From: Naegleria gruberi
Taxonomy: Eukaryota
Reading direction: 5' to 3' (one strand)
Length of the DNA stretch: 64,000 nucleotides
Assembly (NCBI GenBank): GCA_000004985.1
Contig: GG738889.1
Each line of letters begins with the position of its first letter. Position 1 is the first letter of the stretch. Below the pieces are notes generated by a model. The model had not been told where the DNA came from. It did not search any database and saw only the letters and a list, made by a program, of their open reading frames with translations. Positions 1 to 64,000 of the stretch are shown one piece after another. The position numbers and the translations under genes were made by a program.

Positions 1-2034
1 TAGTTTTTTGCTTTAAAACATTCTTTGTGTTTGTATCAAACTCATCTGAAATTATGGCAATATCTACATAAACCTTCTTCTTCTTGTCTATGTCTCGAGT
101 GATTTGATATGCCATCCTACTATAGGAGTCGAGATAATTCTCTAATTCCTTCTTAGTTTCCCCAAATAATTCTGTACGTCCTGTAATGTCATGAATATGG
201 ATAATTTCAATTCTATCTAACCACTTCTTCAACTCTTTAGAATCACTACTATCTTTCAATACAACCTTATTATCTCTTTCAGAGTAATCAGTTGGATTCA
301 AAAGCTCTGGATGACATTTTCTAATAAGCTTAATCTTAATAGATGGTGAATCACCTCTCTTGGCAATCTTCTTTTCTAACTTGGCTTTAGCTTTTTCAGA
401 TGGACAATGACAGTAGAGTGCAATCTCGTTCTCAATTTGGTTGTTATGCTTATCCTTTTGAGGTTTGATTTGGTACTTGTAATTATGTTTAAGGATAGTT
501 TCGATAGATTCCTTTTCATGGAGTTTATAAACACCAATAAAACAGTAGATATGCTTAGATAATTTTTCCATATCATCTTCACTTAGGGATGCTACGTGAC
601 AAACATTGGCAGAATCAAAGAAGCAAAGAGAGTTGTACTTAGATGCCTTCTTTTGAATCTCTCTTCTTCTTTCTTCCTTCATTTCACAATAACATTCTCT
701 AAAGAAAACCTTTTTAAGAAGATCTCTCACTTGTTGTTCAACCTTTTCAAAAGTTACCTTCTTAAATTCAAGAATTAATCTATCACCTTGATTATCAAAA
801 GTATAGGTTACTTTCAAATCTTTCATGATTGTATCCAAATCAGATGATAATAACTCTTGAAGAACAATTATTTCGATAGGTTTTAACAATAAAGGAGTAG
901 TCTTCTTCTTTTCCTTCTTTTTAGATTTTTGTGGTTTGTTCTTATTTGATGTAGTTACACCACTACCATTTGCAGTTGAACTATTGTTACTACTGGTATC
1001 AGTAACAGTATTACTATTTGTATCATTAGCTGTTGCAGTTGGTGGAGGTTGAATAATATCTTGGTTATTTACTTCAAATCTAAATTGTGAAGTGTTACTA
1101 GAGTTTGGATCTTGGAATTGATTAAAGTTTTCACCAACAGATTGATGTAAACTTCCTTCAAAAGATGCCGTAGTAGATCGAGGTGTACTATAACTAGTAG
1201 TGCTGGTACTAGCAGCTGGATATTGGTTATCACTATTTACATAATATTGATAATTACTGTTGTTATAATGTAATGGAGGTTGAGAAACAGCAGTTTGATT
1301 ACCATTGTTGATAACATTAGTTAGATTATTTAGATTATAGCTATTATTTGGATAATTGAACGGTTGATATTGCCTCGATGGTTGATTTCCCAAAATTGGT
1401 CCCATATTTGTTGTTAGTGGTTGTTTGTTTTGATAGTCACCACCAAAACTGCTTCCAAACATAGGAGCGCTATTGTTCAAGAAAAAATTATTTCCAAAAT
1501 TATGATCTAGAGGTTGTTGTGGTGGTTGGTTAGAAACATTTTGATAATAATTATTTCCATATGACTGATTATCCGTATATTGATCGTTAAAGTCAATTTG
1601 ATAGCTCAATGATTGATCTAGTAAATGATCGTTATTCCTATATTTTTTAGTATTGTTGTTGTTATACGGTTGAAAACTAGAGTAGTGATAACCTGGTTGT
1701 TGGTTATTCATAGAACCGTTAGAAACCACACCATTACTACCATTGTGAAAGTTTGGAAACTGATTATTCATTGAATAGTAGTTAGATAGTGGTACGCTAG
1801 ATGTTTCGTTAAAGTTACCGTTTTGTTGTTTATCTATAGGTTTGTTGATGTTGTTAGTAACGCTAACGTTAGTATTATTCATAAAAGAATTTAACGGATT
1901 TTTGTTGTTGCTCAAACTCTTTAGAACGTTACTATGAATACCGGTAAAACCATTGTTGTTATTGTTAGTAATACCGTTTAAACTAGATGTATTGGTATTT
2001 ATAAACCCACTAGGTATATTAGTATTATTCATTA
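1..2034 (-). CDS. Partial gene (3' end runs off window start): Asn/Gln-rich low-complexity protein (~400-aa N/Q/S/T tract) with a conserved C-terminal globular region; function unassigned
   Basis: Continuous minus-strand reading frame from the ATG at ~2034-2032 (A-rich Kozak context) to position 1 with no stop. This ORF is missing from the six-frame track because it is open-ended. The listed 376..582(-) and 596..778(+) ORFs are wrong-frame artefacts inside it. The C-terminal part (...CYCEMKEERRREIQKK...HIHDITGRTELFGETKKELENYL...) is non-repetitive and looks like a folded domain. Confidence 0.55.
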
Positions 2035-2687
2035 TTTCGCTTTCTTTTTTAGAGGACAAAATTTGTTGTTGTGATGATAGTACAATATAGTACAATATTC
2101 CTCTAGAGACTATAACACTACCCGAATAATAATATCAAGTATTAGACTATTATTACCAGTAGTGATGTTGTTGTTGTTGTTGAACAAACTCTGTAAAATA
2201 GATTTAATACAAAACCAAGCCAAAAACACGCGTAATTATTTTTCTCTTCAATACTTTATCAACCGCAGAGTTTTGAAAATTTTTTTCTTCAGGTTATTTT
2301 TAGTTGGTGGTCGTTAAGATTTTCTAAAGACCCAATCAGATTCTTGTGAGGTTCTTTTCTTTTGTTAAGGAAATTGGGTTGCAACGAGATTGTAAACTTT
2401 TTGTAAAGCTCAATTTCATTTTGTGCAAAGGGCTATTTAGATTTATCGAAAAAGAGTTCTTTCCTATCATTCCATCTTTTTTGTTGAGATACCCTTTTGA
2501 TCTGCTATCATCAGTAATCAAACCAAATAAAACCAACGGTTTTTTGGATCTGTGAGCTATGTTATCTTGTAAATCATCAATTTTTTATTAATGAAGCAAT
2601 ATTGCTTATTATGCATTTCCTACAACAAACTTGCTTGTTCTTCATTGTTCCTCAGCTGAAGTCTTTTCCTCTAAAAAGAAGAAAAAA

Positions 2688-5600
2688 ATGCTTTGTGCTA
2701 ACAACTCCACGGAAGTGGAGGAAACATCTGTGAAGAGAAAGCGAGAGGAGGATTTTGTTGGTCATAACAAGAATGAATCAGCGGAAGAACATTTATCGAC
2801 TACGTCATCATCATTCAATGAAGTTGTAGATGATCAGATTGAACCTCAAGTTAAAAAAATCAAGACTGAATTAGAGTTGAAGGCTGGACTTGTAGATGAA
2901 GATCTTTTTCCCAAGAGTGGTTCTAAATTATATACTGATGATGATGAGACTCGTATTGAAGATATTTGGCATGTTAAATATGTTAGAAAAATAATACTAG
3001 ATGTTCTAGATGCTGATTTGACTAATTGGCAGGATAGTGAAGGAAAACATTTGTTAGATGAATTGATTGAAAGAAGAGAGGAAATTGAGAGCATTTCATT
3101 GTTTTTAGCCGAGAGTATGATTAAAAAGGTTACGATTCATGATACAAAATATATTAAAGAGATGATTAGCAATTTAAACATTCCCGATATGGTAAAGACA
3201 TTAGAAGAAGAATTAACAGAGGATTATCCTCGTGGTTCTAACACATTGAAATATTGGCTCAAATACATATTACCTGAAATTGTTAAAAAACAAAATGAAC
3301 TCAATCTAATAGAATCAAATGAGGAAAGTGAAAAACTAAGTCCGGAGGAAGAGAAGGAGAAGGATGAAATACTGAACTCGATGCAATATGATGAAAAGGA
3401 AGAAGACGGTTATGCTTTCTTACTTGACTCTTGTAATCTTTCTGTACCAAGCGAAATCAAAACTATGATTGATAATGAAGAGGAAAAATGTGAAGAAATA
3501 GAGGAAACTAGTGATGATTATATTATTGACAACTTATTCAATGAATATATATTCAATAAGACACTCCCTGATGAAAGAGGAGAACATAGTTATAACATTA
3601 GCCCTTTCAAAGGTATTCTAACAGAGGATGCTGCTTCTCTTCAAGAAGATAATCCGTTCCTTTCTATTTTAGAGAAAACAATTAGAATGTCCACTAATAA
3701 TGAATACAAAGAAGAACATCAAGATTTACTGGTATCGCCAATGAGACTGGGACTTTCATTATTAATTTTGGATTGCTTAAATAGAGAGCTTTCTCTTGCC
3801 TTTAATAGACGTTATTATTTGTACTTTACTGGAAGGCCAATAGTAAGGGCTGTTCTTGATCATTTAATTGATTTTGATCCAAACAAAGTTTACTTCAAGC
3901 AACCACCGGGTTTGGTGGAGATGAATGGAAGAGTATTTTCAGAATCTCTCGAAAGCCGAATAACTGAGGAACATATCAGACAAGTGAAAAATGTGTTCGA
4001 TATTTCAAAACCAATATTTAATAATGATGATTATGGCTTTGAGATTGATGAAAGTGATACAGAAAGTGAATCCAGTGATGAAGTAATAGATGAAACTGAT
4101 GATGACTTCGAAAATAGTACTTTATTCTCTGAATATGGAGAGCATGCCAGAGATGACTTTAAGAAGCCTCGGTATGAAAACTTTCAATATGGTCCTTGTG
4201 GAGGTAATATCAACGTTAGATTTACTCGGTCAGAACATCCATTTTGGAGTTCTTTTCCTCTTTCTCAGAAAAACCTTGTAATGTTGAATAATTATCAACT
4301 GAACTCATATTGTCCTGTTCCTTTAACAATTGAATCATCCAGTGATTGGCTATATACTGAAGAAAAATTAGATGGGGAAGAGGAAATTCAAGTACCTCTT
4401 CACCAGCAAAAGATTGTTTCTCTATTCCCGAACGAACTTGATGAAGAAAATGGCAACATGACCATTCCAGCTGTCGACCATCTTATTCATGTTTTTAGTG
4501 ATGCAAGACATCAGCCTCCAACCCAAAACTCAATACACATTGATATCAATAGACTTTTCAGAAGGGCTGGTAACATGTCTTTCAGCAGCGGAGCTCTCGT
4601 AGAAGGTTTTCTTTCTTTGAAATCATTCATCTCAAGAATAATTGAAACATTGATGGTGATCAAGAGAGATGATTTGGTAACCAAGCTAGACATTGTAGAT
4701 GCACTAAATATTTGCAATTATACACATTATCCTGATTTGAAAATTTCACAGCCATCAGAGCAGAAGTATATTCCTATTGGAGAACTCAAATTCACTACAG
4801 AACCAATGGTTACCCCTGAAAATTTTGAAGATGTACAAGTTGAGGGACTTGAAGTTTTTTTAAGTAGAACGGACCCAAATGGAAATGAAATGAGTGAGGA
4901 CGAAACCATTACTATGAATGCAGATTACGATTACGTTGTGAATAACAGTACTTTTGCTGATCATATCACGCTTTTCCTCAATGATCCAAATCTTTACAAT
5001 GACAGCTTCATTGAGCTTAATGGGCATAGAGTGCACATATACACACCAATAATCAAACACCGATGTCCTAAAATGTATGAGGAACACTTTTCAACTCCTG
5101 AAAAGAGAAATCAAGGTTTTATACTTAACAATGAAAATGATTTCACTTTTGATATGGTATTCCATTGGATTGAAAGTTATTATTTGGGTTCATTCCAACC
5201 AATGAACGACAATAATAGAGATACAGAAAATTTTTATTTGTTACTTAGAAGTTATGAAATTAAGTATAACGCTGTTTATAAGGGAGATTATTCCTCAGAT
5301 GATCCAGAAGACTTAAAGGATGGAGAAGAATATGAATTGGACGGGCTAGATCCTTCGAATACATGTTTTACTCTTCATAGCTTGTACAACGATGAAGAAA
5401 CCAAGGATTTTCAATTATCATTTGTTGATCATACAACAATGGAAAAGAAGACAAGAAAAGTTCACAAATATATTTTAGCATGCCGTTCACCATTTTTCAG
5501 ACAAATTTTCGAAGGAAATTACACAGACAGAGTCACGGACAATTTTGATATTGGAGACATATTTAAGGATGAGAAATCTGTTGATGCATTTATTTATTAC

Positions 5601-6272
5601 CTTTATCATAACTTTATTGTTATTCCAACCCTTAATCCTAATGAGTTTGAACCAAGAAATATGGGATATTTCGACCTGAAAGACATTCTTTCAGAAAAAG
5701 ACACATCAACGAAACAAGATTCGGCTAATCTCTGCGCAGAAGAAAATGAAATTAACCTCTATCTTTCATTATTCATTTCATCTGACTATTTAATGGTTGA
5801 CGGTTTGAAAAACCTTTGTGAAAATGTTATTGGATCTCTTGTTGATGAAGAGAATTTTGCCCAATTATTAGAGTTTTCCAACGAGCAAAGTTCTGAAACT
5901 ATCTTTTCTTTTGTTGACAATTTCCTTCTTTCCTCATCATTGGTATTGGAAAATCCTCAAATTATTAATCAAGATATTTCCCTTTATTATACTTATCTTT
6001 CTGGACCTATTACTTTGGAAAATGTCGCTGAGAGAATTAGACTCACTCTAGAGTTGGTAGATAAGTCTGAGAGTCAACTTTACAGATTCCACAAGGAACG
6101 TCTTGAAGAATTCCATATCCCACAACTGGTATCATTTATCTTGAAGAATTATGATTTCTTTTCACAACAAGAGTACTTTTACCAACCATTCAACGAAATC
6201 AAATATTCTGAATATCAAAGCGTTTGGGAACATGTCTCTGCAAAATATTGGGAAATGAATCCACGTTATTAA
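2688..6272 (+). CDS. Large (1194 aa) BTB/POZ-domain protein with an acidic N-terminal region; intronless
   Basis: Single long ORF. The track start at 2631 is a TTG; the first ATG is at 2688 in an aaaaaaATG context. BTB-like segment ...HKYILACRSPFFRQIFEGNYTDRV... lies in the C-terminal third. Confidence 0.6.
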   Translation: MLCANNSTEVEETSVKRKREEDFVGHNKNESAEEHLSTTSSSFNEVVDDQIEPQVKKIKTELELKAGLVDEDLFPKSGSKLYTDDDETRIEDIWHVKYVRKIILDVLDADLTNWQDSEGKHLLDELIERREEIESISLFLAESMIKKVTIHDTKYIKEMISNLNIPDMVKTLEEELTEDYPRGSNTLKYWLKYILPEIVKKQNELNLIESNEESEKLSPEEEKEKDEILNSMQYDEKEEDGYAFLLDSCNLSVPSEIKTMIDNEEEKCEEIEETSDDYIIDNLFNEYIFNKTLPDERGEHSYNISPFKGILTEDAASLQEDNPFLSILEKTIRMSTNNEYKEEHQDLLVSPMRLGLSLLILDCLNRELSLAFNRRYYLYFTGRPIVRAVLDHLIDFDPNKVYFKQPPGLVEMNGRVFSESLESRITEEHIRQVKNVFDISKPIFNNDDYGFEIDESDTESESSDEVIDETDDDFENSTLFSEYGEHARDDFKKPRYENFQYGPCGGNINVRFTRSEHPFWSSFPLSQKNLVMLNNYQLNSYCPVPLTIESSSDWLYTEEKLDGEEEIQVPLHQQKIVSLFPNELDEENGNMTIPAVDHLIHVFSDARHQPPTQNSIHIDINRLFRRAGNMSFSSGALVEGFLSLKSFISRIIETLMVIKRDDLVTKLDIVDALNICNYTHYPDLKISQPSEQKYIPIGELKFTTEPMVTPENFEDVQVEGLEVFLSRTDPNGNEMSEDETITMNADYDYVVNNSTFADHITLFLNDPNLYNDSFIELNGHRVHIYTPIIKHRCPKMYEEHFSTPEKRNQGFILNNENDFTFDMVFHWIESYYLGSFQPMNDNNRDTENFYLLLRSYEIKYNAVYKGDYSSDDPEDLKDGEEYELDGLDPSNTCFTLHSLYNDEETKDFQLSFVDHTTMEKKTRKVHKYILACRSPFFRQIFEGNYTDRVTDNFDIGDIFKDEKSVDAFIYYLYHNFIVIPTLNPNEFEPRNMGYFDLKDILSEKDTSTKQDSANLCAEENEINLYLSLFISSDYLMVDGLKNLCENVIGSLVDEENFAQLLEFSNEQSSETIFSFVDNFLLSSSLVLENPQIINQDISLYYTYLSGPITLENVAERIRLTLELVDKSESQLYRFHKERLEEFHIPQLVSFILKNYDFFSQQEYFYQPFNEIKYSEYQSVWEHVSAKYWEMNPRY

Positions 6273-6285
6273 TAAAAATAGTTTA

Positions 6286-8208
6286 TTACATTTCACAATG
6301 ATTAAGCAACAAGTTTGGTGTATTGAGATAATGTACTTCAGATCCATCCATAAAATCACATTTCCAAATTAGAAACTCTTTAAGATTTGGTGTATTCAAA
6401 AAGGCTCGAATGTGTAACCAAAACACTTCAAAAATATGGATGTATTCTATTGAATTGTGCCGTATCGAACTTATAGTGATAGAATTAATATGTTGGGATC
6501 TTCCAATCTCAAATATCTTGAGATTTGGCAGACTTGCTAACACTAAATCTTCAATTTTTGAGTTAGTCAACTTGAGCACAGTTACCGATCTGAATAGAGG
6601 TATTTCTTTCATCTTTGGAATAATGAGTTGATCCAAAAATATCGAAATATTGTTATTGATAGTTGAATCAAACTCTATTTCGTTTGAATAACCAGCAATT
6701 TCCACCAATTTCGTACAATTTTTAAATCCAACTCCTTTTTGACCTTTTAATTTCATCTTGGTTAGAAAATGTGAATTATTCCCTTCCAAATAATCAAAGT
6801 CTAAATCATTCAAATATGTATATTCACCATCATCATATTCACATATAATTTCATCGACTTTTGAAATCTTATTGTAAAGTAACTTCTTATTGATTTTTTC
6901 CTTGTAAAGAACGAGATTGTAATTTAATAATCGTATTTTCCCAACTTCCAACTTTATATCATTGATAATTACTTGTTCAAGGGAATGTATTTCCAAATAG
7001 TCGATTCTTCTAATTGTTGACTGCATTGAGCATGAGGAAAAAATGGTACACTTCTCAATGGTATCCGAAACTACACTTATAGATCTACTTCTAGAAATGA
7101 ATAGATATTTGATATTTCTTAATTGAATTAGAACGTTGAATTCTACGATGAGGGTTATATTTTTTAGACTTGGCCAATTATCCTCTATAATTGATAATTC
7201 GTCACATGTTATATTTCTTCCCTTAACATGAATATCGGTTATTAAATGACAGGGTAAGTTATAGAGAAATGAAAAATCTCCAGACTCCACATCTATAGAA
7301 AGTGATTTCAGTGAAGGTAGTTGTAAATTATTGGCTTTCAAATCTACAACTTTTTCAAGATTAAGTTCAGTAAGATTAGGAAAATTAATATCTGAAAGAT
7401 CTAGTGTTGGCTTTCTGATTGTAAGAGATTGTAACGTGTTACAACAAGTGCAATCCTTCAACTGTACTTGTACATTTGGAATGAATATATTAGATGCTGT
7501 TAAAATCAAGTCCAATTCCTCTTGGCTTTCAACATAACACTTATCCAAAACTCTATAAAAGAACACTTTTGGATTTAATCTTTTCGAATCCAATATTGGG
7601 AAATTTTGACCTGTTGTTAAATATTCCAAAGTTGGGAAATGATCCATTGCAAAATCTGAGAATTTAGCATTTGGTATTTCCAAATATTTCAAATGTGGAA
7701 ATGTTGAAGAATTATTCATAAACATATTCCCCTCTCCCAATACATAGAGCCCAGTGAGATTGGGGAAATCCCTCACAAGTCTCTCTTGAAGCCAACCAAA
7801 CTCCTCACCATCAAATCGAATACTATTATCAAATCGAATTTTCCTCACCAATTCTTGTGCAAAACCATCACCAACCAGAATATTTAGAAAATCCACAAAT
7901 TTCTCATAGCACTTTCTTGCAATTTTAATTTCACTTCCATCATTTACTATCAGATCCTTCGCACTACTGGGATTAATATAAGCTTTCCATTGAGAAATAA
8001 ACCTATTCGGTGAATTGATTCGATAAAAATCATGAGTAAAGTTAAAGGTAAAATTACTCCACAATATAAAATTCTGACCATGAAAGAGTGATCGGAATGT
8101 AGAGCAGGTATGAATGAGTGAAATGATGGTCCTGATAGATTCGTTCATCATTAGATAGGAGAAGATTTCGTTGAGTATTTCATCAGGTAGGGAATCGAGA
8201 GAAAACAT
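6286..8208 (-). CDS. F-box + leucine-rich-repeat protein (~640 aa), intronless
   Basis: F-box-like N-terminus (LPDEILNEIFSYL) followed by many LxxLxL leucine-rich repeats. The track start at 8226 is a TTG; the true ATG is at 8208-8206 (aaaaaaATG). Confidence 0.65.
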   Translation of the reverse strand: MFSLDSLPDEILNEIFSYLMMNESIRTIISLIHTCSTFRSLFHGQNFILWSNFTFNFTHDFYRINSPNRFISQWKAYINPSSAKDLIVNDGSEIKIARKCYEKFVDFLNILVGDGFAQELVRKIRFDNSIRFDGEEFGWLQERLVRDFPNLTGLYVLGEGNMFMNNSSTFPHLKYLEIPNAKFSDFAMDHFPTLEYLTTGQNFPILDSKRLNPKVFFYRVLDKCYVESQEELDLILTASNIFIPNVQVQLKDCTCCNTLQSLTIRKPTLDLSDINFPNLTELNLEKVVDLKANNLQLPSLKSLSIDVESGDFSFLYNLPCHLITDIHVKGRNITCDELSIIEDNWPSLKNITLIVEFNVLIQLRNIKYLFISRSRSISVVSDTIEKCTIFSSCSMQSTIRRIDYLEIHSLEQVIINDIKLEVGKIRLLNYNLVLYKEKINKKLLYNKISKVDEIICEYDDGEYTYLNDLDFDYLEGNNSHFLTKMKLKGQKGVGFKNCTKLVEIAGYSNEIEFDSTINNNISIFLDQLIIPKMKEIPLFRSVTVLKLTNSKIEDLVLASLPNLKIFEIGRSQHINSITISSIRHNSIEYIHIFEVFWLHIRAFLNTPNLKEFLIWKCDFMDGSEVHYLNTPNLLLNHCEM

Positions 8209-8368
8209 TTTTTTGTAATATTGCAAATGTTTGACCGGTCAAGTGGTATTTGTGTAAATCTGTGTGAGTCATCTCTTTTTGGATATATTTAATGATGTGT
8301 ACTATAATAGTAGTATGTACATTAGTTTATTTACATGTTAGATTATCAAATACGTATGTTAGAATGAA

Positions 8369-8819
8369 TTAAATCATTTGCTTGTAATACTTTTCCAAAT
8401 CCTTGAACGTTTCATTGATATCATCGGTTGACAAGGCTACAAGAAATATTTCATGGTTAGCACAATTATTAATTAGAATAATATATTCATTATCAAATTT
8501 ATCACCATCACCTTTATAATGACAAGGAGAGCGAAAACTTACCTTCCTGCATAGCCTTTTCCTTCTCCTCTTGTAATTGTTGTTTGAAAGTTCTCAACAC
8601 AGATGAATCTCTCTCATAGGTTTCATTCATCCACTTTTTCAAGGCTCCAATTTGTTGCTCACACATTTCCATTCTCTTGTACATTTTGGCATCTGATTGA
8701 AGGATGAGATTTGCATATTGATCGTCTTTCCGAGTGATTTCCATGTCTTGTTCAGCCATTAGCCTTGAATATTCTTGCCAGCTTTGAGAGAGTTCTTCTA
8801 GGTGGTGATGATTGACCAT
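8369..8819 (-). CDS. Small coiled-coil protein (~114 aa), 2 exons: complement(join(8369..8436,8543..8819))
   Basis: Exon 1 ends at a GTAAGT donor. The 106-nt intron carries a CTAAC branch motif ~20 nt upstream of the TAG acceptor. Exon 2 is in phase and adds ...ALSTDDINETFKDLEKYYKQMI*. Heptad-rich sequence; no family assigned. Confidence 0.45.
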
Positions 8820-8893
8820 TTTTTTTTAGATTTTGATATTAAGGCTTTGAAATGCAAAATACAATATTGAACAACTGAAAAGCAAAATCAACT

Positions 8894-8966
8894 CTCCCCC
8901 TGGTGGGCTCGAACCACCGACCTGCAGATTAACAGTCTGACGCTCTACCGACTGAGCTAAGGGGGA
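8894..8966 (-). tRNA. tRNA-Asn (anticodon GTT), 73 nt
   Basis: Cloverleaf read from reverse complement: acceptor TCCCCCT/AGGGGGA, D-arm GCTC-AGTCGGTA-GAGC, anticodon loop CTGTTAA, T-arm GGTGG-TTCGAGC-CCACC. One T-C mismatch at the top of the anticodon stem. Confidence 0.85.
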
Positions 8967-9372
8967 TTACGTCATCTTTGTAAATTTAAAATTAATGAAG
9001 CTGATTACTCATTATTGAGTTAAAACCAGGAGATGCTTTTGTACCAGTATCCTTCCATCAAACAACTCTTATCTAAAATCTTCAATATAAATTTCTTCAG
9101 GTGTAAAATCTATCGGGCCAAACAGACATTATTGGGACTCGTGTTCATCATGCTCAAAATAACATCATAATAACGACAAGATGCTAAGTTTATTCAGAAC
9201 ACAAAACTTCATGGCAAGGTAATAATAATTTGTGTTAATTATTTTTTTAAAGACGTCAGCTTGTGTGGTTTTTAGCTGTGCTAGTCTGGTGACACAACTT
9301 TCATTGTAAAAAATCAAGTACCTACTCAACTACTCGCAGCGTTAAAAATTCTTTGAAAAAAAACATCGCAAA

Positions 9373-9672
9373 ATGTCTGACGCCCTCACATACGCTACTC
9401 TTTTGTTGGTTGATGCTCAAAAGGATATCACCTCATCAAACATCCTCGCTGTCACCAAGGCTGCTGGTTTGGATGTCAACAAGGCTTCCGCTGAAATTTT
9501 CGCCAAATATGCTACTCCAGCTATGATTGAAGGTTTGATCACCAAGTTGACTGCTGTCGGTGGTGGTGTTGCTTCATCTGCTCCAGTTGCTTCTGCCGCT
9601 GCTGTTGTTGAAGAAAAGAAGGAAGAACCAGAAGAAGAAGAAGAAGAAATGGGCTTCGGTGGTCTCTTCTAA
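9373..9672 (+). CDS. 60S acidic ribosomal stalk protein P1 (99 aa)
   Basis: N-terminal stalk helices (...SYATLLLVDA...IFAKY...), Ala/Gly-rich hinge, acidic EEEEE tail and the conserved MGFGGLF C-terminus. Strongly biased, yeast-like codon usage. Confidence 0.85.
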   Translation: MSDALTYATLLLVDAQKDITSSNILAVTKAAGLDVNKASAEIFAKYATPAMIEGLITKLTAVGGGVASSAPVASAAAVVEEKKEEPEEEEEEMGFGGLF

Positions 9673-9966
9673 ATCTACTCTATCCTAAAATAAAAAAAAA
9701 TATAAATATATAATTTATTCTTTTATTTGCTGATGAAGATGAATTATTTGATATAGTAAGCTTAGGAAGATTTGCATATTTCCTCTGACTTCAATAGAAC
9801 TTTGCAAGATCGTTATTGTTACCCTTGCCTTTTCCTACAAAATTCAAGCAAAAACTCAACGAAAGGTTTGCAGTCATAACAAAGCAATGTTGATTTCGAC
9901 TCGATTTTCTGGTTTATAATCATAATAGGTTTGTTATAATACCAATATTAAAATTCATCCACGTAA

Positions 9967-10055
9967 GGCGGCTTAGCACAGTGGTAGTGCATCAGTCTTG
10001 TAGGCAGAAATGCTGAGATAACTGAGGGTCGAGGGTTCAATTCCCTCAGTCGCCT
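9967..10055 (+). tRNA. Intron-containing tRNA, anticodon TGT (Thr); 17-nt intron after position 37; followed by a T-run
   Basis: Acceptor GGCGGCT/AGTCGCC, D-arm GCAC-AGTGGTA-GTGC, anticodon stem TCAGT/ACTGA with loop CTTGTA|A interrupted by GGCAGAAATGCTGAGAT, T-arm GAGGG-TTCAATT-CCCTC. A downstream TTTTT acts as a Pol III terminator. Confidence 0.7.
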
Positions 10056-10515
10056 TTTTATTATTATTATTGGTTTCAATAAATGCTGAATGCTGTAACT
10101 GATTAATTTCTGAGAATATTTATTATTCTGATGAAAACTTGATAAGAAAATATATTAAGGTTGCCATAGTATCTGAGATTAGGTCACTCGATTCTCCGAA
10201 AAAATTTTACTCATTCAAATTCCATCCTAGCAAGCCTGAAAACGAGGTGTGCAACGATGTGATAACGAAAAAACGATTTTAGAACCCTTAGAGAGGCTTA
10301 TAAAAGTCACATTGGAGAAGAGCGCTACCAGAAACTACTTTCTCAAACAACAAGAGACAATGGAATACATGGCCATGATTGAAAATTTTGCAAACATGCA
10401 TAAGAAAGCTTATTGAATGAAGATATTGTTTAAGGCAAACTCGTTCACTAATTCACTAACTTTCGAATTGATTCAATAAGACGTTTTTTTAATATATTTA
10501 TCTAAATAATTTATT

Positions 10516-11976
10516 TTAAATTTCCATTTCATCGGCCATAATATCTTGGTCAGTATAGGTTTCGTCATCCTTCTTGACTGTAAAGTTTGGAGCGACTCTA
10601 CATCTCTCCATTTTAGTTCCAGCCTCAATAACAGATCCAGAGCTAATCACACAATCCTTCAAATGAACCTTATCTTCAATAATTACGTTACCCATAATGA
10701 CTGAATTATCAATTAAAACTCCACTTCCAAGACTACAATTCTTTCCAATATTACTCTTCTTGATGGTTGGTTTGGATACCTTCTTAGTGACAGATAATCC
10801 TTCTCCAATAACACAATCAGGTCCTAACAAAACAAGATCAGCTGGTGGTGTGACATGTGTACTTTGAACCATTTCACTATAAAAATCAATATTATTCTTT
10901 CTTGCAAGCTAAAATTATTGTGAAATAATTACAATAAATTATTCAAAATAACTTACCTCTCTATTGACATGTAAATAAGAAGAAACATCGTTACATCTCT
11001 TACAAAAAACTCCTTGTCTTGTTGGGGTCTTTGCGGCTGTGGTGGTGGTAGTTGGTTTATCTTCGTGTGGAGGAACAACATGGGCAAAAACTCGAATCAC
11101 ATCACTGAGTTCAGATTCAGATGTACTCATTCTATAAGCTTCTGATAATGGGAATGGCGTAACAACAGTGGAGAGGACAGGATCTAACTTATCGGAAGAA
11201 ACTTTTTGTGAGTCAATCAAGAATGGAACCAAATCAGACTTGATAGAGTGAATATCAGGTTTTTGAACCAATAAATCAATGACCCACTTTGAAAAGATGT
11301 ATAAATGTGAATCTTTGAGGAATTTGGAAATTGAAAAGTTTGACCATCTCTTCAAGAATGAGCGTGGAATTGATAAATGTTCTTCGGAACCATCATCTGC
11401 ATCATCCGAGTCAATAATTCTATTCATAATTACACGTGATGGCTTCTTTGATAATAAATCTCTTCTCTTCTTTGTTGGTTCACCAACAATTTCTCTCTTA
11501 TAATTTGTCAATGCAAAATAATCGGATTTATCCTCTTTAGAATTAATATTTGATTCATCCTTCAAAAGGAGAGTAAGTGATGAATTATGTTGTCTATGAA
11601 TATCATAAACATTAACCAAAGGAACATCAGTAAATGTATCAACACTCATCACAACAAAATTTGTATAAATAGAATCATGAATTTGTCGTAAAGCTTCAGC
11701 ACTTTCGCAATCCTTGTTGTCCAAAGTTTTAATATCAATTTTTAATTTCCCTGGATATTCCTCGATGGCTTGTTCAATAATCTTTTGTTGTCCAGCTTTA
11801 ACAACAACAATAACATCCTTCAATCCATTCCTCTCCAAATAAGACAATGAATAGTGAATCATTGGATGATTAGCAATCGGCAGTGTTGCCTTTGGTGAGT
11901 GGTCTGAAGCGAGAGGATACAGTCTCAATCCATCTCCTCCAGCCAACAATACGGCTTGCAATTCGGTTTGCATCAT
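10516..11976 (-). CDS. Translation initiation factor eIF2B gamma subunit (~470 aa): complement(join(10516..10908,10957..11976))
   Basis: N-terminal nucleotidyltransferase-like domain (LQAVLLAGGDGLRLYPL...PKATLPIANHPMIHYSL) aligns with EIF2B3/GCD1. C-terminal left-handed beta-helix hexapeptide repeats end in ...DEMEI, as in EIF2B3. A 48-nt GTAAGT...TTTTAG intron joins the two track ORFs in frame. Confidence 0.8.
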
Positions 11977-12374
11977 TTTTTTTAATTTTCGTTTTTTTAA
12001 AGTTTTTTCTGAATTTTTTTTAATAGAATTTTATTGGGAAGCATTTCACAATTAACTTTAATTTCTTTAAATATCAAATGGTCTTTGAAGAATATTAAAG
12101 AAGCAATCATGATTGCTGTGGAAAGAGGGGTTTATTTGAAAATGAATTTTTTTAAAAATAGATTCTTAAATTGTTGTAAAGTGTATTTAATGGTATTTAA
12201 TAATAGTATTTAACGCATATTATTTTTTTGAAAATGGACATTTTTTGGTGGACATTTTTACAGCACATTATCCTAAAAAATCAATGAAAAAACAAACCTC
12301 GCTAAAACTTTTCCTATAAATTTGATGCCCAGAACACATGCCACTTAACAACAACCAAAAACAATAAGAAAAAA

Positions 12375-13528
12375 ATGTCTCTAATCAACAACAACTCTGA
12401 AAATACTCCTATTAAAATTACCAATTATGTCAGACTTGGCAATACTGGATTGAAAGTCTCTCCACTCTGTTTAGGTTGCATGAGTTTTGGCAGCTCGAAA
12501 TGGGAACCTTGGGTTTTGGAAGAGGAAGAATCATTGAAAATCCTCAAACGTGCCTTTGATTTGGGAATTAACTTTTTCGACACTGCTGATGTTTATTCGA
12601 ATGGAGAAAGTGAAAGAATTTTGGGTAAATTCTTGAAGGAGAATCAAATTCCGAGAGAGAATGTTGTCTTGGCCACTAAGGTATTCTCTCCAGTGGATCA
12701 TTCAGGTCAACAAGAGAATAAGATTAAGAGTTTGGGAAAGGGAATTCCAAATACTTTTGGATTGTCAAGAAAACACATCATGCATGCTGTTGATTATTCA
12801 TTGAAGAATTTGCAAACTGATTGTAAGTTGTTTTAATTTTTTTCGAAAGATTTAATATTATGGGAATAATAGATATTGACTTGTACATTATTCATCGTTG
12901 GGATAATAATACTCCAATTGAGGAAACTATGGAAGCTCTCCACGATTTGGTTAAATCAGGAAAGGTCAGATACATTGGCGCCTCTTCAATGTGGGCATGG
13001 CAATTTGCCAAGGCACAACACGTGGCCGAAATGAAAGGTTGGACAAAGTTTGTTTCCATGCAAAATCTCTACAATTTAGTGTATCGTGAGGAGGAACGTG
13101 AAATGATTCCTCTCTGTATCGATCAAAAAGTTACTCTAACTCCTTGGTCTCCGTTAGCCAGAGGATTACTTGCAAGAGCTAGTGAACTAATCCGAGCCGA
13201 AACCAATCAAGAAAATCAAGACTCAGCAACTACAAGAGCCAATTCAGATTTCTATGCCAAGGCCATGAAGAATTCATTGAAGGAAAGTGATTTGGAAATA
13301 TTGAGAAGAGTGGACGAATTGAGCTCCAAAAAACAATGCACCAATGCTCAACTTTCTCTCGCATGGATGCTCCACAAACCATTCGTCTCCTCTCCAGTCA
13401 TTGGCGTTACCAAATTGGAAAATATCGAAGCTAACATTGCAGCTTGTTATATTCAATTATCAGAAGAGGAATTGAAATATTTGGAGGAACCTTACCAAGC
13501 CAAAGCAGTCATGGGAAATCTACAATAA
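12375..13528 (+). CDS. Aldo-keto reductase (aryl-alcohol dehydrogenase / Kv-beta-like family), ~367 aa: join(12375..12822,12873..13528)
   Basis: AKR motifs (GLNFFDTADVYSNGESE; SLKNLQTD|YIDLYIIHRWD rebuilt across a 50-nt GTAAGT...AATAG intron). Confidence 0.85.
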
Positions 13529-13645
13529 ACATTTAGCAACATTTCTAAAAATTGTCTTTTTTGATTTTCAAAACCTTCTCTGTTCTTATCAAGAGGGTTG
13601 GGAATTCACAAAGATTCAAAAATTCTAAAATTGGAACAATCAGAA

Positions 13646-16600
13646 ATGCAAAGTCAAATAAAAAAAATGTCACAACAACCCACTCAACCACCTCCCAATG
13701 ATAATGATATCAATATTCTGAGATATCCAACAATAACCCCTACTAATAATAAGAAACCACACAAAGGTGGTTTTATTAAAATTCCAATCACTCCAAACTC
13801 AACCAATGACACAATCGATCCACAGAATATTAACCAGAAGACCAACACTTCTTTATCCACCACTACTATAGATGCTAATGTGAAGCCTGTAGTATTGAAT
13901 AATACATCTCCTACTGATGGAAAAAGAAACAAGCCAAAGAAGAAGAATGATGCGTCATCAAATGCATTGAATGTTGGTGGTCAATCAAGTGCTGCATCTT
14001 CATCATTGGATGTTGTTGTACCTCCATCACCATCATCCGAAGCATCTGCATCATCATCATCTACATTCAGTAAGAAAGGTAGAGAATTTAAACCCTCCGA
14101 ACATGCAAACAAGAGATTTTCACAAGTACTTTTAATGTGTGGAAAATGTAATTCATGTCTTGCTGCCAATACTTTGGAAGCCTCTCACATGTTTAGTGTT
14201 TTCAAAGATGATCGTACGAGACATGCTGTTCTGAAGGATCAAAATGTGATTGGGAATACCTTGATTGAGAAGGAAACCAATTTCAAGTTTGAAAAGAAAA
14301 ACGAAAAGTACCGAAAGACTCACATGTTATATTGTAAAGCATGTAATCAAAAAGTGGGTTCTAGATTTCCAGGCAATTATCCAGATACTGAATTGCCTAA
14401 AAGAATGTTCGATGGTAGTGATTGTAAGGTTTCATGTAAGGAGTTGAATAATGATGATGGACAAGATGTTGTAATGAATGTTGAAGAGTGGAGAACTTTG
14501 AGTAGTTCATTGAGAGATTATGGATTATATCCTCCACGTCATGTATCTTCTCAAGATTCATCGAGAAATAATTCCAGAGATGGTTCTTTCAAGAAGGATT
14601 TCAATGGAAAGAAACCAGTAGAAAGTGGGACGAATGAAAACAAATTTCAAAAGAAGGAATTTAACAAGAAGAGTTTTGAAAAGAAGAATCATCAACCAAA
14701 TGAACCGATTACATCAATCCCATTTATAAGCAACAATGAGGTGGATAATATCTTTGGAAGAAACAATCAAGGATCGTCATCTTCATCACCATTCATCAGA
14801 AACATTTCTCCAAAATTTGGTCAATTGTCTCAAGCAAGAGTTCAAAAAGATTTGCCTCCAAAAAAGGAAAAGAAAGATTACACAATCAAAACTGTTAAGG
14901 GTATTGGTTTTTATATTGACAATTCACTTTTCAATGAAAATCAAAAAGAATATTTCATCAAGAACTTAACACAAGAAGAATTCAAATCAATATTCAATAA
15001 GGGAGGTCTTTTAGAGGAACAAGAAGTTAATTTTTCAATTATTGAAAAGCTCATGAAGGTCTTTGCCCATGAGCAAATAGAATTATCAACTAACAAGTCA
15101 CTAATCACCCCAATCTTTTCTCATCTCATGAATAGCTTATTTTGGAGAAGAGTTGTAAAGAAATATATTGTACAGGATGTAATTGATGATGAACAAGTTA
15201 AAGACTTGATCACAGTTTTTCACAGATGCTTGGAGTTTTGTCCACAGGAAGCTGAGAGAGTTTTCATTGAAGAATTAGAAAAGGTGTACATTGACAAATT
15301 CGTCTCTCAAGATTATCAGGAATCCATTATGGCAATCAAGAAAAGGAAGCAAGCACTCAAATTGGCCAACTCAAAGATGGATAAAGGACCACTACCTGAA
15401 CAACAAGAAATCAACGAAAATGATGAAAATGAATTTGAGGAAATTAGTGTCTTTCCAACTTTCAATGAATTGACTTCGAATGAAAGATTCAAAGTTAGAA
15501 ACAATGTTGATGGCCCTTATTCTTCTTTGAGAGAATATATTAGGACTCAAATATTGTTATTGAGAGAGGATTTTATTCATCCACTCAAGGATGGCATTCA
15601 ATCTTTCCTTTCCAATAATTGTAACCATAGATCAATTTCAGTTTTCACAGATTGTCAATTCGTGTCTGTTATTTCATCAGATAATGAACGTGAATTAGTT
15701 CATTCTCTTTCATTCCATTATCCTTGGAGAAGGATCAATTGGGAATGTACCAAAAAATTAGCTTTCGGTTCCCTTCTCTGTTTATTCCCACAAGAAGGTT
15801 CTGGAAAGAATGCAACCATTGTAAAATCAGAGCCAATATTTGTAACAGTTTTGGATAGAAAATCGGTCTCAAAAGAATTAATTTATGTTGGTTTGAGTAG
15901 AGTTGAGGATTTCAAGAGACTTTCTCTCGTTGGAAAATATGTCATGTTTGAATCACCTGCTTATTTCGCTGGAGTTAGACCTGTCATTGATTCTCTCAAT
16001 ATGATTCTCAATGAAACCTTAATTGACCAATCCAAATTTACATTTTATGATGAATTCATCAAATTGAAACAACAAACTCCACCACAATATATCGAAAGAG
16101 ATAGTTTTATGAATTTAGATGTTATCAAGGGAGATCAAAGAAGATCGACTCAATCAGATTTATCTACTGGAAGAAAAACTAATATTTTGAGTAATTGGAT
16201 TGAGGATAATGAGACTTTCCTTGATCCTAGTCAAAACAAGGCCATTCAACACGTTATGAGAAATAGAGTTTCAATTGTAAGTATAAGAAATCAAACTATT
16301 GCTCTAATTTTGAAAGGTAATTGGACCTCCAGGTTGTGGAAAAACGTTTACAGGAATTGAGATTGCTAAATTATTGAAGAGTCACCCAGATATGAAAAAT
16401 AGACAATTAATATGTATTACTTATACTAATCATGCTCTTGATCAATTTTTAGAAGGTTTAATTGATTATTTCCCAGATATTGTCAGAATTGGCAGTAGAA
16501 GTAAGAGTCAGAATGAGAAACTATTGAATAGAAACCTTTCTAAAATGAGATATTTGCCACAATATCTATATGTAGAAAAGCAAAAGTGTGAAGCTGAATT

Positions 16601-19600
16601 GAGAAGGTTGTCACTCACAATTGGTGCAACAGAACTTTCTATCAAGAATCCAGACGATAGTTTACTTCGCCACTTGGCAAAATCATTTGTATTTAATAGA
16701 GCTCTCTCAAAATTCCCAATTCACCTGTATAGCAAGAGAAATCCACCTCCAGAAACCTTACAAGCCATGTTCAGAGCTTGGTTAGGAGGAGACGATCTCA
16801 GAAGAAAGGAGAGTTTACAAAAGAACATGCAAAAGGCCTATAGAACTGCTAATTTCTTTAGAGTTCTACAAGAAAATAACAATGAAACACAAGAAGAAGA
16901 CGAGGAGGAGGAGAAGCTCATTATTGAAGAGGAACCTCAGAGAGAAATCATTCCACAAGAAGAAGTTATTGTGGAAGAAGTTGAAGATGAAATCGAAGAA
17001 GAAATTGAAGCCGAATTGATTAATGAAGAAATGAGAAATATATTTGGCTATGAAGAAAATGAAATCACCAATGAAGTTGCTATTACTAAAATGTATGAAG
17101 ATTTAGAGGATGCATCAGATATTCAATCAGAAACTCGAGCAGAAATCCAAAAAATAGAGCAAATAGTCAAGCAATGTGGGGATATTTACAGAATTCCTCT
17201 CAAGAAGAGAATTTCAATGCTCAACCCATTGAGAATTTTGAATGAGAAACTACTCAAGGCACGTCTCATTGATTTATGTCATCTTAGAAGCCACTATGAG
17301 AATAGAAAATACGAAATTATTATGGATGGAGATTATGACAAATTGAAAACTGCCTCAGTTATTGGATTGACTTCTACAGCTGCTTCCATGAATAGACAAC
17401 TATTGAATAGATTAAAGTCACCTGTCTATCTCATTGAAGAAGCTGCTGAATTATTGGAATGTCAAATTACTTCTGTATTGCATCCAAATGTTGAACATTT
17501 AATTATGATTGGTGATGAGAAACAACTTCAACCTAAAGTCAACTCTTACTACTTGGAGAAGAATTGTGATTTCACTGTGAGTTTATTCGAAAGATTGATC
17601 AGAAATGGATTGGAATATTCTTCACTCAATGTCCAACAAAGAATGAGACCAGAAGTTAGAGAATTAGTCGATATGTTCTATGAGAAACTAATTGACCATG
17701 AAAGTGTTAAACAATTCGAAAATGTTAATGGAGTGAGTAAGAATGTTTGCTTTATTGAACACAAGAAATTAGAAAAGACCTCAGATGATGTTCAATCATT
17801 GACCAATCCACATGAAGCTGAGTTTTTATGCAAGTTTTCAAAGTATCTTCTCAATGTCAGACAATTCAAGGCAAGTCAAATTACAATTCTGACACCTTAT
17901 AGAGGACAAGTTATTTTGATTAAAAAGACACTCAGGGAATTGCTTAATCAAGACTTGTATAGAGAATTGAGAGTTTCTACTGTTGATGATTATCAAGGAG
18001 AAGAAAATGAGATTATTTTACTTTCGTTGGTGAGATCGAATAACTTTGAAAATCTTGGATTTGTTAAGATTACCAACAGAATTATTGTTTCATTGAGTAG
18101 AGCAAAGAAGGGTCTCTACATTATTGGCAATCACGATTTGTTAAGAAATAACGAAGATTGGAGAAAGGTCTTTGCTAGACTAAAACATTCGGATAGAATT
18201 TTGGATCATTTACCTCTCTCCTGTCCAACACACTCTGAAGAAAGAGAATGCATAAGAGAACCAAGTGATTTTGATGGTGTTATCTGGGGAGGGTGTAAGA
18301 AACCATGTACTTATCGTTATCCATGTGGACACATTTGTTCATTACCGTGCCATCATGATTCATTACATAAGGAAAGAAAATGTGAAAAGATTTGTGGTGA
18401 AAAATATGAAGATTGTGGTCATAGATGCGAGGACAAGTGTCATCATGGAAAATCCTGTCCAAAATGTAAAACTAAAGTTGACTACAAGTTTGTGGCATGT
18501 GGACATGTTACAAAAGTTGCATGCCACTTGAAAAATACTACTCAATTGTGCAAATCAACGTGTAACAAACTTCTTGGATGTGGACATAATTGTAGAGGAC
18601 AATGTGGACAATGTGGATTAACTGGTTGTGGACCATGTATTGCCACAGTCAAAGATTATTGTGAAACTTGTAAGAAACCATATGAAAGAAGATGTTCAGA
18701 GCCAAGAATCTGTACAAATCGTTGTACTGTCAAACTATCTTGTGGACATGCATGTTCTGGAAAGTGTGGTGAATGCTCAACCAGTGGAACTCATAAAGTT
18801 TGTGGATTCAAGTGTGAGAGAAAACTCATTTGTGGACATATTTGTAAAGCTAAACATACTTGTAGTAATCCGTGTCCAAAATGTGAGGAAATGTAAGTAT
18901 TTCAATTTATGCTTTGATTTTTATAATTTCCATAGTTGTAAATTCAAATGTTTCCATAATATTCAATGCAAGCTTGCTTGCCATGAAATGTGTCACAAGT
19001 GTAAGGAGCCATGTCCAATTCAATGCCCACACAGAAAATGTACAAATCTTTGTCATGAGTTGTGTAATGTGGAGCCATGCAATGAGAAGTGTCCAAACAT
19101 CTGTTCAAAATGTAATCATCAATGTATGGGACTTTGTGGAGAGCCATGTCCACCATGTATGTATTGCGATACTCTGAAGAAAGAGGAGGAAGAAATGTGG
19201 CAATGCCCAATCTCTTTTTACACATTTGAAGATTTAATTCAAAGCGACGATTCGAGGGTTTATCATTTACCTGAATGTGGACACACCATTGAACTTGAAT
19301 CAATGGATAATTGTGTGAAAACCTTCTTTGATACGGAACAAGGAGTTTCAATCAAATACTTGTCATGTCCAGTGTGTAGAACTCCAATATTTACTTCTCC
19401 AAGATATCAACACTCTATCAAGCAATCTGTTGAAAGAATGGAAAATCTCAAATATGTAATTTACAAAAAGGCAGAGGAGGAAAAAGAAAGAAAGCAAGCT
19501 ATTAAGGCTGTCTCTGCTGGCTATGCTTCTGGTCATTGGTTCACTTGTCCAAATGGTCATCCATATTTCATTGGTGATTGTGGAGGAGCCATGCAACAGA

Positions 19601-19725
19601 GTACTTGTGTTGATTGTGGAGAACAAATTGGAGGTTCTAATCATACACTATTGGCTTCTAATCGTTTAGCAACTGAGATTGATGGTTCCACAGCCCCAGC
19701 TTGGCCAACTGCTCTTAATAGATAA
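13646..19725 (+). CDS. ZNFX1-like NFX1-type zinc-finger superfamily-1 RNA helicase (~2015 aa): join(13646..16276,16317..18892,18936..19725)
   Basis: Ser/Asn-rich N-terminal extension. Conserved ZNFX1 pre-helicase region ends ...LDPSQNKAIQHVMRNRVSI. A 40-nt intron (GTAAGT...AAG acceptor) restores the Walker A motif VIGPPGCGKT. Helicase motifs follow (DEAxQ-type, QGEENEIILLSLVRSN), then numerous C-x-C NF-X1-type zinc fingers. A 43-nt GTAAGT...ATAG intron joins the last finger block. The track start at 13598 is a TTG; the first ATG is at 13646. Confidence 0.8.
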
Positions 19726-19779
19726 ATATGAGCAAACAGAAGAATAAAAACAAATATTGAATGTCTAAATATTTCAGCT

Positions 19780-22398
19780 TTATATTTTCAAATTACTTTG
19801 TTGTTGCATGAAAAAGAAGTGAGCTCTTCTCTCCTTTGCATTCTCAAAGTCTTTTCTATGATAAAAAGATTTCAATAGCATGTCATACTCGATGTGAGTT
19901 CTGTTAAATCCTCTACTATTGAGTTGTTCATACTCTTCACTAAACTTTTTGTGTGCTTCAATGTTGCTTTGTAAGGATATCAAAGCAGAGTCAATGTAAA
20001 GTTTTCTGATGGAGGATATTCTTCCAAGGAGAGATTTCTCATATTTGAGTCCCAATCTTTTCATTCTATCCTCAATAACACCACTTTGCTCCTCAGAAAC
20101 TCTCATATCTTCCTCTCTGACATGAATTTCCTCTTTGAGTCTTTCCATATTATTTTCAATAGTTAAAAGCTTCAATCTAATGGCAGAGAGTTTTTGTAAT
20201 TGAGAACGATTCTTGTCCACTTCAATGGTTTCTTGAAGAGTTAGAGCTTCAACAGCTCCCATAATATTATGGCACAATTCTCTAATGGAAGGATGTGTTG
20301 GAATGATGTAATCTTCCAAATATTGTTTGGAGCAGAAATTCATGACAAATATCTTTCTGGTACCAATGGCATTTTGAAGGTAAACATTCAATGAAGAGAA
20401 GAAACGAGATTCGAATAGAGTACAAAAATCCTCCTTATCACCAGGACAATCGAATTCTGCCTTCATCCACTTGAAGCAAGCTTCCCAAACTTGTTGACAA
20501 TAATTCTCAGAATTTCTTGCATTTTCTCTCCAAAGAATTCTAAAGTTATTGTTAATACCGTGCTTGAGCAATTGTTCAACCTCTTCAATGACTTGAGATG
20601 GGAAGCAAGCTGGAGCCACTGTTTGTGTAAACATTCTAATGGCAGCCTCTGCGTTCATTTCAGATAATTTCACAATGGCCTCCATCTCCAAAGGACAAGC
20701 TGGATTGAGATCAGCTTTGACAGCTCTTTGATAGAATTCGATGGATTTTTGCATTTGTTTTTCGAGGAGTGCCTTGGCAAAATCGTTCAAAATCTTCTCG
20801 TATAATACAGAGCCATTATCTAGCATGTGCCCGTTGGTAATATCACTCTGTCTTGTTTGGTTACTCTCTGCTACACAATGTTCCAAATAATGTCTACATG
20901 TTTCACCATTTGATTTCACTTGATCCCATCGAGAGATTGACCATCCAAATTGGAGCTTACTACTGATGTCATTGACAAAGCACCAAAGCTCATCATCGTA
21001 TGAGAGTCGTGCAAAATTATTCATATTTACAGTAATGCCATGAATTTTACCAAACCAGTTCAATAAAACAGACATAAAGTTGAGAGATTGATTCTTATTT
21101 TCAGAGATTCTATCCTTAATCTCCAGCATGAGGTCATCCAATTCGATAGAACTTGTTCTATTACTGGAGTTGCTGACCTTCGTCGAGGTATCCATACTAC
21201 ACACGAGGAGGGATGGCATACTCGAGTAGGAACCAAACAATGGTGGATCATGTGTTGGTTCAATGAGATTGTCAAGGTTGTACATCCACGAGTCGTCTGA
21301 CTTGTCCTTACAAACAATGACTGTAGAACTGAACAAGATGATAAATCTCATCAGGTTCTTTCTCAAATTATTAATACTGGAGAGATTGGATTCATTACTA
21401 CAATCAAAAATATCCTCCTCAATATTTAAATCTGTCTCATTATCATAATCAAATAAATTATAAGCTCGAATAAATAGAACGTTTTGGTTCTTTCCCTTGT
21501 GTGATTTTCTAACTCTACACAGAGGTCTAGTATACATGTACAAGCATGGAAGCTCAGTATCTTCCTCGGAAAGTGAGCTTGGGAATGCATTGGTAATACC
21601 CAACAATTGGTTCAAAATGTCGCTGGCATTTCCCTTATTCTTAGTTCTATCAGGGAAGCATTGCAAAGCGGTAACTATACAAATCTCTTTAGATTTAATC
21701 TTTTCAATGAGTTGGCTGAGAATGTTATCATTGAGAGTCCATTCCAATTTAATCAAATCAAATTTACAGAACCAATCACACTGACTACATCCAATATTAT
21801 TTTCATAGTTCAAATATAAATCTCTATATGGATCATAGTAATAATTGGAGATGTCATTATCTGAAAGTTCACTATTTCTTGGTTTACTAAATCCATCATA
21901 ACAAGATGGCTCTATTATCTTATCCCTAACACACAAGATTCTCCACAATGAAAAATTAGAAACATTCTCACAAAATATAATATTATAGAAATGTTTGCAT
22001 GAAAGAGAGAATTGAAATATTTCCCTCTTCCCCAAAAACGACATAATTTCAGATAGGTCATCATTAGAAATATTCAAAATTAATGATCTTGTCTTTTCCA
22101 ATACTTTAGACGAATGTTCTTCTTCCTCCAATGTTGACCTCAAATTATTTCTACTATGATGATGTTGATTCAATGTTTGTCTAAATAAATTCCTAAAATC
22201 ATTCTGTTGCTGATTTGAAGACATTGAAAAGGTCGGAATGTATGATTGTTGTTGATCAACAAGCACAGCATTTGTATTAGCATGATTGTTATGATGTTGA
22301 TGCTGAGAAGTAGTGGTAGTTGGACTATCAGTTGCCTCTGCATCCTCTCTTCCGTATGCCCAATCAGTAAGTAGACTTGTAATATTATTCATGAACAT
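19780..22398 (-). CDS. Large (872 aa) F-box-like domain protein with a helical C-terminal region; intronless
   Basis: Single ORF with an ATG start. His/Asn/Gln-rich N-terminus, F-box-like segment (LSEIMSFLGKREIFQFSLSCKHFYNII), and a long coiled/helical C-terminal part. No confident family assignment. Confidence 0.5.
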   Translation of the reverse strand: MFMNNITSLLTDWAYGREDAEATDSPTTTTSQHQHHNNHANTNAVLVDQQQSYIPTFSMSSNQQQNDFRNLFRQTLNQHHHSRNNLRSTLEEEEHSSKVLEKTRSLILNISNDDLSEIMSFLGKREIFQFSLSCKHFYNIIFCENVSNFSLWRILCVRDKIIEPSCYDGFSKPRNSELSDNDISNYYYDPYRDLYLNYENNIGCSQCDWFCKFDLIKLEWTLNDNILSQLIEKIKSKEICIVTALQCFPDRTKNKGNASDILNQLLGITNAFPSSLSEEDTELPCLYMYTRPLCRVRKSHKGKNQNVLFIRAYNLFDYDNETDLNIEEDIFDCSNESNLSSINNLRKNLMRFIILFSSTVIVCKDKSDDSWMYNLDNLIEPTHDPPLFGSYSSMPSLLVCSMDTSTKVSNSSNRTSSIELDDLMLEIKDRISENKNQSLNFMSVLLNWFGKIHGITVNMNNFARLSYDDELWCFVNDISSKLQFGWSISRWDQVKSNGETCRHYLEHCVAESNQTRQSDITNGHMLDNGSVLYEKILNDFAKALLEKQMQKSIEFYQRAVKADLNPACPLEMEAIVKLSEMNAEAAIRMFTQTVAPACFPSQVIEEVEQLLKHGINNNFRILWRENARNSENYCQQVWEACFKWMKAEFDCPGDKEDFCTLFESRFFSSLNVYLQNAIGTRKIFVMNFCSKQYLEDYIIPTHPSIRELCHNIMGAVEALTLQETIEVDKNRSQLQKLSAIRLKLLTIENNMERLKEEIHVREEDMRVSEEQSGVIEDRMKRLGLKYEKSLLGRISSIRKLYIDSALISLQSNIEAHKKFSEEYEQLNSRGFNRTHIEYDMLLKSFYHRKDFENAKERRAHFFFMQQQSNLKI

Positions 22399-23104
22399 GA
22401 TGATTTTCTATTCGGTTCTTATTATAGTGATGATGAGGATGCTTTCCGTGCAATCTTTTCATTGAGTAAATCAAAGCAGTCTCATGAAAATCTCTTGTGT
22501 TATTCGTTGGCGTGATGCTGCTGTGTGATGCTATTTTTGTTGTGTGGTGATGTAATTGCTGACGTCTTGTATTTCGTTACAAAGCCAACGAGCAACAACA
22601 AATAACAAAGTAAATAATTCAAATGGCTTCTAAATTAATTAACCGAAAGTATGTTAGGTAGGAAGTGAGAGTTTAATTGTATTGGAGTTAAGAGTAAAAG
22701 TTTGAATAAGAACCATTCGATTGTCGTTGCTCTTGTGTGCACCTTGGATAAACAACGCCACAAAATTAACTGTAGTGATGTGACATTTTGGGTCTCTGCT
22801 CAAGATTTATCTCTGTTCCGATATTGGTAGTGGTAATCATCAAAGAATTGGAAGATTTTAATGACTGAGAAATACATTGTCGACAAGATTTTGTCAGATA
22901 TTTTCATTATATCCAACAATAACATTGTCAAGGCGAGCCTCTGAAGATATATTAGATTGATAATTGATTTGAAAAACTGTACAGGTTCGCTTATTATAAA
23001 ATGACGGTTACCCATTTTATCAAAGTTCGTTACAGTTACACAAAAATATTTTTCAATATTATTTCCTCACAGCAGCAGATATTTTTCAAAAACACTGAGA
23101 AAAA

Positions 23105-24904
23105 ATGAGTAAACGTACCTTTGACGAATACTCCAATAACGACCACTATTATTCAGTTATCGGCAGCTGCGGAAGTCTGGAAGGAAGGGAAAACACTTCC
23201 AAAAGGGTTTTGCCTGCCATGATGCAGACAGAGAGTTCTGACGATTTTATGGATGGAATGCTAATTAATACAAAGGAAAAGGTTTCCGCTATCGATTATG
23301 ATGAAACGCCATCAAACTTTTTGAACATTGAACCTAACCTTCCCGATTTTGTACACATGATGGAAAGCAAGAAGAGAAAGATTGATCTTGAAAGTAGTAT
23401 TCAACAATCTATTGACTCTTTTGAGGATTTGTTTTTCAAGGCTATTAATAATGGTGATTTGGACTGTTTATTAGTGTTACTTCGACAAGTACCTACAAAC
23501 TTTGATATTAATATGCCAAATCATATTCATCCATTCAAGGATCAACCTGCATTACATATTGCTTGCAATTGTGGATACACGGATTTTCTCAAATTATTAC
23601 TCGAACATTTCAAACCAACATTGAACATTAACTTGGAAAATTCAAAGGGTTCTAGGTCGATTCATTTTGCAGCCTATGGAGGTAGTTTACAGATTTTAAT
23701 AACCCTCGTAGGACATGTTGCTAGATATTGTCATGTTAATGGCGTCGATTTGACTTTCCAACAAGGCAAGGAATTTATTTTCCAAGGAAGAAACACTGAA
23801 ATTTACATTACACCTCAAAATGCGAGAGTCATTCATGAATTTGTGAATAGCAAAACAAATGACGAAAACCAAAGAACACCCCTAATAATTGCAACTGAAA
23901 AAGGCAATACTGATGCTGTACAATTCCTATTGAGTCTAGATAAGGCGCTTAGAGAAGCTTGCCCAGAACTTCAAGATGCAACAACAATTGGAACTCAAGG
24001 CAGCTACCTTCCAATTCACAAAGCTGCTTCTAGGAATAATACCGAGATTATTCAGCTATTGCTGGAACATAATCCTGGCTCTGTCAATGCAAAAACCTCA
24101 AAGAGAAAGTATCCACTCTACTTTGCAGTGAAGAGAGGAGCAACATGTGTTGTTGAAGTATTGCTCAAATTTGGTGCATCAACTTGTGAATATACTCCAA
24201 GTGGCAAGAAACTGTTACACATTGCAGCATTTATTAATAATTTAGACATTTGTAAATTACTTGTAGAACAACCTGACTGTGATTTGGACGCAAATACCAA
24301 TGATGGTCACCCAAGGACAGCTCTCCATTTAGCTGCCAAGAAGGGACTCTGTGAAATAATAGAATTACTTTTAAGCAAAGGCGCCAACGTTGAATGTGTT
24401 GATTATTTTGGGAGATATCCAATACATGTTGCAGCATCATCTGGTTCCATAGAGGCAACAAACATGCTAGCACATATTAATGGAAAGGACTATATCAACT
24501 CTAAGAATTCAACTGGTATAACTTGTTTACACTTTGCTTGTGCCTCAGGACACACTGAAATGATACCATTCCTGAAATCTAAAGGATTTAACTTTAGTGA
24601 AGCTAAGGATGACAGATGCATACGGCCTATTTATGTGGCAGCTGCTCAAAATCAACAAAATGTCGTCTTAGAATTAGCAAAATATTACAAAAAAGATATT
24701 AACTATATCAATACTCAAACTGGTTTATCACCATTACATATTGCAATCGCTCGTGATTCGGTTTCTGCTGTGGAAGCATTAATAGAATCAGGAGCTGATA
24801 TTTACCAACCTAGTGGTAGTGGAATGAGTGCGATTGCACTGGCAAAACACAAAAATAACACTAGGCTTCAAAACATCCTCAATAGAATAATAAGATCTGA
24901 GTAA
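23105..24904 (+). CDS. Ankyrin-repeat protein (599 aa), intronless
   Basis: About 12 tandem ankyrin repeats (e.g. TALHLAAKKGLCEIIELLLSKGANVE; TCLHFACASGHTEMIPFL). Confidence 0.7.
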   Translation: MSKRTFDEYSNNDHYYSVIGSCGSLEGRENTSKRVLPAMMQTESSDDFMDGMLINTKEKVSAIDYDETPSNFLNIEPNLPDFVHMMESKKRKIDLESSIQQSIDSFEDLFFKAINNGDLDCLLVLLRQVPTNFDINMPNHIHPFKDQPALHIACNCGYTDFLKLLLEHFKPTLNINLENSKGSRSIHFAAYGGSLQILITLVGHVARYCHVNGVDLTFQQGKEFIFQGRNTEIYITPQNARVIHEFVNSKTNDENQRTPLIIATEKGNTDAVQFLLSLDKALREACPELQDATTIGTQGSYLPIHKAASRNNTEIIQLLLEHNPGSVNAKTSKRKYPLYFAVKRGATCVVEVLLKFGASTCEYTPSGKKLLHIAAFINNLDICKLLVEQPDCDLDANTNDGHPRTALHLAAKKGLCEIIELLLSKGANVECVDYFGRYPIHVAASSGSIEATNMLAHINGKDYINSKNSTGITCLHFACASGHTEMIPFLKSKGFNFSEAKDDRCIRPIYVAAAQNQQNVVLELAKYYKKDINYINTQTGLSPLHIAIARDSVSAVEALIESGADIYQPSGSGMSAIALAKHKNNTRLQNILNRIIRSE

Positions 24905-25045
24905 AAAATTAAAATCTTATTATTTTTGAAAAAACAATGTGTGTTAATATTATTAATTGTCCAACAATTCAATCATTTTGTTTTCTTAATTTACCATATC
25001 TGGTCTCAATTCGGCCGCCAAATTTAATTTCCCAACTTCAAAAAA

Positions 25046-26029
25046 ATGTACTCACTCCAAAAAGCTTCCCGATGCTTATTATCCAACAGCAGACAATCCC
25101 ATCTTGCCACTAGATTTCCATCATCCTTTATTACTTCATCAAATCAAGTAATTTATAGAGGATTTTCACAAACACAATTCAAGAGAAGTGAAGAAAAGAA
25201 ACAAGAGGAATCAAGATCCGAAGAACAATCACAACAACAACAGGAAGAAAAAAAGAGTTACTTTAAGAGATTGTTCTCACCAGCCAATTTGATCTTGCCA
25301 GCCGTGTTCGGAATTGTTTTATATAATTTTGCATCATATGATGTTCGTCAAAAGAAACGTGAGGCTGAATTGGAGAGTAAGTTTTCATTCTGTGATGTTG
25401 ATGATAATAGTAATAATACAATAATTCAACAATGATAATGATAATAATATTAATAATGGAATTAATTGGAATAATTAGAACAAGCAAGTAGCAAGGCTGT
25501 TAAAGCTGTAGGAGCTCCAAAACTTGGAGGTGCTTTCACTCTTGTTAATACTAAAGGAGAAGTTGTTACAGATTCTGAATTTAGAGGAAAATTCATGTTC
25601 ATGTATTTTGGATTTACTAATTGTCCTGATGTTTGTCCAACTGAAATGAAAAAGATGACAAAAGCACTTCAAAAAATTGAAAAGGAAAATCCAGAGTTGG
25701 CAGACAAGATTGTTCCAGTGTTTGTTTCATGTGATCCACCTCGTGATTCATGCACAGCTGTCATTGAATATCTTCAAGATTATCACCCAAGATTTGTTGG
25801 ATTAACTGGTACTCCAGATCAAATCAGTAGAATTTGTAAGAAATATAGAGTTTATTACAATGCTCCTGATTACAAGGAAGGATCACAAGATTACTTGGTT
25901 GACCACAGCATTTTCATTTACTTGATGGATCCATATGGTCACTTGTCTGAATATTTTGCTCAAAATACTACTGCTGATAAGATTTACGAAAGTGTTAGTA
26001 CAGCCTTAAAATCATATAAATGGGAATAA
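25046..26029 (+). CDS. SCO1: SCO1/SenC cytochrome-oxidase copper-chaperone, mitochondrial (~294 aa): join(25046..25376,25479..26029)
   Basis: Mitochondrial presequence and TM anchor, then a thioredoxin-fold region with the CPDVCP copper site (FMYFGFTNCPDVCPTE) and the DYLVDHSIFIYLMDP motif. A 102-nt AT-rich intron (GTAAGT...TTAG) in phase 1 joins the two ORFs. Confidence 0.85.
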
Positions 26030-26150
26030 ATTATTTCTTTAAATTTTCAAGGATTTAAATTTTTTCATTCCATTACATTTTGATTTTGAATTCTTTTACA
26101 ACATGAAGAGATATTTGTGGCATGTTCAAAATCAAAATTAATTTAAAAAA

Positions 26151-26777
26151 ATGATAGAAGAGAAAGCTCAACCAATTTCCGAAGAATTATTGCACAGTAC
26201 CAGATGGCTACAATTAAAAACCCTCACCTACCAAGATGAATCTAAAACAATTAGAAAATGGGATTGTGTAGAGAGATCAACAAGAACAAGCGATATTGAT
26301 GGAGTTGATATTATTGCTACTCTTGATGCAATTCCCGAAAGTGATCAGGAAGAAGGTGGAAAATATGTTATCCTCATTTCACAATATCGTCCTCCAATGA
26401 GAAATTATTGTATTGAATTTCCAGCTGGTTTGAGTGATGCTGGTGAGACTGCCGAAGAAACTGCTAGAAGAGAAATGCTTGAGGAAACTGGACTAATGGT
26501 TGAAAAGGTTAATAGAGTTTCGCCAATATTGGGAATGGAAGTTGGGTTAACCAATGCTAATTGTAAAATAATTTATTGTCAAGTACAATCTATCAAAATT
26601 TCAGAAAGACCAAAGCAACAATTGGAAGATGATGAAAACATTACTATTCACTTTGTAAAATTATCAAATATTATGGAAAAATTGGAGGAATTTGCCAAGT
26701 TGGGATTTACTATTGATGCCAAGGTTTGGACTTTTGCTTTTGGAATTGAACAAGCCTCATTATTTACAAAACAGTAA
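26151..26777 (+). CDS. Nudix hydrolase, ADP-ribose pyrophosphatase type (NUDT5/YSA1-like), 208 aa
   Basis: Nudix box GETAEETARREMLEETG preceded by ISQYRPPMRNYCIEFPAGL, matching NUDT5. Confidence 0.8.
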   Translation: MIEEKAQPISEELLHSTRWLQLKTLTYQDESKTIRKWDCVERSTRTSDIDGVDIIATLDAIPESDQEEGGKYVILISQYRPPMRNYCIEFPAGLSDAGETAEETARREMLEETGLMVEKVNRVSPILGMEVGLTNANCKIIYCQVQSIKISERPKQQLEDDENITIHFVKLSNIMEKLEEFAKLGFTIDAKVWTFAFGIEQASLFTKQ

Positions 26778-26787
26778 AATGGATTTA

Positions 26788-29700
26788 TTAATCTAGTAAG
26801 TCAACTTCAGTAAATTTAACTGAACTATTTGCATCCTCCAATTTTTGAAGTTTGAGTGGAGGAACCTTATTGTATGTAGCTGAAAGAGTTGGATGGACTT
26901 GTTCTTCTGTAGCTTCTGAAAGCTCAAGAGGGGTTTCTTCATATTTATGAACAACTACACTGTTCGATTTTACAAAAACTTGTCCACCACCATAGGTTAC
27001 CTCACCAGAAGTTGATGTAACTTTTTGAGTCTTTCTAGCTCCATACCAAATGCAGAAGAAAATTGATGCAAGAGTTACGCACAGACATAATGCAAACATT
27101 ACAGTGGAGAGCACAACACCTGCTACATATGTGAATGAATGATATACTGTTGTTACTGTTTCCATGATGAAAACATTTGTTAATTGTTTACATCTGCATA
27201 CAGCATATGTATCATTCATTGATAGCATTATGCAATCAACTGCAACCTCTGTTGAACCATCATCAAAATTGCCACAAGAATATCTTACTTCTTGTTCTAT
27301 ATAATCTAATGTAGTGTGAATAACTTCATGGATTGCAATAGATTTGTTGATAGGAATTTCATAAACCAAATATTGCGAATTAACTGGAATAGACAAATCA
27401 ATTAGTTTAAGGGAAACAATTGGTGAAACTAAGCTAGACATTTGATAGGTTTGTGAATCGACTTTTTGGGAGATTGTTAACTTTGTGTTCAAAGAAAATA
27501 CATCAATTGAACTTGAGAAAATATATACAAATGGTTTCTTGAAAAGTGTAGTAACCTGAGGACTGAAATCAAAGATGTAGTTTTCCATTTGAACAGATGC
27601 CTTACTAACATCATCATGAATTGAGGTAGGCATGTCAAATATTGTGTGTCTATTTACAGTCATCGAGTAGAATGACCCTGTCTTTTGTTGTTTCTTACTT
27701 CCCACAACAATATTTCGTCCAATTAAACAAGTGGACAATTTGAGAGCTGACAATAATCTACGAGAGTTGGTTGATTGATCTACAAAGTATTGTCTATTGA
27801 TGATATAACTATAAGCAGATTCTACACTACTGACAAGCAATGTTTCAATCTCTGGAGCTAATTTAAGATTTGGATCAGCCAAAGCATACTCAAGGAACAT
27901 ATTCAATGTGAAAAGCGATTCTGATATTGTTTTGGAATTGAGCAATTGGTAATTGATCAACAGAGAGTCAATTGAGAATGATAACAAGGAGAGATAGTAA
28001 TCATTTACGAATCCGTCAGTACTATTCGCAATGTAAATCATATCTCTGAGTACTATCATCTTGGTTCCTTGAATATCAGAAAAAGCTTGAATAGAATCTG
28101 AGCAATCAGATCCAATCCAACCATCTTCACATTTACAGACACCTGAAATGTCTCTTCCATGAATACACTCTATAGTTCTTTTTACTGGTTTGGATGATAC
28201 ACTGTACAGTTTCTTTAAAAGCTGTTGTAACAAGACAGAGTCAGTTCTTGAGGTTGTAGCTGATTGATAGAAGCTTGAACTAAATTCTCCCTTAGAGGTA
28301 AATTCAGAACTCTTCTCAGCCCATTCCTTAACAATTTTAGAGGCATCTGAAAAATCACTAATGACTGGCTTTGAAATGGTCAAATTTTGATAAGTAGTTA
28401 TTGAGGCACCAGTAACTGTTTGAATCACCTCAAAGTAACACGTTAAGGTAGAACCACTGAAAGGAGCTGGAAGCTTTGAAGAGTAAATGTCACCAAACTT
28501 GTAGAGCTCAATTTTTGATCCTGATCTATCATCAATGAATCCGTACTTGTAATCAATATTTGCTTCAATGTTCTTGCAGTTGGAACAGTAGAACTTGAAT
28601 TCTGTTTCTAGAGCTTGACCCTTGAGTGGTGAAATAGTACAATCACAAGGTTTTGGGGTTACAGCAATGGTGAATGAGTAACTTGATTGAGTTGAAAAAC
28701 CAGTCTTTTTGTCAAAAATAATGCATGTCACAACATTGGTTGAACCTTCTTCGAGCTGTTTGGTGTCAATAATAATTGTGATTGTCTTGTCAATTGTTGT
28801 GTTACTACAAGAGGTGTTTTGTAAAACAGCTCCATTCAGCAACCAGGTAGCATTCACAGAGGAAGATTCAGCATAAAGCAGGGCTTGAATTGACAAAAAT
28901 TGTCCAGGAAGTAAAATAGAGGAGGAAGGCTCGATATGAAGAATGTTCAATAGTGGAGGAACTTTACCAAAGAATACAGTGGTTGTCTTTTCAATTGATC
29001 GACCATCTAATTTTTCAACTCTCAGTTTAAGTTCTACAGAGGATGGGATAGTAGAGAACAATGAGCTTGACACTACAAATTCTGAAGCCTTTGTTGAGCC
29101 TGCATTGTTGAGCAAATTAACTAGTTCAGGACTTGTGTTATCCAAACAGGTCCAAGTCCATGTTTCAATTGAGCTATCATGCAATGACATTTCTGGGTCT
29201 AAATAATCAACTTCAATAGTGGTATGGTATTTGGTAGATTCACTTTGAATAATGCTAAGAATGAGGTCAGGTGACTTTGTTACAATATTAACGATAGTGG
29301 ATGCTTTCAATGATGGGTTGGAAGCATAAAAAGCTGACACCTCAAAAGTGTAATTTTGAGTCCCAAACTTGCTAACAGAAGGAATGAACAAGTTATTGTA
29401 AGAGTCTGAACTGAATGTTATGGCTGAGCCACTCAACTTGGTCCATTCCACTTGCAATACGTCACTATCACTTTGACATACAGAAGGTGTAATCACTTTC
29501 TTTACAGTGAGAGGGAATTGGTTTGTATACTTTACAATTGTCTCTCCCTTATTGCTTGTACTGAGTAGAGGAAGTGGTTTTACTGCTTTGGTGAATCTCT
29601 TGGAAGACACAGTGCTACTCACCAAATTTAACCACTTACTTTTAACATAGAGGGTCATAATGTAGTCACCAGCTGTAAGAGAAGAATCAAGTGTAAAGAT

Positions 29701-30663
29701 GGATTGTCCTTGTAATATTGAGACAGGATTCATGGTTGTAGCATCTAGAAGTGACCAATAATACAATAATTGCTTGCCATCTATGGAATAGCTCGAAGAG
29801 CCATCAATAGTGATTGTGTCGCAAGAACTATAGATATCTGTACTGGCCATTTGAATGATAGCTTTTGGTGGTGAAATATTTTGAGGTACATTCACAGTCA
29901 ATGGCATGTATTGTTGATGGATTTGCTCATTTTCAAAAGCAAGATCATTAATTTGAATTGTTGTCTCTCCTGGTTGAATATCATAATCAACAGAACCAAA
30001 AGATATCATAAAGAGTCCGCTAACCTTATCTAAATATTGGCACTTGATGTTTGTTATCGAGCCATACACATTCTTGCTAATGTCAGAGGGATGTAGTAAG
30101 GATGAGCATGGAACATCCTTTTCGATAAAGTCATAAGGTGAATGCAGATAAAAGGTTATACCCTTAAAATCTGACGATATCACTGCTGGTCCTACAACCC
30201 TTGATGAACACTTCTCACCATGATACTCTGATTGACATGAACTACATGAACGGCCTGTCCAAAATCCCTCCTTAATACTTGAGTGGCATTCACATTCTCC
30301 CTTAATATTGCACTCTCCATGACCAGTGCAATTAATAATTCTATCGCAAAAAGTTGGCGATATTTCCAATTGACAATTACTACCCTCATAACCACTCGAA
30401 CAAGAACAGTTATTCAATGAAATACATGCTCCTCTCCCTGAACAAACACTCGTATCATTTGCTCTCATTCCCTCACATGTAATACTGTCCTCACCTAGCT
30501 TATTCAATTTACATTCAATCCTAGAAGAATTTAATAACACTAGCAGCACAGCCATCAAAGTTAAAAATATTATCGAAAAACCTGTCGTACGAGACGATGA
30601 TGGCTTGGTGTTATGATTGATTAAGGCGGCGAAAATAGCCCTGCCGCGAATTGGCTGCGTCAT
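26788..30663 (-). CDS. Giant type-I membrane glycoprotein: signal/anchor, EGF-like Cys-rich modules, REJ-like repeat region, GPS/GAIN-like motif and a single C-terminal TM (~1290 aa)
   Basis: N-terminal hydrophobic segment, EGF-like modules (CSGRGACISLNNCSCSSGYEGSNCQ; CKCEDGWIGSDCS), and ~800 aa of beta-rich repeats carrying YYWSL / TWTWTC / ATWLL motifs typical of REJ modules. A juxtamembrane GPS-like motif (C.C..LT.F: AVCRCKQLTNVF) sits directly before the TM (VAGVVLSTVMFALCLCVTLASIFFCIW), followed by a short cytoplasmic tail. The track start at 30714 is a GTG; the ATG is at 30663. Confidence 0.6.
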   Translation of the reverse strand: MTQPIRGRAIFAALINHNTKPSSSRTTGFSIIFLTLMAVLLVLLNSSRIECKLNKLGEDSITCEGMRANDTSVCSGRGACISLNNCSCSSGYEGSNCQLEISPTFCDRIINCTGHGECNIKGECECHSSIKEGFWTGRSCSSCQSEYHGEKCSSRVVGPAVISSDFKGITFYLHSPYDFIEKDVPCSSLLHPSDISKNVYGSITNIKCQYLDKVSGLFMISFGSVDYDIQPGETTIQINDLAFENEQIHQQYMPLTVNVPQNISPPKAIIQMASTDIYSSCDTITIDGSSSYSIDGKQLLYYWSLLDATTMNPVSILQGQSIFTLDSSLTAGDYIMTLYVKSKWLNLVSSTVSSKRFTKAVKPLPLLSTSNKGETIVKYTNQFPLTVKKVITPSVCQSDSDVLQVEWTKLSGSAITFSSDSYNNLFIPSVSKFGTQNYTFEVSAFYASNPSLKASTIVNIVTKSPDLILSIIQSESTKYHTTIEVDYLDPEMSLHDSSIETWTWTCLDNTSPELVNLLNNAGSTKASEFVVSSSLFSTIPSSVELKLRVEKLDGRSIEKTTTVFFGKVPPLLNILHIEPSSSILLPGQFLSIQALLYAESSSVNATWLLNGAVLQNTSCSNTTIDKTITIIIDTKQLEEGSTNVVTCIIFDKKTGFSTQSSYSFTIAVTPKPCDCTISPLKGQALETEFKFYCSNCKNIEANIDYKYGFIDDRSGSKIELYKFGDIYSSKLPAPFSGSTLTCYFEVIQTVTGASITTYQNLTISKPVISDFSDASKIVKEWAEKSSEFTSKGEFSSSFYQSATTSRTDSVLLQQLLKKLYSVSSKPVKRTIECIHGRDISGVCKCEDGWIGSDCSDSIQAFSDIQGTKMIVLRDMIYIANSTDGFVNDYYLSLLSFSIDSLLINYQLLNSKTISESLFTLNMFLEYALADPNLKLAPEIETLLVSSVESAYSYIINRQYFVDQSTNSRRLLSALKLSTCLIGRNIVVGSKKQQKTGSFYSMTVNRHTIFDMPTSIHDDVSKASVQMENYIFDFSPQVTTLFKKPFVYIFSSSIDVFSLNTKLTISQKVDSQTYQMSSLVSPIVSLKLIDLSIPVNSQYLVYEIPINKSIAIHEVIHTTLDYIEQEVRYSCGNFDDGSTEVAVDCIMLSMNDTYAVCRCKQLTNVFIMETVTTVYHSFTYVAGVVLSTVMFALCLCVTLASIFFCIWYGARKTQKVTSTSGEVTYGGGQVFVKSNSVVVHKYEETPLELSEATEEQVHPTLSATYNKVPPLKLQKLEDANSSVKFTEVDLLD

Positions 30664-30887
30664 TGTTGATGTGTTTTTTTGTGGTGGGAAAAGCTGTTGT
30701 TTATAATATCGCACTTCTTTCTCTTAAGCGAACTAGTCACAGCCAATGCTGATTCATTTTTGAAAATTGTAGGACATTTAAGGAAGATGATTCATTTAGA
30801 AATTTTGCCAATGAACCAGTGGCAATAAGGAAAAAACAGTCTTGCATTAAAACAAATATTAAAAAAAATAAAAATTGAAAGAAAAAA

Positions 30888-31940
30888 ATGCAGAGAATGG
30901 TGTGGAGAGGAGGAGCGATTGTTTTTGGAGGAATGTTGGGTTATTTCGGAAAGAATTATTTGAGAGATTTTAAAAAAGAGTTTTTAGAAAAGAAGATGCA
31001 AGTAGATCACTTGTTGTTTACTAGTAAATTGTTAAAGTTTAGGAAATTTTCTAATGGTGATCCGATGGTAGAAGATATTGATTGTAAATATTTGGAATTG
31101 ATTAGTGATTATTTGGTTTTTAATTTAAAATCATTACCTATGGATGATGGTAATTTGAAAAGAAATATTTCTAGTGGAACTTGTTTTGTGACAAGTCCAA
31201 TGAATGATCCATCTTGTGAATATATTTATTTGGTGACTGCTGCACACTGTGTTATAAATAAGGAGGGAAAGGCAAAGAAAGTTGGACTCATTCCAAAGAA
31301 TAAGGAAGGTTCCATATCAAATCAAAAACTAAAATCGAATAGTGGAGAGTTAATCGAGTGTCAAATAATTTGTTGTGAATATGATGGAGATAGAGATGTG
31401 GATTTTGCAATTATGAAATGTTCTAGGAAGGAATTTTTGGAAAAGAATGGGTTTACTGAGATACCTAGTCAATATTTTGTGCCTAAGATTGGTGAATTTA
31501 AAGAAAATGATGATAATTTGAATAATATAATAGTTGGATATCCTTCAAAGTATAAAGAATATAGAGATAAGCGAGTACTAGATTATACTTTTGAAAAATT
31601 GAATGGGTTAATGATGACATATCAAAAGAGACCAGTATTTTCTTTTGGAAGATATTTAAGAACGGAAAAGAGTAACTCAGAGAAGGCAGATATCACTATT
31701 TTTACGAACACCATCAATAAGGGATTCAGTGGCGGTCCTTCCATTGAATGGAGAGGTAATACATCTCAAAATGATACACTCCCTAAATTTCATGGTATTG
31801 TGGCATTGTTTGATGATGCTGGATATGGATCTTTTAATGTTTCGAATGAAGAATTTAGGCAGGCTTACTTTTCACATATTGAAATTCCTTCAACAACTGG
31901 TCTAGATATAAAGAAAGCCATCGAGGAATATAGAAAATAA
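30888..31940 (+). CDS. Membrane-anchored trypsin/chymotrypsin-fold serine peptidase (350 aa)
   Basis: N-terminal TM (GGAIVFGGMLGYFG). Catalytic triad contexts: LVTAAHCV (His), DFAIMKC (Asp), NKGFSGGPS (Ser, GDSGGP-like). No PDZ or other accessory domain. Confidence 0.55.
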   Translation: MQRMVWRGGAIVFGGMLGYFGKNYLRDFKKEFLEKKMQVDHLLFTSKLLKFRKFSNGDPMVEDIDCKYLELISDYLVFNLKSLPMDDGNLKRNISSGTCFVTSPMNDPSCEYIYLVTAAHCVINKEGKAKKVGLIPKNKEGSISNQKLKSNSGELIECQIICCEYDGDRDVDFAIMKCSRKEFLEKNGFTEIPSQYFVPKIGEFKENDDNLNNIIVGYPSKYKEYRDKRVLDYTFEKLNGLMMTYQKRPVFSFGRYLRTEKSNSEKADITIFTNTINKGFSGGPSIEWRGNTSQNDTLPKFHGIVALFDDAGYGSFNVSNEEFRQAYFSHIEIPSTTGLDIKKAIEEYRK

Positions 31941-31941
31941 T

Positions 31942-32988
31942 TTATTGACTATGCTTTACTTTGAAAGCAATGAAAGGAATTTTCTTTCTGTCACTCGTGT
32001 ATGCTCTCTCAATAATCTCGTAATCGGTCGCCACTAATTGGTGTTCAGCCAAAATTCTATCCAAAATTTGTCTATTATAAAGTCTGTGACCATCCTTATC
32101 TACTTCCACTTGAGTTTCATTCTCATTTGGTTGGTATTGGGTGGTAAGAAGCATTTGTCCTTCCTTTTTCAAAAGTCTCCTGAATTCTGGAAGTGTAACT
32201 GTTTCAAAATTGGAAAGAAATTCAATTGCACCCAAGCAAGAAATTAAATCAAATGAATTATCTGGAATCATGTCTATTTTTTTATCGAGGTCATGACAAG
32301 CCATTCCAATATTAAACAAATCTGGTCCTTTTTCCAGAGCTTTTTGTAACATGCCAGTAGAAATATCGAGACCCATCAGACTTGATTCTATTCCAAAACT
32401 CTTACTCTTTTCATGTAAGCTTGATGCTGTATAACCTCCCCCACAAGCACAATCCAAAATTGAAATTTTTCTCGTCGACTTACTCAATTCACTCATAAAT
32501 TGGGCAGAACTTCTCTCCAACCATTCAATCACACTCTTATATCCAGAAATTGTCATAATGACATCCCAGTGAGGTGAACTCTCATCAAAAAGTTCCACAA
32601 TTTCCTTTTTTTCATTACTCATTTCATTTCCTCCAACTTTTGTCGTCAAAAAACTAATAATTTGTCGGTTTCCATTCCTTTTCAATTCCACTCTATAAAC
32701 TCTAGTATGTTCTCCACAATAAATCTCTGCAAAATTATTTTGATTTTCTCCTTGTGAATTATTCATCACAGCACATTGTACCATTGAAAAAATCTTAAAT
32801 GTTGATTGTTTTAAAATTCCATCATTAATATAATTTAAAAGTTCCTTTCTTTCCGAATCATTAATTGGTGCTGAAGAGTAGAATCGTGAATTTAATTTGC
32901 CAATATTATTCATCAAAACATGATTCCGAATTGAATTAATTCTTCTGTTGTTGTGATGATAAAAAATGGAACGAATGGCTTTTTGCAT
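31942..32988 (-). CDS. Class I SAM-dependent methyltransferase with a mitochondrial-type presequence (348 aa)
   Basis: Motif I ILDCACGGGYTAS, motif post-I LMGLDIS, motif II DLISCLGAIEFL. Basic, Ser/Arg-rich N-terminus. Confidence 0.6.
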   Translation of the reverse strand: MQKAIRSIFYHHNNRRINSIRNHVLMNNIGKLNSRFYSSAPINDSERKELLNYINDGILKQSTFKIFSMVQCAVMNNSQGENQNNFAEIYCGEHTRVYRVELKRNGNRQIISFLTTKVGGNEMSNEKKEIVELFDESSPHWDVIMTISGYKSVIEWLERSSAQFMSELSKSTRKISILDCACGGGYTASSLHEKSKSFGIESSLMGLDISTGMLQKALEKGPDLFNIGMACHDLDKKIDMIPDNSFDLISCLGAIEFLSNFETVTLPEFRRLLKKEGQMLLTTQYQPNENETQVEVDKDGHRLYNRQILDRILAEHQLVATDYEIIERAYTSDRKKIPFIAFKVKHSQ

Positions 32989-33367
32989 TTTTTTACATTA
33001 TAGTTTTAAATTAATATTTAAATATTAAAAGTCTCACATGGGAAGTCTTGGTGTCAGCCCAAAAGTTTTCACATTACAGCCAATATATCTTGAACAAGCT
33101 AATACGAGAATATGGTTGAGCTTGTTCAATACGAACTATTGTAATAAATGTTTCCAAAAAACCTTAAAGGAATCACCATTACAACTTCAACAGTCCTTTT
33201 GGAAACCTTTCCAAACACGGAAACATTGTTGTTTTCGCGTTTTTCTCAAATTCTCCATGCATGCTTGTGATTTTTCCCACCAAAAAAAAAAGATCCATTA
33301 CTCGATCTCTCAAACTTTCAAAGGCTTTGAAAAATCCTGTCGTTCCAAACAACTCCCAAAGCACAAC

Positions 33368-35577
33368 ATGTCTGCCTCCTCTTTTTGTTTGAAAAATGTT
33401 TCATCTCTTGTTTCAAAGAGAAAAATTGCTCCGAGAAAGTTAATCTCCACTAACAAACAAGCTACCACCACTTCAGTAGTAGGATCGAGAAACTTTTCAT
33501 ATAGTATTTCGAGTTTACAATACCAAACTATGGTACATAAGATTTTACAACAATATGCACCTCAAGATCATGGTTTGGTGAGTTCTGGAGATTATTTGCA
33601 AATTACTCCTCATCATATTTTGACTCATGACAATACAAGGTTAGTAGAACAATGAGGAATTGCAATTTAATATTAATTGTGACCTTTTTCAGTGCTGTGA
33701 TGATTAAATTCAAAGCATTCTTTGAGGAAAGTAAGAAACCATTGAAATTCTCCAATCCAAAACAACCAGTTTTTGCTCTTGACCACAATATTCAAGACAC
33801 TTCAGATGCCAATCTTGTAAAATATAAGAAAATTGAACAATTTGCTAAGGATAATGGAGTTGTTTTTTATCCAGCTGGAAGAGGTATTGGTCACCAAGTT
33901 ATGATTGAAGAAGGTTATGCCTGGCCATTGACATTCACTACTGCTAGTGATTCTCACTCAAATATGTACGGTGGTATTGGTTGTTTGGGTACTCCAGTTG
34001 TCAGAACTGATGCTGCTGCCATTTGGGCAACAGGATCCACTTGGTGGCAAGTTCCACCAGTCACTAGAGTTGAATTGACTGGAAAATTGAGAGAAGGTGT
34101 CAGTGGAAAGGATGTTATTATTACATTGTGTGGAATTTTCAATCAGGATGATGTTTTGAATCATTGTGTGGAATTTGTAGGAGAAGGAGTTTCTTCATTA
34201 TCAATTGATGAAAGATTATCAATTGCTAACATGTAGGTTTTTGAACTATTTCAGTAGATATTAAACAAATTTAATAGGACCACTGAATGGGGTGCTCTTG
34301 CTGGTGTTTTTCCAGTCGATGAGAAGACCATTGATTGGCTTAAAAAGTCTCAAAAATCTGAAAAGGCCAATGATATTAAGGAATTGGAAAATAATTACAA
34401 GAAGTATTTACCAGATTCTGATGCTAAATATGTTCAAACCTTGACTTTGGATCTTGGAAGTGTTGAACCTCACGTTTCTGGCCCAAACCACGTCAAGGTC
34501 ATGTCAAGTGTTAGAGAAATCACCAAGAAGAATATTAAGGTCCACAAGGCTTACATTGTATCATGTGTTAACAGTAGAGTTAACGATTTACATCAAGCTG
34601 CCAACGTCATCAGAAAGAGTTCAAAGAAGACTATTGCTGAAGGAGTTGAACTGTACATTTCAGCTGCCAGTGACAAGGTTCAGAAGGAAAGTGAAAGACT
34701 TGGCGATTGGCAAGTTTTGGTTCAAGCTGGTGCCAAGGTTCTTCCACCAGGTTGTGGCCCATGTATTGGATTGGGTGCTGGTTTGTTAGAAGATGGACAA
34801 GTTGGTATCTCAAGTACAAACAGAAACTTTAAGGGTAGAATGGGTTCAAGAAATGCTGAAGCTTATTTGGCCTCACCAGAAGTTGTTATGGCCAGTGCTT
34901 TGAGTGGTGTCATTACTCTTCCTGAATATTATACTGAATCTCAAGCTCCATTACCAAAATTCACCAAGACTAGTGAAAATCAATCAGAGGGAGAAAAATC
35001 AACAACCAAGATTATTGAAGGATTCCCAGAAGTTATAGAAGGAGAAGTTGTTTTTGTTCATCAAGATAACTTGAACACTGATGGTATTTATCCTGGTAAA
35101 TATACTTATAAGGAAAATATTTCTCCAGAAGAACAAGCTCAAGTAGCTATGGAAAATTATGACGTCAACTTTACCAAGATTGCCAAGAAGGGTCACGTTC
35201 TTATTGCTGGTTACAACTTTGGTACTGGTAGCTCTAGAGAACAAGCTGCCACTTGTTTGAAATTTATGGGAATTAAATTGATTGTTGGTGGTAGTTTCAG
35301 TGAAACATACAAGAGAAATGCCACAAATAATGGTTTCTTGTGTATTGAAGTTCCAGCCCTCGTTGACTACTTGAAGCAATCTGTGGGAACTACTAAGGAA
35401 ACTGTTCTCTTGGAAAATAGCAAGATTAGTATTGATTTTAGAAATTCTACCCTTGTTTTAACAACTCCAAAAGAAACTAAGGAATACTCATTCCACCCTG
35501 TTGGCCCAGTTGCTCAAGAGCTTATTGTCTCGGGAGGTTTGGAACCTTTGGTCCTTAACAAGATCAAGAGTCAATAA
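33368..35577 (+). CDS. LYS4: Homoaconitase (LYS4), mitochondrial, alpha-aminoadipate lysine pathway (~703 aa): join(33368..33639,33693..34232,34278..35577)
   Basis: Near-colinear match to fungal LYS4 across both aconitase domains ([21 protein letters not shown]; [31 protein letters not shown]; IANM|[14 protein letters not shown]; [13 protein letters not shown]; swivel-domain [14 protein letters not shown]). Two short introns (53 nt GTTAGT..CAG; 45 nt GTAGGT..ATAG) restore the frame. The track start at 33038 is upstream read-through; the ATG at 33368 gives a mitochondrial presequence. Confidence 0.9.
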
Positions 35578-35582
35578 ATCTT

Positions 35583-37505
35583 TTACTTTACAGTTTTGAA
35601 AATTACAACGAGATTGTCACCAAACTCAATTCCGTTTGGAAGTTGAAGACAATATTCTCTTCTGAAAAGAGCCTCAATTGGTGGTGCCTTAATTGAGATG
35701 GAAACATTCTTTGTTTCTCCGTAATGTGGCAACTCTTGCTCTGTCAATACTCTATTTTCATCGGTGTTGGCAAGTGGAAGAAGAATTTCACCATACTCTA
35801 ATGGAGTTTCCTTATCTGATTTTACAACTATTCTCGTTCCAGAAGGGATTGTCAATCCACAATTTGATATTTTCCATGTTTTTAAGAACACAGAACCACA
35901 CTTGACTTCAGAAAAGTCTGGAATGGTAACATCATCCTCGAATGAAAAGTCATAATCTCTTGGATTATAAAGCGAAAAGTTTGAATTTTCAACACTGTGA
36001 TATGAAGGGGAAGGTGTTCCATATGAATGATGTGAGACTGGTGAGCATGGTGGTTTTTTGGAATCATTAATACTTTGTTCAACTTGTTCCTTAATAATTT
36101 TCATTTTAGTAAACATATCTTCCAAATCTTCCTCAGAAGGTAAATTACTAGATTCCTCTTCCCATGGAGAGTTTGAAACCAAATCTCTCTTCAAAATGGT
36201 TGCATATTGTCTGTACAATGTTTCTGCCATTCTCTTGTCGTGTCTCTTAAGCTCAGTTAAGAGAATTTCCATTTGTTGTTTGTAGAAATCCAATTGTTTT
36301 TGGAATATTTTGATGATGGAAATATGAGTATTAATCGGAATAAAGTTTTGAATGTAGACTTCTTGTTCTCCATAACCTGAGTGATATTCATTATCTCTAA
36401 ATGGACTACCTCTAAAAAAATCAGTTGGAGAGGAAAGGCCAAGACCAGGAGAAGGTGAAGATTTGAAGAATGGAGGAGATGGTGGAATTTCATTGTTAAT
36501 GGCTGGTAATTGTTGTTGGATGATGTTATTATTTGGAGGTGTATTTGTTGTGGTGGTGGCTGTTGTGGTTGGTGAATGGGAAATGACTGTCTTGTTGTTT
36601 GAAGAGCTGGTGACGACTGTGGCAGGAGGAGTGTACTTCATTTTCTCTCCAGTTAAATCAATATCCTCCCAGAAACATGATTCGAATACTTGATGAGAAG
36701 TTTGCAATGATTGCCACTCTTTCGGAACTAGATTTTTCACACTAATGTCTTGTTTTGTTGGATCTAGTGAAACTTTCTTTGTTCTATTATTCTTATTCTT
36801 GCTTGTCAATACTTTAACTTGTTGAGTTTGACAGAGGGATTGAAAATCTCCACTCGTAATAACAAAAAATTGAATATAATATTTGCCGTGAGAAACCATT
36901 GTTCTGGAAGGTCTAGAAATTGAAGTTAGAATAATTCTCTCCTCGTTTGGTTTTAAAGTGAAATGTTTTCCTTCGAATAATAAAAAGTCCAAATAATATC
37001 CATTAACTTTGTTTTTCCTGTTTAACATTTCGCAAATATTTCCTTTATCATGAATCTCATGTCTACAATTCAATAGGAGAGGAGGTGTCTCCTTATTGGT
37101 ATTATTTGTAATTTTGAGTGCAACATTGTACTTTTCATACATTTCATCTTCCTTCTTTAAATCATAATTTGACCATTGTTGAAGAAACTGATCATCGATA
37201 GCAGTCTGAATGACCACATCAATCACATTTTGAGAATTACTTGCTGTTGTAGTCAATTGCTGATGATGACTTGCTGATTGTGCTGAAGCATTATTTGATG
37301 ATGAAGCAACCACCATCGGAGAAGAATTCTGCAGAAATGGTGAAGATGGAGCACTATTTGTAAAATACGATCCAGCACCAACACCATTCCCATGATGAGC
37401 ATTTGATGTACCATTAGCCTGATGATTACCATGATGATTATTGTAGTAATTGATCAAATCATAAAACTCTTCATCGGCCAACAAATCCTCCACGTTGACG
37501 TTCAT
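35583..37505 (-). CDS. Hypothetical protein (640 aa) with His/Asn/Thr-rich low-complexity regions, a central coiled coil and a conserved beta-rich C-terminal domain
   Basis: Single ORF with an ATG start. The C-terminal ~110 aa (...CGSVFLKTWKISNCGLTIPSGTRIVVKSDKETPLEYGEILLPL...) looks like a folded domain. No family assigned. Confidence 0.5.
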   Translation of the reverse strand: MNVNVEDLLADEEFYDLINYYNNHHGNHQANGTSNAHHGNGVGAGSYFTNSAPSSPFLQNSSPMVVASSSNNASAQSASHHQQLTTTASNSQNVIDVVIQTAIDDQFLQQWSNYDLKKEDEMYEKYNVALKITNNTNKETPPLLLNCRHEIHDKGNICEMLNRKNKVNGYYLDFLLFEGKHFTLKPNEERIILTSISRPSRTMVSHGKYYIQFFVITSGDFQSLCQTQQVKVLTSKNKNNRTKKVSLDPTKQDISVKNLVPKEWQSLQTSHQVFESCFWEDIDLTGEKMKYTPPATVVTSSSNNKTVISHSPTTTATTTTNTPPNNNIIQQQLPAINNEIPPSPPFFKSSPSPGLGLSSPTDFFRGSPFRDNEYHSGYGEQEVYIQNFIPINTHISIIKIFQKQLDFYKQQMEILLTELKRHDKRMAETLYRQYATILKRDLVSNSPWEEESSNLPSEEDLEDMFTKMKIIKEQVEQSINDSKKPPCSPVSHHSYGTPSPSYHSVENSNFSLYNPRDYDFSFEDDVTIPDFSEVKCGSVFLKTWKISNCGLTIPSGTRIVVKSDKETPLEYGEILLPLANTDENRVLTEQELPHYGETKNVSISIKAPPIEALFRREYCLQLPNGIEFGDNLVVIFKTVK

Positions 37506-37744
37506 TTTTTTTCAAAGCCTAAAATTATAAGATATGAAAATCTCCCGCCCTTTTATTTGAGGTGAAAAAAGGAAGTTTTCTTTAAAAATCAATATGAAAT
37601 AATTACTCTCCTTAACCTCACGGCTCTGCAAGATCATCATCAATAGGATTGGCGTTATCTTGGATTTTTTTTGGATTACAAAGTTTTGTTGGATTCGGAA
37701 TTTGAAGCTGTTGTAAAAAAATTAGAAAAAACAATTTAAAAAAA

Positions 37745-38638
37745 ATGGCAGAATACAAAGGAGACAAGATTGACCTGGCTAGAGCTTTCATGTTGGAGAA
37801 GCAACGTGCGGAACAGTTGGAAAAGCAATTTGAGAAAACAGCTTCCGAGTTGAAAGAGAAGAGTAAATTGGGATCGATAGGAGCCAAGTTTTCGGAAAAG
37901 ACGAATAATAGTGAACAAAATCTTGTTGAACATACTGTTGGTTTGGTCACATTGGAGGATTTTACTAGGAAGAGATTGGAGTTGGAAAGAGAAAAGGAAA
38001 GACAATTGAAACAAAAGGAAAAAAAGAAGCAGAAAAAGTTGGTTCACGTCCTGTCCTTCCAAGATGAATTGGAGGAAGAAAGTGTGGAATCAGAAAAGAA
38101 AAAGATAAAGAAAAATCCTGAAGTAGATACTAGCTTTTTACCTGATAAACAAAGAGAATTGGATGAACAATCACAAATTGAAAAATTAAGAAAGGAATGG
38201 CTTGATGAGCAAGACAAGATTAAAAACGAGGATATTGAAATTACATACAGTTACTGGGATGGTCGTGGTCACAGACGATCTATAACGGTCAAGAAGGGTA
38301 TAACAGTTGAAGGATTTTTATACAAGGTCCAACAAGATTGGAAAGAATTGAAGAGAATTTCAGTTTCGGATTTATTGTACATTAAGGAAGATTTGATCAT
38401 TCCCCACCACTATTCATTCTATGATTTAATTGCAAATAATACTAAGGGTAAAACAGGTGTCATGTTCAGATTTGACGTTCACGATGACATTAGAGCTGTC
38501 AGTGATGCCACTGTAGAAAAACAAGAAGCGCACGCCTCCAAAATTGTAGATAGAAGATTTTATGAAAAGCACAAAAACGAGCTTCCATACTCCAAGTGGG
38601 AAGTTTACAATCCAAAGAAACATGTACAGAAAGAATAA
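37745..38638 (+). CDS. XAP5 / FAM50 family nuclear protein (297 aa)
   Basis: Lys/Glu-rich N-terminal half, then the diagnostic XAP5 C-terminal domain (EITYSYWDGRGHRRSITVKKG...YIKEDLIIPHHYSFYDLI...FRFDVHDDIRAVSDATVEKQEAHASKIV). Confidence 0.85.
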   Translation: MAEYKGDKIDLARAFMLEKQRAEQLEKQFEKTASELKEKSKLGSIGAKFSEKTNNSEQNLVEHTVGLVTLEDFTRKRLELEREKERQLKQKEKKKQKKLVHVLSFQDELEEESVESEKKKIKKNPEVDTSFLPDKQRELDEQSQIEKLRKEWLDEQDKIKNEDIEITYSYWDGRGHRRSITVKKGITVEGFLYKVQQDWKELKRISVSDLLYIKEDLIIPHHYSFYDLIANNTKGKTGVMFRFDVHDDIRAVSDATVEKQEAHASKIVDRRFYEKHKNELPYSKWEVYNPKKHVQKE

Positions 38639-38639
38639 A

Positions 38640-40811
38640 TTATTTTACTTCACTAGTAGTAGGGGTAGTAGCACTATTTAACATGTTAGTTAACATATTT
38701 GAGAATGCCTCAAAGAATTCCTTTTGTGCCTTATCACCATTCTTAGGAGTGAGTGTGTAAATCTTATTTTCACCCTGCTTTAAAAATTTGTATATTCCAT
38801 GATCTTCAAATTTGAGTAAATTCTCAGCATTGAATGGAATCATTTTAGACTTCTGAACAATTCCCCTCTCAACAACCAAAAGAATATCAGAAAATAGATA
38901 CAAAGTTACAGTTCCACTTCTTCCCTTCTTTTTAAAATCAAAAAGAGCCTCAGAAAGGAACTTTCTTGAAGGATGAATAATCATCTTATTTCTCAACTTC
39001 TTTGATAAGATGTGCATCTTGGTCATATTCTGAATTTCTCTCTCCTTCTCATTGCAATACTCGGCAACACTTACAACTCCTCCAGTTGCCTTAGCCAATA
39101 ATTCATGAACTTCTGGTAAATGTTTGGAGCATTTAACAATTTCTGAAAGTAGTAATTGATATCTTGGAATTCTTTGAATTGGAGCAATCAAGTAAGAACT
39201 TGGAGGTGAAGGAATCAATCCATCCTTTGCAATATTAAGAAATGCTTCTTGTAAGTATCTTTCAAACTTTTTGTTCTTCTTCTTCTCGATATTTAATTGT
39301 TCTATTGAACTCTTATATTTTGTAATGTAACCAATGTAGAGTTTCAATGTATGGCCAAACTTGGAAATTTCTTTTGCTAGCTCAATTTCCATATTATTAT
39401 TTGTTCTATTTTTACAATACTCGTAAAGTACACTGTCTTCATCAGTTTCTGGAATGTCAATAATGTGATCTAACTTGTCATAGAACATCTTATTGACTCT
39501 ATAAATTATACCCATTTCACCGATGGCTTTTTGAAGAAAGTCCTTAGGGACAATACTTTGTTTCATTTCCTTCAGTGGATTAATATAGTAAATTTGAAAA
39601 GTGGATAGTGTTTTCAGATAATTAATTTCTGTCTTTTTCAATTCCTTTATCAATCTGATTCTCTTATAATCAATTTCCAAGTTATTCTTTTCCTCAATTT
39701 CGAATATTGAACTATCCAATTTATCAATGATGGCATATTCTTCATCCATGTAGAATTCTTCTTCGTCGAAATCATCTATCTGATCAAGATTCCACTCTGG
39801 AGGACTCACAGTTCTTGAAGATAATCCTGTATCATCTTCATCTTGAGGCTCCAAATTACTCATATCTAGAACCCCAGCTGACTGATCATCATATTCACTA
39901 AATTCATCCTGTGAATACATTTCATAATCGACATTAGAAACAACTTCTAATTGACTTGCACTTAACAACATTGGATTAATATTTTGTGGAGTATTCATAT
40001 GAGAAGTGGAATAACCTTCAGTTACCAACGAGTTGGGAAGAATTTGAAATTGTGGAAATGGAATCTGAAATGGCTCTTCTTTCTTATTGCTCTTTTCTGA
40101 AGGAGGATCAACGTGATCAATAACAATAAGTGGAATTGGATCTGGAATAATGGGAATTGGTCGAGTTGGTATTTGAGGAGAAGGAAGAACTTCATCAGTC
40201 GTTTGTGAAGTTGTAGAAGGTGAGCTTAACTGTTCATAAGAGTCTTCATTAGTAGACCCCTGATTATGTTGATATTCCTCAATCAAAACATTGATCTCTG
40301 AGTGGGAAGAAACTTCGCTCTCCTTATTATTAAAACCTTTTTGAAAGTTGCATATTTGTTCTTGTTGTTGAATATGAGCATCCCTCGATTCCTTTGTAGA
40401 TTCCACTGATGGAAGATGTTGATGATAGTGTCCTGGTGGTGTTGGCAGTGCCTTCATAGCCTTCAAATGAGTATTATCAATATGAATACTTGGTATTGTT
40501 GGAGGTTCATAGGATAAAGAGGTTGTTGGGTCAATATTGTTATTTATGTTATTATTATCAAGGGTAGAAGTGGTATTTTGAATGTTGGTAGATTTAATAG
40601 AGTTTCTATTGTTTTGATGTTGGGGAATAATAGAACGATGATGTTCATGGAAAAGAAGAGGTTTGCTCTTATCATCGGAAAGTTGGGAAAAGGCAGAATT
40701 TCTATTGTGTTGATGAGTGAGTGTTACGGAGGGTGGTGGATTGGAGGCTAATGATGATGAGTTGCCCTTCTTATTGCCTCCAAATCCAAAGCAATCACAT
40801 AGAAAGGACAT
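38640..40811 (-). CDS. Rho guanine-nucleotide exchange factor (DH-PH), 723 aa, Asn-rich N-terminus
   Basis: DH domain (RIRLIKELKKTEINYLKTLSTFQIYYINPLKE...LIAPIQRIPRYQLLLSEIVK) followed by a PH-like region. Confidence 0.7.
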   Translation of the reverse strand: MSFLCDCFGFGGNKKGNSSSLASNPPPSVTLTHQHNRNSAFSQLSDDKSKPLLFHEHHRSIIPQHQNNRNSIKSTNIQNTTSTLDNNNINNNIDPTTSLSYEPPTIPSIHIDNTHLKAMKALPTPPGHYHQHLPSVESTKESRDAHIQQQEQICNFQKGFNNKESEVSSHSEINVLIEEYQHNQGSTNEDSYEQLSSPSTTSQTTDEVLPSPQIPTRPIPIIPDPIPLIVIDHVDPPSEKSNKKEEPFQIPFPQFQILPNSLVTEGYSTSHMNTPQNINPMLLSASQLEVVSNVDYEMYSQDEFSEYDDQSAGVLDMSNLEPQDEDDTGLSSRTVSPPEWNLDQIDDFDEEEFYMDEEYAIIDKLDSSIFEIEEKNNLEIDYKRIRLIKELKKTEINYLKTLSTFQIYYINPLKEMKQSIVPKDFLQKAIGEMGIIYRVNKMFYDKLDHIIDIPETDEDSVLYEYCKNRTNNNMEIELAKEISKFGHTLKLYIGYITKYKSSIEQLNIEKKKNKKFERYLQEAFLNIAKDGLIPSPPSSYLIAPIQRIPRYQLLLSEIVKCSKHLPEVHELLAKATGGVVSVAEYCNEKEREIQNMTKMHILSKKLRNKMIIHPSRKFLSEALFDFKKKGRSGTVTLYLFSDILLVVERGIVQKSKMIPFNAENLLKFEDHGIYKFLKQGENKIYTLTPKNGDKAQKEFFEAFSNMLTNMLNSATTPTTSEVK

Positions 40812-40995
40812 TTGAATGTGTTTTCAATTATTAAGGCTGAAAAATAAGTAGAGAGGGCGGTGGCAATTTCTTAAACTTATTACAGCAGTACCACCCAGCG
40901 AATGGTTTTCACTCAATTTTTAAAACACAGTAAAGACAATCAAAATACAGCGAGACATTTATTGCCATTATTGCGCATTAGAGTCAGTAGAGTCT

Positions 40996-42389
40996 TTATT
41001 TATTGATCCATGGTTGATTTTCAGTGCCATAGACTCCATAGTTTGAAGATGATTCATAGTCGCCAGAAGCACCTGGTGATGGTGGACGTAATGGTGGTCC
41101 AGAAGGTACAACTGGTCCAGATCCTCCTTCACTTACACTTGGATAAGGATTATATCTATAGTTAGAAGAACCTGCAGAGGAAAAGTATCTTGGGTGATTT
41201 CGAGATGGTGAAATTCTGTTAGAAGTTGGTCTTGAAGAGGAACCTGGTGGAGGTGATGATGGTTCTCTTCCAGTTCCAGGAGGAGGAGTATATGGAGGAT
41301 AATCATAACTTCCATTAGGTCCATAAGGTGGATAATATCCATAGGCTCCAGGTGGATAGTAAGCTCCAGGTGGATAACCTGAATAAGGTGGATATCCTGT
41401 ATAGCCAGAGTAAGGTGGGCCAGAGAATGGTCTAGCATCCTTACCTCCACTTGTTGAGCTTGCAGTTGAGGCACCACTGGCTCCACGAGTGTGTTCTTCA
41501 CCACTCATTGATGGAGGAGTACCTGGTGGAGGTGGAAATTGGCCATAAGGTGGATATCCATAATATCCATAGTTATAATAGTCATATGGTGGTTGACCTG
41601 ATTGAGGAGGAAGATAAGAACCAGGTGGTAATCTACCTCCTTTTGGTGTATGACCACCTCCTCTTTGTCTGAATGGTGGCTTACCTCCACCTCTTCCACC
41701 ACCACCACTTCCACGACCATTGTCTCTTCCACTACCACCTCTAGAACCACGTGGATGGTCCTTATCACGCATTGATTTTGGCATTAAACGCTCCCTAGGT
41801 GTTCTTTTTCCTTGATAACCTTGTCCAGGTGTTGAGTTGTGTCCTTCTGTTCTGGCAGCTTTTTCAATATGAAGAGCTTGACCTTTCACAACAATTTTGG
41901 CTTCCTTAAGTCTTGTTGCATCCTCAACACTGGCCATGGTAACAAAACAGAAACCTCTATTAATAAGTTTCTTTCTGTCCATAACTATTTTTACAGATTC
42001 AACCTTACCGAATAATGAAAATTCCTTAGTAATATCCTCCTCTCTTGTATCTACAGTCAAGTTAAATACAAATAATACTCTAGAGTTATCGGTTAAACTA
42101 TTCTTGTATTCATTTTCTTCATCCTCATCCTCTTGAAGGTCATGATAATTATCTTGATGTTCACCGTGGTGTGCATGTTGAGGATTAGAATCTGTTTGGT
42201 TGTTGGTATTGTTGTTGTTTTTACGTTGTGGTGATTCGGGTGTCTGTTGATAATAACGGTTTTACATGTTGGAGGTTTTTCAAAATTGTTGATAATTGAA
42301 CATGAACCATACAGTTATAAATATAAATATGATGTTGTTTAAATGTGATTTAAATTAGAAATTTGATGATGTTGATGATTTCATACCAT
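40996..42389 (-). CDS. RRM-domain RNA-binding protein with RGG box and Tyr/Pro/Gly-rich C-terminus; proposed structure complement(join(40996..42243,42387..42389)) with an ATG-only first exon
   Basis: The track ORF starts inside the RRM (RNP1 RGFCFVTM). RNP2 (LFVFNL) and an acidic/His-rich N-terminal extension lie upstream in the same frame, but the only in-frame ATG is followed by a stop. An ATG|GTATGA...CAG intron (~143 nt) gives an in-frame start. The long C-terminal PPGYY/RGG low-complexity region is clear. Confidence 0.5.
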
Positions 42390-42803
42390 TTGATGTGTAT
42401 TTTACTATATGATGTAGTGTTGCTGACTTGATGGAGAATCTTGATGGAGTCTACCTGTTGTTATATATTCTTAATAAAAATTGTTGCCGAGTTGTTGCTG
42501 CTGCTTTGAAACGAAAGTATACACAGTCCTCAAAACTTGAATTGTTACTCCTCAGTACTTATTGTGGAAACAAAAAAGTTGTGTGCTGCTGCGACTACGT
42601 TATATTCCTGCTGTCGTAGTGTGGTTGTATTTTTTAAAATTAGATTTTGCAATTTTTAAAAAATTATTTTTATTAATTAAAAAAATCCGATTAATACTTC
42701 CTCATATACTGTTGCACAACTTTGATTCATCTCTTTTTTGGGAAAGAAGTTCTTGCTTATGAAATTATTTGTTGTTCTTTTATGTGGATAGAATAGTAGA
42801 TAG

Positions 42804-44838
42804 ATGGAGAAGAATGTGGATTCGGAGGCTTGTTTTCAACCTATCAGAGAACAAATATTAATTGCCTTGAATTTTGAAAAGGATTTATCTTGTAATATTT
42901 ATTAAATTGGATCGAGAGTATATGGAACTCATAGGGATGATTCTGATTATGATTTTTTCATGGTAATTTCCGATGATTTTTATCAAAGTTTGAACGAGAA
43001 TTATAGTCGTGAGGAAAATTTGAGATTTCATAATAAGTTTAAAGATTCGTGGGTTGTTTTTTCAGAGAATGAAAATAATAGACCTTCATTGGAAAGTAAA
43101 CTAAATAATGAGGCTTCTGAATGGTCAAAAGAGGGCAAATCTGGTATGGGAAGAGAATTTCAGTGTTTACTATTGGAAACCTCTTGTGGAACTGAGCTGA
43201 ATGTAAATCTTTACAATTACAGCTCATTCAAAAAAAGGCTAGAATCGAACTGGATTCAATCCATCATGTGCTACAGTGCAAGTGAAAAATTTGTTCCAAG
43301 TTTGGATTTTCCTGAACTGCACACTTGTTTCAAGTTATATTTCAGAAAGATAGCTCTGAGTGCCATTGCTGAAGCAAGTAGTCATTATAGGCTTGCTAAG
43401 AAATATTGGAGCTCATCTAACACATACAGACCAAAGAAGTATATTGTTCATACTTTTAGAGATTTATTATTTGCTATTCAAATAGTGAAATTCAGAAGAA
43501 TTGTTGACTTTTCTCAGTCCAACGATTTGTATTATGAAATAATGGGAAAAGAGGAAACTGATTGGAATTATTTTGATTCAATTTACTATGCGAGATATCA
43601 AAAAATGAAAGAGGAACTAAATGAACTAGTAATGCTACCACCAATTGTGAAAGAAATTGAAAAACTTCCAAACAGTATTCATGTTTATGTCACTAGAATG
43701 AATAATGACTTCCAATCCATCTCAGATGAATTGGAAAGCTATTTTTCACTGGATATTACACACAAAAATGAAAACAATGTGGAATATCTATATTTTAGAG
43801 GAACAGATGAAACTCCTCTATATTCAGATTTTACCCTGAAGTTGTTTAATGGTTGCATACTCGGTAAATTCAATAATGTCACGGAACTCATCTGCCTCCC
43901 TCATAAGAAAGCTATTCCTGTTGGAAATCGTTATCAACCAAAGGTACTAGATATTAAAAATGGTTGTACCATTTGGAATATTGAAGCCAGTGCAAATATA
44001 GAAAATCTCATGGTACACATATACTATGACATTTTTACTCACAATTGGAAAATGTTACACAATGAAAAACCTAGTTGTGAAATTATATGGAAGAAATTTA
44101 AGGAACTAGGCTATGAAACTCCAAATAATGTAGATTTTACGTATACATTTGAAGTAATATTGGAAAGGAAAACATTTATTATTCAACAAATTAACCTCTT
44201 TTCAATTCAAGATACGAAGAAAGAGGTAATGGTCGATTTTTCTGAAGAGCTCTACTCAACGAAGAGATTAAAACATAATGGACTTACCTCACTGACTCAC
44301 ATTACTAACTATGCTAAGCAAATTAACCCATTGGAAACCAAAGAAATATTAATTATTGAAAAATCATGCATTCTTTCAGTAAGTGTCATTCAATTATATC
44401 GCAAATATTTATGCTATATTAAAGTATATCCTACCTCAATTCAATATTTTGAGCAATAGCTCTGAAAATGCTGCAGAGAGAGTTACCATTGAGCTTTTAC
44501 GTACTTCTCTCAATAATCCTCAACTCATTGAAATGGCAAGAGATTATGTCACCCTTAGATTCAACTCCTCTACGATATTCGATTCCGTACACAAAAAGAT
44601 TTCACTCCTTGTTGATAAGATATGTGACCTTCTCCCTCTAAATTTCAAAACGGAAGGAACAGAAAAAACAATTGGTCAAAGTTTCATCACCGAGTTAAAT
44701 TTTGTAAAGATTTTCCTTGTTTCTCTTCAACAAAAGCTCAAAAAACAATCCACAACCAACAATTTTGATTTTGTTTGCAATTGTTTCAAAGAGGTTGATA
44801 GTGATACGTTTTTTAAAGTGGCCAACACCTTCGAATAA
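42804..44838 (+). CDS. Polymerase-beta-superfamily nucleotidyltransferase (OAS/cGAS/Mab21-like or Cid1-like; family unresolved), ~660 aa: join(42804..44378,44425..44838) with an in-frame TAA at 42903-42905
   Basis: N-terminal helix plus NTase core ...IREQILIALNFEKDLSCNIY*IGSRVYGTHRDDSDYDFFMV fits h-G-S-x9-13-D-h-D, but codon 34 (where a hydrophobic residue is expected) is TAA. A 46-nt GTAAGT...AAAG intron joins the 499-aa track ORF to the downstream 151-aa ORF in frame. Confidence 0.5.
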
Positions 44839-45003
44839 AAACAACCACTAACCATTCTAACGAATGGGCACGATAAGCGCGAGATGGAAGGAATAATAAG
44901 TGAAGTCGGACGAATAAGCAGTAACATTCACTCTGTACTGGAGATCTCTTAAAATCATAACAAAGAGGTACAACAAACTCACAAATCATCACACAAAACA
45001 AAA

Positions 45004-46633
45004 ATGCAACACTCAACTGTGTTTCTTCTTGTCATCTCGTTGATTGGTTAGTAGCAGTTACATTATTATTGAACTAAACACCACATGCCAAACAGCATTT
45101 GTTATCAACAACGCATGCGCAGCACCTTATCCATGCGCTACCGTCTATCGTCCATTTTCTGCTGATTCTCTGTGGAATAGTCGTCCGGTCAATCCTGTCC
45201 TTGCTGAAAATGTCACCATACCAGAATCTGAAGTAAAATATTACCCAGCAATTGGTGAAGGAAGTTTCTCAACAGGTGTCTATATTGCATCAGCCTCTGA
45301 TCCATCAGTGACAGTTTATGGTCCTTCTGATTCGGTTGGAATTAATCTTTCTGAAGCTTTCGCCAAAGTACCAAGTCTTGTAATTCCAAGATGGCCAGGA
45401 AATACTATTCCTGCATCAGGTGGTGATGGCCATTGTGAAATTTATGATCCAATTGATAATAGAATTCACTCTTTCTGGCAATTGAAGAAGGTGAATGGTA
45501 CATGGCGTGCAACTCTTTATGGATGGTCTGCATTGGATGGACCTGGTTGGTCAACTCCTGCTACTTTTTATTCTGGAGCTAGAGCAGTTGGTATTGCCTC
45601 CTCTGCAGGATTGATTCGTACTCATGAAGTAAATGATGGTGATACCATGTATAGACATGCTTTAACCATGTCCATGACCAATAATGGTTTGGACAACAAT
45701 CCTACTTATGTCTTTCCAGCCACAGCTGCCGATAGTGATGCTGCAACCACTAACTATGGTAATATTCCAGAAGGCAGTCGTCTATTTTTGCCATCTTCAT
45801 TCAATGTATCTAAATTGATATCTACTCCAAAATTGAAAAAGATTGCTGAAACTTTGAAAACTTATGGAGCTTATGTCACTGATAGAAATTATGGAACACC
45901 ATATTTTATCTATGTTGAAATGGGATCCAATTATACACTCCATCCAGGTGGTTGGAATAATGTAGCAGCCAGTGAATTGCAAGTTATTCGTGCAGCTCTT
46001 CGTCCAATGGTTTCATGCTCTGGTTGGCTTAATGGAAATGATCAACAAGTCACATTTACACAAAATCAAAATGTTTTATCAATGAGAGGTCCATGGGGTT
46101 TAGAAAGTGGACCATCAGGAGGAAGTTATGATACATGGAAACAAGCTGTAGTGTTTGCTAATAGAACTTCTAGGACAACCTTCAGAACTTACAGTGCAAA
46201 CGGATTTGCTAAGGTTTCCTGGGGATCCCCAACAAGTGGAGTATTATATAATGTTACTGCCAAGACAACAGGTGGTGGTCAATTCAGATTGCTCTTGAAT
46301 ATGCAATGTCAAAACAAGTCAAATATTGATACAGGTGCGCTCTCTAATGGACAAAGTTATTTATTTACATGGCCATCTTCATATTGCTCTAGTTCTATTT
46401 TTGCCTATAGTGGAGTCAACCAAGAATCAAGTGTGTCTGTGACCATGTTGAGATATGAAGCTCCACAACCACAAGATACCTCATCTAAAGGTGGATCTAC
46501 TAATCCATCTAGCTCGTCTACAATTGTACCAACCCCATCAAAATCCTCAAGAAACGTCAATAGTTCTGTAAGAGTGGAATATAGTTTGGTTCTTGGCATT
46601 TTCTTTGTAATTCTATCACTTCTTCAATTCTAG
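45004..46633 (+). CDS. Secreted Ser/Thr-rich GPI-anchored (cell-wall-type) protein, ~526 aa: join(45004..45046,45096..46633)
   Basis: Signal-peptide exon MQHSTVFLLVISLI joined by a 49-nt intron (GTTAGT..CTAAAC..CAG). C-terminal Ser/Thr-rich stalk, omega-site-like region and hydrophobic tail (SLVLGIFFVILSLLQF). Confidence 0.6.
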
Positions 46634-46712
46634 AATAAAATACTGCTTTAGGACAACTTTTGGATTATGTGCGATAACAACAAATACGATCATCAAATTT
46701 CAAAAGAAAAAA

Positions 46713-48312
46713 ATGGTCAATCTGCTCTCTGTGCTTGTTGTTTTATTCTGCTTTCTTTTAATTTCATCACAATGCATCTCACAAGATATTCCTCCCTATC
46801 AAACTGGATTTTTCACACAACGATTAGATCACTTTGATTTTACCAACATTGCAACCTTTCCCCAACGTTATTTTGTTTGCGACCTCTATGTAAAGCATTC
46901 TACTCGTTCCTCCGTAATTGTAGATGATAACAACTTAATACAGATTGATCCTTTCATTCCAATCATTGCATATCCAGGAAATGAAGGTGCTTTGGAAGAG
47001 TTTTACGAAAATACAGGGCTTGTGTTTGAGTTGGCCAAATATTATGGAGCTCTTGTAATATTTATTGAACATCGTTTTTATGGAAAGACCATTCCACCAA
47101 ATCAAGATCCTCAAAGGTATCTCACCATTGAGCAAGCAACTCATGATTTGGCTGTGTTTTTCACTGAAAACTTTGGATTGGACGAAAAGAGAAAGAATCC
47201 AATAGTAAGTAATCTTAATTATTTTCAAGCTAAAGCTGTAAAGATTCTTGTTGGAGGTTCTTATGGTGGAGATTTAGCTGCTTGGTAAGTTACCTATTAA
47301 TGTCATCACAAATAATTATAATATTGCAATTAGGATGAGATTTAAATTTCCACACTTGATTGATGGCTCAATAGCAGCCAGTGCTCCTATTCTATTCTTC
47401 AATGGCATCACTCCTCCATATCTTGCTGCTCAAATTGCAACTGAGGCTTACAGAAATTTAACAAACTTTCAAATTTATCCTAAAATGACTTGTGACAGTG
47501 CAGTTAAAAAAGGATTTGAATTCTTGTCTAAATACTTTGAAAGTACAACATCTAAAGAGCAACTACAAATGCTCTCAAGAAAATTCAGACTCTGTAATGA
47601 AATGAAATCAAATTTGGAGGTCAAAGTGTTGGCTTCTTACATTGCATTTTCATTTGAAGTATTGGCTCAAGCCAACTATCCCTATCCAACCAACTTTTTT
47701 AACAATTTGCCTGCTTGGCCAGTGAATGGATTATGTACTTCAATAGCTAAGCATTTGGCCACCTCTCCAAATTTAGAGAGTGAAGATTTGTATTTTACAA
47801 TTCTATTTGATGGTGTCAATCTTTTCCAAAACTACACTGGCGACAAATCTTGTTTCAATACTAGCAATTTGGGTGGAGGATTACAATGGAACTCCTGGTC
47901 TCTTCAGCTTTGTAATGAAATGATCATTCCATCAGGTTTTTATCCTAGCACAGACATGTTCTTCTCCAATCCTTACAATTTGAAAGTCCAAATGAAGGCC
48001 TGTATGAGCAAGTACAAATTCAATCCACAACCGTATTGGTTGGCAACCTATTTTGGAGGGAAAAGAGCATTGACAGAACATTCCAATATAATATTCTCAA
48101 ACGGTCAGTATGATGCAGTGAGAGCTGGAAGTGTTGAAAAGGGAATGAAAACATCTCCATCCATAATTCCAATCTTCATTGAACAAGGAGGTCACCATTT
48201 GGATATAAGATGGTCAAATCCAAATGATCCACAATCTGTAAAAATTGCAAGAGAAATTGAATTTAAATATGTTGGCATTTGGATTCAAAAGTTTTTAAAT
48301 TCCCTCAATTAG
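46713..48312 (+). CDS. Serine peptidase family S28 (lysosomal Pro-X carboxypeptidase-like), ~516 aa: join(46713..47284,47334..48312)
   Basis: Signal peptide; RLDHF motif; catalytic GGSYGGDLAAW|MRFKFPH rebuilt across a 49-nt GTAAGT...TTAG intron; C-terminal GGHHLD motif. Confidence 0.85.
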
Positions 48313-48328
48313 ATAAATATATCCCATG

Positions 48329-49387
48329 TTATGACATGGTAACAAAATCATAATGGTTATTAATTTGATTAAAAGACAACCAAATAACTCTAGCGTTTGG
48401 ATTATCATTCTTTTTCACATCTGAAATCGTGTGTAAATTATGAAATCTTCTAGAATAAAACATACCCACTATTGATTCGATTCGTTGTTGCCCTCTCTTG
48501 GTACCAAAGGCATGATGACTCAATACGGCTACTTTAAAGTTTGTCTGAGGTTCTAAACATTGAGAAAGTGCAACAATACAACTAAAATCACCCCAAATAC
48601 CAGACATTAACATTCTTCTCAAGTGTCTCTCCACATCTGCATTAATATTCGTATCACCATTCTCCATAAAAAGTGAATGTCTGAAAGGTAACCCCTCAAT
48701 TTTAGTGTCCAAATTCTTTCTCATCCAATCCACTGCCATATATCTCACATCCATGTGTTTCGATTCAGTTCCATACAGACCCATAGATATTGCCCTAAAT
48801 AAACAATTACCATCTGGTTTGACCTTGACAATTTTCATCTTTCCCTTTGGTTGCTGCTTATTCATTGGTTGTCTTTCACTGTTTTGAATCTGTGTTGTTC
48901 CTTCTTGATTATTGTTAGAATTTGGTAAATTATTATTATTGGATGATGAAGAATTATCAGTGCTATTACTTGCTGATGATTCCTTCTTTCCCCATAAGAA
49001 GTTCAATTCATTCCCAAACAATTCTCCAAGAAACAAATCTTCTCTCAACTCTTTCTTGATGGTGGAACAATAAATTAAAAACATTATAATTATTAAATAT
49101 TTAAATCTTTGCAAAAATTGATTTCTTTCCGTGTATTGATCGAAATTAATTAATACAGATGAAATTATCTTTTGATTTAATTGTTCTGATGAATTTGATA
49201 ATTTGATATTATTCATCATCATTCTTAATTTAAATGTTTTAATATTTTTAAATTGAAGAAGGCTTGAAAATTTACTAAAATAATGATGACCATCATTAAT
49301 TTGTTTCCTATTGATAATCATGATGGAAAAACTACCTTGAATAACCTTCCGAAATGCATTCCCAAATACTATTTGATGTTGAATCAT
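48329..49387 (-). CDS. OTU-domain cysteine protease (deubiquitinase-like) with a predicted N-terminal TM segment, 352 aa
   Basis: OTU catalytic Cys context VKPDGNCLFRAISMGLYG and C-terminal His (NNHYDFV). Hydrophobic stretch FKYLIIIMFLIYCSTI and an Asn/Ser-rich linker lie upstream. Confidence 0.6.
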   Translation of the reverse strand: MIQHQIVFGNAFRKVIQGSFSIMIINRKQINDGHHYFSKFSSLLQFKNIKTFKLRMMMNNIKLSNSSEQLNQKIISSVLINFDQYTERNQFLQRFKYLIIIMFLIYCSTIKKELREDLFLGELFGNELNFLWGKKESSASNSTDNSSSSNNNNLPNSNNNQEGTTQIQNSERQPMNKQQPKGKMKIVKVKPDGNCLFRAISMGLYGTESKHMDVRYMAVDWMRKNLDTKIEGLPFRHSLFMENGDTNINADVERHLRRMLMSGIWGDFSCIVALSQCLEPQTNFKVAVLSHHAFGTKRGQQRIESIVGMFYSRRFHNLHTISDVKKNDNPNARVIWLSFNQINNHYDFVTMS

Positions 49388-49613
49388 TTTTTTTTGTAAA
49401 CTATTAAAGAATAATTATTGAAAACTATTAATATTTATTAAATATGAAAATAATTCTCTTTCTCCAATGTACTACAATAAAATACTTGAAACTAAAAAGA
49501 AACCCTTGATACTTTCCAATCTTCGGAGATGAAAATTCTCTCCGTTCCTATGGGAAGTTTTCCAATTATATTTTAAAAATAAAAATAAAATAAAAATTTA
49601 AGTCTAAAAAAAA

Positions 49614-50350
49614 ATGGAATCTACCGACGCTTTGCTCCCACAAGCTTTGGAGCGCATCAGAGAACCTGGTGATGATGCAATGCCAACTCTTCTCTCAATT
49701 ATTCTTGGTATTGTTGGAGTTACTCTTTTATTAGTTCTTGTTTTACCACTCTTCGGTGGTACCGTTGCTTTTGACGGTGAACAATGGGCATACATTTTCG
49801 CTGCTATTGATCCATATATTTTCTCTGCTGTTGGTACTGGATGTGTTATTGGTCTTTCTGTTATTGGTGCTGGTTGGGGTATCACTATTGCTGGTGCTTC
49901 TATTATGGGTGCCTGTGTTAGAGCCCCTCGTATCAAGACTAAGAACCTCATCAGTATTATTTTCTGTGAAGCTGTTGCTATCTACGGTATTATTATGGCT
50001 ATTGTCCTTTCAACACAAACCAAATGGTTCATGGATGATAAGGATTCCTCAAAGGTTACTCCTTGGCCAATTCTTGTTGGTTCATGTTATTCCTTGTTTG
50101 CTGCTGGTCTCACTGTTGGTTTAGGTAACATGGCCTGTGGTGCTTGTGTTGGTATTGTTGGTAGTGGTTGTGCTATTGCTGATGCTGCTGAACCATCATT
50201 GTTCGTCAAGATTTTGGTTGTCGAAATTTTCGCTTCTGCTTTAGGTATTTTTGCTATCATTGTTGGTATTGTTGTGGCATCTGGTAAGTTGAATAATGTT
50301 GAATGGTTTTTTCTAATGTTTAATTTTTAGGCGCAAAGATGGCTCCATAG
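49614..50350 (+). CDS. VMA16: V-type ATPase 21-kDa proteolipid subunit c'' (VMA16/ATP6V0B): join(49614..50283,50331..50350)
   Basis: Strong match to ATP6V0B ([32 protein letters not shown]; [21 protein letters not shown]; [18 protein letters not shown]). A 47-nt 3' intron (GTAAGT..TTCTAAT..TTTTAG) adds the last 6 codons. Confidence 0.85.
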
Positions 50351-50620
50351 TTTTTGTTTTATACATTATAAATGAGGAAAGGAAGTCTAATAAGATAATT
50401 GTAAGAAGAGGAGTGGACTTGATTATTTATTGATGAAACATACACGGATGAAAACTCTAAATTGGATTTTCTTATTGGAAATTGGAAAACTCTATTCTCT
50501 TGCATTATCCATTATTGGATGACTTTGCGAAATTAATCTATTAAAAAATTAAATTCTTTCAATTCTCATTCTTGTCGACTGTTTCTGCATGTTTATGTTA
50601 TTATTAAAGATCTTTACAGA

Positions 50621-51508
50621 ATGCATTCAATAAAAGATCCATTACATAACAACACCACTTCAAGATTTTTTAATAAAAAAATGGAAAATAGATTGGAAGA
50701 ACTTGCTAAACGTTTTGGCAATATTGAAAATTCATTAAACCAATTGCAACAACAATTGAACGGAATTTCCAAGAAGAAATCTGAACAAGTAACAACTTCG
50801 TTATCATCGTCATCCACAACAATAACAACAAGTGAATCCTCATCATCGGCATTGGCATCAACAATCATTGAAAATCCTAATGCAATCATTCATGAAAGTA
50901 ATTTTGATAGAGAGGAACCGAACGATACCGAATTGATAAAGATCGTCAAGAAACAAGTACAAAAATTAGGCTTTAAATTTGCCAATTTCTCTCAAGTCCC
51001 AAAGGATTACTATTCTAGACCTCTCGAAGCCAGACGGGATTTGTTACAAACAGCTAGTATGCATCAATTGTGTAAGAGTTTGATATTGGAAAATTCCAAA
51101 TGTGTGTTGAGTGATTGCTCTGTTAGAACAAATTCCAAATATTATTGTGTGATTGTGCAATATTCAGCCAAATTCAATTCTAAAAAGTTGACTAAATATG
51201 TCAGAGAATTGAATCAAGGTAAATTGGGAAAGAAACAATTTGTTTTTAGTTTGACTGATGCTCCAAAAGCTTTTGAATTGACAGGATATGAATTTAATGG
51301 AGTTTCTCCTGTTGCTTTACCTGAAAAGGAAAATATTAACATTCCAATAGTTTTGGATAAGAAGATCGTTGATGAACATAAACAATTCTGGATTGGTGGA
51401 GGTAGTGAAGATTGGAAAATTTTATTTAACACTGATGAATTTATCAAGATTTATAATCCATTTGTGACAAGTATTACTTATGAAGGAAATGAAATTGATG
51501 AAGAGTAA
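50621..51508 (+). CDS. YbaK/ProX-type aminoacyl-tRNA deacylase domain protein (295 aa; alternative start at 50681)
   Basis: The C-terminal ~160 aa align with YbaK/ProX editing domains (YCVIVQYSAKFNSKKLTKYV; GYEFNGVSPVAL; IPIVLDKKIV...FWIGGGSEDWKI). Ser/Thr-rich N-terminal part. Confidence 0.55.
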   Translation: MHSIKDPLHNNTTSRFFNKKMENRLEELAKRFGNIENSLNQLQQQLNGISKKKSEQVTTSLSSSSTTITTSESSSSALASTIIENPNAIIHESNFDREEPNDTELIKIVKKQVQKLGFKFANFSQVPKDYYSRPLEARRDLLQTASMHQLCKSLILENSKCVLSDCSVRTNSKYYCVIVQYSAKFNSKKLTKYVRELNQGKLGKKQFVFSLTDAPKAFELTGYEFNGVSPVALPEKENINIPIVLDKKIVDEHKQFWIGGGSEDWKILFNTDEFIKIYNPFVTSITYEGNEIDEE

Positions 51509-51646
51509 ATTCATGAAAAGAACTACTTTCTAATATCTGCTCCCTTTCTTGTTGAATTAAAAATGTTAATTGCTTGAGGAAAATGAGATCAAATGCTTAC
51601 TGCCGACTTGGTTAACAATTATAGGGCATAATTTAAGAAAGAGAAT

Positions 51647-51765
51647 GGCTACGGCCATATCACGATGAATGCACCTCATCCCGTCTGATTTGAGAAGTTA
51701 AGCATCGTCGAGCCACATCAATACTGAGGTTGGAGACAACTTGGGAACCTGTGGTGCTGTAGTCT
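51647..51765 (+). rRNA. 5S ribosomal RNA gene (dispersed copy), ~119 nt, followed by a T5 Pol III terminator
   Basis: GGCTACGGCCATATCAC...CCCGTCTGATTTGAGAAGTTAAGC...GGTTGGAGACAACTTGGGAACCTGTGGTGCTGTAGTC. Helix I pairs 5' GGCTACGGC with 3' GCTGTAGTC, with conserved loop C/E regions; TTTTT follows immediately. Confidence 0.85.
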
Positions 51766-51770
51766 TTTTC
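51766..51770 (+). terminator. Pol III terminator T-run after the 5S gene
   Basis: TTTTT immediately 3' of the 5S 3' end, GCTGTAGTC. Confidence 0.6.
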
Positions 51771-52108
51771 ATTTTTTCTTTTCAGTTAAATGAAGTAAGC
51801 TAAGTTTCGTGAAATATGTTGTCAAACGAATTATTGTATTTTGAGGCAAAAAGAAGACTTTTTATTGAAATCAATTAATATATTGGAGGACTTCCTATTG
51901 AGATTAGAAAGCATTAATCAACTTTTTAGCTTCAGAATCATCTGCAGATGGACTTTGTCTTTCATTGACAACCTTCATAATAAGAGTCAAATTGCATTCC
52001 AAAGTGACAACCAAATCATTGATTAACAACATTCCATTAATCAATGATTTCAAGATAATTTTGAACGGTTCATTTCGTTAAAGTCATGATTTATTTCACT
52101 TAATAATT

Positions 52109-52185
52109 AGACGGGAAGCCTGCCAGGAATATGGCGACAATCCCGCTACAGTCTTTGACTGTATGAACTGTGAGGTACGTCGTCT
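52109..52185 (+). repeat. Copy A of a ~70-nt diverged repeat of unknown nature (second copy at ~52711..52780)
   Basis: AGACGGGAAGcctgccaGGAATATGGCGACAATCCCgcTACaG...GAACTGtgAGG aligns with AGAGGGAAGtatttaaGGAATGGCAACAATCCCagTACg..GAACTGaAGG ~600 bp downstream. Same orientation, within the 1.2-kb gene-poor tract next to the 5S gene. Confidence 0.3.
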
Positions 52186-52710
52186 TTCGAGTCAGTAAGA
52201 GAGAGTGATTGGAGGAAGAGGCATTGAGCAAGTTCATTTATTGATTTTGAAATTGATCATCACGAAAAAAAATATTTTGGTTAAAGAAATTCATAAATTG
52301 ATCAAAATTGCTCAGTTGGAAATCAGTTCAACTTGTTCATCTCCTTTATGAAATTTTCTCCAATTTCTAGTATTTTTAATTGCTTCAATTCAATGATATC
52401 GCTTAAATGATACTTTGCATTTCTATGAAACATCTTTCTCGGCCAATTGGGTTTGATCGAGTGTAGTATCTTTTCTTTTCAGTGTAATAGCTGAAACCAG
52501 CCCACCACGGGTTGCCATTACTATTAACTCAATTTTTTGTAGGGTCCAGAGTTGTGCTTAATTGCACACATTGGTTGGCTTCAATCAGATATTGCACTGA
52601 TAGTCAGATTTAGAGCTATCCCACTTGAAAATAGAAAAGTTGAGTACTTTACACTATATTGAATGTTTTGGTGTTTAGAAAGGATATTATCAATATTATG
52701 TAATCTACTA

Positions 52711-52780
52711 AAGAGGGAAGTATTTAAGGAATGGCAACAATCCCAGTACGAACTGAAGGAAAGAATTCTGTACGAATCTT
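52711..52780 (+). repeat. Copy B of the same diverged repeat
   Basis: See copy A. It overlaps a dubious 80-aa track ORF (52663..52905) that I do not consider coding. Confidence 0.3.
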
Positions 52781-53001
52781 ATTTGTTCAAAGTAAGAGGG
52801 AAAGACAATATTTCATCAACCCAATATTTTGATAGTGGAATGGTTTCTAGCGACACTATTATGGTGATTCACAACAACACGTTGATGTTCAACAACGAGG
52901 TTTAGAATATAAAACTTTATTAATAATAGATAATTCATATAAACATATAAATAATATAGTACATTGACAGATTCTGCTGCTATCATTTCAATTACAGTAT
53001 T

Positions 53002-54048
53002 TTAACAATTGACTTTTGACTTGTAAGATAAAACAACACTTCTATGACACTTAATATGATTAAATGCTTCTTCAGGTGTAAGATTATGAAACTTGATGAG
53101 ATAGCTAATTGCAAAGGAGGTACTTCTACAAATGCCCATATTACAATTAATTAAAACTTTACCATTCTTCTCAAATGCACTTCTCAAAAATTGATTTGCC
53201 TTTTCAAACAATAATTGAGAAACAGAATGGTCAATTGCACCACCATCTGTTCCAAGTTTCAAATACTTGTACTTTTTTTCATTGTTGACCAATAATTCTT
53301 CCAAATTATTATCAACTTCTTCGGCAACATTCAAAATGAAGGTTATTCCGTTGTCGGTGAGTTCCTTATCAGTGTTTGCATTCTCTCTATTGCCAATAAA
53401 TAGAAAATTCTCAATGATTTCAGTTGGATAGAGACCTTGATGACCAATTACATCTTTAAAAGTAACAACATGACTGTACTTTCGAATTTAGGATTGGAAA
53501 CTCCTCAGAATGTAAACATTTTCAACTAATCCTTCCATTTTCAACAATTCTGCAAGTAGTAAAACAGGATACTTTGCAATATCATTCAATTCAATACTGT
53601 CATTGATTCTAATAGGTGATTCAATTAAATTTCCACAATTAGCAAATTGAACATTCTCAACTGAGTTATGAATATCACTGAATTTCAAGTCAGTAACTTC
53701 CTCGCCACCATATAAAAGTACATTCTTATAACCAATACCTCTCAAGGTCCATCCAGGTACATTCTTATATAATTCATTCAAAACCAAAGAGATTTCATCT
53801 GAACTTTCTGAATGCTGAAGCAAATTGGTCAACTTGGTTTTACTGGAAGATAAAAACTCATGACCTACAGTATTCATTGAAGGATGATAATCATCTTCAA
53901 TAGCAGGTGTTGAATAACTTGCTCTGACATGACAAGTGTCATAATCAGCTCTTGAACGAACATCCATGATGATTTTTGCACTGGCAACATCTAGAGTTTT
54001 GTTGTAGAAATGCGTTTGATTGATGAGGAAGATATTTGTTGTTGACAT
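53002..54048 (-). CDS. Dual-specificity (MAP-kinase-phosphatase-like) phosphatase: N-terminal rhodanese/CDC25-homology domain + C-terminal DSP domain. Either one gene with an in-frame TAA, or spliced: complement(join(53002..53478,53518..54048))
   Basis: DSP domain (PTEIIENFLFIGNRENA...ITFILNV...VLINCNMGICRSTSFAISYLIKF: HCxxGxxRS P-loop) follows the rhodanese-like ORF in the same frame, separated only by the TAA at plus 53488-53490. A candidate 39-nt intron (GTTTAC...CTAAAT..CGAAAG) would remove it in frame. Confidence 0.65.
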
Positions 54049-54439
54049 TTTTGTTTTTTTGAATTATTGAGTATAGTCATGTAAATCCAAGTTTTAAAAA
54101 TGATTTTCGTAACGTAGCTACTAGGAACTGTGGAGACTTGTAATTATCCTAAATAATTTGTTGATTTGTGATATTGGTAGTATTATTATATTAGTAGTAA
54201 AGAGTAAGGTGGAACAATGAACAACTCTTGACAATTAACCATTCAGGAAAATACGGTTCAGAATATTAAGGTTGTTCCTAGTTCACTAATCAAATAATTT
54301 TAAGTTTTGAGTTATGTTCTGAAATATCTGGATACTAAGAAACAACTTTTTCAAATAGTTGTGTTTCGTCTCTTTCAATTTGGTGGTCAATCATACTTTG
54401 CTCCATAGAAAATAAGTTTCGAATAAAATAAATTAAAAA

Positions 54440-55522
54440 ATGGGTCAAAAATCAACCAGCCAAAGAGGACAAATTTCACAACTCTATAAAAAAGGTCAAC
54501 CAACGAAAATTTCCGATATTTCTAATGATGTGCTCTATGGTGTAATATTTTCATTCTTGGATTTTCGAGAGTTGATTGGAACCTTTCGTTTAGTTTGCAA
54601 ACAGTGGAATAAATGGAATGAAGAAATTATAACAGTTTCGAATTATGAAATAAGATTTGTAGGAAGAAAGGAAAGAATTAAAAGTTTCGAATTGTGCCTC
54701 GTAAATGGACATTTGAATAATCTCAGGAAATTAACATTGACTCATTTGCAAGATTCGTCCATTTTGGAAGAAATTTCACACTTACAAAGCAAATCCTTGT
54801 TGACATTTCTAGATTTGCAGAATAATGTAATTGGAGGAGCTAGTGGAGCTACATTAATTTCGAATAGTGTTTGGCTTTCGAATTTGGAAGAATTAACAAT
54901 GAATGGATGCAAAATTGGAGATTTGGGAATGATTGAGATTGTAAAAAGTGAAAATATGAAAAATTTGACATCTCTCAATGTGAGAGAGAATATTATAGGA
55001 AATAATGGTTTCGTTTCCCTATTAACATCAAATAATTTATCCAAGTTGACCATGTTAAATTTAGGAAAGAACATTATTGATGGAAAATCATTGTTGAGCT
55101 TTACAATTCCAAATACGAATGTGCTCAACAACTTGAAAGTTCTCATTCTCGATGAAAATAACTTGTTTAATGATTTTGCTAAAATTCTCTTGACGAAATG
55201 TCAGTTTACTCAATTGGAGGTTTTGGATCTTTCACAAACGCAGATCAGTAATGATTGTATTGAGAAAGGACTTTGTATCTCACCTCATTTCAACACTCTA
55301 ACACAATTGAACTTGAATTCCAACTTATTGAGCGAACCAGCTGTCAGATCATTAATTTACTGTAAATATTTGAATAATTTAGAAATGCTTCATTGTATGA
55401 ATTTGAAATCAATTGATAGAAAATTGAAAGAGCAGTTATTGGAAAGATTTACATTGGTTGATGTGTCGCTTAAAGATGGTGAGGCTGTTTCCTCTTTGCT
55501 TGGAACTGGGACTATTGAATGA
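54440..55522 (+). CDS. F-box-like + RNI-type leucine-rich-repeat protein (360 aa)
   Basis: N-terminal F-box-like helix (ISNDVLYGVIFSFLDFRELIGTFRLVCKQWNKW), then ribonuclease-inhibitor-type LRRs (LxxLxLxxNxIGxxG). Confidence 0.65.
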   Translation: MGQKSTSQRGQISQLYKKGQPTKISDISNDVLYGVIFSFLDFRELIGTFRLVCKQWNKWNEEIITVSNYEIRFVGRKERIKSFELCLVNGHLNNLRKLTLTHLQDSSILEEISHLQSKSLLTFLDLQNNVIGGASGATLISNSVWLSNLEELTMNGCKIGDLGMIEIVKSENMKNLTSLNVRENIIGNNGFVSLLTSNNLSKLTMLNLGKNIIDGKSLLSFTIPNTNVLNNLKVLILDENNLFNDFAKILLTKCQFTQLEVLDLSQTQISNDCIEKGLCISPHFNTLTQLNLNSNLLSEPAVRSLIYCKYLNNLEMLHCMNLKSIDRKLKEQLLERFTLVDVSLKDGEAVSSLLGTGTIE

Positions 55523-55684
55523 ATTGACTGATTTACATCAGAAATATTGTTGATAACGAATTATCATTAATTATTAACCTGCTTCTGTGGCCTATAGGCA
55601 AAGCTGCAAAAGTATTGCTAGACATTTTAAATATATTGTGAAAGCTTGGACAGAGAAAGATCTATAAAGTTATTAAAAATTAAA

Positions 55685-56964
55685 CTAATTTACTATTACT
55701 GTACAATGAATCTTTCCTCCATCACCAATATTTCCTCTTCCTCCCAATCCAGTGGATTTCACAGCAAAGTTCAATAGTAAATTGGTTGCACCTGGAGCGC
55801 AAAATCCAGCCATACCATCTATAATTATTGATCTATTCAATTGAGTCCAAGTAATATTAAGCTTCATGGCTCCACTTGTCCAATTTCCTGAAGTGGAAAC
55901 AAGTGGGCTATAATTTGAAATTTCTCCATTATTAAATTCATTCACATTGAATTCAAAAGTATTATCGTAACCATCTGTGAGAGGAAGATAAGCTTCACCA
56001 CGAATACCAGGCAAACGGTTCCAAATACAGGTTGTTACAACCAGTCTCACTCTCTTCACATTAACTGAACCATAGGTTGGTGATTGTAAGCTTGTGGATG
56101 CATATGGCATACTATAACTTGTGTACATGGATTGATTCAATGGTTGTACTGATGATCCGTACATGGATTGATTCATTTGAGGAGGAGGTTGTTGGTTAAA
56201 TGTTGTTGGAGTCATTGGTTGTGGAGTTGGCATTGGAGTGGAAGGTGTCGAATAACCTGGCACATTCTGATTGAATTGATTTACCATTGAATTATTGTTA
56301 TCATTACTTGGAGCAGTTGGTTCATTTCTTCCGAAAATACTTCCACCTTCTTCCAATTCCTTAACTCGTTTTGATATCTTTTCATTTTCTTCTTTAAGCT
56401 TTTGATTTTCACTTGTTAGAGAATTAACTTTTGTTTCCAAATCTTCCAATGCCTTAACAACCATAGGGTTTGCAAATATGCAATCATGAGACAAGTGTTC
56501 ATCCATCAATTTTGATAATCCAAACCATCCACAACCAAATTTCCCCATCTTACAAGCACACTTTCTTCCTGTACAAAACTGATCCAAATGCTTCTTCAAA
56601 TCACCTCTCGGAATTTTCTTCAAATCACAATCAGCACCATTAGGACATTCAACCTCTAAAGAATTTGCAATCAATTCCGCATGATAATTATGAATAAAAC
56701 TGCTAAAATCCTGCTTATCATTACATTGAACAGGGGATGCACTACAATGTGGACAATCTTTATATAATTAATTAATTATAAATAATTTTAATGTCGTTAA
56801 ATTATTATTATATGTGATCAAAACTTACTGTTATGTCCTTTAAGCCATTTATGTATACAATCATAACAGAACAATTTATGACACGATTTACATTCTCTGT
56901 TATCCAACACAATCTCGGAACAAATCAAACATTCATAAAATTCGAGGGAAACACTGTTGAGCAT
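55685..56964 (-). CDS. RING-finger + TRAF-type zinc-finger protein (TRAF6-like N-terminal architecture) with coiled coil, Pro/Gln-rich linker and a beta-rich C-terminal domain: complement(join(55685..56758,56829..56964)), with an apparent 1-nt frameshift near 56741-56744
   Basis: Exon 1 MLNSVSLEFYECLICSEIVLDNRECKSCHKLFCYDCIHKWLKGHN + 70-nt intron (GTAAGT) + N-CPHC completes a C3HC4 RING. TRAF-type zinc fingers (HPLFNVMISRILAGFIHNYHAELIANSLEVECPNGADCDL...HLDQFCTGRKCAC...HLSHDC) resemble TRAF6, but lie one nucleotide out of frame relative to CPHC. The C-terminus is ~150 aa beta-rich, with no MATH domain. Confidence 0.6.
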
Positions 56965-57124
56965 TTTTTTTGAGTTTTTTCGTGTTTTTTTTATAATTGA
57001 TTTCTAAATGGATGTGAATTCTTGAATCAATGATGGATGGAGTGTTTCACATGAAGAATTGACAAGATTGATGCAACACAAGGAAGGAATTTAATTATAT
57101 GCATGTTTTTTTTGGAGAGAGGGC

Positions 57125-57673
57125 CTAAGCATATTGGTAATAACCATTCATTTCTATCATTTTCGTCTCTTCTTCATTAGAGTGCTTGTTGTATCGAATT
57201 GTTTGAGCTATTAAGATGGTAACAAGTCCAACCATAGAAATGCACAGCACTGAAACCACTATTGCAAGAATAGTGATTGCTATATCTTGACCTTGGTCAC
57301 TGGATATATGGACTGAATCACTTGGTTTTGGATGATAGTTGGTTCTGGTCTTGGAGGAGTTGGAGTTGGAGGAGTAAGAACTTTGGCAACAATCAACAAG
57401 TCATACCTTTCAATTAGAATAGTTTCTGAACATTTAAGAGTGATAATTGTTCCATTCTTAATGTCCTTAATTCCATAAATAACTCTATCAGATAGAATGT
57501 AGACACATTGAAGTGATGAAATGTCAGATATCGTATTTCCATTCATGTCTCTCAACTGATCAGTGAATGTGAAAGTTCTATCTGTAAGAATGTCAGATTT
57601 AACTGTTTGTACAATGGAAAAACCTTTAACCTTTTGAAAACCTTCCAACAGAGTTGAATCATGATTTCTTTAT
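57125..57673 (-). CDS. Fragment of a type-I membrane protein (beta-rich ectodomain, Thr/Pro stalk, TM, short tail); 5' part lost in the assembly gap; apparent frameshift between stalk and TM
   Basis: Track ORF 57280..57648 (...TPPTPTPPRPEPT...) runs into the gap. The TM + tail (IAITILAIVVSVLCISMVGLVTILIA QTIRYNKHSNEEETKMIEMNGYYQYA*) continues in another frame down to the TAG at 57125-57127. Confidence 0.35.
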
Positions 57674-57723
57674 NNNNNNNNNNNNNNNNNNNNNNNNNNN
57701 NNNNNNNNNNNNNNNNNNNNNNN
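57674..57723. other. Assembly gap (50 N)
   Basis: Run of 50 n characters, i.e. a scaffold join of unknown true length. Confidence 0.95.
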
Positions 57724-57936
57724 TTGTCATTACCTCTCCTCTCACAGCATGCATGATGCAGTGAATTGTTAAGAGTGCCAATGAGCACCACTACACGTTT
57801 AAGGATGCCCACTGCTATTGAAAATAACAACAATAGGAGTTTGAATAATGATCGTTACAAGATGGAAGAATGTGTTATTATACTTTCATTCTTTGAAAGC
57901 AAGGAATTCAGTTTATTACAATATTATACACTAACT

Positions 57937-59830
57937 TTACAATTTTGCATTCTTTTCAACAAATTCCTTAACGTGTTCTCTTGGAGTGAAATAGAGTGGA
58001 TTTTTCTTCGAGTCAATATACAGCAATGACTGATCGAAAGAAGTTGGAGGAAGAACTTCTGGATTTTCATGAGATAATTTGAAATGTCTGACAGCATTAA
58101 TAATACCAAAGTAGAGTTCAGTACTTGCAATACGTGATCCTGGACATTTACGAGCTCCAACTCCAAATCTAAGTATTGTAAACATTCAAATGGTCAATTA
58201 GGATGAAATTTTGCAAAAAAACTTACGGAATGGAAACAAAATTATTGACAGGTGCCAAAGGAGATCCCTTTTCATGACGTTCTGGAATGAATTCTTCACC
58301 ACGTGGAACATATTCATCCTTCATTGTGGCCCATCTTTGCATGGCAATGATAATTGTATCTTTTGGAACTGTATATCCACCAATTTCTGTATCTTGGCTC
58401 AATTGTCTTCCCATAGTGAGATAGGAGAAGGAATTTAATCTCAAAACTTCTTCAACAAAGTTTTTAGTGAGCTTGAGCTTTTTGTAATGTTCCTTTGCTA
58501 TTACAAGTCCATTTTCTGAAGTCATTTCTTCAATGGTTGGTTCACCGAAAATTTCAACACTTTCCTTATAAATCTTTTCCTGATATTCTGGATGGTGAGC
58601 AAGTCTGTACAAGCAGTGACCTTTACAATTGGTCAATTGGGACATGAGTTGTGAAAAACTTACATAAAATTCTTACTGTAATATCAATGCCAGCTTGTAA
58701 AAAGTTAATCATGACACTTTCAATTCTGGCATTTGCTTGATCTTGATCTTTAGCTCTATTTTCCAATAATTCCAATAATCTTTCCTTTTCGGATGGATTA
58801 GTTTTGAATCTCTGAATGCAATATCTTGCAAATTCGTATGATTTATCATAATATGTTTCAAATTCCTTAAATTCCTTGGTTTTGTAAAGTCTGTAGAATG
58901 GTGGTTTGTGATCCAACATGATTGCCATATCGAGAACAGAAACTGAATATTTCACAAAGTCACGAATTTCAAATGGAAGAGATTTTGCAATGTCATCAGT
59001 CATTTTCACACCCTATTTCATTAAATTACACAATTTCATTAAATTTCAATCGGTCAACTAGAAAAACTTACAAGGAAAACCTTCAAAACAGCATCAAAAG
59101 CATATCTTGAAGTAGTGTCAACAGTATTAAGCAATTGATACTTGTCACTTTGAGGAACATGTTTCATATTAGCAACAAGTCTTCTCAAAAATTCACCATT
59201 CAATTCAGTCAACTGTGGAATTGTAATATTTTCTTGGAATTCAGGTCTCATGGCAATATTAAACAATTGACGAATTGAATTCCAATCTTCATCAAGTCTC
59301 AACTCAACTGGAGAAAGTACCAAACCTCTTGGTTCTTTATAATATCTAGTACTTTCCAATAACTTTCTTCTATCTTCCTTTTTAAACAATTCAGATAACA
59401 CATATGGATTAGCAATAATCAACATGTTAGTTCCAAACACAGTCAACTTGACTAAATCTCCATATGTATCACACAGGGAAAGAAAATACCCAGAAGGATT
59501 GAATGCATTCTTCTTAATGTCAATTAAATTGCCGATCAGTGGCCATGGCTTTGGTCCAGGAACTTGATTCCAAGGTTTGATTTCCTTTATAGTATTGGCA
59601 ACGTTTTGATGATAGGGACAACCAGCTGTTTGATTTGTTGAATTGTCAGTTTCGACTGTTTGTGCAAGTGTCGAATTTTCCTTGTTATTCGATGTGAAAT
59701 GTCTTGTTTGAGTGGTGGCAGATGAGATCAATGATTGTGAATTTTTAATAACTGCATTACTACTACTACGTAATAATAAACAACATGTGTTTGAGGTGGA
59801 AGTTGTTCTTGTCAAGAGTTTGGAAAACAT
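57937..59830 (-). CDS. Cytochrome P450 with mitochondrial presequence (mitochondrial-clan-like), 577 aa, 4 exons: complement(join(57937..58168,58227..58620,58664..59012,59072..59830))
   Basis: Ser/Thr/Arg-rich presequence with no TM anchor, then VPGPKPWPLIGNL. I-helix AGIDITVRIL|C|HCLYRLAHHPE rebuilt across a 43-nt GTAAGT..AAG intron. Heme loop P|FGVGARKCPGSRIASTEL rebuilt across a 58-nt GTAAGT..TTAG intron. First intron is 59 nt (GTAAGT..ATAG). All exon phases are consistent and the total is 1734 nt. Confidence 0.85.
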
Positions 59831-60484
59831 TTTTTTTTTAGTAGGAAATTAGAGACGGACGGGGAATATATGTGTGATATTATTTGAGATAGTAGATGGA
59901 ATGTGATGATGATGCGATTAGAGCGAAGAGGAGGAAGAGGAAATGCGATACGTCTTTGCACAAGTTACAAAATAGTTGTAAAGTTTCGGATATCAGTTTC
60001 AGAATTTTCAAAGATCAATTATGAAAGTTACTTCAAACTGATTGCACACTTTCAATTATTGTATACTACTTGGGTGTAAATGGGTGGTTAGGGTAAATAG
60101 TTTCATTATTCTTTAGTTGCTTTCCTTGTGAAATTCTGAGTCACTAACTTTTCACAAATACGAGGAAGAGTTTTTTCGAACTTTTTGAATAGATGTGTGG
60201 AAAGAAGGTTTACTTTCGAATTATACGAATTTTTAGTTCTTCATCTGGTGTTATTCGTGCAGTTTCTTCTGTAGCTGGTGTTGGAAAGGTTTCGTTTAGT
60301 TTGATTTTGGTCTTGTTTGTTATTTGGCTTGTCATTGTGATGTTTTAAACAATTAAAGATGAAAATTAAGAAATATTAGAACTTGTTTTTGTAATATATC
60401 TCTCAATTAGGACATTATAATATTATTCTATCCGAATCATCACAAGATTCTAATAATAACAACAGATATTATTAAAAAAATTAC

Positions 60485-61828
60485 ATGATTAAAGCTTCTT
60501 TGAAACAGTTAATATTCAAAGCAACAAAACCTCATCATCTATTAATCAATATTTTTCATCATCCGAAAGTAAACTATTCTTTAAACTATTCTAAAATGTC
60601 TTCCGAACAAACTTCCGAATTGAAAAAGTCCATCGAGAAAATTAACGAAGAAATTTTGAAAATTGAAAAAGACTACCAAGAACAAGGTGATTCGAATAAA
60701 GTCAAACTAGTCTCTGAATTATCTGAAAGTTATGTGAACAGAGCTACCTTTCACATTGCATTAGAAGATTTCAAAAGTGGAATGGACGACTTAACACAAG
60801 CTGTTTTATTCAATCCTGGTAATTCTCAAGCTTGGTTAATGAGAGCTTTGATGAATTTTGAAAAATTTGGAAATTTACAAAAATCCTTGGAAGATTACAA
60901 TAAGGGAATTGAATTGGATTCAACAAATGTTGTTGCACTCAATAATAGATGTAAAATTTATTTGGAATTGAAAGAGTTTGATAAGGTTTTGAAGGATTCA
61001 TCTCTTGTTATTGATTTGTTGAAATTGGAGGGAGAATTGGGAGCTACTGTTGAGAATGGTCAATTGGCATATGATCCAAATGAAATGTTCATCAAGGCAC
61101 ATATGAATAGAGTTATTGCATTGATGGGAAAGGGTGAATTTGAAAAGGGATTGAGTGATTTGAGTGAATTAATTAAGAGAATTCCAAAGGATAAATTACC
61201 AAAGGAATTGGCAAATGTTTATGTGTATAGAGGATCTCTGTATGAACAATTATCTCAACCAGAGAAGGCCCTTGATGATTTTAATAATGCCATCAAGATT
61301 GATGCATCAAATGGAGATGCATGGAGTTCCAGAGCTTTTAGTTATATTGAAAAGGAGGAATATGGAAAAGCAGTGAATGATTTTTCAAAGCTAATTGAAA
61401 TTGATCCAACCAATGAGTCAAGTTATAGAAAGAGAGGAAATGTTTACATGGTTATGGAAAAATTCGAAGAAGCATTGAAAGATATCAATAAGAGTATTGA
61501 ACTCACTTCATCCGATGAGAAGCTCAAGTCAGCCCTTGAAGAATCACTCAAAGTAAGAGGTGCCATCTATCAAAATCTTGGAGAATTCTCAAAAGCTATT
61601 GAAGATTTCCAAAGAGCCATCGAACTCGAACCAAACAATTATGATGTCCTGATTAGCATTGGAAATTTATATTTGAATGAGGAAAATTTCAATCAAGCTC
61701 TTGAATACTATGAAAAAGCTCAAACTTTGCAACCATCTGAAGAATTATCCAAATTAATTGAAAAGATTAAGAGTGGAGAGCTCAACCAAGAACAACCCAA
61801 TTCTGGCTCAAATTGCATCATTAATTAA
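60485..61828 (+). CDS. Tetratricopeptide-repeat (TPR) protein, 447 aa (alternative start at ~60596)
   Basis: About 9 TPR units (e.g. AWLMRALMNFEKFGNLQKSLEDYNKGIELD; GEFSKAIEDFQRAIELEPNNYDVLISIGNLY). Confidence 0.65.
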   Translation: MIKASLKQLIFKATKPHHLLINIFHHPKVNYSLNYSKMSSEQTSELKKSIEKINEEILKIEKDYQEQGDSNKVKLVSELSESYVNRATFHIALEDFKSGMDDLTQAVLFNPGNSQAWLMRALMNFEKFGNLQKSLEDYNKGIELDSTNVVALNNRCKIYLELKEFDKVLKDSSLVIDLLKLEGELGATVENGQLAYDPNEMFIKAHMNRVIALMGKGEFEKGLSDLSELIKRIPKDKLPKELANVYVYRGSLYEQLSQPEKALDDFNNAIKIDASNGDAWSSRAFSYIEKEEYGKAVNDFSKLIEIDPTNESSYRKRGNVYMVMEKFEEALKDINKSIELTSSDEKLKSALEESLKVRGAIYQNLGEFSKAIEDFQRAIELEPNNYDVLISIGNLYLNEENFNQALEYYEKAQTLQPSEELSKLIEKIKSGELNQEQPNSGSNCIIN

Positions 61829-61987
61829 CACAAAATGAGATGAAACTCTATAAGAATCTCCACAATTTCCATATTCTCACCATGTAAATAAACAAATTTT
61901 TCCATCATTTTCTTATCTAGATTACAATAATGCAAACAACATTACTTCGGATAAATCGCATAATTAAAGATTCTTCATCAGAAAAAA

Positions 61988-63331
61988 ATGTTTAAATTGC
62001 TTCCTACTGTTTCCATCACACGATTCTCTTCCAATCATCATCAACAAACAGGTTGTGTTTTAAAGAAGGGAATTTTCGGAACACTAAATTCATCATTAAT
62101 TGGAGGAAGAAATTACTCTTCAATAATTCATGAAACGAAGGAGGAAATAATCAAGCCTTTTGCTTTACCATTCTCTGTTCTGACAAAGGCTCATCCATCA
62201 TCATTGGTATCCTTCGAGAATAATATTAAACACATGAGAGGAATTAATTTGTTTTCCGATGAGAATCATAATGCCTTCACTGAGGTAATTGCTCAGGCTG
62301 GTCATCATCCAGAAAAGTTGGTAAATCATTTGCAAGTTAATAGACAAGCTCATCCATTGATTTATCCATTTAATCATTCAGAGAGAAATAATGGAAGATT
62401 GGTTGTTTGTTTATTGGGTTGGTTGGGATCGAATTGGAAACATGTTGACAAGTTTGTGAATTGGTATGATTATTGTAATATTGAAACTTTGAGTACAATT
62501 CCACCAATTTTGTCAACCATTTCACCATCTCATACTCAGACAGTTTGTGAGGAATTTGTCAGACAAATGGAAGAAAAGATTCTGAATCATGAAATGGCTG
62601 ATAATACCACAATTATTTTCCATGTTTTTAGTGGAAATGGAATTCACATGTTTTCCAGATTGTTAGAAAATGAAAAATTTGTGGATAAATTCCTTCCAAG
62701 AACGAAGGGATTTGTCGTTGATTCTGCACCACCAATGTATAATTATGAAAGATTTACCGAGGGATTTGTTGGAGCCATAAAAACAGCAATGGGATCTCGA
62801 ATGGATAGAAACAAATCTAGAAAAGAAAATGCACCATCCTCCACCGATCAGAAACTCAAAATACTCAAAGAAGAACAAGCTAAAAGCAGAGAATTTTACA
62901 AACACTGGTTATTGACACCAGTTGTCTCCTCATTTTTCAAACTCTATTTCAATATGGGAGCTCGAGAACGATTTGAAAGATTGGAACAAACTCTAGTCAA
63001 CCACACCAAATCCATTCCAAAATTATTTATTTACAGTCATGGAGATGTTCTCATTCCTCATAGTGATATTGATTTTTATCTTTCTAAACATTTTGTTGAG
63101 GAACGTTTAGAAAGATTGGCTTATCAACAAGAAAAAGGTCAATCAGGTCCTGAACATGTTTCAGATAAGGAATTTGATGAATGGATCAAGACACACCACC
63201 AATCAGAAACTCAATTTTTACTTGATGAACTCGTTTTCCATGATTCTGATCATGTTTACCATTTTAAGGAACATCCAAGAGAATATAGTGAAAGAGTTTT
63301 GCGTTTCATTCATTTGAGTTCAAAGAAATAA
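61988..63331 (+). CDS. DUF829 / TMEM53-family alpha/beta-hydrolase-fold protein with mitochondrial-type N-terminus, 447 aa
   Basis: RLVVCLLGWLGSNWKHVDKFVNWY...IIFHVFSGNGIHMF...VVDSAPP matches the TMEM53/DUF829 signature. Confidence 0.65.
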   Translation: MFKLLPTVSITRFSSNHHQQTGCVLKKGIFGTLNSSLIGGRNYSSIIHETKEEIIKPFALPFSVLTKAHPSSLVSFENNIKHMRGINLFSDENHNAFTEVIAQAGHHPEKLVNHLQVNRQAHPLIYPFNHSERNNGRLVVCLLGWLGSNWKHVDKFVNWYDYCNIETLSTIPPILSTISPSHTQTVCEEFVRQMEEKILNHEMADNTTIIFHVFSGNGIHMFSRLLENEKFVDKFLPRTKGFVVDSAPPMYNYERFTEGFVGAIKTAMGSRMDRNKSRKENAPSSTDQKLKILKEEQAKSREFYKHWLLTPVVSSFFKLYFNMGARERFERLEQTLVNHTKSIPKLFIYSHGDVLIPHSDIDFYLSKHFVEERLERLAYQQEKGQSGPEHVSDKEFDEWIKTHHQSETQFLLDELVFHDSDHVYHFKEHPREYSERVLRFIHLSSKK

Positions 63332-63512
63332 ATCATTTTCAACTTCTCAATATTATTCAGCTGACTATCTTGGTATTAAATATTGAATATTAAATATTAT
63401 TGTAAAAAAATAAGACAAATCATTACAGTTTTCCATTTCCATGCATTCCACAAAAATGGCGCGAAAAGTAAATGTGGCTCACCTTTCGTTAATAATACAA
63501 CAAGAATAAAAA

Positions 63513-64000
63513 ATGAGCAACATTGACGATTTGAGTGATGATGATATTGATGTATGTATTTTAGGTTGAAAATCTTGTTGGATTATAACCACATAATATT
63601 ATATATTTGTTTGTATTATTCATCATGTTGTGCTTTTTTGATCTATTTGGATTAATAATAATTTATAATATTAATAATATCGGATGAAATTTAATTGGTA
63701 ACGATGAATGTTTTTGCAATTTAATGATGAATCATAATTTATTAATATAGGTACCAACAACAGAAGTCCAAAAGCCAGCCGGTATTGGTTCTCTCTCTGG
63801 TCTTGGATTAGCCCTCTCGCAAACAGGAAAGACTCAAAAGGATAAAACTGAAAAGGAACTCTTGGGTGAAGAAGTCACCATCATTTTCCAACTCGAATCA
63901 AAGGGTGAATCTAAGAAGCACGTTGTCAACATGGGTCGTCCAGTAGAATGGCTCAAGTTACTCGTTGAAAGAGAATACGGAATTAGCTTTGACTCCCAAA
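63513..64000 (+). CDS. 5' part of a gene: 13-codon first exon (63513..63551), 199-nt GTATGT intron, second exon from 63751 running off the window; product unassigned (possibly a ubiquitin-like/beta-grasp domain)
   Basis: MSNIDDLSDDDID|GTATGT...TAATATAG|VPTTEVQKPAG...EEVTIIFQLESKGESKKHVVNMGRPVEWLKLLVEREYGISFDSQ is open to the window end. Codon bias is stronger (more C/G third positions) than neighbours, suggesting high expression. Confidence 0.5.

What the first reader, a model, noticed from the sequence alone, without database searches (positions are those of the whole stretch)
26788..30663. REJ-module + GPS-motif giant single-pass membrane protein (polycystin-1/suREJ-like ectodomain without the channel part)
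N-terminal EGF-like modules, ~800 aa of beta-rich modules with YYWSL / TWTWTC / ATWLL signatures characteristic of REJ repeats, then a juxtamembrane C.C..LT.F GPS-like motif (AVCRCKQLTNVF, Gln replacing the cleavage His) immediately before one TM and a short tail. This architecture is best known from animal PKD1/PKDREJ and sea-urchin REJ proteins. In a genome with fungal hallmarks (LYS4, GPI wall protein) it is unexpected and may be a cell-cell recognition or adhesion receptor.
Basis: partly seen in the sequence, partly recalled or inferred. Interest (0 to 1): 0.55.

Follow-up and report, generated by a model that had tools for sequence, protein, structure and literature searches.

The report
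Naegleria surface protein with REJ and GAIN
This gene of the amoeba Naegleria gruberi encodes a large single-pass surface protein built from EGF, REJ and GAIN modules, the outer part of animal polycystin-1 and sea-urchin egg-jelly receptors without any channel; it is a distant new member of a known kind, not a fungal oddity.

Summary
Window 26788-30663 (- strand) is one uninterrupted 1291-codon gene, 100% identical to Naegleria gruberi 'predicted protein' NAEGRDRAFT_71231, so the genome is a heterolobosean amoeba, not a fungus.

- **Domains by sequence.** Pfam finds EGF modules and a REJ domain (61 bits, cutoff 25). The Pfam GPS model stays below threshold (13 bits, cutoff 22.5).
- **GPS motif.** A profile of the juxtamembrane region from ten relatives hits the GPS motifs of adhesion GPCRs in the PDB (ADGRL3, E=1.3e-6).
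- **Cleavage site.** The four GPS cysteines are invariant. The cleavage triad reads Q-L-T instead of H-L-T, no relative has the His, and several lack the nucleophile.
- **Membrane topology.** There is one C-terminal transmembrane helix, an 81-residue tail, and no PLAT, 7TM or channel domain.
- **Distribution.** The family is ten N. gruberi paralogues plus one metagenome protein among 1.8 billion representatives. It is absent from N. fowleri proteins and from the syntenic N. fowleri slot.

The closest known layout is sea-urchin SpREJ1. The most likely role is an adhesion or recognition receptor with a structural, poorly cleaving or non-cleaving GAIN stalk; this is inferred.

The parts
26788..30663 (-). 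Complete coding sequence (1291 aa plus stop at 26788-26790), with no intron needed; it is N. gruberi NAEGRDRAFT_71231 / XP_002673696.1 / D2VQH8
   Evidence: ORF list; translation; 100% identity and coverage to the NCBI protein
30511..30594 (-). N-terminal hydrophobic segment (residues 24-51): a signal peptide with a long n-region, or a signal anchor
   Evidence: Kyte-Doolittle window mean 2.43; paralogue P0003 has a canonical N-terminal signal at residues 1-25
30205..30459 (-). N-terminal EGF-like modules (residues about 69-153)
   Evidence: Pfam EGF_2 26.7 bits (cutoff 22.1), EGF_Teneurin 31.2 bits (cutoff 24.3), EGF_TEN E=1.6e-9
28282..29850 (-). PKD-like/REJ module (residues about 272-794): about 100-aa beta-rich repeats, each with an x-W-x signature (W303, W407, W503/505, W607)
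   Evidence: Pfam REJ PF02010 E=9.1e-17, 61.2 bits, best stretch 432-794; weak K319L-like PKD hit at 282-343; motif periodicity
28102..28167 (-). Four-cysteine EGF-like module directly before the GAIN domain (C833, C843, C845, C854)
   Evidence: Weak Pfam EGF hits at 832-856. C843, C845 and C854 are invariant and C833 is present in at least 90% of the 10 family members
27718..28092 (-). GAIN subdomain A (residues 858-982): five long alpha-helices
   Evidence: AlphaFold model, helices at fragment positions 33-157; superposes on GAIN structures
27136..27690 (-). GAIN subdomain B (residues 992-1176): 14 beta-strands and 2 small helices
27169..27276 (-). GPS motif (C1130 ... C1144 ... C1156-R-C1158-K-Q-L-T-N-V-F1165)
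   Evidence: The four Cys are invariant in the family; the family profile hits the GPS of ADGRL3 at E=1.3e-6, ADGRD1 at 2.5e-5 and soluble ADGRL3 GAIN at 2.5e-4; sub-threshold Pfam GPS hit at the same place
27178..27186 (-). Equivalent of the autoproteolysis triad: Q1160-L1161-T1162, where canonical GPS has H-L-T/S
   Evidence: Register from the HMMER alignment to ADGRL3 and from the Cys spacing of CL1 (C832, C834, H836, L837, T838; PMC3321182)
27034..27135 (-). Single transmembrane helix (residues 1177-1210)
   Evidence: Hydropathy 2.53; AlphaFold helix at fragment 353-389
26791..27033 (-). Cytoplasmic tail (residues 1211-1291), ending in NKVPPLKLQKLEDANSSVKFTEVDLLD. A V-x-P ... [DE]-L-[LVM]-[DE] motif near the C-terminus is shared with paralogues P0002, P0003, P0006 and P0007
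   Evidence: Tail sequences compared by eye

Best explanation
The gene encodes a type I (ectodomain-out) surface glycoprotein of Naegleria gruberi. From the outside inwards it has EGF-like modules, a roughly 520-residue REJ module made of about 100-residue beta-sandwich repeats, one more EGF-like module, and a roughly 320-residue GAIN domain whose last strand runs straight into a single transmembrane helix. An 81-residue cytoplasmic tail follows. It belongs to a N. gruberi family of ten paralogues that keep this REJ-EGF-GAIN-TM stalk and vary the distal part (EGF arrays, NHL repeats, an ice-binding-like stretch).

The most likely working model is as follows. The distal modules bind a ligand on a substrate, prey or another cell. 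The REJ array acts as a long, possibly extensible spacer. The GAIN domain serves mainly as a folded membrane-proximal scaffold and not as an efficient autoprotease, because the general-base His is missing in the nine of ten aligned members whose motif aligns without an insertion, and the nucleophile is missing in several. The short tail, with its conserved C-terminal motif, would couple to cytoplasmic partners.

Shown here: gene structure, organism, EGF and REJ domains, GPS homology, predicted GAIN fold, single TM, family size and distribution. Inferred: topology, lack or weakness of cleavage, and the adhesion/recognition role.
For: - **Gene and organism:**
- **EGF and REJ domains** pass Pfam thresholds. 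REJ is also found in paralogues P0002, P0003, P0008, P0010 and P0011.
- **GPS homology:** the 10-sequence profile hits the GPS of ADGRL3 (E=1.3e-6), ADGRD1 (2.5e-5) and ADGRF1 (6e-3), and a soluble ADGRL3 GAIN construct without a TM (2.5e-4), with the Cys and L-T-N residues in register.
- **Cleavage triad across the family:** Q/K/T/K/R/S/R/K/S at -2, L/F (T in P0012) at -1, T or G at +1. In latrophilin CL1 the mutations H836S and T838G abolish cleavage but not folding (PMC3321182).
- **One TM and no other domains:**
- **Extracellular character:** 15 N-glycosylation sequons and 39 Cys.
- **Variable tips on a conserved stalk:**
Against: - No expression, localisation, ligand or cleavage data exist for this protein, and no paper mentions it.
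- L1161-T1162 are retained. BAI3, with Arg at -2, is uncleaved in HEK and insect cells, yet endogenous BAI proteins are cleaved in brain (PMC3321182). Some cleavage therefore cannot be excluded.
- The Pfam GPS model is below threshold.
- The N-terminal hydrophobic segment sits 24 residues in, so it could be an uncleaved anchor.
Confidence: 0.6

Rival explanations
1. The GAIN domain is a working autoprotease. The protein would be cut between L1161 and T1162 into a large extracellular fragment held non-covalently on a short membrane stub, and force or ligand binding could shed the ectodomain.
For: Leu at -1 and Thr at +1 are kept, and Thr is kept in 6 of 10 family members. The four disulphide cysteines that hold the kinked turn are invariant. 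The fold is GAIN. A basic residue at -2, as in BAI3's Arg, occurs in five paralogues, and endogenous BAI proteins are cleaved in brain (PMC3321182).
Against: No family member with an unambiguously aligned motif has His at -2, and this protein has Gln, a poor general base. P0003 and P0009 have Gly at +1, the same change that abolishes cleavage in CL1 (T838G). P0012 also has Gly at +1, and the motif of P0010 is degenerate. Cleavage is therefore not what selection maintains across the family.
Confidence: 0.2
2. It is the ligand-binding, regulatory partner of a separate polycystin-2-type or other cation channel. This would resemble SpREJ1, which has only one or two TMs and whose engagement raises Ca2+ in sperm, and polycystin-1 with polycystin-2.
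For: The ectodomain logic is the same as in SpREJ1: EGF + REJ + GPS and no 11-TM block. Antibodies to SpREJ1 raise intracellular calcium (PMC1934368).
Against: No partner channel was identified here. There is no PLAT, coiled coil or channel-like segment. Similarity to SpREJ and PKD1 is at the domain level only (11-12% identity in structural alignments to animal GAINs). The family is missing from N. fowleri, which argues against a core ciliary or ion-signalling role.
Confidence: 0.15
3. The single-pass architecture is a gene-model artefact: a truncated polycystin-1-like or adhesion-GPCR-like gene whose multi-pass part lies in missed exons.
For: The remote relative P0004 (REJ + canonical GPS) continues into several TM segments.
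Against: The ORF ends in a stop at 26788-26790, and a convergent NUDIX gene ends 10 bp away at 26777 on the other strand. All complete family members have exactly one TM after the motif, followed by short tails. The tails share a C-terminal motif.
Confidence: 0.02
4. The GPS-like motif is a chance cysteine pattern, and the region between REJ and the TM is an unrelated helical/beta stalk.
For: Pfam GPS is below threshold (13.2 bits against 22.5). hhalign against the single GPS-bearing protein P0004 gave only 2% probability. Both conserved GPS tryptophans are missing in this protein.
Confidence: 0.03

Closest known systems
Sea-urchin receptor for egg jelly 1 (SpREJ1/suREJ1)
   Same: A large glycosylated membrane protein of similar size (1450 aa against 1291 aa) with an EGF domain, a REJ domain and a GPS upstream of its first TM. 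It lacks the 11-TM block and has only one or two TMs (PMC1934368).
   Different: SpREJ1 has C-type lectin domains, and none is detected here. This protein has an extra EGF-like module between REJ and GAIN and a His-less GPS that Pfam misses. There is no sequence similarity beyond the domain level, and the organism is a heterolobosean amoeba rather than an animal, so this is not an orthologue.
Polycystin-1 family (PKD1, PKDREJ, PKD1L1-3; SpREJ3-9)
   Same: A REJ module followed by a GAIN/GPS domain immediately before the first TM (PMC3321182; PMC1934368).
   Different: Polycystin-1 proteins have 11 TMs, a PLAT domain after TM1 and a channel-like C-terminal part, and are cleaved at H-L-T. This protein has one TM, no PLAT and Q-L-T.
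GAIN domains of adhesion GPCRs (BAI3/ADGRB3 4DLO, ADGRF1, CELSR1, latrophilins, ADGRG6, CD97)
   Different: There is no 7TM domain, so a tethered-agonist mechanism has no receptor in cis. There is no HormR domain, and an EGF-like module precedes GAIN instead. Identity is 11-12%.
Protist and algal REJ/GPS proteins (Tetrahymena and Dictyostelium GAIN proteins; Ectocarpus Esi0130_0068)
   Same: They show that REJ and GAIN/GPS exist well outside animals (PMC3321182; PMC4700764).
   Different: The Ectocarpus protein has 6-7 TMs and a polycystin channel hit, with a Pfam-detectable GPS. The Naegleria family is single-pass with a divergent GPS. I found no paper reporting GAIN or REJ in Naegleria.

Membership tests
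REJ domain (Pfam PF02010) | Match to the curated profile above the gathering score | tested here: met
   61.2 bits against cutoff 25, E=9.1e-17, profile positions 49-443 of 452 on residues 432-794
REJ domain (Pfam PF02010) | Six conserved cysteines of complete REJ domains (PMC1934368) | not tested
   Eight Cys lie in residues 432-794, but no residue-level alignment to SpREJ or PKD1 was made
GPS motif (Pfam PF01825) | Match to the curated profile above the gathering score | tested here: not met
   No hit on the full protein at E<=10. On the 390-aa fragment the hit is 13.2 bits against cutoff 22.5 (E=0.13) at the correct place, and 4 of 10 family members give such weak hits
GPS motif (Pfam PF01825) | Four cysteines forming two disulphides, spaced C...C-x11-C-x-C, directly before the cleavage triad | tested here: met
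   C1130, C1144, C1156 and C1158 are invariant in 10 sequences. The spacing after the second Cys matches CL1's C820, C832 and C834. The profile hit to the ADGRL3 GPS has E=1.3e-6. Disulphide formation itself was not tested
GPS motif (Pfam PF01825) | Two conserved tryptophans | tested here: not met
   F1133 replaces the first Trp and the second is absent. Both are present in the family member P0012
GPS motif (Pfam PF01825) | H-L-T/S/C cleavage triad | tested here: not met
   The triad is Q1160-L1161-T1162. The His is absent in the nine of ten aligned family members whose motif aligns without an insertion, and the +1 residue is Gly in P0003, P0009 and P0012
GPS motif (Pfam PF01825) | Location immediately before the first TM helix | tested here: met
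   T1162 lies 14 residues before the TM, which starts at about residue 1176
GAIN domain | A fold of about 320 residues: six-helix subdomain A plus a beta-sandwich subdomain B of 13 strands and 2 small helices that contains the GPS (PMC3321182) | tested here: met
GAIN domain | Autoproteolysis | not testable with these tools
   Needs an immunoblot of wild type against T1162G. The sequence argues for weak or absent cleavage
Polycystin-1 (PKD1) family | Eleven TM segments with a PLAT domain after TM1 and a channel-like C-terminal region | tested here: not met
   There is one C-terminal TM and no PLAT or PKD_channel hit. The stop codon and a convergent neighbouring gene leave no room for more
Adhesion GPCR | A 7TM domain following the GAIN domain | tested here: not met
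   A single TM and an 81-aa tail
SpREJ1-like single-pass REJ receptors | EGF + REJ + GPS + a single TM | tested here: met
   SpREJ1 description in PMC1934368, which gives SpREJ1 and SpREJ2 one or two TMs
SpREJ1-like single-pass REJ receptors | C-type lectin carbohydrate-recognition domains, and orthology to the sea-urchin gene | tested here: not met
   No Lectin_C hit. Only Naegleria paralogues and two metagenome proteins are detectable by sequence

The most novel reading that the evidence does not exclude
The REJ-GAIN tandem would be an ancient eukaryotic ectodomain cassette, already present in the common ancestor of Discoba and Amorphea. It would predate its fusion to 11-TM polycystin or 7-TM adhesion-GPCR bodies. 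Naegleria gruberi would preserve, and have recently amplified to ten paralogues, a free-standing single-pass form in which the GAIN domain has lost its catalytic His and acts as a non-proteolytic membrane-proximal scaffold or mechanical element beneath variable adhesive tips. The alternative is that the cassette reached the N. gruberi lineage secondarily, which would fit its absence from N. fowleri.
Probability: 0.3. Interest if true: 0.5.

Novelty: new member of a known kind. Interest (0 to 1): 0.33.

Why it matters
GAIN domains and REJ modules are studied almost entirely in animal adhesion GPCRs and polycystins, where mutations cause polycystic kidney disease and other disorders. Their origin and their function independent of proteolysis are open questions.

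A heterolobosean family that couples REJ and GAIN to a bare single transmembrane helix extends the documented range of the cassette to Discoba. Its GPS is so divergent that Pfam misses it, and it lacks the catalytic His. This gives a natural example of a GAIN domain that cannot act through a tethered agonist in cis. That is useful for separating the structural role of GAIN from its signalling role.

It also flags ten unannotated N. gruberi surface proteins, absent from the pathogen N. fowleri, as candidates for substrate or prey adhesion. The gain is incremental. GAIN was already reported in Tetrahymena and Dictyostelium, REJ+GPS in brown algae, and the REJ hit is already in automatic annotation.

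Tried and rejected
- **PDB sequence searches.** phmmer of the full protein against PDB sequences found only a marginal EGF match (E=0.99). The REJ region alone found nothing.
- **First AlphaFold run.** With only three paralogues the model was unusable (pLDDT 43.8). It was replaced by a 10-sequence alignment, which worked.
- **hhalign.** The three-paralogue profile against the GPS-bearing region of P0004 aligned the motif correctly but was not significant (probability 2%, E=0.022).
- **Pfam GPS and GAIN.** GPS is sub-threshold (13.2 bits against cutoff 22.5) and no GAIN-family model was among the hits listed for this protein's fragment.
- **Second family member in the window.** tblastn with all paralogues found only this gene, although P0003 and P0007 lie on the same 348-kb scaffold.
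- **Literature.** No paper pairs Naegleria with GAIN, and none cites the locus tag or accessions. Searches pairing Naegleria with REJ, polycystin or PKD2 returned nothing relevant.
- **AFDB50 fold search.** The library was not available.
- **Fungal origin.** Rejected on 100% identity to N. gruberi.
- **Remnant of the gene in the syntenic N. fowleri interval.** tblastn found no hit better than E=0.096, and none between the NUDIX and trypsin-like genes.
Full report
**1. What is at the coordinates**

The interval 26788-30663 holds one uninterrupted reading frame on the - strand. The mechanical ORF starts at a GTG at 30714, and the first ATG is at 30663. Translated from that ATG it gives 1291 residues and a stop at 26788-26790.

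The product is identical, over its whole length, to a deposited protein called only 'predicted protein [Naegleria gruberi]'. Its identifiers are XP_002673696.1, EFC40952.1, D2VQH8 and NAEGRDRAFT_71231, on a 348-kb scaffold. The window therefore comes from the heterolobosean amoeboflagellate Naegleria gruberi, not from a fungus. Its 31-40% G+C (mostly 31-37%) and long intron-free ORFs fit that.

The neighbours are ordinary housekeeping genes:
- an ankyrin-repeat protein;
- SCO1/SenC;
- a NUDIX hydrolase that ends 10 bp from this gene's stop on the opposite strand;
- a trypsin-like peptidase;
- a methyltransferase;

**2. The observation**

Hydropathy shows an N-terminal hydrophobic segment (24-51) and one strong C-terminal TM (1176-1210), followed by 81 residues. 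The sequence has 15 N-x-S/T sequons and 39 cysteines, 35 of them N-terminal to the C-terminal TM helix, as expected for an extracellular glycoprotein.

Pfam confirms N-terminal EGF modules above the curated cut-offs. It also finds a REJ domain at E=9.1e-17 (61.2 bits against 25) that covers almost the whole profile (positions 49-443 of 452) on residues 432-794. A weak PKD-like hit lies at 282-343.

The 'REJ signatures' are the x-W-x motif of successive repeats of about 100 residues (W303, W407, W503/505, W607). The same spacing is seen in paralogue P0002 and in the REJ+GPS protein P0004.

**3. Is the juxtamembrane region a GPS/GAIN domain?**

This was the uncertain part, because Pfam's GPS model gives no hit on the full protein. 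On the isolated fragment it gives only 13.2 bits (cutoff 22.5, E=0.13), although at the correct place. Three further lines of evidence settle it.

*(a) A small, coherent family.* An exhaustive HMMER search of 1.84 billion representative proteins, using a profile of residues 826-1215 and two paralogues, found only 11 proteins. Ten are N. gruberi proteins and one comes from a JGI metagenome. Aligned, they share an EGF-like module, a helical stretch, a beta-rich stretch and four invariant cysteines (C1130, C1144, C1156, C1158). Then comes [LF]-[TG]-N-V-[FI], and about 14 residues further on the TM. The metagenome member keeps the two classic GPS tryptophans (CVKWNGASWDADAC...CKC).

*(b) Significant sequence similarity to known GPS motifs.* The 10-sequence profile, searched against all PDB chain sequences, hits these GPS regions:

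| PDB target | E-value |
|---|---|
| ADGRL3 | 1.3e-6 |
| ADGRD1 | 2.5e-5 |
| soluble ADGRL3 HormR-GAIN construct, no TM | 2.5e-4 |
| ADGRF1 | 6e-3 |

The alignment places 'kCkCskLTNvf' on 'CSCNHLTNFA'. This fixes the register: Q1160-L1161-T1162 stand where latrophilin has H-L-T.

*(c) A predicted GAIN fold.* A template-free AlphaFold2 model built on that alignment has mean pLDDT 79.3 and pTM 0.69, with pLDDT 87-93 over the GPS strands. It shows five long helices, then 14 strands and two small helices, then the TM helix. The published GAIN description is six helices plus 13 strands and two small helices in about 320 residues (PMC3321182). Here the domain spans residues 858-1176.
- Foldseek against the PDB returns GAIN domains as its eight best hits. 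These are BAI3 4DLO (both chains; E=4e-12, TM 0.52/0.57), BAI2, CELSR1, latrophilin-1, latrophilin-3, GPR110 and CD97.

I conclude that a GAIN domain is present. This remains a prediction from a shallow alignment, and an earlier three-sequence run failed.

**4. What is not there**

There is no PLAT domain, polycystin channel, 7TM domain or C-type lectin domain. The stop codon, the convergent NUDIX gene 10 bp away and the same one-TM-plus-short-tail ending in all complete paralogues exclude a truncated gene model. The protein is therefore neither a polycystin-1 family member in the strict sense nor an adhesion GPCR.

**5. The cleavage site**

In latrophilin CL1, two disulphides (C834-C820 and C832-C801) hold the kinked turn. 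The mutations H836S, L837A and T838G each abolish autoproteolysis without preventing folding. BAI3 has Arg in place of the His and is uncleaved in cultured cells, although endogenous BAI proteins are cleaved in brain (PMC3321182).

The Naegleria family keeps all four cysteines. The cleavage positions vary:

| Position | Residues across the family |
|---|---|
| -2 | Q, K, T, K, R, S, R, K, S; never His |
| -1 | L or F (T in P0012) |
| +1 | T in six members, G in P0003, P0009 and P0012 |

P0010 is left out of the table because its motif aligns only with a two-residue insertion. Selection in this family is evidently on the fold and the last strand (the T-N-V-F-[IV]-x-E-T stretch is strongly conserved), not on catalysis. 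For this particular protein (Q-L-T) I judge efficient autoproteolysis unlikely but not excluded.

**6. Family and distribution**

The paralogues range from 1152 to 4968 residues. They keep the stalk but differ distally:
- long EGF arrays in P0005 and P0006;
- NHL repeats plus Delta/Jagged-type EGFs in P0010;
- a sub-threshold ice-binding-like hit in P0002.

Five paralogues also pass the Pfam REJ threshold.

No N. fowleri protein is found by either search, although the N. fowleri proteome is in the database. As a control, the adjacent NUDIX gene has a 67%-identical N. fowleri orthologue.

In the N. fowleri locus, the genes on the NUDIX side are conserved in order (ankyrin, SCO1, NUDIX) and the trypsin-like gene follows next. 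The methyltransferase is also present, about 5 kb further downstream, with several other genes in between. Between NUDIX and the trypsin-like gene there are only two small unrelated genes (181 and 182 aa). Nothing in that 20.6-kb locus resembles any family member (best tblastn E=0.096, and that hit lies outside the interval).

The gene was therefore inserted in the N. gruberi lineage or lost in N. fowleri. Other Naegleria and heterolobosean genomes could not be searched here.

**7. How it most likely works**

The following is inference. The ectodomain is exposed on the cell surface. The distal EGF modules and the first beta-sandwich repeats would bind a ligand on a substrate, prey or another cell. 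The REJ array would be a long, possibly extensible spacer; force spectroscopy of human PC1 REJ shows stepwise unfolding, as cited in PMC1934368.

The GAIN domain, packed directly on the membrane, would be a rigid scaffold. With no 7TM or 11TM body in cis, a tethered-agonist mechanism has no target.

The tail carries a motif near its C-terminus that several paralogues share. Examples are NKVPP...EVDLLD here, NQVVPADQDLVDF in P0002, NQVQPMDVELVE in P0003 and SQVIPLR[VI]DL[LM]DE in P0006 and P0007. This suggests a docking or sorting signal.

The rivals are real autoproteolysis with force-dependent shedding (about 0.2) and a SpREJ1/PC1-like role as the ligand-binding partner of a separate cation channel (about 0.15).

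**8. Comparison with what is known**

The closest known architecture is sea-urchin SpREJ1. It has 1450 aa, lectin domains, one EGF, a REJ domain and a GPS before its first TM, and it lacks the large TM block (PMC1934368). The resemblance is in domain layout only. Lectin domains are absent here, and no sequence relationship beyond the shared domains is detectable.

GAIN domains were already reported in Tetrahymena and Dictyostelium (PMC3321182). REJ+GPS with a channel-like body is reported in the brown alga Ectocarpus (PMC4700764). A 2025 survey states that the GAIN domain predates Holozoa and that only its linkage to the 7TM domain is holozoan (PMC12716839). I found no paper linking Naegleria with GAIN or REJ, and none mentioning this gene.

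**9. Verdict**

The feature is real and correctly described. The taxonomic premise that made it seem surprising is wrong. The protein is a new, highly divergent member of a known kind: a single-pass REJ-GAIN receptor. It belongs to a N. gruberi-specific ten-gene family with a His-less GPS.

Interest is moderate to low (0.33). It adds a discobid data point to the deep history of the GAIN/REJ cassette and offers a natural non-catalytic, receptor-less GAIN domain. It does not overturn current views.

Noticed in passing
window 26151-31940 compared with L001 (N. fowleri VFQX01000052.1) 8631-13695: Gene order on the NUDIX side (ankyrin, SCO1, NUDIX) is conserved between N. gruberi and N. fowleri, and the trypsin-like gene follows next in both; the methyltransferase lies about 5 kb further on in N. 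fowleri. The slot that holds the 3.9-kb REJ-GAIN gene in N. gruberi holds two small unrelated genes without Pfam hits (181 and 182 aa) in N. fowleri.
   Followed up: partly
window 26791-27033 (-), and the tails of P0002, P0003, P0006, P0007: The otherwise divergent cytoplasmic tails share a motif near the C-terminus, roughly [NS]-[QK]-V-x-P-x(3-20)-[DE]-L-[LVM]-[DE]. This could be a sorting or adaptor-docking signal. It was seen by eye only, with no statistics.
   Followed up: no
window 26151-26777 (+): The intron-free 208-aa NUDIX ORF has an exact match only in an ENA metagenome assembly (P0014, 1.8-kb contig). It has no exact match among NCBI's N. gruberi proteins, which suggests the deposited gene model differs or is missing. 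P0013, more than 90% identical to paralogue P0009, likewise shows N. gruberi-like DNA in an ENA assembly.
   Followed up: no
window 25595-26029 (+): The SCO1/SenC ORF is only 144 aa and starts at profile position 24, whereas the N. fowleri orthologue is 322 aa. The N. gruberi gene probably has an upstream exon, so introns do occur in this window.
   Followed up: no
window 28943-29206 (+): An 87-aa ORF lies antisense inside the REJ-coding region. It is almost certainly a chance ORF.
   Followed up: no
model m408a3916185b (residues 826-1215): Foldseek's ninth PDB hit (E=1.4e-4, probability 0.99, but TM 0.24) is chain 9K of the Leishmania tarentolae 96-nm doublet-microtubule repeat (9y6s). It probably reflects only the helical part of the model.
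   Followed up: no
window 13598-18896 (+): Two adjacent long ORFs carry a ZNFX1 domain and AAA_11/AAA_12 helicase domains. Together they look like one ZNFX1/NFX1-type helicase gene split by an intron or a frame change.
   Followed up: no
P0004 (ENA metagenome protein, 1781 aa): The closest non-Naegleria relative found by word-indexed search combines REJ (E=1.9e-24), a canonical GPS with the H-L-S triad (PF01825, E=8.5e-10) and several TM segments. It is a polycystin-1-like layout from an unidentified microbial eukaryote.
   Followed up: partly

What the first reader, a model, noticed from the sequence alone, without database searches (positions are those of the whole stretch)
42804..44838. OAS/cGAS-like nucleotidyltransferase gene interrupted by an in-frame TAA inside its catalytic core motif
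The N-terminus reads ...IREQILIALNFEKDLSCNIY-TAA-IGSRVYGTHRDDSDYDFFMV. It is a textbook Pol-beta NTase beta-strand and active site (hhhh-GS-x10-DxD), except that the conserved hydrophobic position before GS is a TAA stop (42903-42905). TAA is a genuine stop elsewhere in this window (ribosomal P1, eIF2B gamma, LYS4 and XAP5 all end on TAA with conserved C-termini). So this is either a pseudogene, a base-call error, or a rare read-through site. The NTase itself has GS...GT...SDYD spacing like 2'-5' oligoadenylate synthetases (OAS), and it sits in a genome that also encodes ZNFX1 and a TRAF6-like E3. That makes it a candidate cGLR/OAS-type immune sensor worth placing phylogenetically.
Basis: partly seen in the sequence, partly recalled or inferred. 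Interest (0 to 1): 0.55.

Follow-up and report, generated by a model that had tools for sequence, protein, structure and literature searches.

The report
Nonsense-interrupted RNA-repair-type nucleotidyltransferase gene
This Naegleria gruberi gene joins an RNA-tailing-type enzyme domain to a degenerate RNA-ligase-like domain and carries one premature stop codon that another isolate lacks, so it is a recently broken allele or a base-call error, not an OAS/cGAS-type immune sensor.

Summary
ATG 42804 opens a 662-codon frame (46-nt intron at 44379-44424) whose only internal stop is TAA at codon 34 (42903-42905), two residues before the Gly-Ser of a Pol-beta nucleotidyltransferase (NTase) motif.

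The window is the N. gruberi NEG-M reference. An independent 99%-identical contig has CAA (Gln) there, the syntenic N. lovaniensis orthologue has CAG, and nearly all homologues have Gln or Leu. The two N. gruberi haplotypes differ by 9 synonymous, 4 missense and 1 nonsense change (pN/pS 0.13). So this is a very recent CAA>TAA nonsense allele or a base-call error, not recoding.

The OAS/cGAS reading is not supported:
- No Mab21, OAS or SMODS profile matches.
- Fold searches return KNTase/ANT, HalB and Tam41 for the N-terminal half.

The NTase is a remote homologue of RlaP, the RNA-ligase-associated NTases such as T4 NrdC.11 (hhalign probability 95%). The ligase-like domain has lost the motif I lysine and motifs IV and V.

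Relatives occur in Heterolobosea, phages (NTase gene near an Rnl1 gene) and, by fold search, giant viruses. The likely role is RNA 3'-end repair or tailing.

The parts
42804..44378 (+). Exon 1 (codons 1-525) of the NTase / ligase-like fusion gene. The ATG at 42804 follows an in-frame TAG at 42801-42803.
   Evidence: The gene call on the independent contig L001 starts at the same ATG.
42903..42905 (+). Premature in-frame TAA (codon 34). It lies in beta-strand 1, two residues before Gly36-Ser37.
   Evidence: The other N. gruberi haplotype has CAA. N. lovaniensis has CAG. Nearly the whole family has Gln or Leu. The model puts a strand at residues 30-35.
42909..42953 (+). NTase catalytic motif: G36-S37 ... 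S47-D48-Y49-D50 (GSRVYGTHRDDSDYD).
   Evidence: Pfam NTP_transf_2 covers residues 31-81. G36, S37, D48 and D50 are invariant across 21 fused and stand-alone relatives.
42960..42962 (+). First downstream in-frame ATG (codon 53). Any product started here lacks G36-S37 and D48/D50.
   Evidence: ORF 42960..44459. Sequence read directly.
42843..43658 (+). NTase core plus helical domain (about residues 14-285), with a low-confidence insert at residues 86-116. Conserved K212, H216, R219 and Q226 sit in the helical part.
43194..43214 (+). Strand ELNVNLY (residues 131-137). Asn133 occupies the position of the third catalytic Asp of RlaP.
   Evidence: hhalign aligns ELNVNLY with NIDHELY of T4 NrdC.11. 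The position is D, N, E or S across the family.
43710..44378 (+). Rnl1/Trl1-type RNA-ligase (adenylyltransferase) fold, exon 1 part (about residues 303-525).
43968..44030 (+). Region equivalent to ligase motif I (residues 389-409, TIWNIEASANIENLMVHIYYD). It has no lysine and no KxDG.
   Evidence: MAFFT and hhalign place the catalytic Lys opposite Asn398 and Ile393 respectively, and no Lys lies in residues 389-402. All 10 heterolobosean members lack it. Mapping to T4 Rnl1 TKEDGS comes through P0069.
44337..44378 (+). Equivalents of ligase motif IV (TKEILIIE in place of xEGhVVxD) and the first half of motif V (SCILS).
44379..44424 (+). 46-nt GT-AG intron. It interrupts the motif V-equivalent region.
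   Evidence: A 1-nt indel between the haplotypes at 44402 is the only indel inside the gene.
44425..44838 (+). Exon 2 (codons 526-662 plus TAA). It holds the rest of the motif V equivalent (YILPQF, both lysines absent) and a C-terminal domain that aligns with the C-terminal domain of stand-alone Rnl1-like ligases.
   Evidence: The hhalign alignment runs to profile position 628 of 685.

Best explanation
The locus is the N. gruberi NEG-M gene currently modelled as NAEGRDRAFT_71236 (EFC40875.1). It encodes a 662-residue fusion protein with three modules:
1. An N-terminal Pol-beta-type NTase with its helical partner domain. It is a divergent relative of the RNA-ligase-associated NTases (RlaP; T4 NrdC.11).
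2. A T4 Rnl1/Trl1-type RNA-ligase fold.
3. The Rnl1-like C-terminal domain.

In Heterolobosea the ligase module has lost the motif I lysine nucleophile, the motif IV Glu-Gly and both motif V lysines. It therefore cannot run the canonical lysyl-AMP ligation pathway.

Inferred mechanism: the dead ligase module and its C-terminal domain act as a binding module for broken RNA ends or tRNA loops. They present a 3'-OH end to the NTase, which adds one or a few nucleotides, as shown for bacterial RlaP. This would be an RNA-repair or RNA-tailing function inherited from, or shared with, phage and giant-virus RNA-repair modules.

In this reference sequence codon 34 has changed from CAA (Gln) to TAA by a single C>T transition. 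Translation would stop after 33 residues. Re-initiation at Met53 would give a protein without Gly-Ser and Asp48/Asp50. This copy is therefore a very young null allele (incipient pseudogene, possibly heterozygous), or less likely a consensus base error. It is not a recoding site.

What is shown: the sequence facts, the homology, the fold, the motif loss, and the CAA/CAG state in the other haplotype and the orthologue. What is inferred: the RNA substrate, the role of the dead ligase module, and whether the TAA is real.
For: Identity of the locus:
- P0002, at 100% identity, is EFC40875.1 / XP_002673619.1 of N. gruberi.

The stop codon:
- Contig L001 (ENA ERZ929261) matches window 40897-44868 at 99.05% identity and reads CAA at 42903.
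- Of 14 CDS differences between the two haplotypes, 9 are synonymous, 4 are missense (all in codons 607-646) and 1 is the nonsense change. pN/pS is 0.13 and the binomial P is 3e-4, so the gene was under purifying selection until very recently.
- The syntenic N. lovaniensis orthologue reads PLCNIYQFGSRVYGT with CAG at this codon.
- Homologues have Gln or Leu at this position.
- The 101 nt from 42900 to 43000, spanning the stop and the sequence downstream of it, show no significant RNA structure (z +0.63).

Architecture:
- Pfam NTP_transf_2 matches the query and 9 of 10 family members.
- The AF2 model has pLDDT 80.6 and pTM 0.79.
- A profile search found 1831 relatives. They include stand-alone PF09511 ligases, NTases of about 200 aa, and NTase+ligase fusions.
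- hhalign, family against a PF09511 ligase: probability 98.9%. That ligase aligns to T4 Rnl1 K99, E227-G228 and K240/K242.
- The motif table shows loss of motifs I, IV and V in all heterolobosean members.

Link to RlaP and RNA repair:
- hhalign of the NTase profile against T4 NrdC.11: probability 95.2%, E 2.6e-8.
- NrdC.11 and the family's NTases hit the same PHROG, phrog_388.
- In Bacillus phages pW2 and PJN02 the stand-alone NTase homologue lies 1.3-1.6 kb upstream of a T4 Rnl1-like ligase gene.
- The best viral fold matches are Klosneuvirinae proteins (Terrestrivirus, Yasminevirus) aligned over about 585 columns.
- RlaP adds 1-2 NMP to RNA 3'-OH ends, and T4 NrdC.11 is an RlaP (PMC12776372).
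Against: - Reads and transcripts could not be examined, so a genuine nonsense allele cannot be separated from a consensus error, and heterozygosity in NEG-M is unknown.
- Pfam RlaP (PF10127) is hit only below threshold: best E 0.0064 in 3 of 10 members, and 21.7 bits against a cut-off of 23 for a stand-alone relative.
- The third catalytic Asp, described as strictly conserved in RlaP (PMC12776372), is Asn133 here and varies (D/N/E/S) across the family. NTase activity is therefore not assured.
- No experiment exists on any member of this fused family, so the RNA substrate and the sensor role of the dead ligase are inference.
- The origin of the ENA contig (a sample labelled metagenome) is undocumented; a search for PRJEB11402 found no paper.
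Confidence: 0.62

Rival explanations
1. The TAA is a base-call or assembly error in the NEG-M reference. The real gene reads CAA and is intact.
For: It is a single C/T difference from a haplotype that is otherwise 99% identical. There is no other disabling lesion and pN/pS is 0.13. The rest of the family has Gln at this position.
Against: C>T at CAA is also the commonest natural route to a nonsense codon. The other 17 substitutions and 7 indels between the two contigs look like true allelic variation, with in-frame 9-bp and 3-bp indels in the neighbouring RRM gene. Naegleria are described as mainly heterozygous diploids (PMC9928731). My own rough estimate is that real nonsense alleles should outnumber error-made stops in a finished Sanger assembly.
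Confidence: 0.22
2. The UAA is read through, either programmed or leaky. Near-cognate Gln-tRNA would restore exactly the ancestral residue, so the gene would remain functional in NEG-M.
For: The ancestral residue is Gln. From general knowledge, near-cognate decoding of UAA commonly inserts Gln, so any basal read-through would yield wild-type protein. The frame downstream is intact.
Against: The stop is not conserved: CAA in the other haplotype and CAG in N. lovaniensis. The context is UAA-A and the sequence from 42900 to 43000 has no significant structure (z +0.63). TAA ends 19 of 26 long frames in the window. The three tRNA genes in the window decode Asn, Thr and Val, so none is a suppressor.
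Confidence: 0.04
3. It is an OAS/cGAS (cGLR)-type nucleotide-second-messenger immune sensor.
For: It has the GS...DxD Pol-beta motif shared by the whole superfamily. One of the structural neighbours of the NTase half, HalB, is a signalling NTase of a bacterial defence system.
Confidence: 0.03
4. The TAA lies in an unrecognised mini-intron (GT at 42892 to AG at 42918, 27 nt, in frame) and is spliced out.
For: The GT...AG boundaries exist and the length is a multiple of three (read).
Against: Removal would delete CNIY*IGSR, including the invariant Gly36-Ser37. The segment is collinear coding sequence in every homologue and in the CAA haplotype. At 27 nt it is far shorter than this gene's own 46-nt intron.
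Confidence: 0.01

Closest known systems
[quoted passage not shown]
   Same: Both have an N-terminal GS...DxD NTase followed by a helical domain. The NTase profile aligns with T4 NrdC.11 at hhalign probability 95.2% over 137 columns, and both hit phrog_388. Both are associated with RNA ligases, here by fusion and in phage relatives by gene proximity. RlaP adds 1-2 NMP to RNA 3'-OH ends (PMC12776372).
   Different: The Pfam PF10127 gathering score is not reached. The third 'strictly conserved' Asp of RlaP is Asn133 here. The protein is fused to, rather than merely encoded next to, a ligase module. It is eukaryotic.
T4 RNA ligase 1 (Rnl1, gp63; PF09511) and the fungal Trl1 ligase domain
   Different: Motif I KxDG, motif IV EG and motif V KxK are all replaced in the Naegleria protein and in every heterolobosean homologue. 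It is a ligase fold without the ligase active site. It is not among the seven N. gruberi Rnl1 accessions listed in PMC4408790 (compare).
Exonuclease-NTase-ligase and NTase-ligase fusion proteins (metagenomic P0031 and P0036; giant-virus Terrestrivirus A0A3G4ZN96 and Yasminevirus A0A5K0U7I7)
   Same: P0031 and P0036 have the same NTase + Rnl1-like architecture by Pfam. The giant-virus proteins align over about 585 columns at Foldseek E 3e-19, which I read as coverage of both halves; their domains were not checked by profile.
   Different: P0031 and P0036 keep an intact ligase active site (EKIDGSL, EGFVV, KxK). P0036 has an extra RNase_T exonuclease domain, and the Terrestrivirus protein is named 'putative exonuclease' in UniProt. 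The motif status of the giant-virus proteins was not examined.
KNTase/ANT aminoglycoside nucleotidyltransferases, Hailong HalB, Tam41
   Different: Sequence identity is only 9-13%. Their substrates differ (aminoglycosides, dATP oligomerisation, lipids). None has a ligase-fold partner. There are no PADLOC hits.
OAS / cGAS / Mab21 (cGLR) sensors
   Same: Only the superfamily-wide GS...DxD Pol-beta core.
   Different: There are no family-specific profile hits and no structural match among the top hits. The helical domain is of a different type and the fusion partner is different.

Membership tests
Pol-beta nucleotidyltransferase superfamily (Pfam NTP_transf_2 / Polbeta) | hG[GS] - x9-13 - [DE]h[DE]h motif on a beta-alpha-beta core; profile score above the gathering threshold | tested here: met
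   NTP_transf_2 scores 26.3 bits against a cut-off of 21 and matches 9 of 10 family members. G36, S37, D48 and D50 are invariant. The model has strands at 30-35 and 49-55.
Pol-beta nucleotidyltransferase superfamily | A third catalytic carboxylate on a neighbouring strand | tested here: not met
   The residue aligned to RlaP's third Asp is Asn133. It is N in 9 of 10 heterolobosean members and D, N, E or S in the wider family.
RlaP (PF10127) | Pfam PF10127 score above the gathering threshold (23 bits) | tested here: not met
   There is no hit for the query. Hits are sub-threshold in 3 of 10 members (best E 0.0064) and reach 21.7 bits in the stand-alone relative P0092.
RlaP (PF10127) | Detectable homology to a bona fide RlaP (T4 NrdC.11) | tested here: met
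   hhalign probability 95.2%, E 2.6e-8, 137 columns. Both hit phrog_388: NrdC.11 at 2e-135, P0009 at 2.4e-7, P0092 at 1.5e-14.
RlaP (PF10127) | Genomic or physical association with an RNA ligase | tested here: met
   The NTase is fused to an Rnl1-type fold in the same polypeptide. Stand-alone relatives lie 1.3-1.6 kb from Rnl1-like ligase genes in two Bacillus phages.
RlaP (PF10127) | Addition of 1-2 NMP to RNA 3'-OH ends | not testable with these tools
Rnl1 family ATP-dependent RNA ligases (PF09511) | Adenylyltransferase fold plus the Rnl1-type C-terminal domain | tested here: met
Rnl1 family ATP-dependent RNA ligases (PF09511) | Motif I Lys nucleophile (KxDG), motif IV EG and motif V KxK | tested here: not met
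   No Lys lies in residues 389-402. Motif IV reads KE and motif V reads S.P or YILPQ. The same holds in all 10 heterolobosean sequences. These motifs are present in the stand-alone ligases and in P0031/P0036.
Rnl1 family ATP-dependent RNA ligases (PF09511) | Pfam PF09511 score above the gathering threshold | tested here: not met
   No PF09511 hit at E<=1 for the query or for any of the 10 members.
OAS / cGAS / Mab21 (cGLR) | Mab-21, OAS1_C or SMODS profile match; bilobed Mab21 fold | tested here: not met
Programmed stop-codon read-through or recoding site | The stop codon is conserved in orthologues or alleles, with a stimulatory context or structure | tested here: not met
   The other haplotype has CAA and N. 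lovaniensis has CAG. The fold of 42900-43000 has z +0.63.

The most novel reading that the evidence does not exclude
Heterolobosean amoebae, and perhaps amoeba-infecting giant viruses, may share an uncharacterised class of RNA-end enzyme. In it, an RlaP-like NTase with Asn in place of the third Asp is permanently coupled to a catalytically dead Rnl1-type ligase. The dead ligase would serve only to recognise broken RNA ends such as cleaved tRNA anticodon loops. On this reading the NEG-M TAA is a natural knockout allele segregating in N. gruberi, as expected for a dispensable conflict gene. A still more exotic reading is that the UAA is decoded as Gln. The evidence does not strictly exclude it, but I put it at about 0.04.
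Probability: 0.25. Interest if true: 0.5.

Novelty: new variant of a known kind. Interest (0 to 1): 0.3.

Why it matters
As a stop-codon finding it matters little. One C>T change explains it, and the practical result is a corrected annotation. The public model EFC40875.1 begins at Met155, omits the NTase domain, and is wrongly spliced onto the next gene.

The gene family is more useful. It links the recently characterised RlaP RNA-repair NTases to eukaryotes. It also offers a clear example of an RNA-ligase fold kept without its active site, fused to its NTase partner. N. gruberi is already noted for an unusually large set of RNA ligases (PMC4408790). This protein adds a ligase-derived pseudoenzyme to that set, and the intact CAA allele is a direct reagent for testing what such a module does.

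Tried and rejected
- Sequence search of the PDB with the family profile found nothing at E<=10. Fold search was needed.
- Exact-protein look-up of the 499-aa ORF downstream of the stop found no other assembly carrying the TAA haplotype.
- A metagenome DNA-pattern scan across the stop, allowing C or T, found no further copies.
- A literature search for PRJEB11402 found no paper, so the origin of the CAA contig is undocumented.
- Burroughs & Aravind 2016 (NAR 44:8525), which defined RlaP, is not held. I could not check whether these fusions are already described there.
- A scan of bacterial and archaeal genomes with the intact-ligase fusion P0031 found no relative. The IMG/VR scan gave one viral contig with an NTase relative (L005), which I did not follow.
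- The AFDB50 fold library was unavailable.
P0001, the CAA-allele product of 533 aa without exon 2, was modelled instead, so the C-terminal 137 residues have no 3D model.
- Rejected: a ciliate-type TAA=Gln code, a 27-nt mini-intron spanning the stop (see the rival explanations), and membership of a known defence system.
Full report
**1. The observation**

ATG at 42804 is preceded by an in-frame TAG. The frame then gives MEKNVDSEACFQPIREQILIALNFEKDLSCNIY-TAA-IGSRVYGTHRDDSDYDFFMV, with the TAA at 42903-42905.

A 46-nt GT-AG intron at 44379-44424 joins ...SCILS to YILPQF..., and the frame ends on TAA at 44836-44838.

The spliced frame has 663 codons with stops only at codon 34 and at the end. The two other frames of the same DNA have 34 and 76 stops. 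Shuffles average 53, with a minimum of 30 in 2000. This is a genuine coding frame with one nonsense codon.

TAA is not a sense codon in this genome. 19 of the 26 open frames of at least 250 codons in the window end on TAA, and frames of up to 1311 codons contain none.

One detail needs correcting. The stop is not at the hydrophobic residue directly before Gly-Ser (that is Ile35). It is one position earlier.

**2. Where the window comes from and what the stop is**

The window is the N. gruberi NEG-M reference. The public protein EFC40875.1 / XP_002673619.1 (NAEGRDRAFT_71236) matches at 100% over the part it covers.

A second, independent contig (ENA ERZ929261, 3974 nt; L001) matches window 40897-44868 at 99.05%, with 18 mismatches and 7 gap openings. 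At 42903 it has C, so the codon is CAA (Gln) and the gene is uninterrupted.

Of the 14 substitutions inside the CDS:
- 9 are synonymous.
- 4 are missense, all in the poorly conserved codons 607-646.
- 1 is the nonsense change.

This gives pN/pS = 0.13. The binomial probability of so few replacements is 3e-4. The only indel within the gene's span falls in the intron.

The syntenic N. lovaniensis orthologue has the same RRM-protein gene upstream on the opposite strand. It reads PLCNIYQFGSRVYGTARSDSDYDFF, with CAG at this codon. Across 45 NTase-bearing relatives the position is almost always Gln or Leu.

So the codon was Gln and the gene was under purifying selection until very recently. A single C>T transition made the stop.

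Nothing suggests recoding:
- The stop is not conserved.
- The context is UAA-A.
- The 101 nt from 42900 to 43000, which span the stop, fold no better than shuffles (z +0.63).
- The three tRNA genes in the window decode Asn, Thr and Val.

Termination at codon 34 leaves a 33-residue peptide. Re-initiation at Met53 (42960) would omit Gly36-Ser37 and Asp48/Asp50.

I cannot see reads, so a real nonsense allele and a consensus error remain apart only by prior odds. I put them at roughly 0.7 to 0.2. Naegleria are described as mainly heterozygous diploids (PMC9928731), so NEG-M may also carry an intact copy.

**3. What the gene encodes**

Pfam recognises only the generic NTP_transf_2 / Polbeta domain at residues 31-81. 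Close homologues are confined to Heterolobosea (N. lovaniensis, N. fowleri, Willaertia magna, Acrasis kona) plus a few metagenomic sequences.

An AlphaFold2 model of the CAA-allele product (P0001, 533 aa, 10-sequence alignment) has pLDDT 80.6 and pTM 0.79. It shows two halves.

No OAS, cGAS or Mab21 structure appears among the top 60 or top 50 hits. No Mab-21, OAS1_C or SMODS profile is hit at E<=1. PADLOC gives nothing for the amoebal proteins.

**4. The wider family**

A profile of the 10 homologues, searched against 1.84 billion representatives, found 1831 proteins at E<=1e-3. They fall into three classes:
- NTases of about 200 aa.
- Proteins of about 365 aa that Pfam calls RNA_lig_T4_1 (PF09511).
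- Fusions of 560-850 aa with both domains, some with an added RNase_T exonuclease.

One stand-alone ligase, P0069, aligns to T4 Rnl1 through K99 (motif I), E227-G228 (motif IV) and K240/K242 (motif V). The heterolobosean profile aligns to that ligase with hhalign probability 98.9% over 307 columns, reaching into the C-terminal domain.

In both the 55-sequence MAFFT alignment and the hhalign alignment:
- The stand-alone ligases and a few fusions (P0031, P0036) keep KxDG, FE, EG and KxK.
- Every heterolobosean sequence has lost the motif I lysine (here ...TIWNIEASANIENLMVHIYYD), motif IV (KE in place of EG) and both motif V lysines (SCILS|YILPQF).

The ligase module is therefore a ligase fold without the canonical active site.

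**5. Relation to RlaP**

RlaP (PF10127) was named for NTase genes that sit beside RNA-ligase genes. Two Pseudomonas enzymes were recently shown to add one or two NMPs to RNA 3'-OH ends, and T4 NrdC.11 is an RlaP (PMC12776372; see also PMC7824862).

Here PF10127 is hit only below threshold. However:
- A profile of fused and stand-alone NTases aligns to T4 NrdC.11 with hhalign probability 95.2% (E 2.6e-8, 137 columns).
- NrdC.11 and these NTases hit the same PHROG, phrog_388.
- In Bacillus phages pW2 and PJN02 the stand-alone NTase relative lies 1.3-1.6 kb upstream of a T4 Rnl1-like ligase gene.
- The best viral fold matches are Klosneuvirinae giant-virus proteins aligned over about 585 columns.

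One difference matters. RlaP's third Asp, described as strictly conserved, aligns with Asn133 of the Naegleria protein. The position varies (D/N/E/S) across this family. Invariant residues are G36, S37, D48, D50, K212, R219 and Q226.

**6. Mechanism (inferred)**

The intact protein most likely acts on RNA ends. The dead Rnl1-type module and its C-terminal domain would bind a broken RNA or tRNA loop. The RlaP-like NTase would extend the 3'-OH by one or a few nucleotides.

Two points remain open. The first is whether the Asn133 enzyme is fully active. The second is whether a separate ligase completes repair; N. gruberi has many (PMC4408790).

The reference allele cannot make this protein unless the TAA is an error or is occasionally misread as Gln.

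**7. Verdict**

- The pseudogene-or-error reading is supported.
- Read-through is unlikely.
- The OAS/cGAS immune-sensor reading is not supported.

The stop itself is ordinary. The protein is a new variant of a known kind, an RNA-ligase-associated NTase fused to a degenerate ligase. Its public gene model is wrong.

Noticed in passing
window 43266-46633 (public model EFC40875.1 / XP_002673619.1): The public N. gruberi gene model (949 aa) starts at Met155 (MCYSASEKF), so it lacks the whole NTase motif. After ...LLVDKI it is spliced onto the unrelated downstream ORF 45044-46633, making a chimera. The real C-terminus (...FFKVANTFE*) aligns with the C-terminal regions of the homologues. The premature TAA probably derailed the gene caller.
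   Followed up: partly
L002 2840-3003 (N. lovaniensis PYSW02000052.1): The N. lovaniensis orthologue model (XP_044542795.1) starts at the Met equivalent to window codon 53, which cuts off the NTase motif. The genomic DNA upstream does encode ...LNFESNYGKDQVKPLCNIYQFGSRVYGTARSDSDYDFF in frame. There is no in-frame ATG between the upstream stop and the motif, so the true start (an upstream exon or a non-ATG start) is unresolved.
   Followed up: partly
window 40979-40987 and after 41695 (RRM-protein gene, minus strand, 40996-42261): The two N. gruberi haplotypes differ by a 9-bp indel just downstream of the stop codon of the neighbouring RRM_1 gene and a 3-bp in-frame indel in its Pro/Gly/Tyr-rich tail. 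This looks like true allelic variation in and next to a low-complexity region.
   Followed up: no
window 45044-46633 (+): A 529-aa ORF directly downstream has no Pfam hit at E<=1e-3. It has a Ser-rich C-terminal stretch followed by a hydrophobic tail (possible membrane or GPI anchor). Its function is unknown.
   Followed up: partly
window 8894-8966 (-), 9966-10056 (+), 11208-11285 (-): A cluster of three tRNA genes (Asn-GTT, Thr-TGT, Val-CAC). The Thr gene is 91 nt long and so probably contains an intron.
   Followed up: no
BFVD A0A3G4ZN96 (Terrestrivirus, 794 aa) and A0A5K0U7I7 (Yasminevirus, 1081 aa); metagenomic P0036 (847 aa): Two Klosneuvirinae giant-virus proteins, named 'putative exonuclease' and 'Endonuclease V' in UniProt, match the model over about 585 columns. 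A GC-rich metagenomic protein, P0036, has the domain order RNase_T - Pol-beta NTase - intact Rnl1-like ligase. This hints at a three-enzyme RNA end-processing polyprotein shared between amoebal viruses and amoebae.
   Followed up: partly
L003 5166-5963 and L004 4653-5501 (Bacillus phages pW2, PJN02): In both phages a gene annotated 'protease' sits between the RlaP-like NTase gene and the Rnl1-like RNA ligase gene, so the three-gene arrangement is conserved. The protease was not examined.
   Followed up: no

Follow-up and report, generated by a model that had tools for sequence, protein, structure and literature searches.

A heterolobosean cytochrome P450 with a predicted mitochondrial presequence and an affinity to the animal mitochondrial clan

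The mitochondrial clan is counted among the metazoan clans of cytochrome P450 (clan usage in PMC8110760), and the usual view is that mitochondrial P450s derive from a microsomal enzyme mistargeted after animals had split from fungi and plants (PMC10499268). A 64,000-nucleotide stretch of Naegleria gruberi contig GG738889.1, the whole of which is called the window here, encodes a P450 with the look of this clan. An earlier note on this DNA had offered two scenarios: retention in an early-diverging lineage or independent mitochondrial retargeting. Our analysis makes it likely that the gene encodes a mitochondrially targeted class I P450 of a heterolobosean, from a deep nonanimal branch of the clade that holds the mitochondrial clan.

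The four-exon P450 described in the earlier note was recovered as a single minus-strand gene at exactly 57937-59830. Splice model and translation give a coding sequence of 1,734 nt, stop included, and a protein of 577 amino acids (aa), of which Pfam PF00067 covers residues 91 to 547 (E = 2e-59). The parts of the gene are as follows.

57937..59830, minus strand: whole P450 coding region, stop codon at 57937-57939 (splice model, Pfam PF00067, tblastn)
59072..59830, minus strand: exon 1, aa 1-253, with presequence, CPYH motif, proline hinge, and helices A-D (open reading frame listing; donor GTAAGT at 59071)
58664..59012, minus strand: exon 2, aa 254-370 (phase 1 at its end), with the I-helix AGIDIT
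58227..58620, minus strand: exon 3, aa 371-501, with helices J and K, ExxR, and PERH
57937..58168, minus strand: exon 4, aa 501-577, with the heme-binding loop, L helix, C-terminus, and stop

The three introns measure 59, 43, and 58 nt, each with the pattern GTAAGTTTTT...AATTGACC...AG, and use of the exon 2 donor T/GTAAGT brings the I-helix AG-to-HP spacing back to the canonical 21 residues. Because tblastn of the spliced protein gives only these four blocks, the window holds one copy of the P450. An environmental contig (ENA ERZ929261) that is 99% identical differs by 10 synonymous and 1 nonsynonymous change over 500 codons, which is indicative of purifying selection on a gene rather than of a chance open reading frame. 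Its direct neighbors encode LRR, TRAF-zinc-finger, TPR, and DUF829 proteins. The earlier placement beside LYS4 and SCO1 was mistaken: the homoaconitase-like open reading frame (34384-35577) and the SCO1-type CPDVCP (near 25622) lie 22 to 32 kb off.

Nor did the impression of a fungal-looking genome hold, as the close homologues of the P450 all come from Naegleria, Willaertia, or unlabelled environmental contigs. The 15 best, from N. gruberi, N. fowleri, N. lovaniensis, W. magna, and such contigs, have 44 to 69% amino acid identity, and the next matches fall to 24%. A fungal genome was also ruled out by the homoaconitase behind the fungal idea, which has Acrasis kona (58% identity) and bacteria as its best named relatives. 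On sequence grounds, the P450 is encoded in the nucleus of a heterolobosean amoeboflagellate.

Judged by the sequences now at hand, it belongs to a multigene family so far seen only in heteroloboseans, with at least seven members in N. gruberi. XP_002672098, XP_002675173, XP_002677635, XP_002681146, and XP_002672174, together with homologues from W. magna, N. fowleri, and N. lovaniensis, are 44 to 63% identical to the window protein over the full length and resemble it in architecture and motifs; there is no obvious one-to-one orthologue among these Naegleria and Willaertia homologues. Among themselves, P0001 and P0003 of N. gruberi and P0002 of W. magna share 65 to 68% identity, versus 60 to 63% with the window protein, whose nearest relatives are unlabelled environmental sequences at 69% and about 99% identity. 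The named members of the family are annotated merely as predicted or hypothetical proteins.

The N-terminus is anchorless, basic, and Ser/Thr-rich, in keeping with the presequence that had been proposed. Residues 1 to 70 contain 6 Arg/Lys and 3 Asp/Glu and consist to 39% of Ser plus Thr, the net charge over residues 1 to 30 is +4, and no acidic residue precedes E51. The longest hydrophobic run is CCLLL (residues 16 to 20, five residues), and the maximum Kyte-Doolittle mean is 0.52 over 19 residues and 1.19 over 9. Given this short run and the maximum of 0.52, there is neither an endoplasmic reticulum (ER) anchor nor a signal-peptide h-region. No family member has a transmembrane segment, the 19-residue Kyte-Doolittle mean never exceeding 1.12. 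Sites of the type R-x-(F/Y/L)↓(S/A/T) are used by the mitochondrial processing peptidase, and the presequence is probably cleaved at such a site.

59696..59830, minus strand: predicted mitochondrial presequence, aa 1-45, ending in R43-H-F45↓T (charge, no transmembrane segment)

An R-x-[F/Y] motif at positions 22 to 49 is found in 10 of 13 family members, and the presequences of the family are net positive.

Three N. gruberi family members are among the 946 putative mitochondrial proteins of N. gruberi in Supplementary Data 2, sheet 1, of PMC8134430 (Horvathova et al., 2021), a supplementary table in which these P450 matches stand uncommented.

XP_002672098: 63% identical to the window protein; 12 unique peptides; TargetP mitochondrial score 80 (PMC8134430)
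XP_002681146: same P450 family; 16 unique peptides; TargetP mitochondrial score 70 (PMC8134430)
XP_002672174: same P450 family; 23 unique peptides; TargetP mitochondrial score 79 (PMC8134430)

These three paralogues of the window protein cluster with the mitochondrial, not the peroxisomal, proteome (PMC8134430), an assignment based on cofractionation clustering, not imaging. Also in that table are a ferredoxin (XP_002670556) and, with 28 peptides, an NADPH:adrenodoxin oxidoreductase, so candidates for both of the redox partners for which the earlier note had proposed to look are part of N. gruberi's mitochondrial proteome.

The P450 superfamily features PF00067, FGVGARKCPG, ExxR, and the PERF-type PERH are all present. 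Both motifs quoted in the earlier note were located, VPGPKPWPLIGNL at residues 90 to 102 and FGVGARKCPGSRIASTEL at residues 502 to 519, with Cys509 as the heme ligand.

59609..59620, minus strand: CPYH motif, aa 71-74, C-P-Y invariant in alignment A1
59525..59581, minus strand: hinge IKPWNQVPGPKPWPLIGNL, aa 84-102, start of the mature protein, common to mitochondrial-clan P450s (motif comparison across groups)
58677..58694, minus strand: I-helix AGIDIT, aa 360-365, with Ile for the threonine of AGxDTT
58439..58450, minus strand: ExxR, E427-V-L-R430, in the K helix, with K422 five residues upstream
58274..58285, minus strand: PERH, aa 482-485, the family version of PERF/PERW
58138..58167, minus strand: heme-thiolate signature FGVGARKCPG, aa 502-511, with Cys509 as axial ligand

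The hallmarks of the mitochondrial clan are mixed in this protein. A hinge of the form (V/A)KP(F/Y/W)xE(I/V)PGPK is common to the family and the clan, its consensus in the presumed animal mitochondrial-clan set being aKPFeeIPGPkgLPlIGnl, and K422 aligns with the K/R of the clan's 'YLK' position, where CYP3/CYP4 sequences have Glu or Asp. Of the two K-helix lysines that serve adrenodoxin docking in the clan, the second is replaced by Glu in the window protein and by Glu or Asp in the family, PERH replaces PERW, and the heme loop, G-S-R-I-A-S-T-E, has one of the two clan arginines (GSR, not GRR).

Three marks distinguish the heterolobosean family: the N-terminal CP(Y/F/H) motif, the loss of the I-helix threonine, and PERH. 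C-P-Y is the sole invariant stretch in the unconserved first 84 residues of alignment A1, in which the next invariant residue is P91, and CP[YFH] occurs in every further family member inspected. Upstream of the hinge, CP is found in 9 of 81 other mitochondrial-type matches, versus 3.2 ± 1.7 expected by shuffling. Packing of CPYH on the P450 domain was considered and rejected, as AlphaFold2 gives residues 1 to 84 no confident structure; in the model, which is of a paralogue, the CPYH region is predicted to be disordered (pLDDT, <35).

The canonical acid-alcohol pair of the I helix, with its conserved threonine, is absent from the window protein, which has AGIDIT. Of the 15 family sequences compared, 14 show the pattern (A/G)G(I/V)D(I/V/A)T, the exception being the divergent W. 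magna P0044, and all 12 sequences of alignment A1 keep D363 and T365. Threonine loss is confined to the core heterolobosean family, the amoebozoan and animal sequences and all other sampled clans keeping D/E-T. With Ile, Val, or Ala in the place of this threonine, the enzyme might be mitochondrial yet no classical monooxygenase, carrying out peroxide or hydroperoxide rearrangement or cleavage, or substrate-assisted oxygen activation, with little or no ferredoxin input. P450s without the I-helix threonine include CYP74, CYP5A1, CYP8A1, and P450eryF. We nevertheless regard such chemistry as rather unlikely here, since D363 and the adjacent T365 are invariant and T365 could stand in for the lost threonine, since the basic K-helix residue suited to ferredoxin docking is kept, and since the organelle contains ferredoxin and its reductase. 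This alternative bears on the chemistry alone and is consistent with a mitochondrial location.

The affinity of the family was examined by an exhaustive hmmsearch of 1.84 billion (1.84e9) proteins with a family profile; word-indexed searches, with a single sequence or a profile, missed the mitochondrial clan and gave scattered plant, CYP2, fungal, and bacterial P450s. The first hmmsearch matches after the family are two proteins of the amoebozoan Luapelamoeba hula (215 and 198 bits), and the next are named animal mitochondrial-clan proteins at 191 to 196 bits (CYP24-like, CYP27B-like, CYP49A1, and rotifer CYP3047B1). Nearly all single-domain matches between 141 and 198 bits are free of a transmembrane segment and have FGxGxRxCxGRRxAExE. 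All five of the anchorless matches with mitochondrial-clan motifs that could be named are animal, the fifth being an unnamed fly protein. The best single CYP4 domain scored 124 bits, the two complete CYP3-type domains of scorpion P0148 scored 74 to 77 bits, and the sole fungal P450 retrieved scored 82 bits. Long CYP4/CYP6/CYP2-type proteins with high scores were rejected as relatives: they are tandem-fused models with summed scores (44 to 124 bits per domain), and they served as outgroup sources.

Among solved structures, the family profile gave 120 bits for CYP3A4, 121 for CYP11A1, and 116 for CYP24A1. An AlphaFold2 model was built from family alignment A2 for the N. gruberi paralogue P0001 (63% identical), not for the window protein itself. 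It folds as a P450, and in a Foldseek comparison CYP24A1, CYP11B1, and CYP11A1 lead, with solved mitochondrial P450s in the first five places.

The phylogenetic placement that the earlier note had proposed as a check was made with a neighbor-joining bootstrap tree of 103 sequences, distance based and on saturated data (about 20 to 25% identity), under four settings (Scoredist or Kimura distances, two gap filters). In all four, a split with 90 to 100% bootstrap divides the family, Amoebozoa, unknown protists, and the animal mitochondrial clan from the other P450s. Human CYP11A1 and CYP24A1 fall on the side of the family, and CYP3 (human CYP3A4 included), CYP4, CYP2, plant, fungal, and bacterial P450s fall on the far side. 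The CYP3A4 and CYP11A1 references are 100% identical to human PDB entries, and CYP24A1 is close, over its full length, to rat CYP24A1. Sampling is thin for CYP3 and for clans 7, 19, 20, 26, 46, and 51. The mitochondrial-type sequences were picked as top matches of the family, and most of the "animal" ones are unnamed, their origin being read from motifs and from the five named ones. In the tree, the family and the amoebozoan group both fall outside the animal sequences; a position of the family as sister to all the rest of the clade has 15 to 29% bootstrap.

The mitochondrial-clan likeness claimed in the earlier note is thus borne out by the anchorless presequence, the hinge, the search ranking, the Foldseek result, and the 90 to 100% bootstrap. 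A fungal microsomal affinity with an ER signal, named there as the contrary outcome, was not what we found: the protein has no anchor, and the fungal P450 lies across the 90 to 100% split. Between the two scenarios, the data fit retention of an ancient lineage of mitochondrial type better than they fit independent retargeting of an unrelated microsomal enzyme. The clan's restriction to metazoans does not fit, given the heterolobosean host and the Luapelamoeba relatives, and this mismatch calls into question how the clan is described, not the relationship. As the family branches beside an "animal-only" clan, the clan is probably older or wider than is usually stated.

Independent retargeting would mean that a microsomal P450 from, for instance, the vicinity of the CYP3/CYP4 stem gained a presequence of its own, the clan likeness then being convergence (matrix life, ferredoxin docking) or a long-branch artifact. 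It can draw on the level scores of CYP3A4 and the vertebrate mitochondrial P450s against the family profile, on CYP3A5 as the best single-sequence match among solved structures, on the absence of the clan hallmarks GRR and PERW from the family, and on the notorious instability of deep P450 nodes, here in a tree from a distance method. We consider it unlikely, however, because the KP(F/Y/W)xEIPGPK hinge is common specifically to the family and the mitochondrial clan, mitochondrial-type single domains (141 to 198 bits) stand 17 to 74 bits above the best CYP4 domain (124 bits), and Foldseek puts mitochondrial P450s first. Moreover, the 90 to 100% bipartition recurs in four settings, and the independently chosen human CYP11A1, CYP24A1, and CYP3A4 fall as expected.

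Lateral transfer of a mitochondrial-clan P450 between an animal and amoeboid protists, followed by expansion, would leave the clan truly animal in origin. The patchy distribution seen so far (Heterolobosea, one amoebozoan transcriptome, and unassigned metagenomic sequences) and the phagotrophy of the host amoebae are in line with it, and the homoaconitase of the window is already bacterial-like, so foreign genes do occur in the host genome. A transfer is nonetheless improbable in our judgment: the family and the amoebozoan group lie outside, not within, the animal sequences, identity to animal proteins is about 22 to 25%, introns and base composition of the genes are of the host type, and the family has diversified in N. 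gruberi, N. fowleri, N. lovaniensis, and W. magna. Most improbable is a microsomal or secretory P450 with a cleaved ER signal at its N-terminus, for which one might cite the CCLLL patch and the signal-peptide-like action of some N. gruberi mitochondrial N-termini in a heterologous host (PMC8321541), but against which stand the five-residue length of that run, the low hydropathy maxima, the lack of transmembrane segments throughout the family, and the mitochondrial clustering of the paralogues.

For the mitochondrially targeted class I enzyme that we favor, the most likely arrangement is a matrix-side, ferredoxin-dependent P450. The first 45 or so residues, basic, rich in Ser/Thr, and poor in acidic residues, would act as a matrix-targeting presequence, and its cleavage at R43-H-F45↓T would leave a flexible mature N-terminus with the CPYH motif, followed by the KPWxxVPGPK hinge leading into the P450 fold. 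NADPH would be the electron source, with adrenodoxin reductase and then a [2Fe-2S] adrenodoxin-type ferredoxin relaying the electrons to the heme at Cys509. As to the substrate, a sterol or other lipid would be our guess. The heterolobosean family and the amoebozoan and unassigned protist sequences would represent deep nonanimal branches of the clade holding the animal mitochondrial clan.

A more far-reaching version, which we put forward tentatively and think unlikely as a whole, is that the mitochondrial clan predates the Discoba/Amorphea split, near the last eukaryotic common ancestor, and survives in heteroloboseans, some amoebozoans, and other protists. In that combined version, the CP motif would be an ancestral heme-sensing element of the mature N-terminus, linking the import, the stability, or the heme loading of the apoenzyme to the mitochondrial heme supply; it would be invariant among Heterolobosea and a vestige in some scattered animal proteins of the clan (e.g., LCPL of CYP24A1), and the loss of the I-helix threonine would have changed the oxygen-activation chemistry in heteroloboseans.

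A diversified heterolobosean family that groups with the clan, has proteomic support, and has amoebozoan relatives contradicts the view of a metazoan-only origin; if the grouping is true, either a much deeper origin or transfer between supergroups is required. Among the papers searched, none paired the mitochondrial clan with Naegleria, Acanthamoeba, Dictyostelium, choanoflagellates, or Capsaspora. As the sequences of the family have been available from the time of the N. gruberi genome, and as the proteomic matches stood uncommented, the advance lies in recognition and placement rather than in a new kind of system. The family offers experimentally tractable nonanimal P450s of predicted class I. 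N. gruberi can be cultured and N. fowleri is a pathogen, so these mitochondrial P450s could be relevant as drug targets beside CYP51, a known target (PMC5746216).

Among known systems, the animal mitochondrial clan (vertebrate CYP11, CYP24, and CYP27; arthropod CYP12, CYP49, CYP301, and related families; rotifer CYP3047) has the best affinity to the window P450 in profile, fold, and tree. The likeness extends to a basic presequence, with cleavage predicted here, in place of a membrane anchor, the KP(F/Y/W)xEIPGPK hinge, FxxGxRxCxG followed by R-x-A-x-x-E, the basic 'YLK' residue, and an adrenodoxin-type ferredoxin and reductase in the organelle (N. gruberi proteome). In contrast to that clan, the family has a heterolobosean host, about 20 to 25% identity, and a branch outside the sampled animal sequences, and it has GSR, PERH, an acidic second K-helix position, no I-helix threonine, and CP(Y/F/H). 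The CYP3/CYP4 clans (human CYP3A4, insect CYP4/CYP6) come next in the tree and in solved-structure scores and have the fold in common. Unlike the family, they are anchored in the ER by an N-terminal transmembrane helix and have the K-helix Glu/Asp, PERF, and other heme-loop residues, and the 90 to 100% bootstrap split parts them from it.

Nonanimal precedents for ferredoxin-linked mitochondrial P450s are a mitochondrial CYP450 of Toxoplasma gondii (PMC10499268), in a paper in which the word "clan" is absent, and the ADXR-ADX-P450 chain of Arabidopsis (PMC8794853). Both belong to supergroups other than that of the heterolobosean family. The CPYH motif, finally, resembles the heme-regulatory Cys-Pro motifs of ALAS (PMC7140478), in which CP with an aromatic or hydrophobic residue likewise stands in the flexible N-terminus of a mitochondrial precursor. 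ALAS is the control enzyme of the heme pathway, whereas the window P450 is a consumer of heme, and we take the resemblance as a lead toward a possible heme-regulatory motif.

The window encodes an anchor-less cytochrome P450 with all of the heme-binding signatures. It belongs to a heterolobosean family that groups with the mitochondrial-clan P450s and, in a related species, co-fractionates with mitochondria. As the earlier note had proposed, the gene has four exons; the interval 57937-59830 is the exact coding span of a single minus-strand gene, whose joined exons total 1734 nt and encode 577 aa. For the second splice donor, the site that restores the canonical 21-residue AG-to-HP spacing in the I-helix was picked.

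Features of the window discussed in the text; exons were placed by reverse-strand reading and exon joining.
59830..59072, minus strand, P450 exon 1
59012..58664, minus strand, P450 exon 2
58620..58227, minus strand, P450 exon 3
58168..57937, minus strand, P450 exon 4
59013-59071 (59 nt), 58621-58663 (43 nt), and 58169-58226 (58 nt), minus strand, P450 introns
59609-59620, minus strand, CP(Y/F/H) motif, aa 71-74
58677-58694, minus strand, I-helix AGIDIT, aa 360-365, with a hydrophobic residue replacing the conserved oxygen-activating threonine
34384-35577, plus strand, homoaconitase-like ORF
~25500-25760, near 25622, plus strand, SCO1-type copper-chaperone motif CPDVCP (FGFTNCPDVCPTE), from a six-frame search, 32 kb from the P450

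All three introns have the form GTAAGTTTTT...AATTGACC...AG: they open with GTAAGTTTTT, and AATTGACC, which may be a strong branch-point consensus of the host organism, lies 13 to 42 nt upstream of the 3' AG. Pfam PF00067 covers residues 91 to 547 of the protein (E = 2e-59), and tblastn with the window protein found one P450 copy in the window. An environmental locus, L001 (ENA ERZ929261, contig k127_248871), is ~99% identical to window positions 57900-60430, which include the gene, its introns, and the 5' flank. Because this locus has the same introns and differs by 10 synonymous changes and 1 non-synonymous change across 500 codons, the window P450 is a real gene under purifying selection. 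On the L001 contig, a prokaryotic gene caller split the P450 into three ORFs and extended the first one into the 5' UTR. A 50-N run, a scaffold gap, lies at 57675-57724 in the window, 213 nt downstream of the P450 stop codon, and the ORF on its far side (57280-57648, minus strand) may be part of a gene truncated by the gap.

The description of a Ser/Thr-rich presequence with no hydrophobic ER anchor is borne out: Ser and Thr account for 39% of residues 1 to 70, which include 6 basic and 3 acidic ones, the first acidic residue being E51. The highest 19-residue Kyte-Doolittle mean is 0.52 and the longest hydrophobic run is CCLLL; judged from its sequence, the protein is without an ER anchor or a signal-peptide core. 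The proline-rich motif reported to follow the presequence was found as VPGPKPWPLIGNL at residues 90 to 102. All members of the family share this N-terminal plan, in which 40 to 80 variable, basic, Ser/Thr-rich residues without transmembrane segments are followed by an invariant Cys-Pro-(Tyr/Phe/His), 15 to 45 variable residues, and (V/I)K(P/S)(F/W/Y)x(E/Q)(I/V)PGPK. An R-x-(F/Y) motif lies at positions 22 to 49 in 10 of 13 family presequences and in the window protein reads R43-H-F45, followed by T-S. We take this to be an R-3 type site, the product of processing peptidase plus Icp55, and the presequence may be cleaved there.

AlphaFold2, run with the family alignment on P0001 (an N. gruberi paralogue), predicted the P450 fold with confidence starting at about residue 85, and gave a pLDDT of ~25 for residues 1 to 84, CP motif included. 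Within these first 84 residues, only the CP(Y/F/H) motif is conserved in the family. It is CPF in Luapelamoeba, and a CP motif occurs in 9 of 81 other mitochondrial-type matches (3.2 +/- 1.7 expected by shuffling), with LCPL in CYP24A1 as a further occurrence; the motif was also noted in P0034, P0035, P0038, P0044, P0057, P0095, P0179, P0180, and P0053. The similarity of the heterolobosean motif to the N-terminal heme-regulatory Cys-Pro motifs of ALAS (PMC7140478) may be taken as a lead only. In its annotation, one family member, P0008 (N. lovaniensis XP_044545341, 928 aa), is fused to an N-terminal Nudix hydrolase domain. It most likely represents two adjoining genes merged by the gene predictor, because its P450 part opens with its own presequence-like stretch and a CPYH motif.

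Three P450s of the family are in the mitochondrial sheet (sheet 1) of Supplementary Data 2 of Horvathova et al. (PMC8134430), the main text of which has no mention of P450s. XP_002672098, the closest N. gruberi relative of the window protein at 63% identity, is listed with 12 unique peptides, TargetP mitochondrial 80, and insect CYP301A1 as its best BLAST match (1e-31). XP_002681146 has 16 unique peptides (TargetP mitochondrial 70; MultiLoc 95; insect CYP12C1, 7e-38), and XP_002672174 has 23 (TargetP mitochondrial 79; insect CYP301A1, 2e-31).

Against solved structures, the window sequence and the family profile each scored CYP3A about as high as vertebrate mitochondrial P450s (family profile: CYP3A4, 120 bits; ancestral CYP11A1, 121; CYP24A1, 116; all others, at most 86). 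More informative was an exhaustive family-profile search of 1.84 billion representative proteins, in which the family (>260 bits) was followed by a divergent W. magna paralogue (251 bits), two transcripts of Luapelamoeba hula (Amoebozoa; 215 and 198 bits), and an unassigned EukProt sequence (198 bits), and then, at 196 to 191 bits, by crinoid CYP24-like, nemertean CYP27B-like, mayfly CYP49A1, and rotifer CYP3047B1 proteins. Almost all single-domain matches down to 141 bits are without a transmembrane segment and have the heme loop FGxGxRxCxGRRxAExE. The anchored proteins high in this search were tandem-fused gene models; per domain, CYP4 reached at most 124 bits and complete CYP3-type domains 74 to 77. 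Foldseek with the P0001 model placed CYP24A1, CYP11B1, and CYP11A1 on top, with target-normalised TM-scores of 0.68 to 0.76 versus 0.63 to 0.68 for CYP2 and CYP3 structures.

The phylogenetic placement that the earlier note had called for used 103 P450 domains: 15 heterolobosean, 2 amoebozoan, and 5 unassigned sequences, a second N. gruberi mitochondrial-proteome P450, ~50 mitochondrial-type matches (chosen as top matches, most presumed animal) with human CYP11A1 and CYP24A1, 5 domains of the CYP3 clan, human CYP3A4 among them, 8 CYP4 domains, 3 CYP2 and 6 plant sequences, one sequence each of fungal, bacterial, insect, and nematode origin, and 3 domains without an assigned type. Human references were verified against PDB. 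Neighbour joining, a distance method applied here to saturated data with several clans unsampled, was run with two distance measures, two gap filters, and 100 bootstraps; the family, Amoebozoa, unassigned sequences, animal mitochondrial clan, and second Naegleria P450 were split together from the rest with 90 to 100% bootstrap support. The heterolobosean family was monophyletic in 96 to 100% of replicates and CYP3 in 100%, and in the bacterial-rooted tree the mitochondrial-type clade was sister to CYP3+CYP4. Within that clade, animals, amoebozoans, and others grouped together to the exclusion of the family, the internal order being poorly supported (15 to 29%). N. gruberi XP_002676883, whose reported best match is an Emiliania huxleyi "CYP24A1, mitochondrial precursor" (1e-133; PMC8134430, Supplementary Data 2), fell inside the mitochondrial-type clade, a hint that such P450s exist in several protist lineages, haptophytes included.

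The host had been described as fungal-looking, a view that the homologues contradict; on sequence grounds, the genome is heterolobosean. Naegleria gruberi, N. fowleri, N. lovaniensis, Willaertia magna, and unlabelled environmental contigs supply the best 15 P450 homologues (E <= 1e-92; 38 to 69% identity, 44 to 69% for full-length ones), beyond which identity drops to 24%. Paralogues from N. gruberi and W. magna are nearer to each other than to the window protein; most likely the source is thus a heterolobosean that belongs to neither genus, or, less probably, the window protein is a distinct paralogue. The window has a G+C content of 31 to 40% and short introns. LYS4 and SCO1, said to stand beside the P450, are represented in the window by a homoaconitase-like ORF and a SCO1-type motif, but neither is its neighbour; the P450 is flanked by genes for LRR, TRAF-zinc-finger, TPR, and DUF829 proteins. 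The best matches of the homoaconitase-like ORF (the presumed LYS4) are environmental (91% and 83% identity), followed by bacterial homoaconitases of the Bacteroidota, Calditrichia, and Ignavibacteria type (~60%) and Acrasis kona, a heterolobosean (58%), with no Naegleria or fungal sequence among the 120 matches listed. It may be a bacterial-type gene common to some heteroloboseans.

The window P450 would be imported via its presequence, cleaved near F45/T46, and bound peripherally at the matrix face of the inner membrane, where electrons would pass from NADPH through adrenodoxin reductase and a [2Fe-2S] ferredoxin to the P450. Adrenodoxin-type ferredoxin and its reductase are required for Fe-S cluster assembly too, and their presence is therefore non-discriminating. 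Both suggested partners, the ferredoxin and NADPH:adrenodoxin oxidoreductase, are on the same N. gruberi mitochondrial sheet (PMC8134430). In the I-helix motif (A/G)G(I/V)D(I/V/A)T, Ile, Val, or Ala stands in for the threonine across the core heterolobosean family only; the amoebozoan, animal, and other P450s that were compared keep it. Its loss may go with a substrate-assisted or peroxide-type chemistry.

Mitochondrial P450s usually count as an innovation of animals (PMC10499268, summarising Omura and Gotoh 2017 and others), and the term "metazoan clans" is in use (PMC8110760). Outside animals, mitochondrial P450s are reported from Toxoplasma (PMC10499268) and Arabidopsis (PMC8794853). Among the papers searched for the mitochondrial clan together with Naegleria or other amoebae, none made the link; the sequences and proteomic detections of the family are public already. 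The wider point is a mitochondrial P450 clan that probably has deep non-animal branches. The heme loop reported earlier, FGVGARKCPGSRIASTEL, was recovered at residues 502 to 519, with Cys509 as heme ligand. Compared with the mitochondrial clan, the family differs in having G-S-R for G-R-R (amoebozoan sequences have GRR), PERH for PERW (PDRH in amoebozoans, PERF in other clans), and an acidic residue where the clan has its second K-helix lysine. It has in common with the clan the KP(F/Y/W)xEIPGPK hinge, R-x-A-x-x-E downstream of the heme cysteine, and, at the K-helix "YLK" position, a basic residue in place of the Glu/Asp of CYP3 and CYP4.
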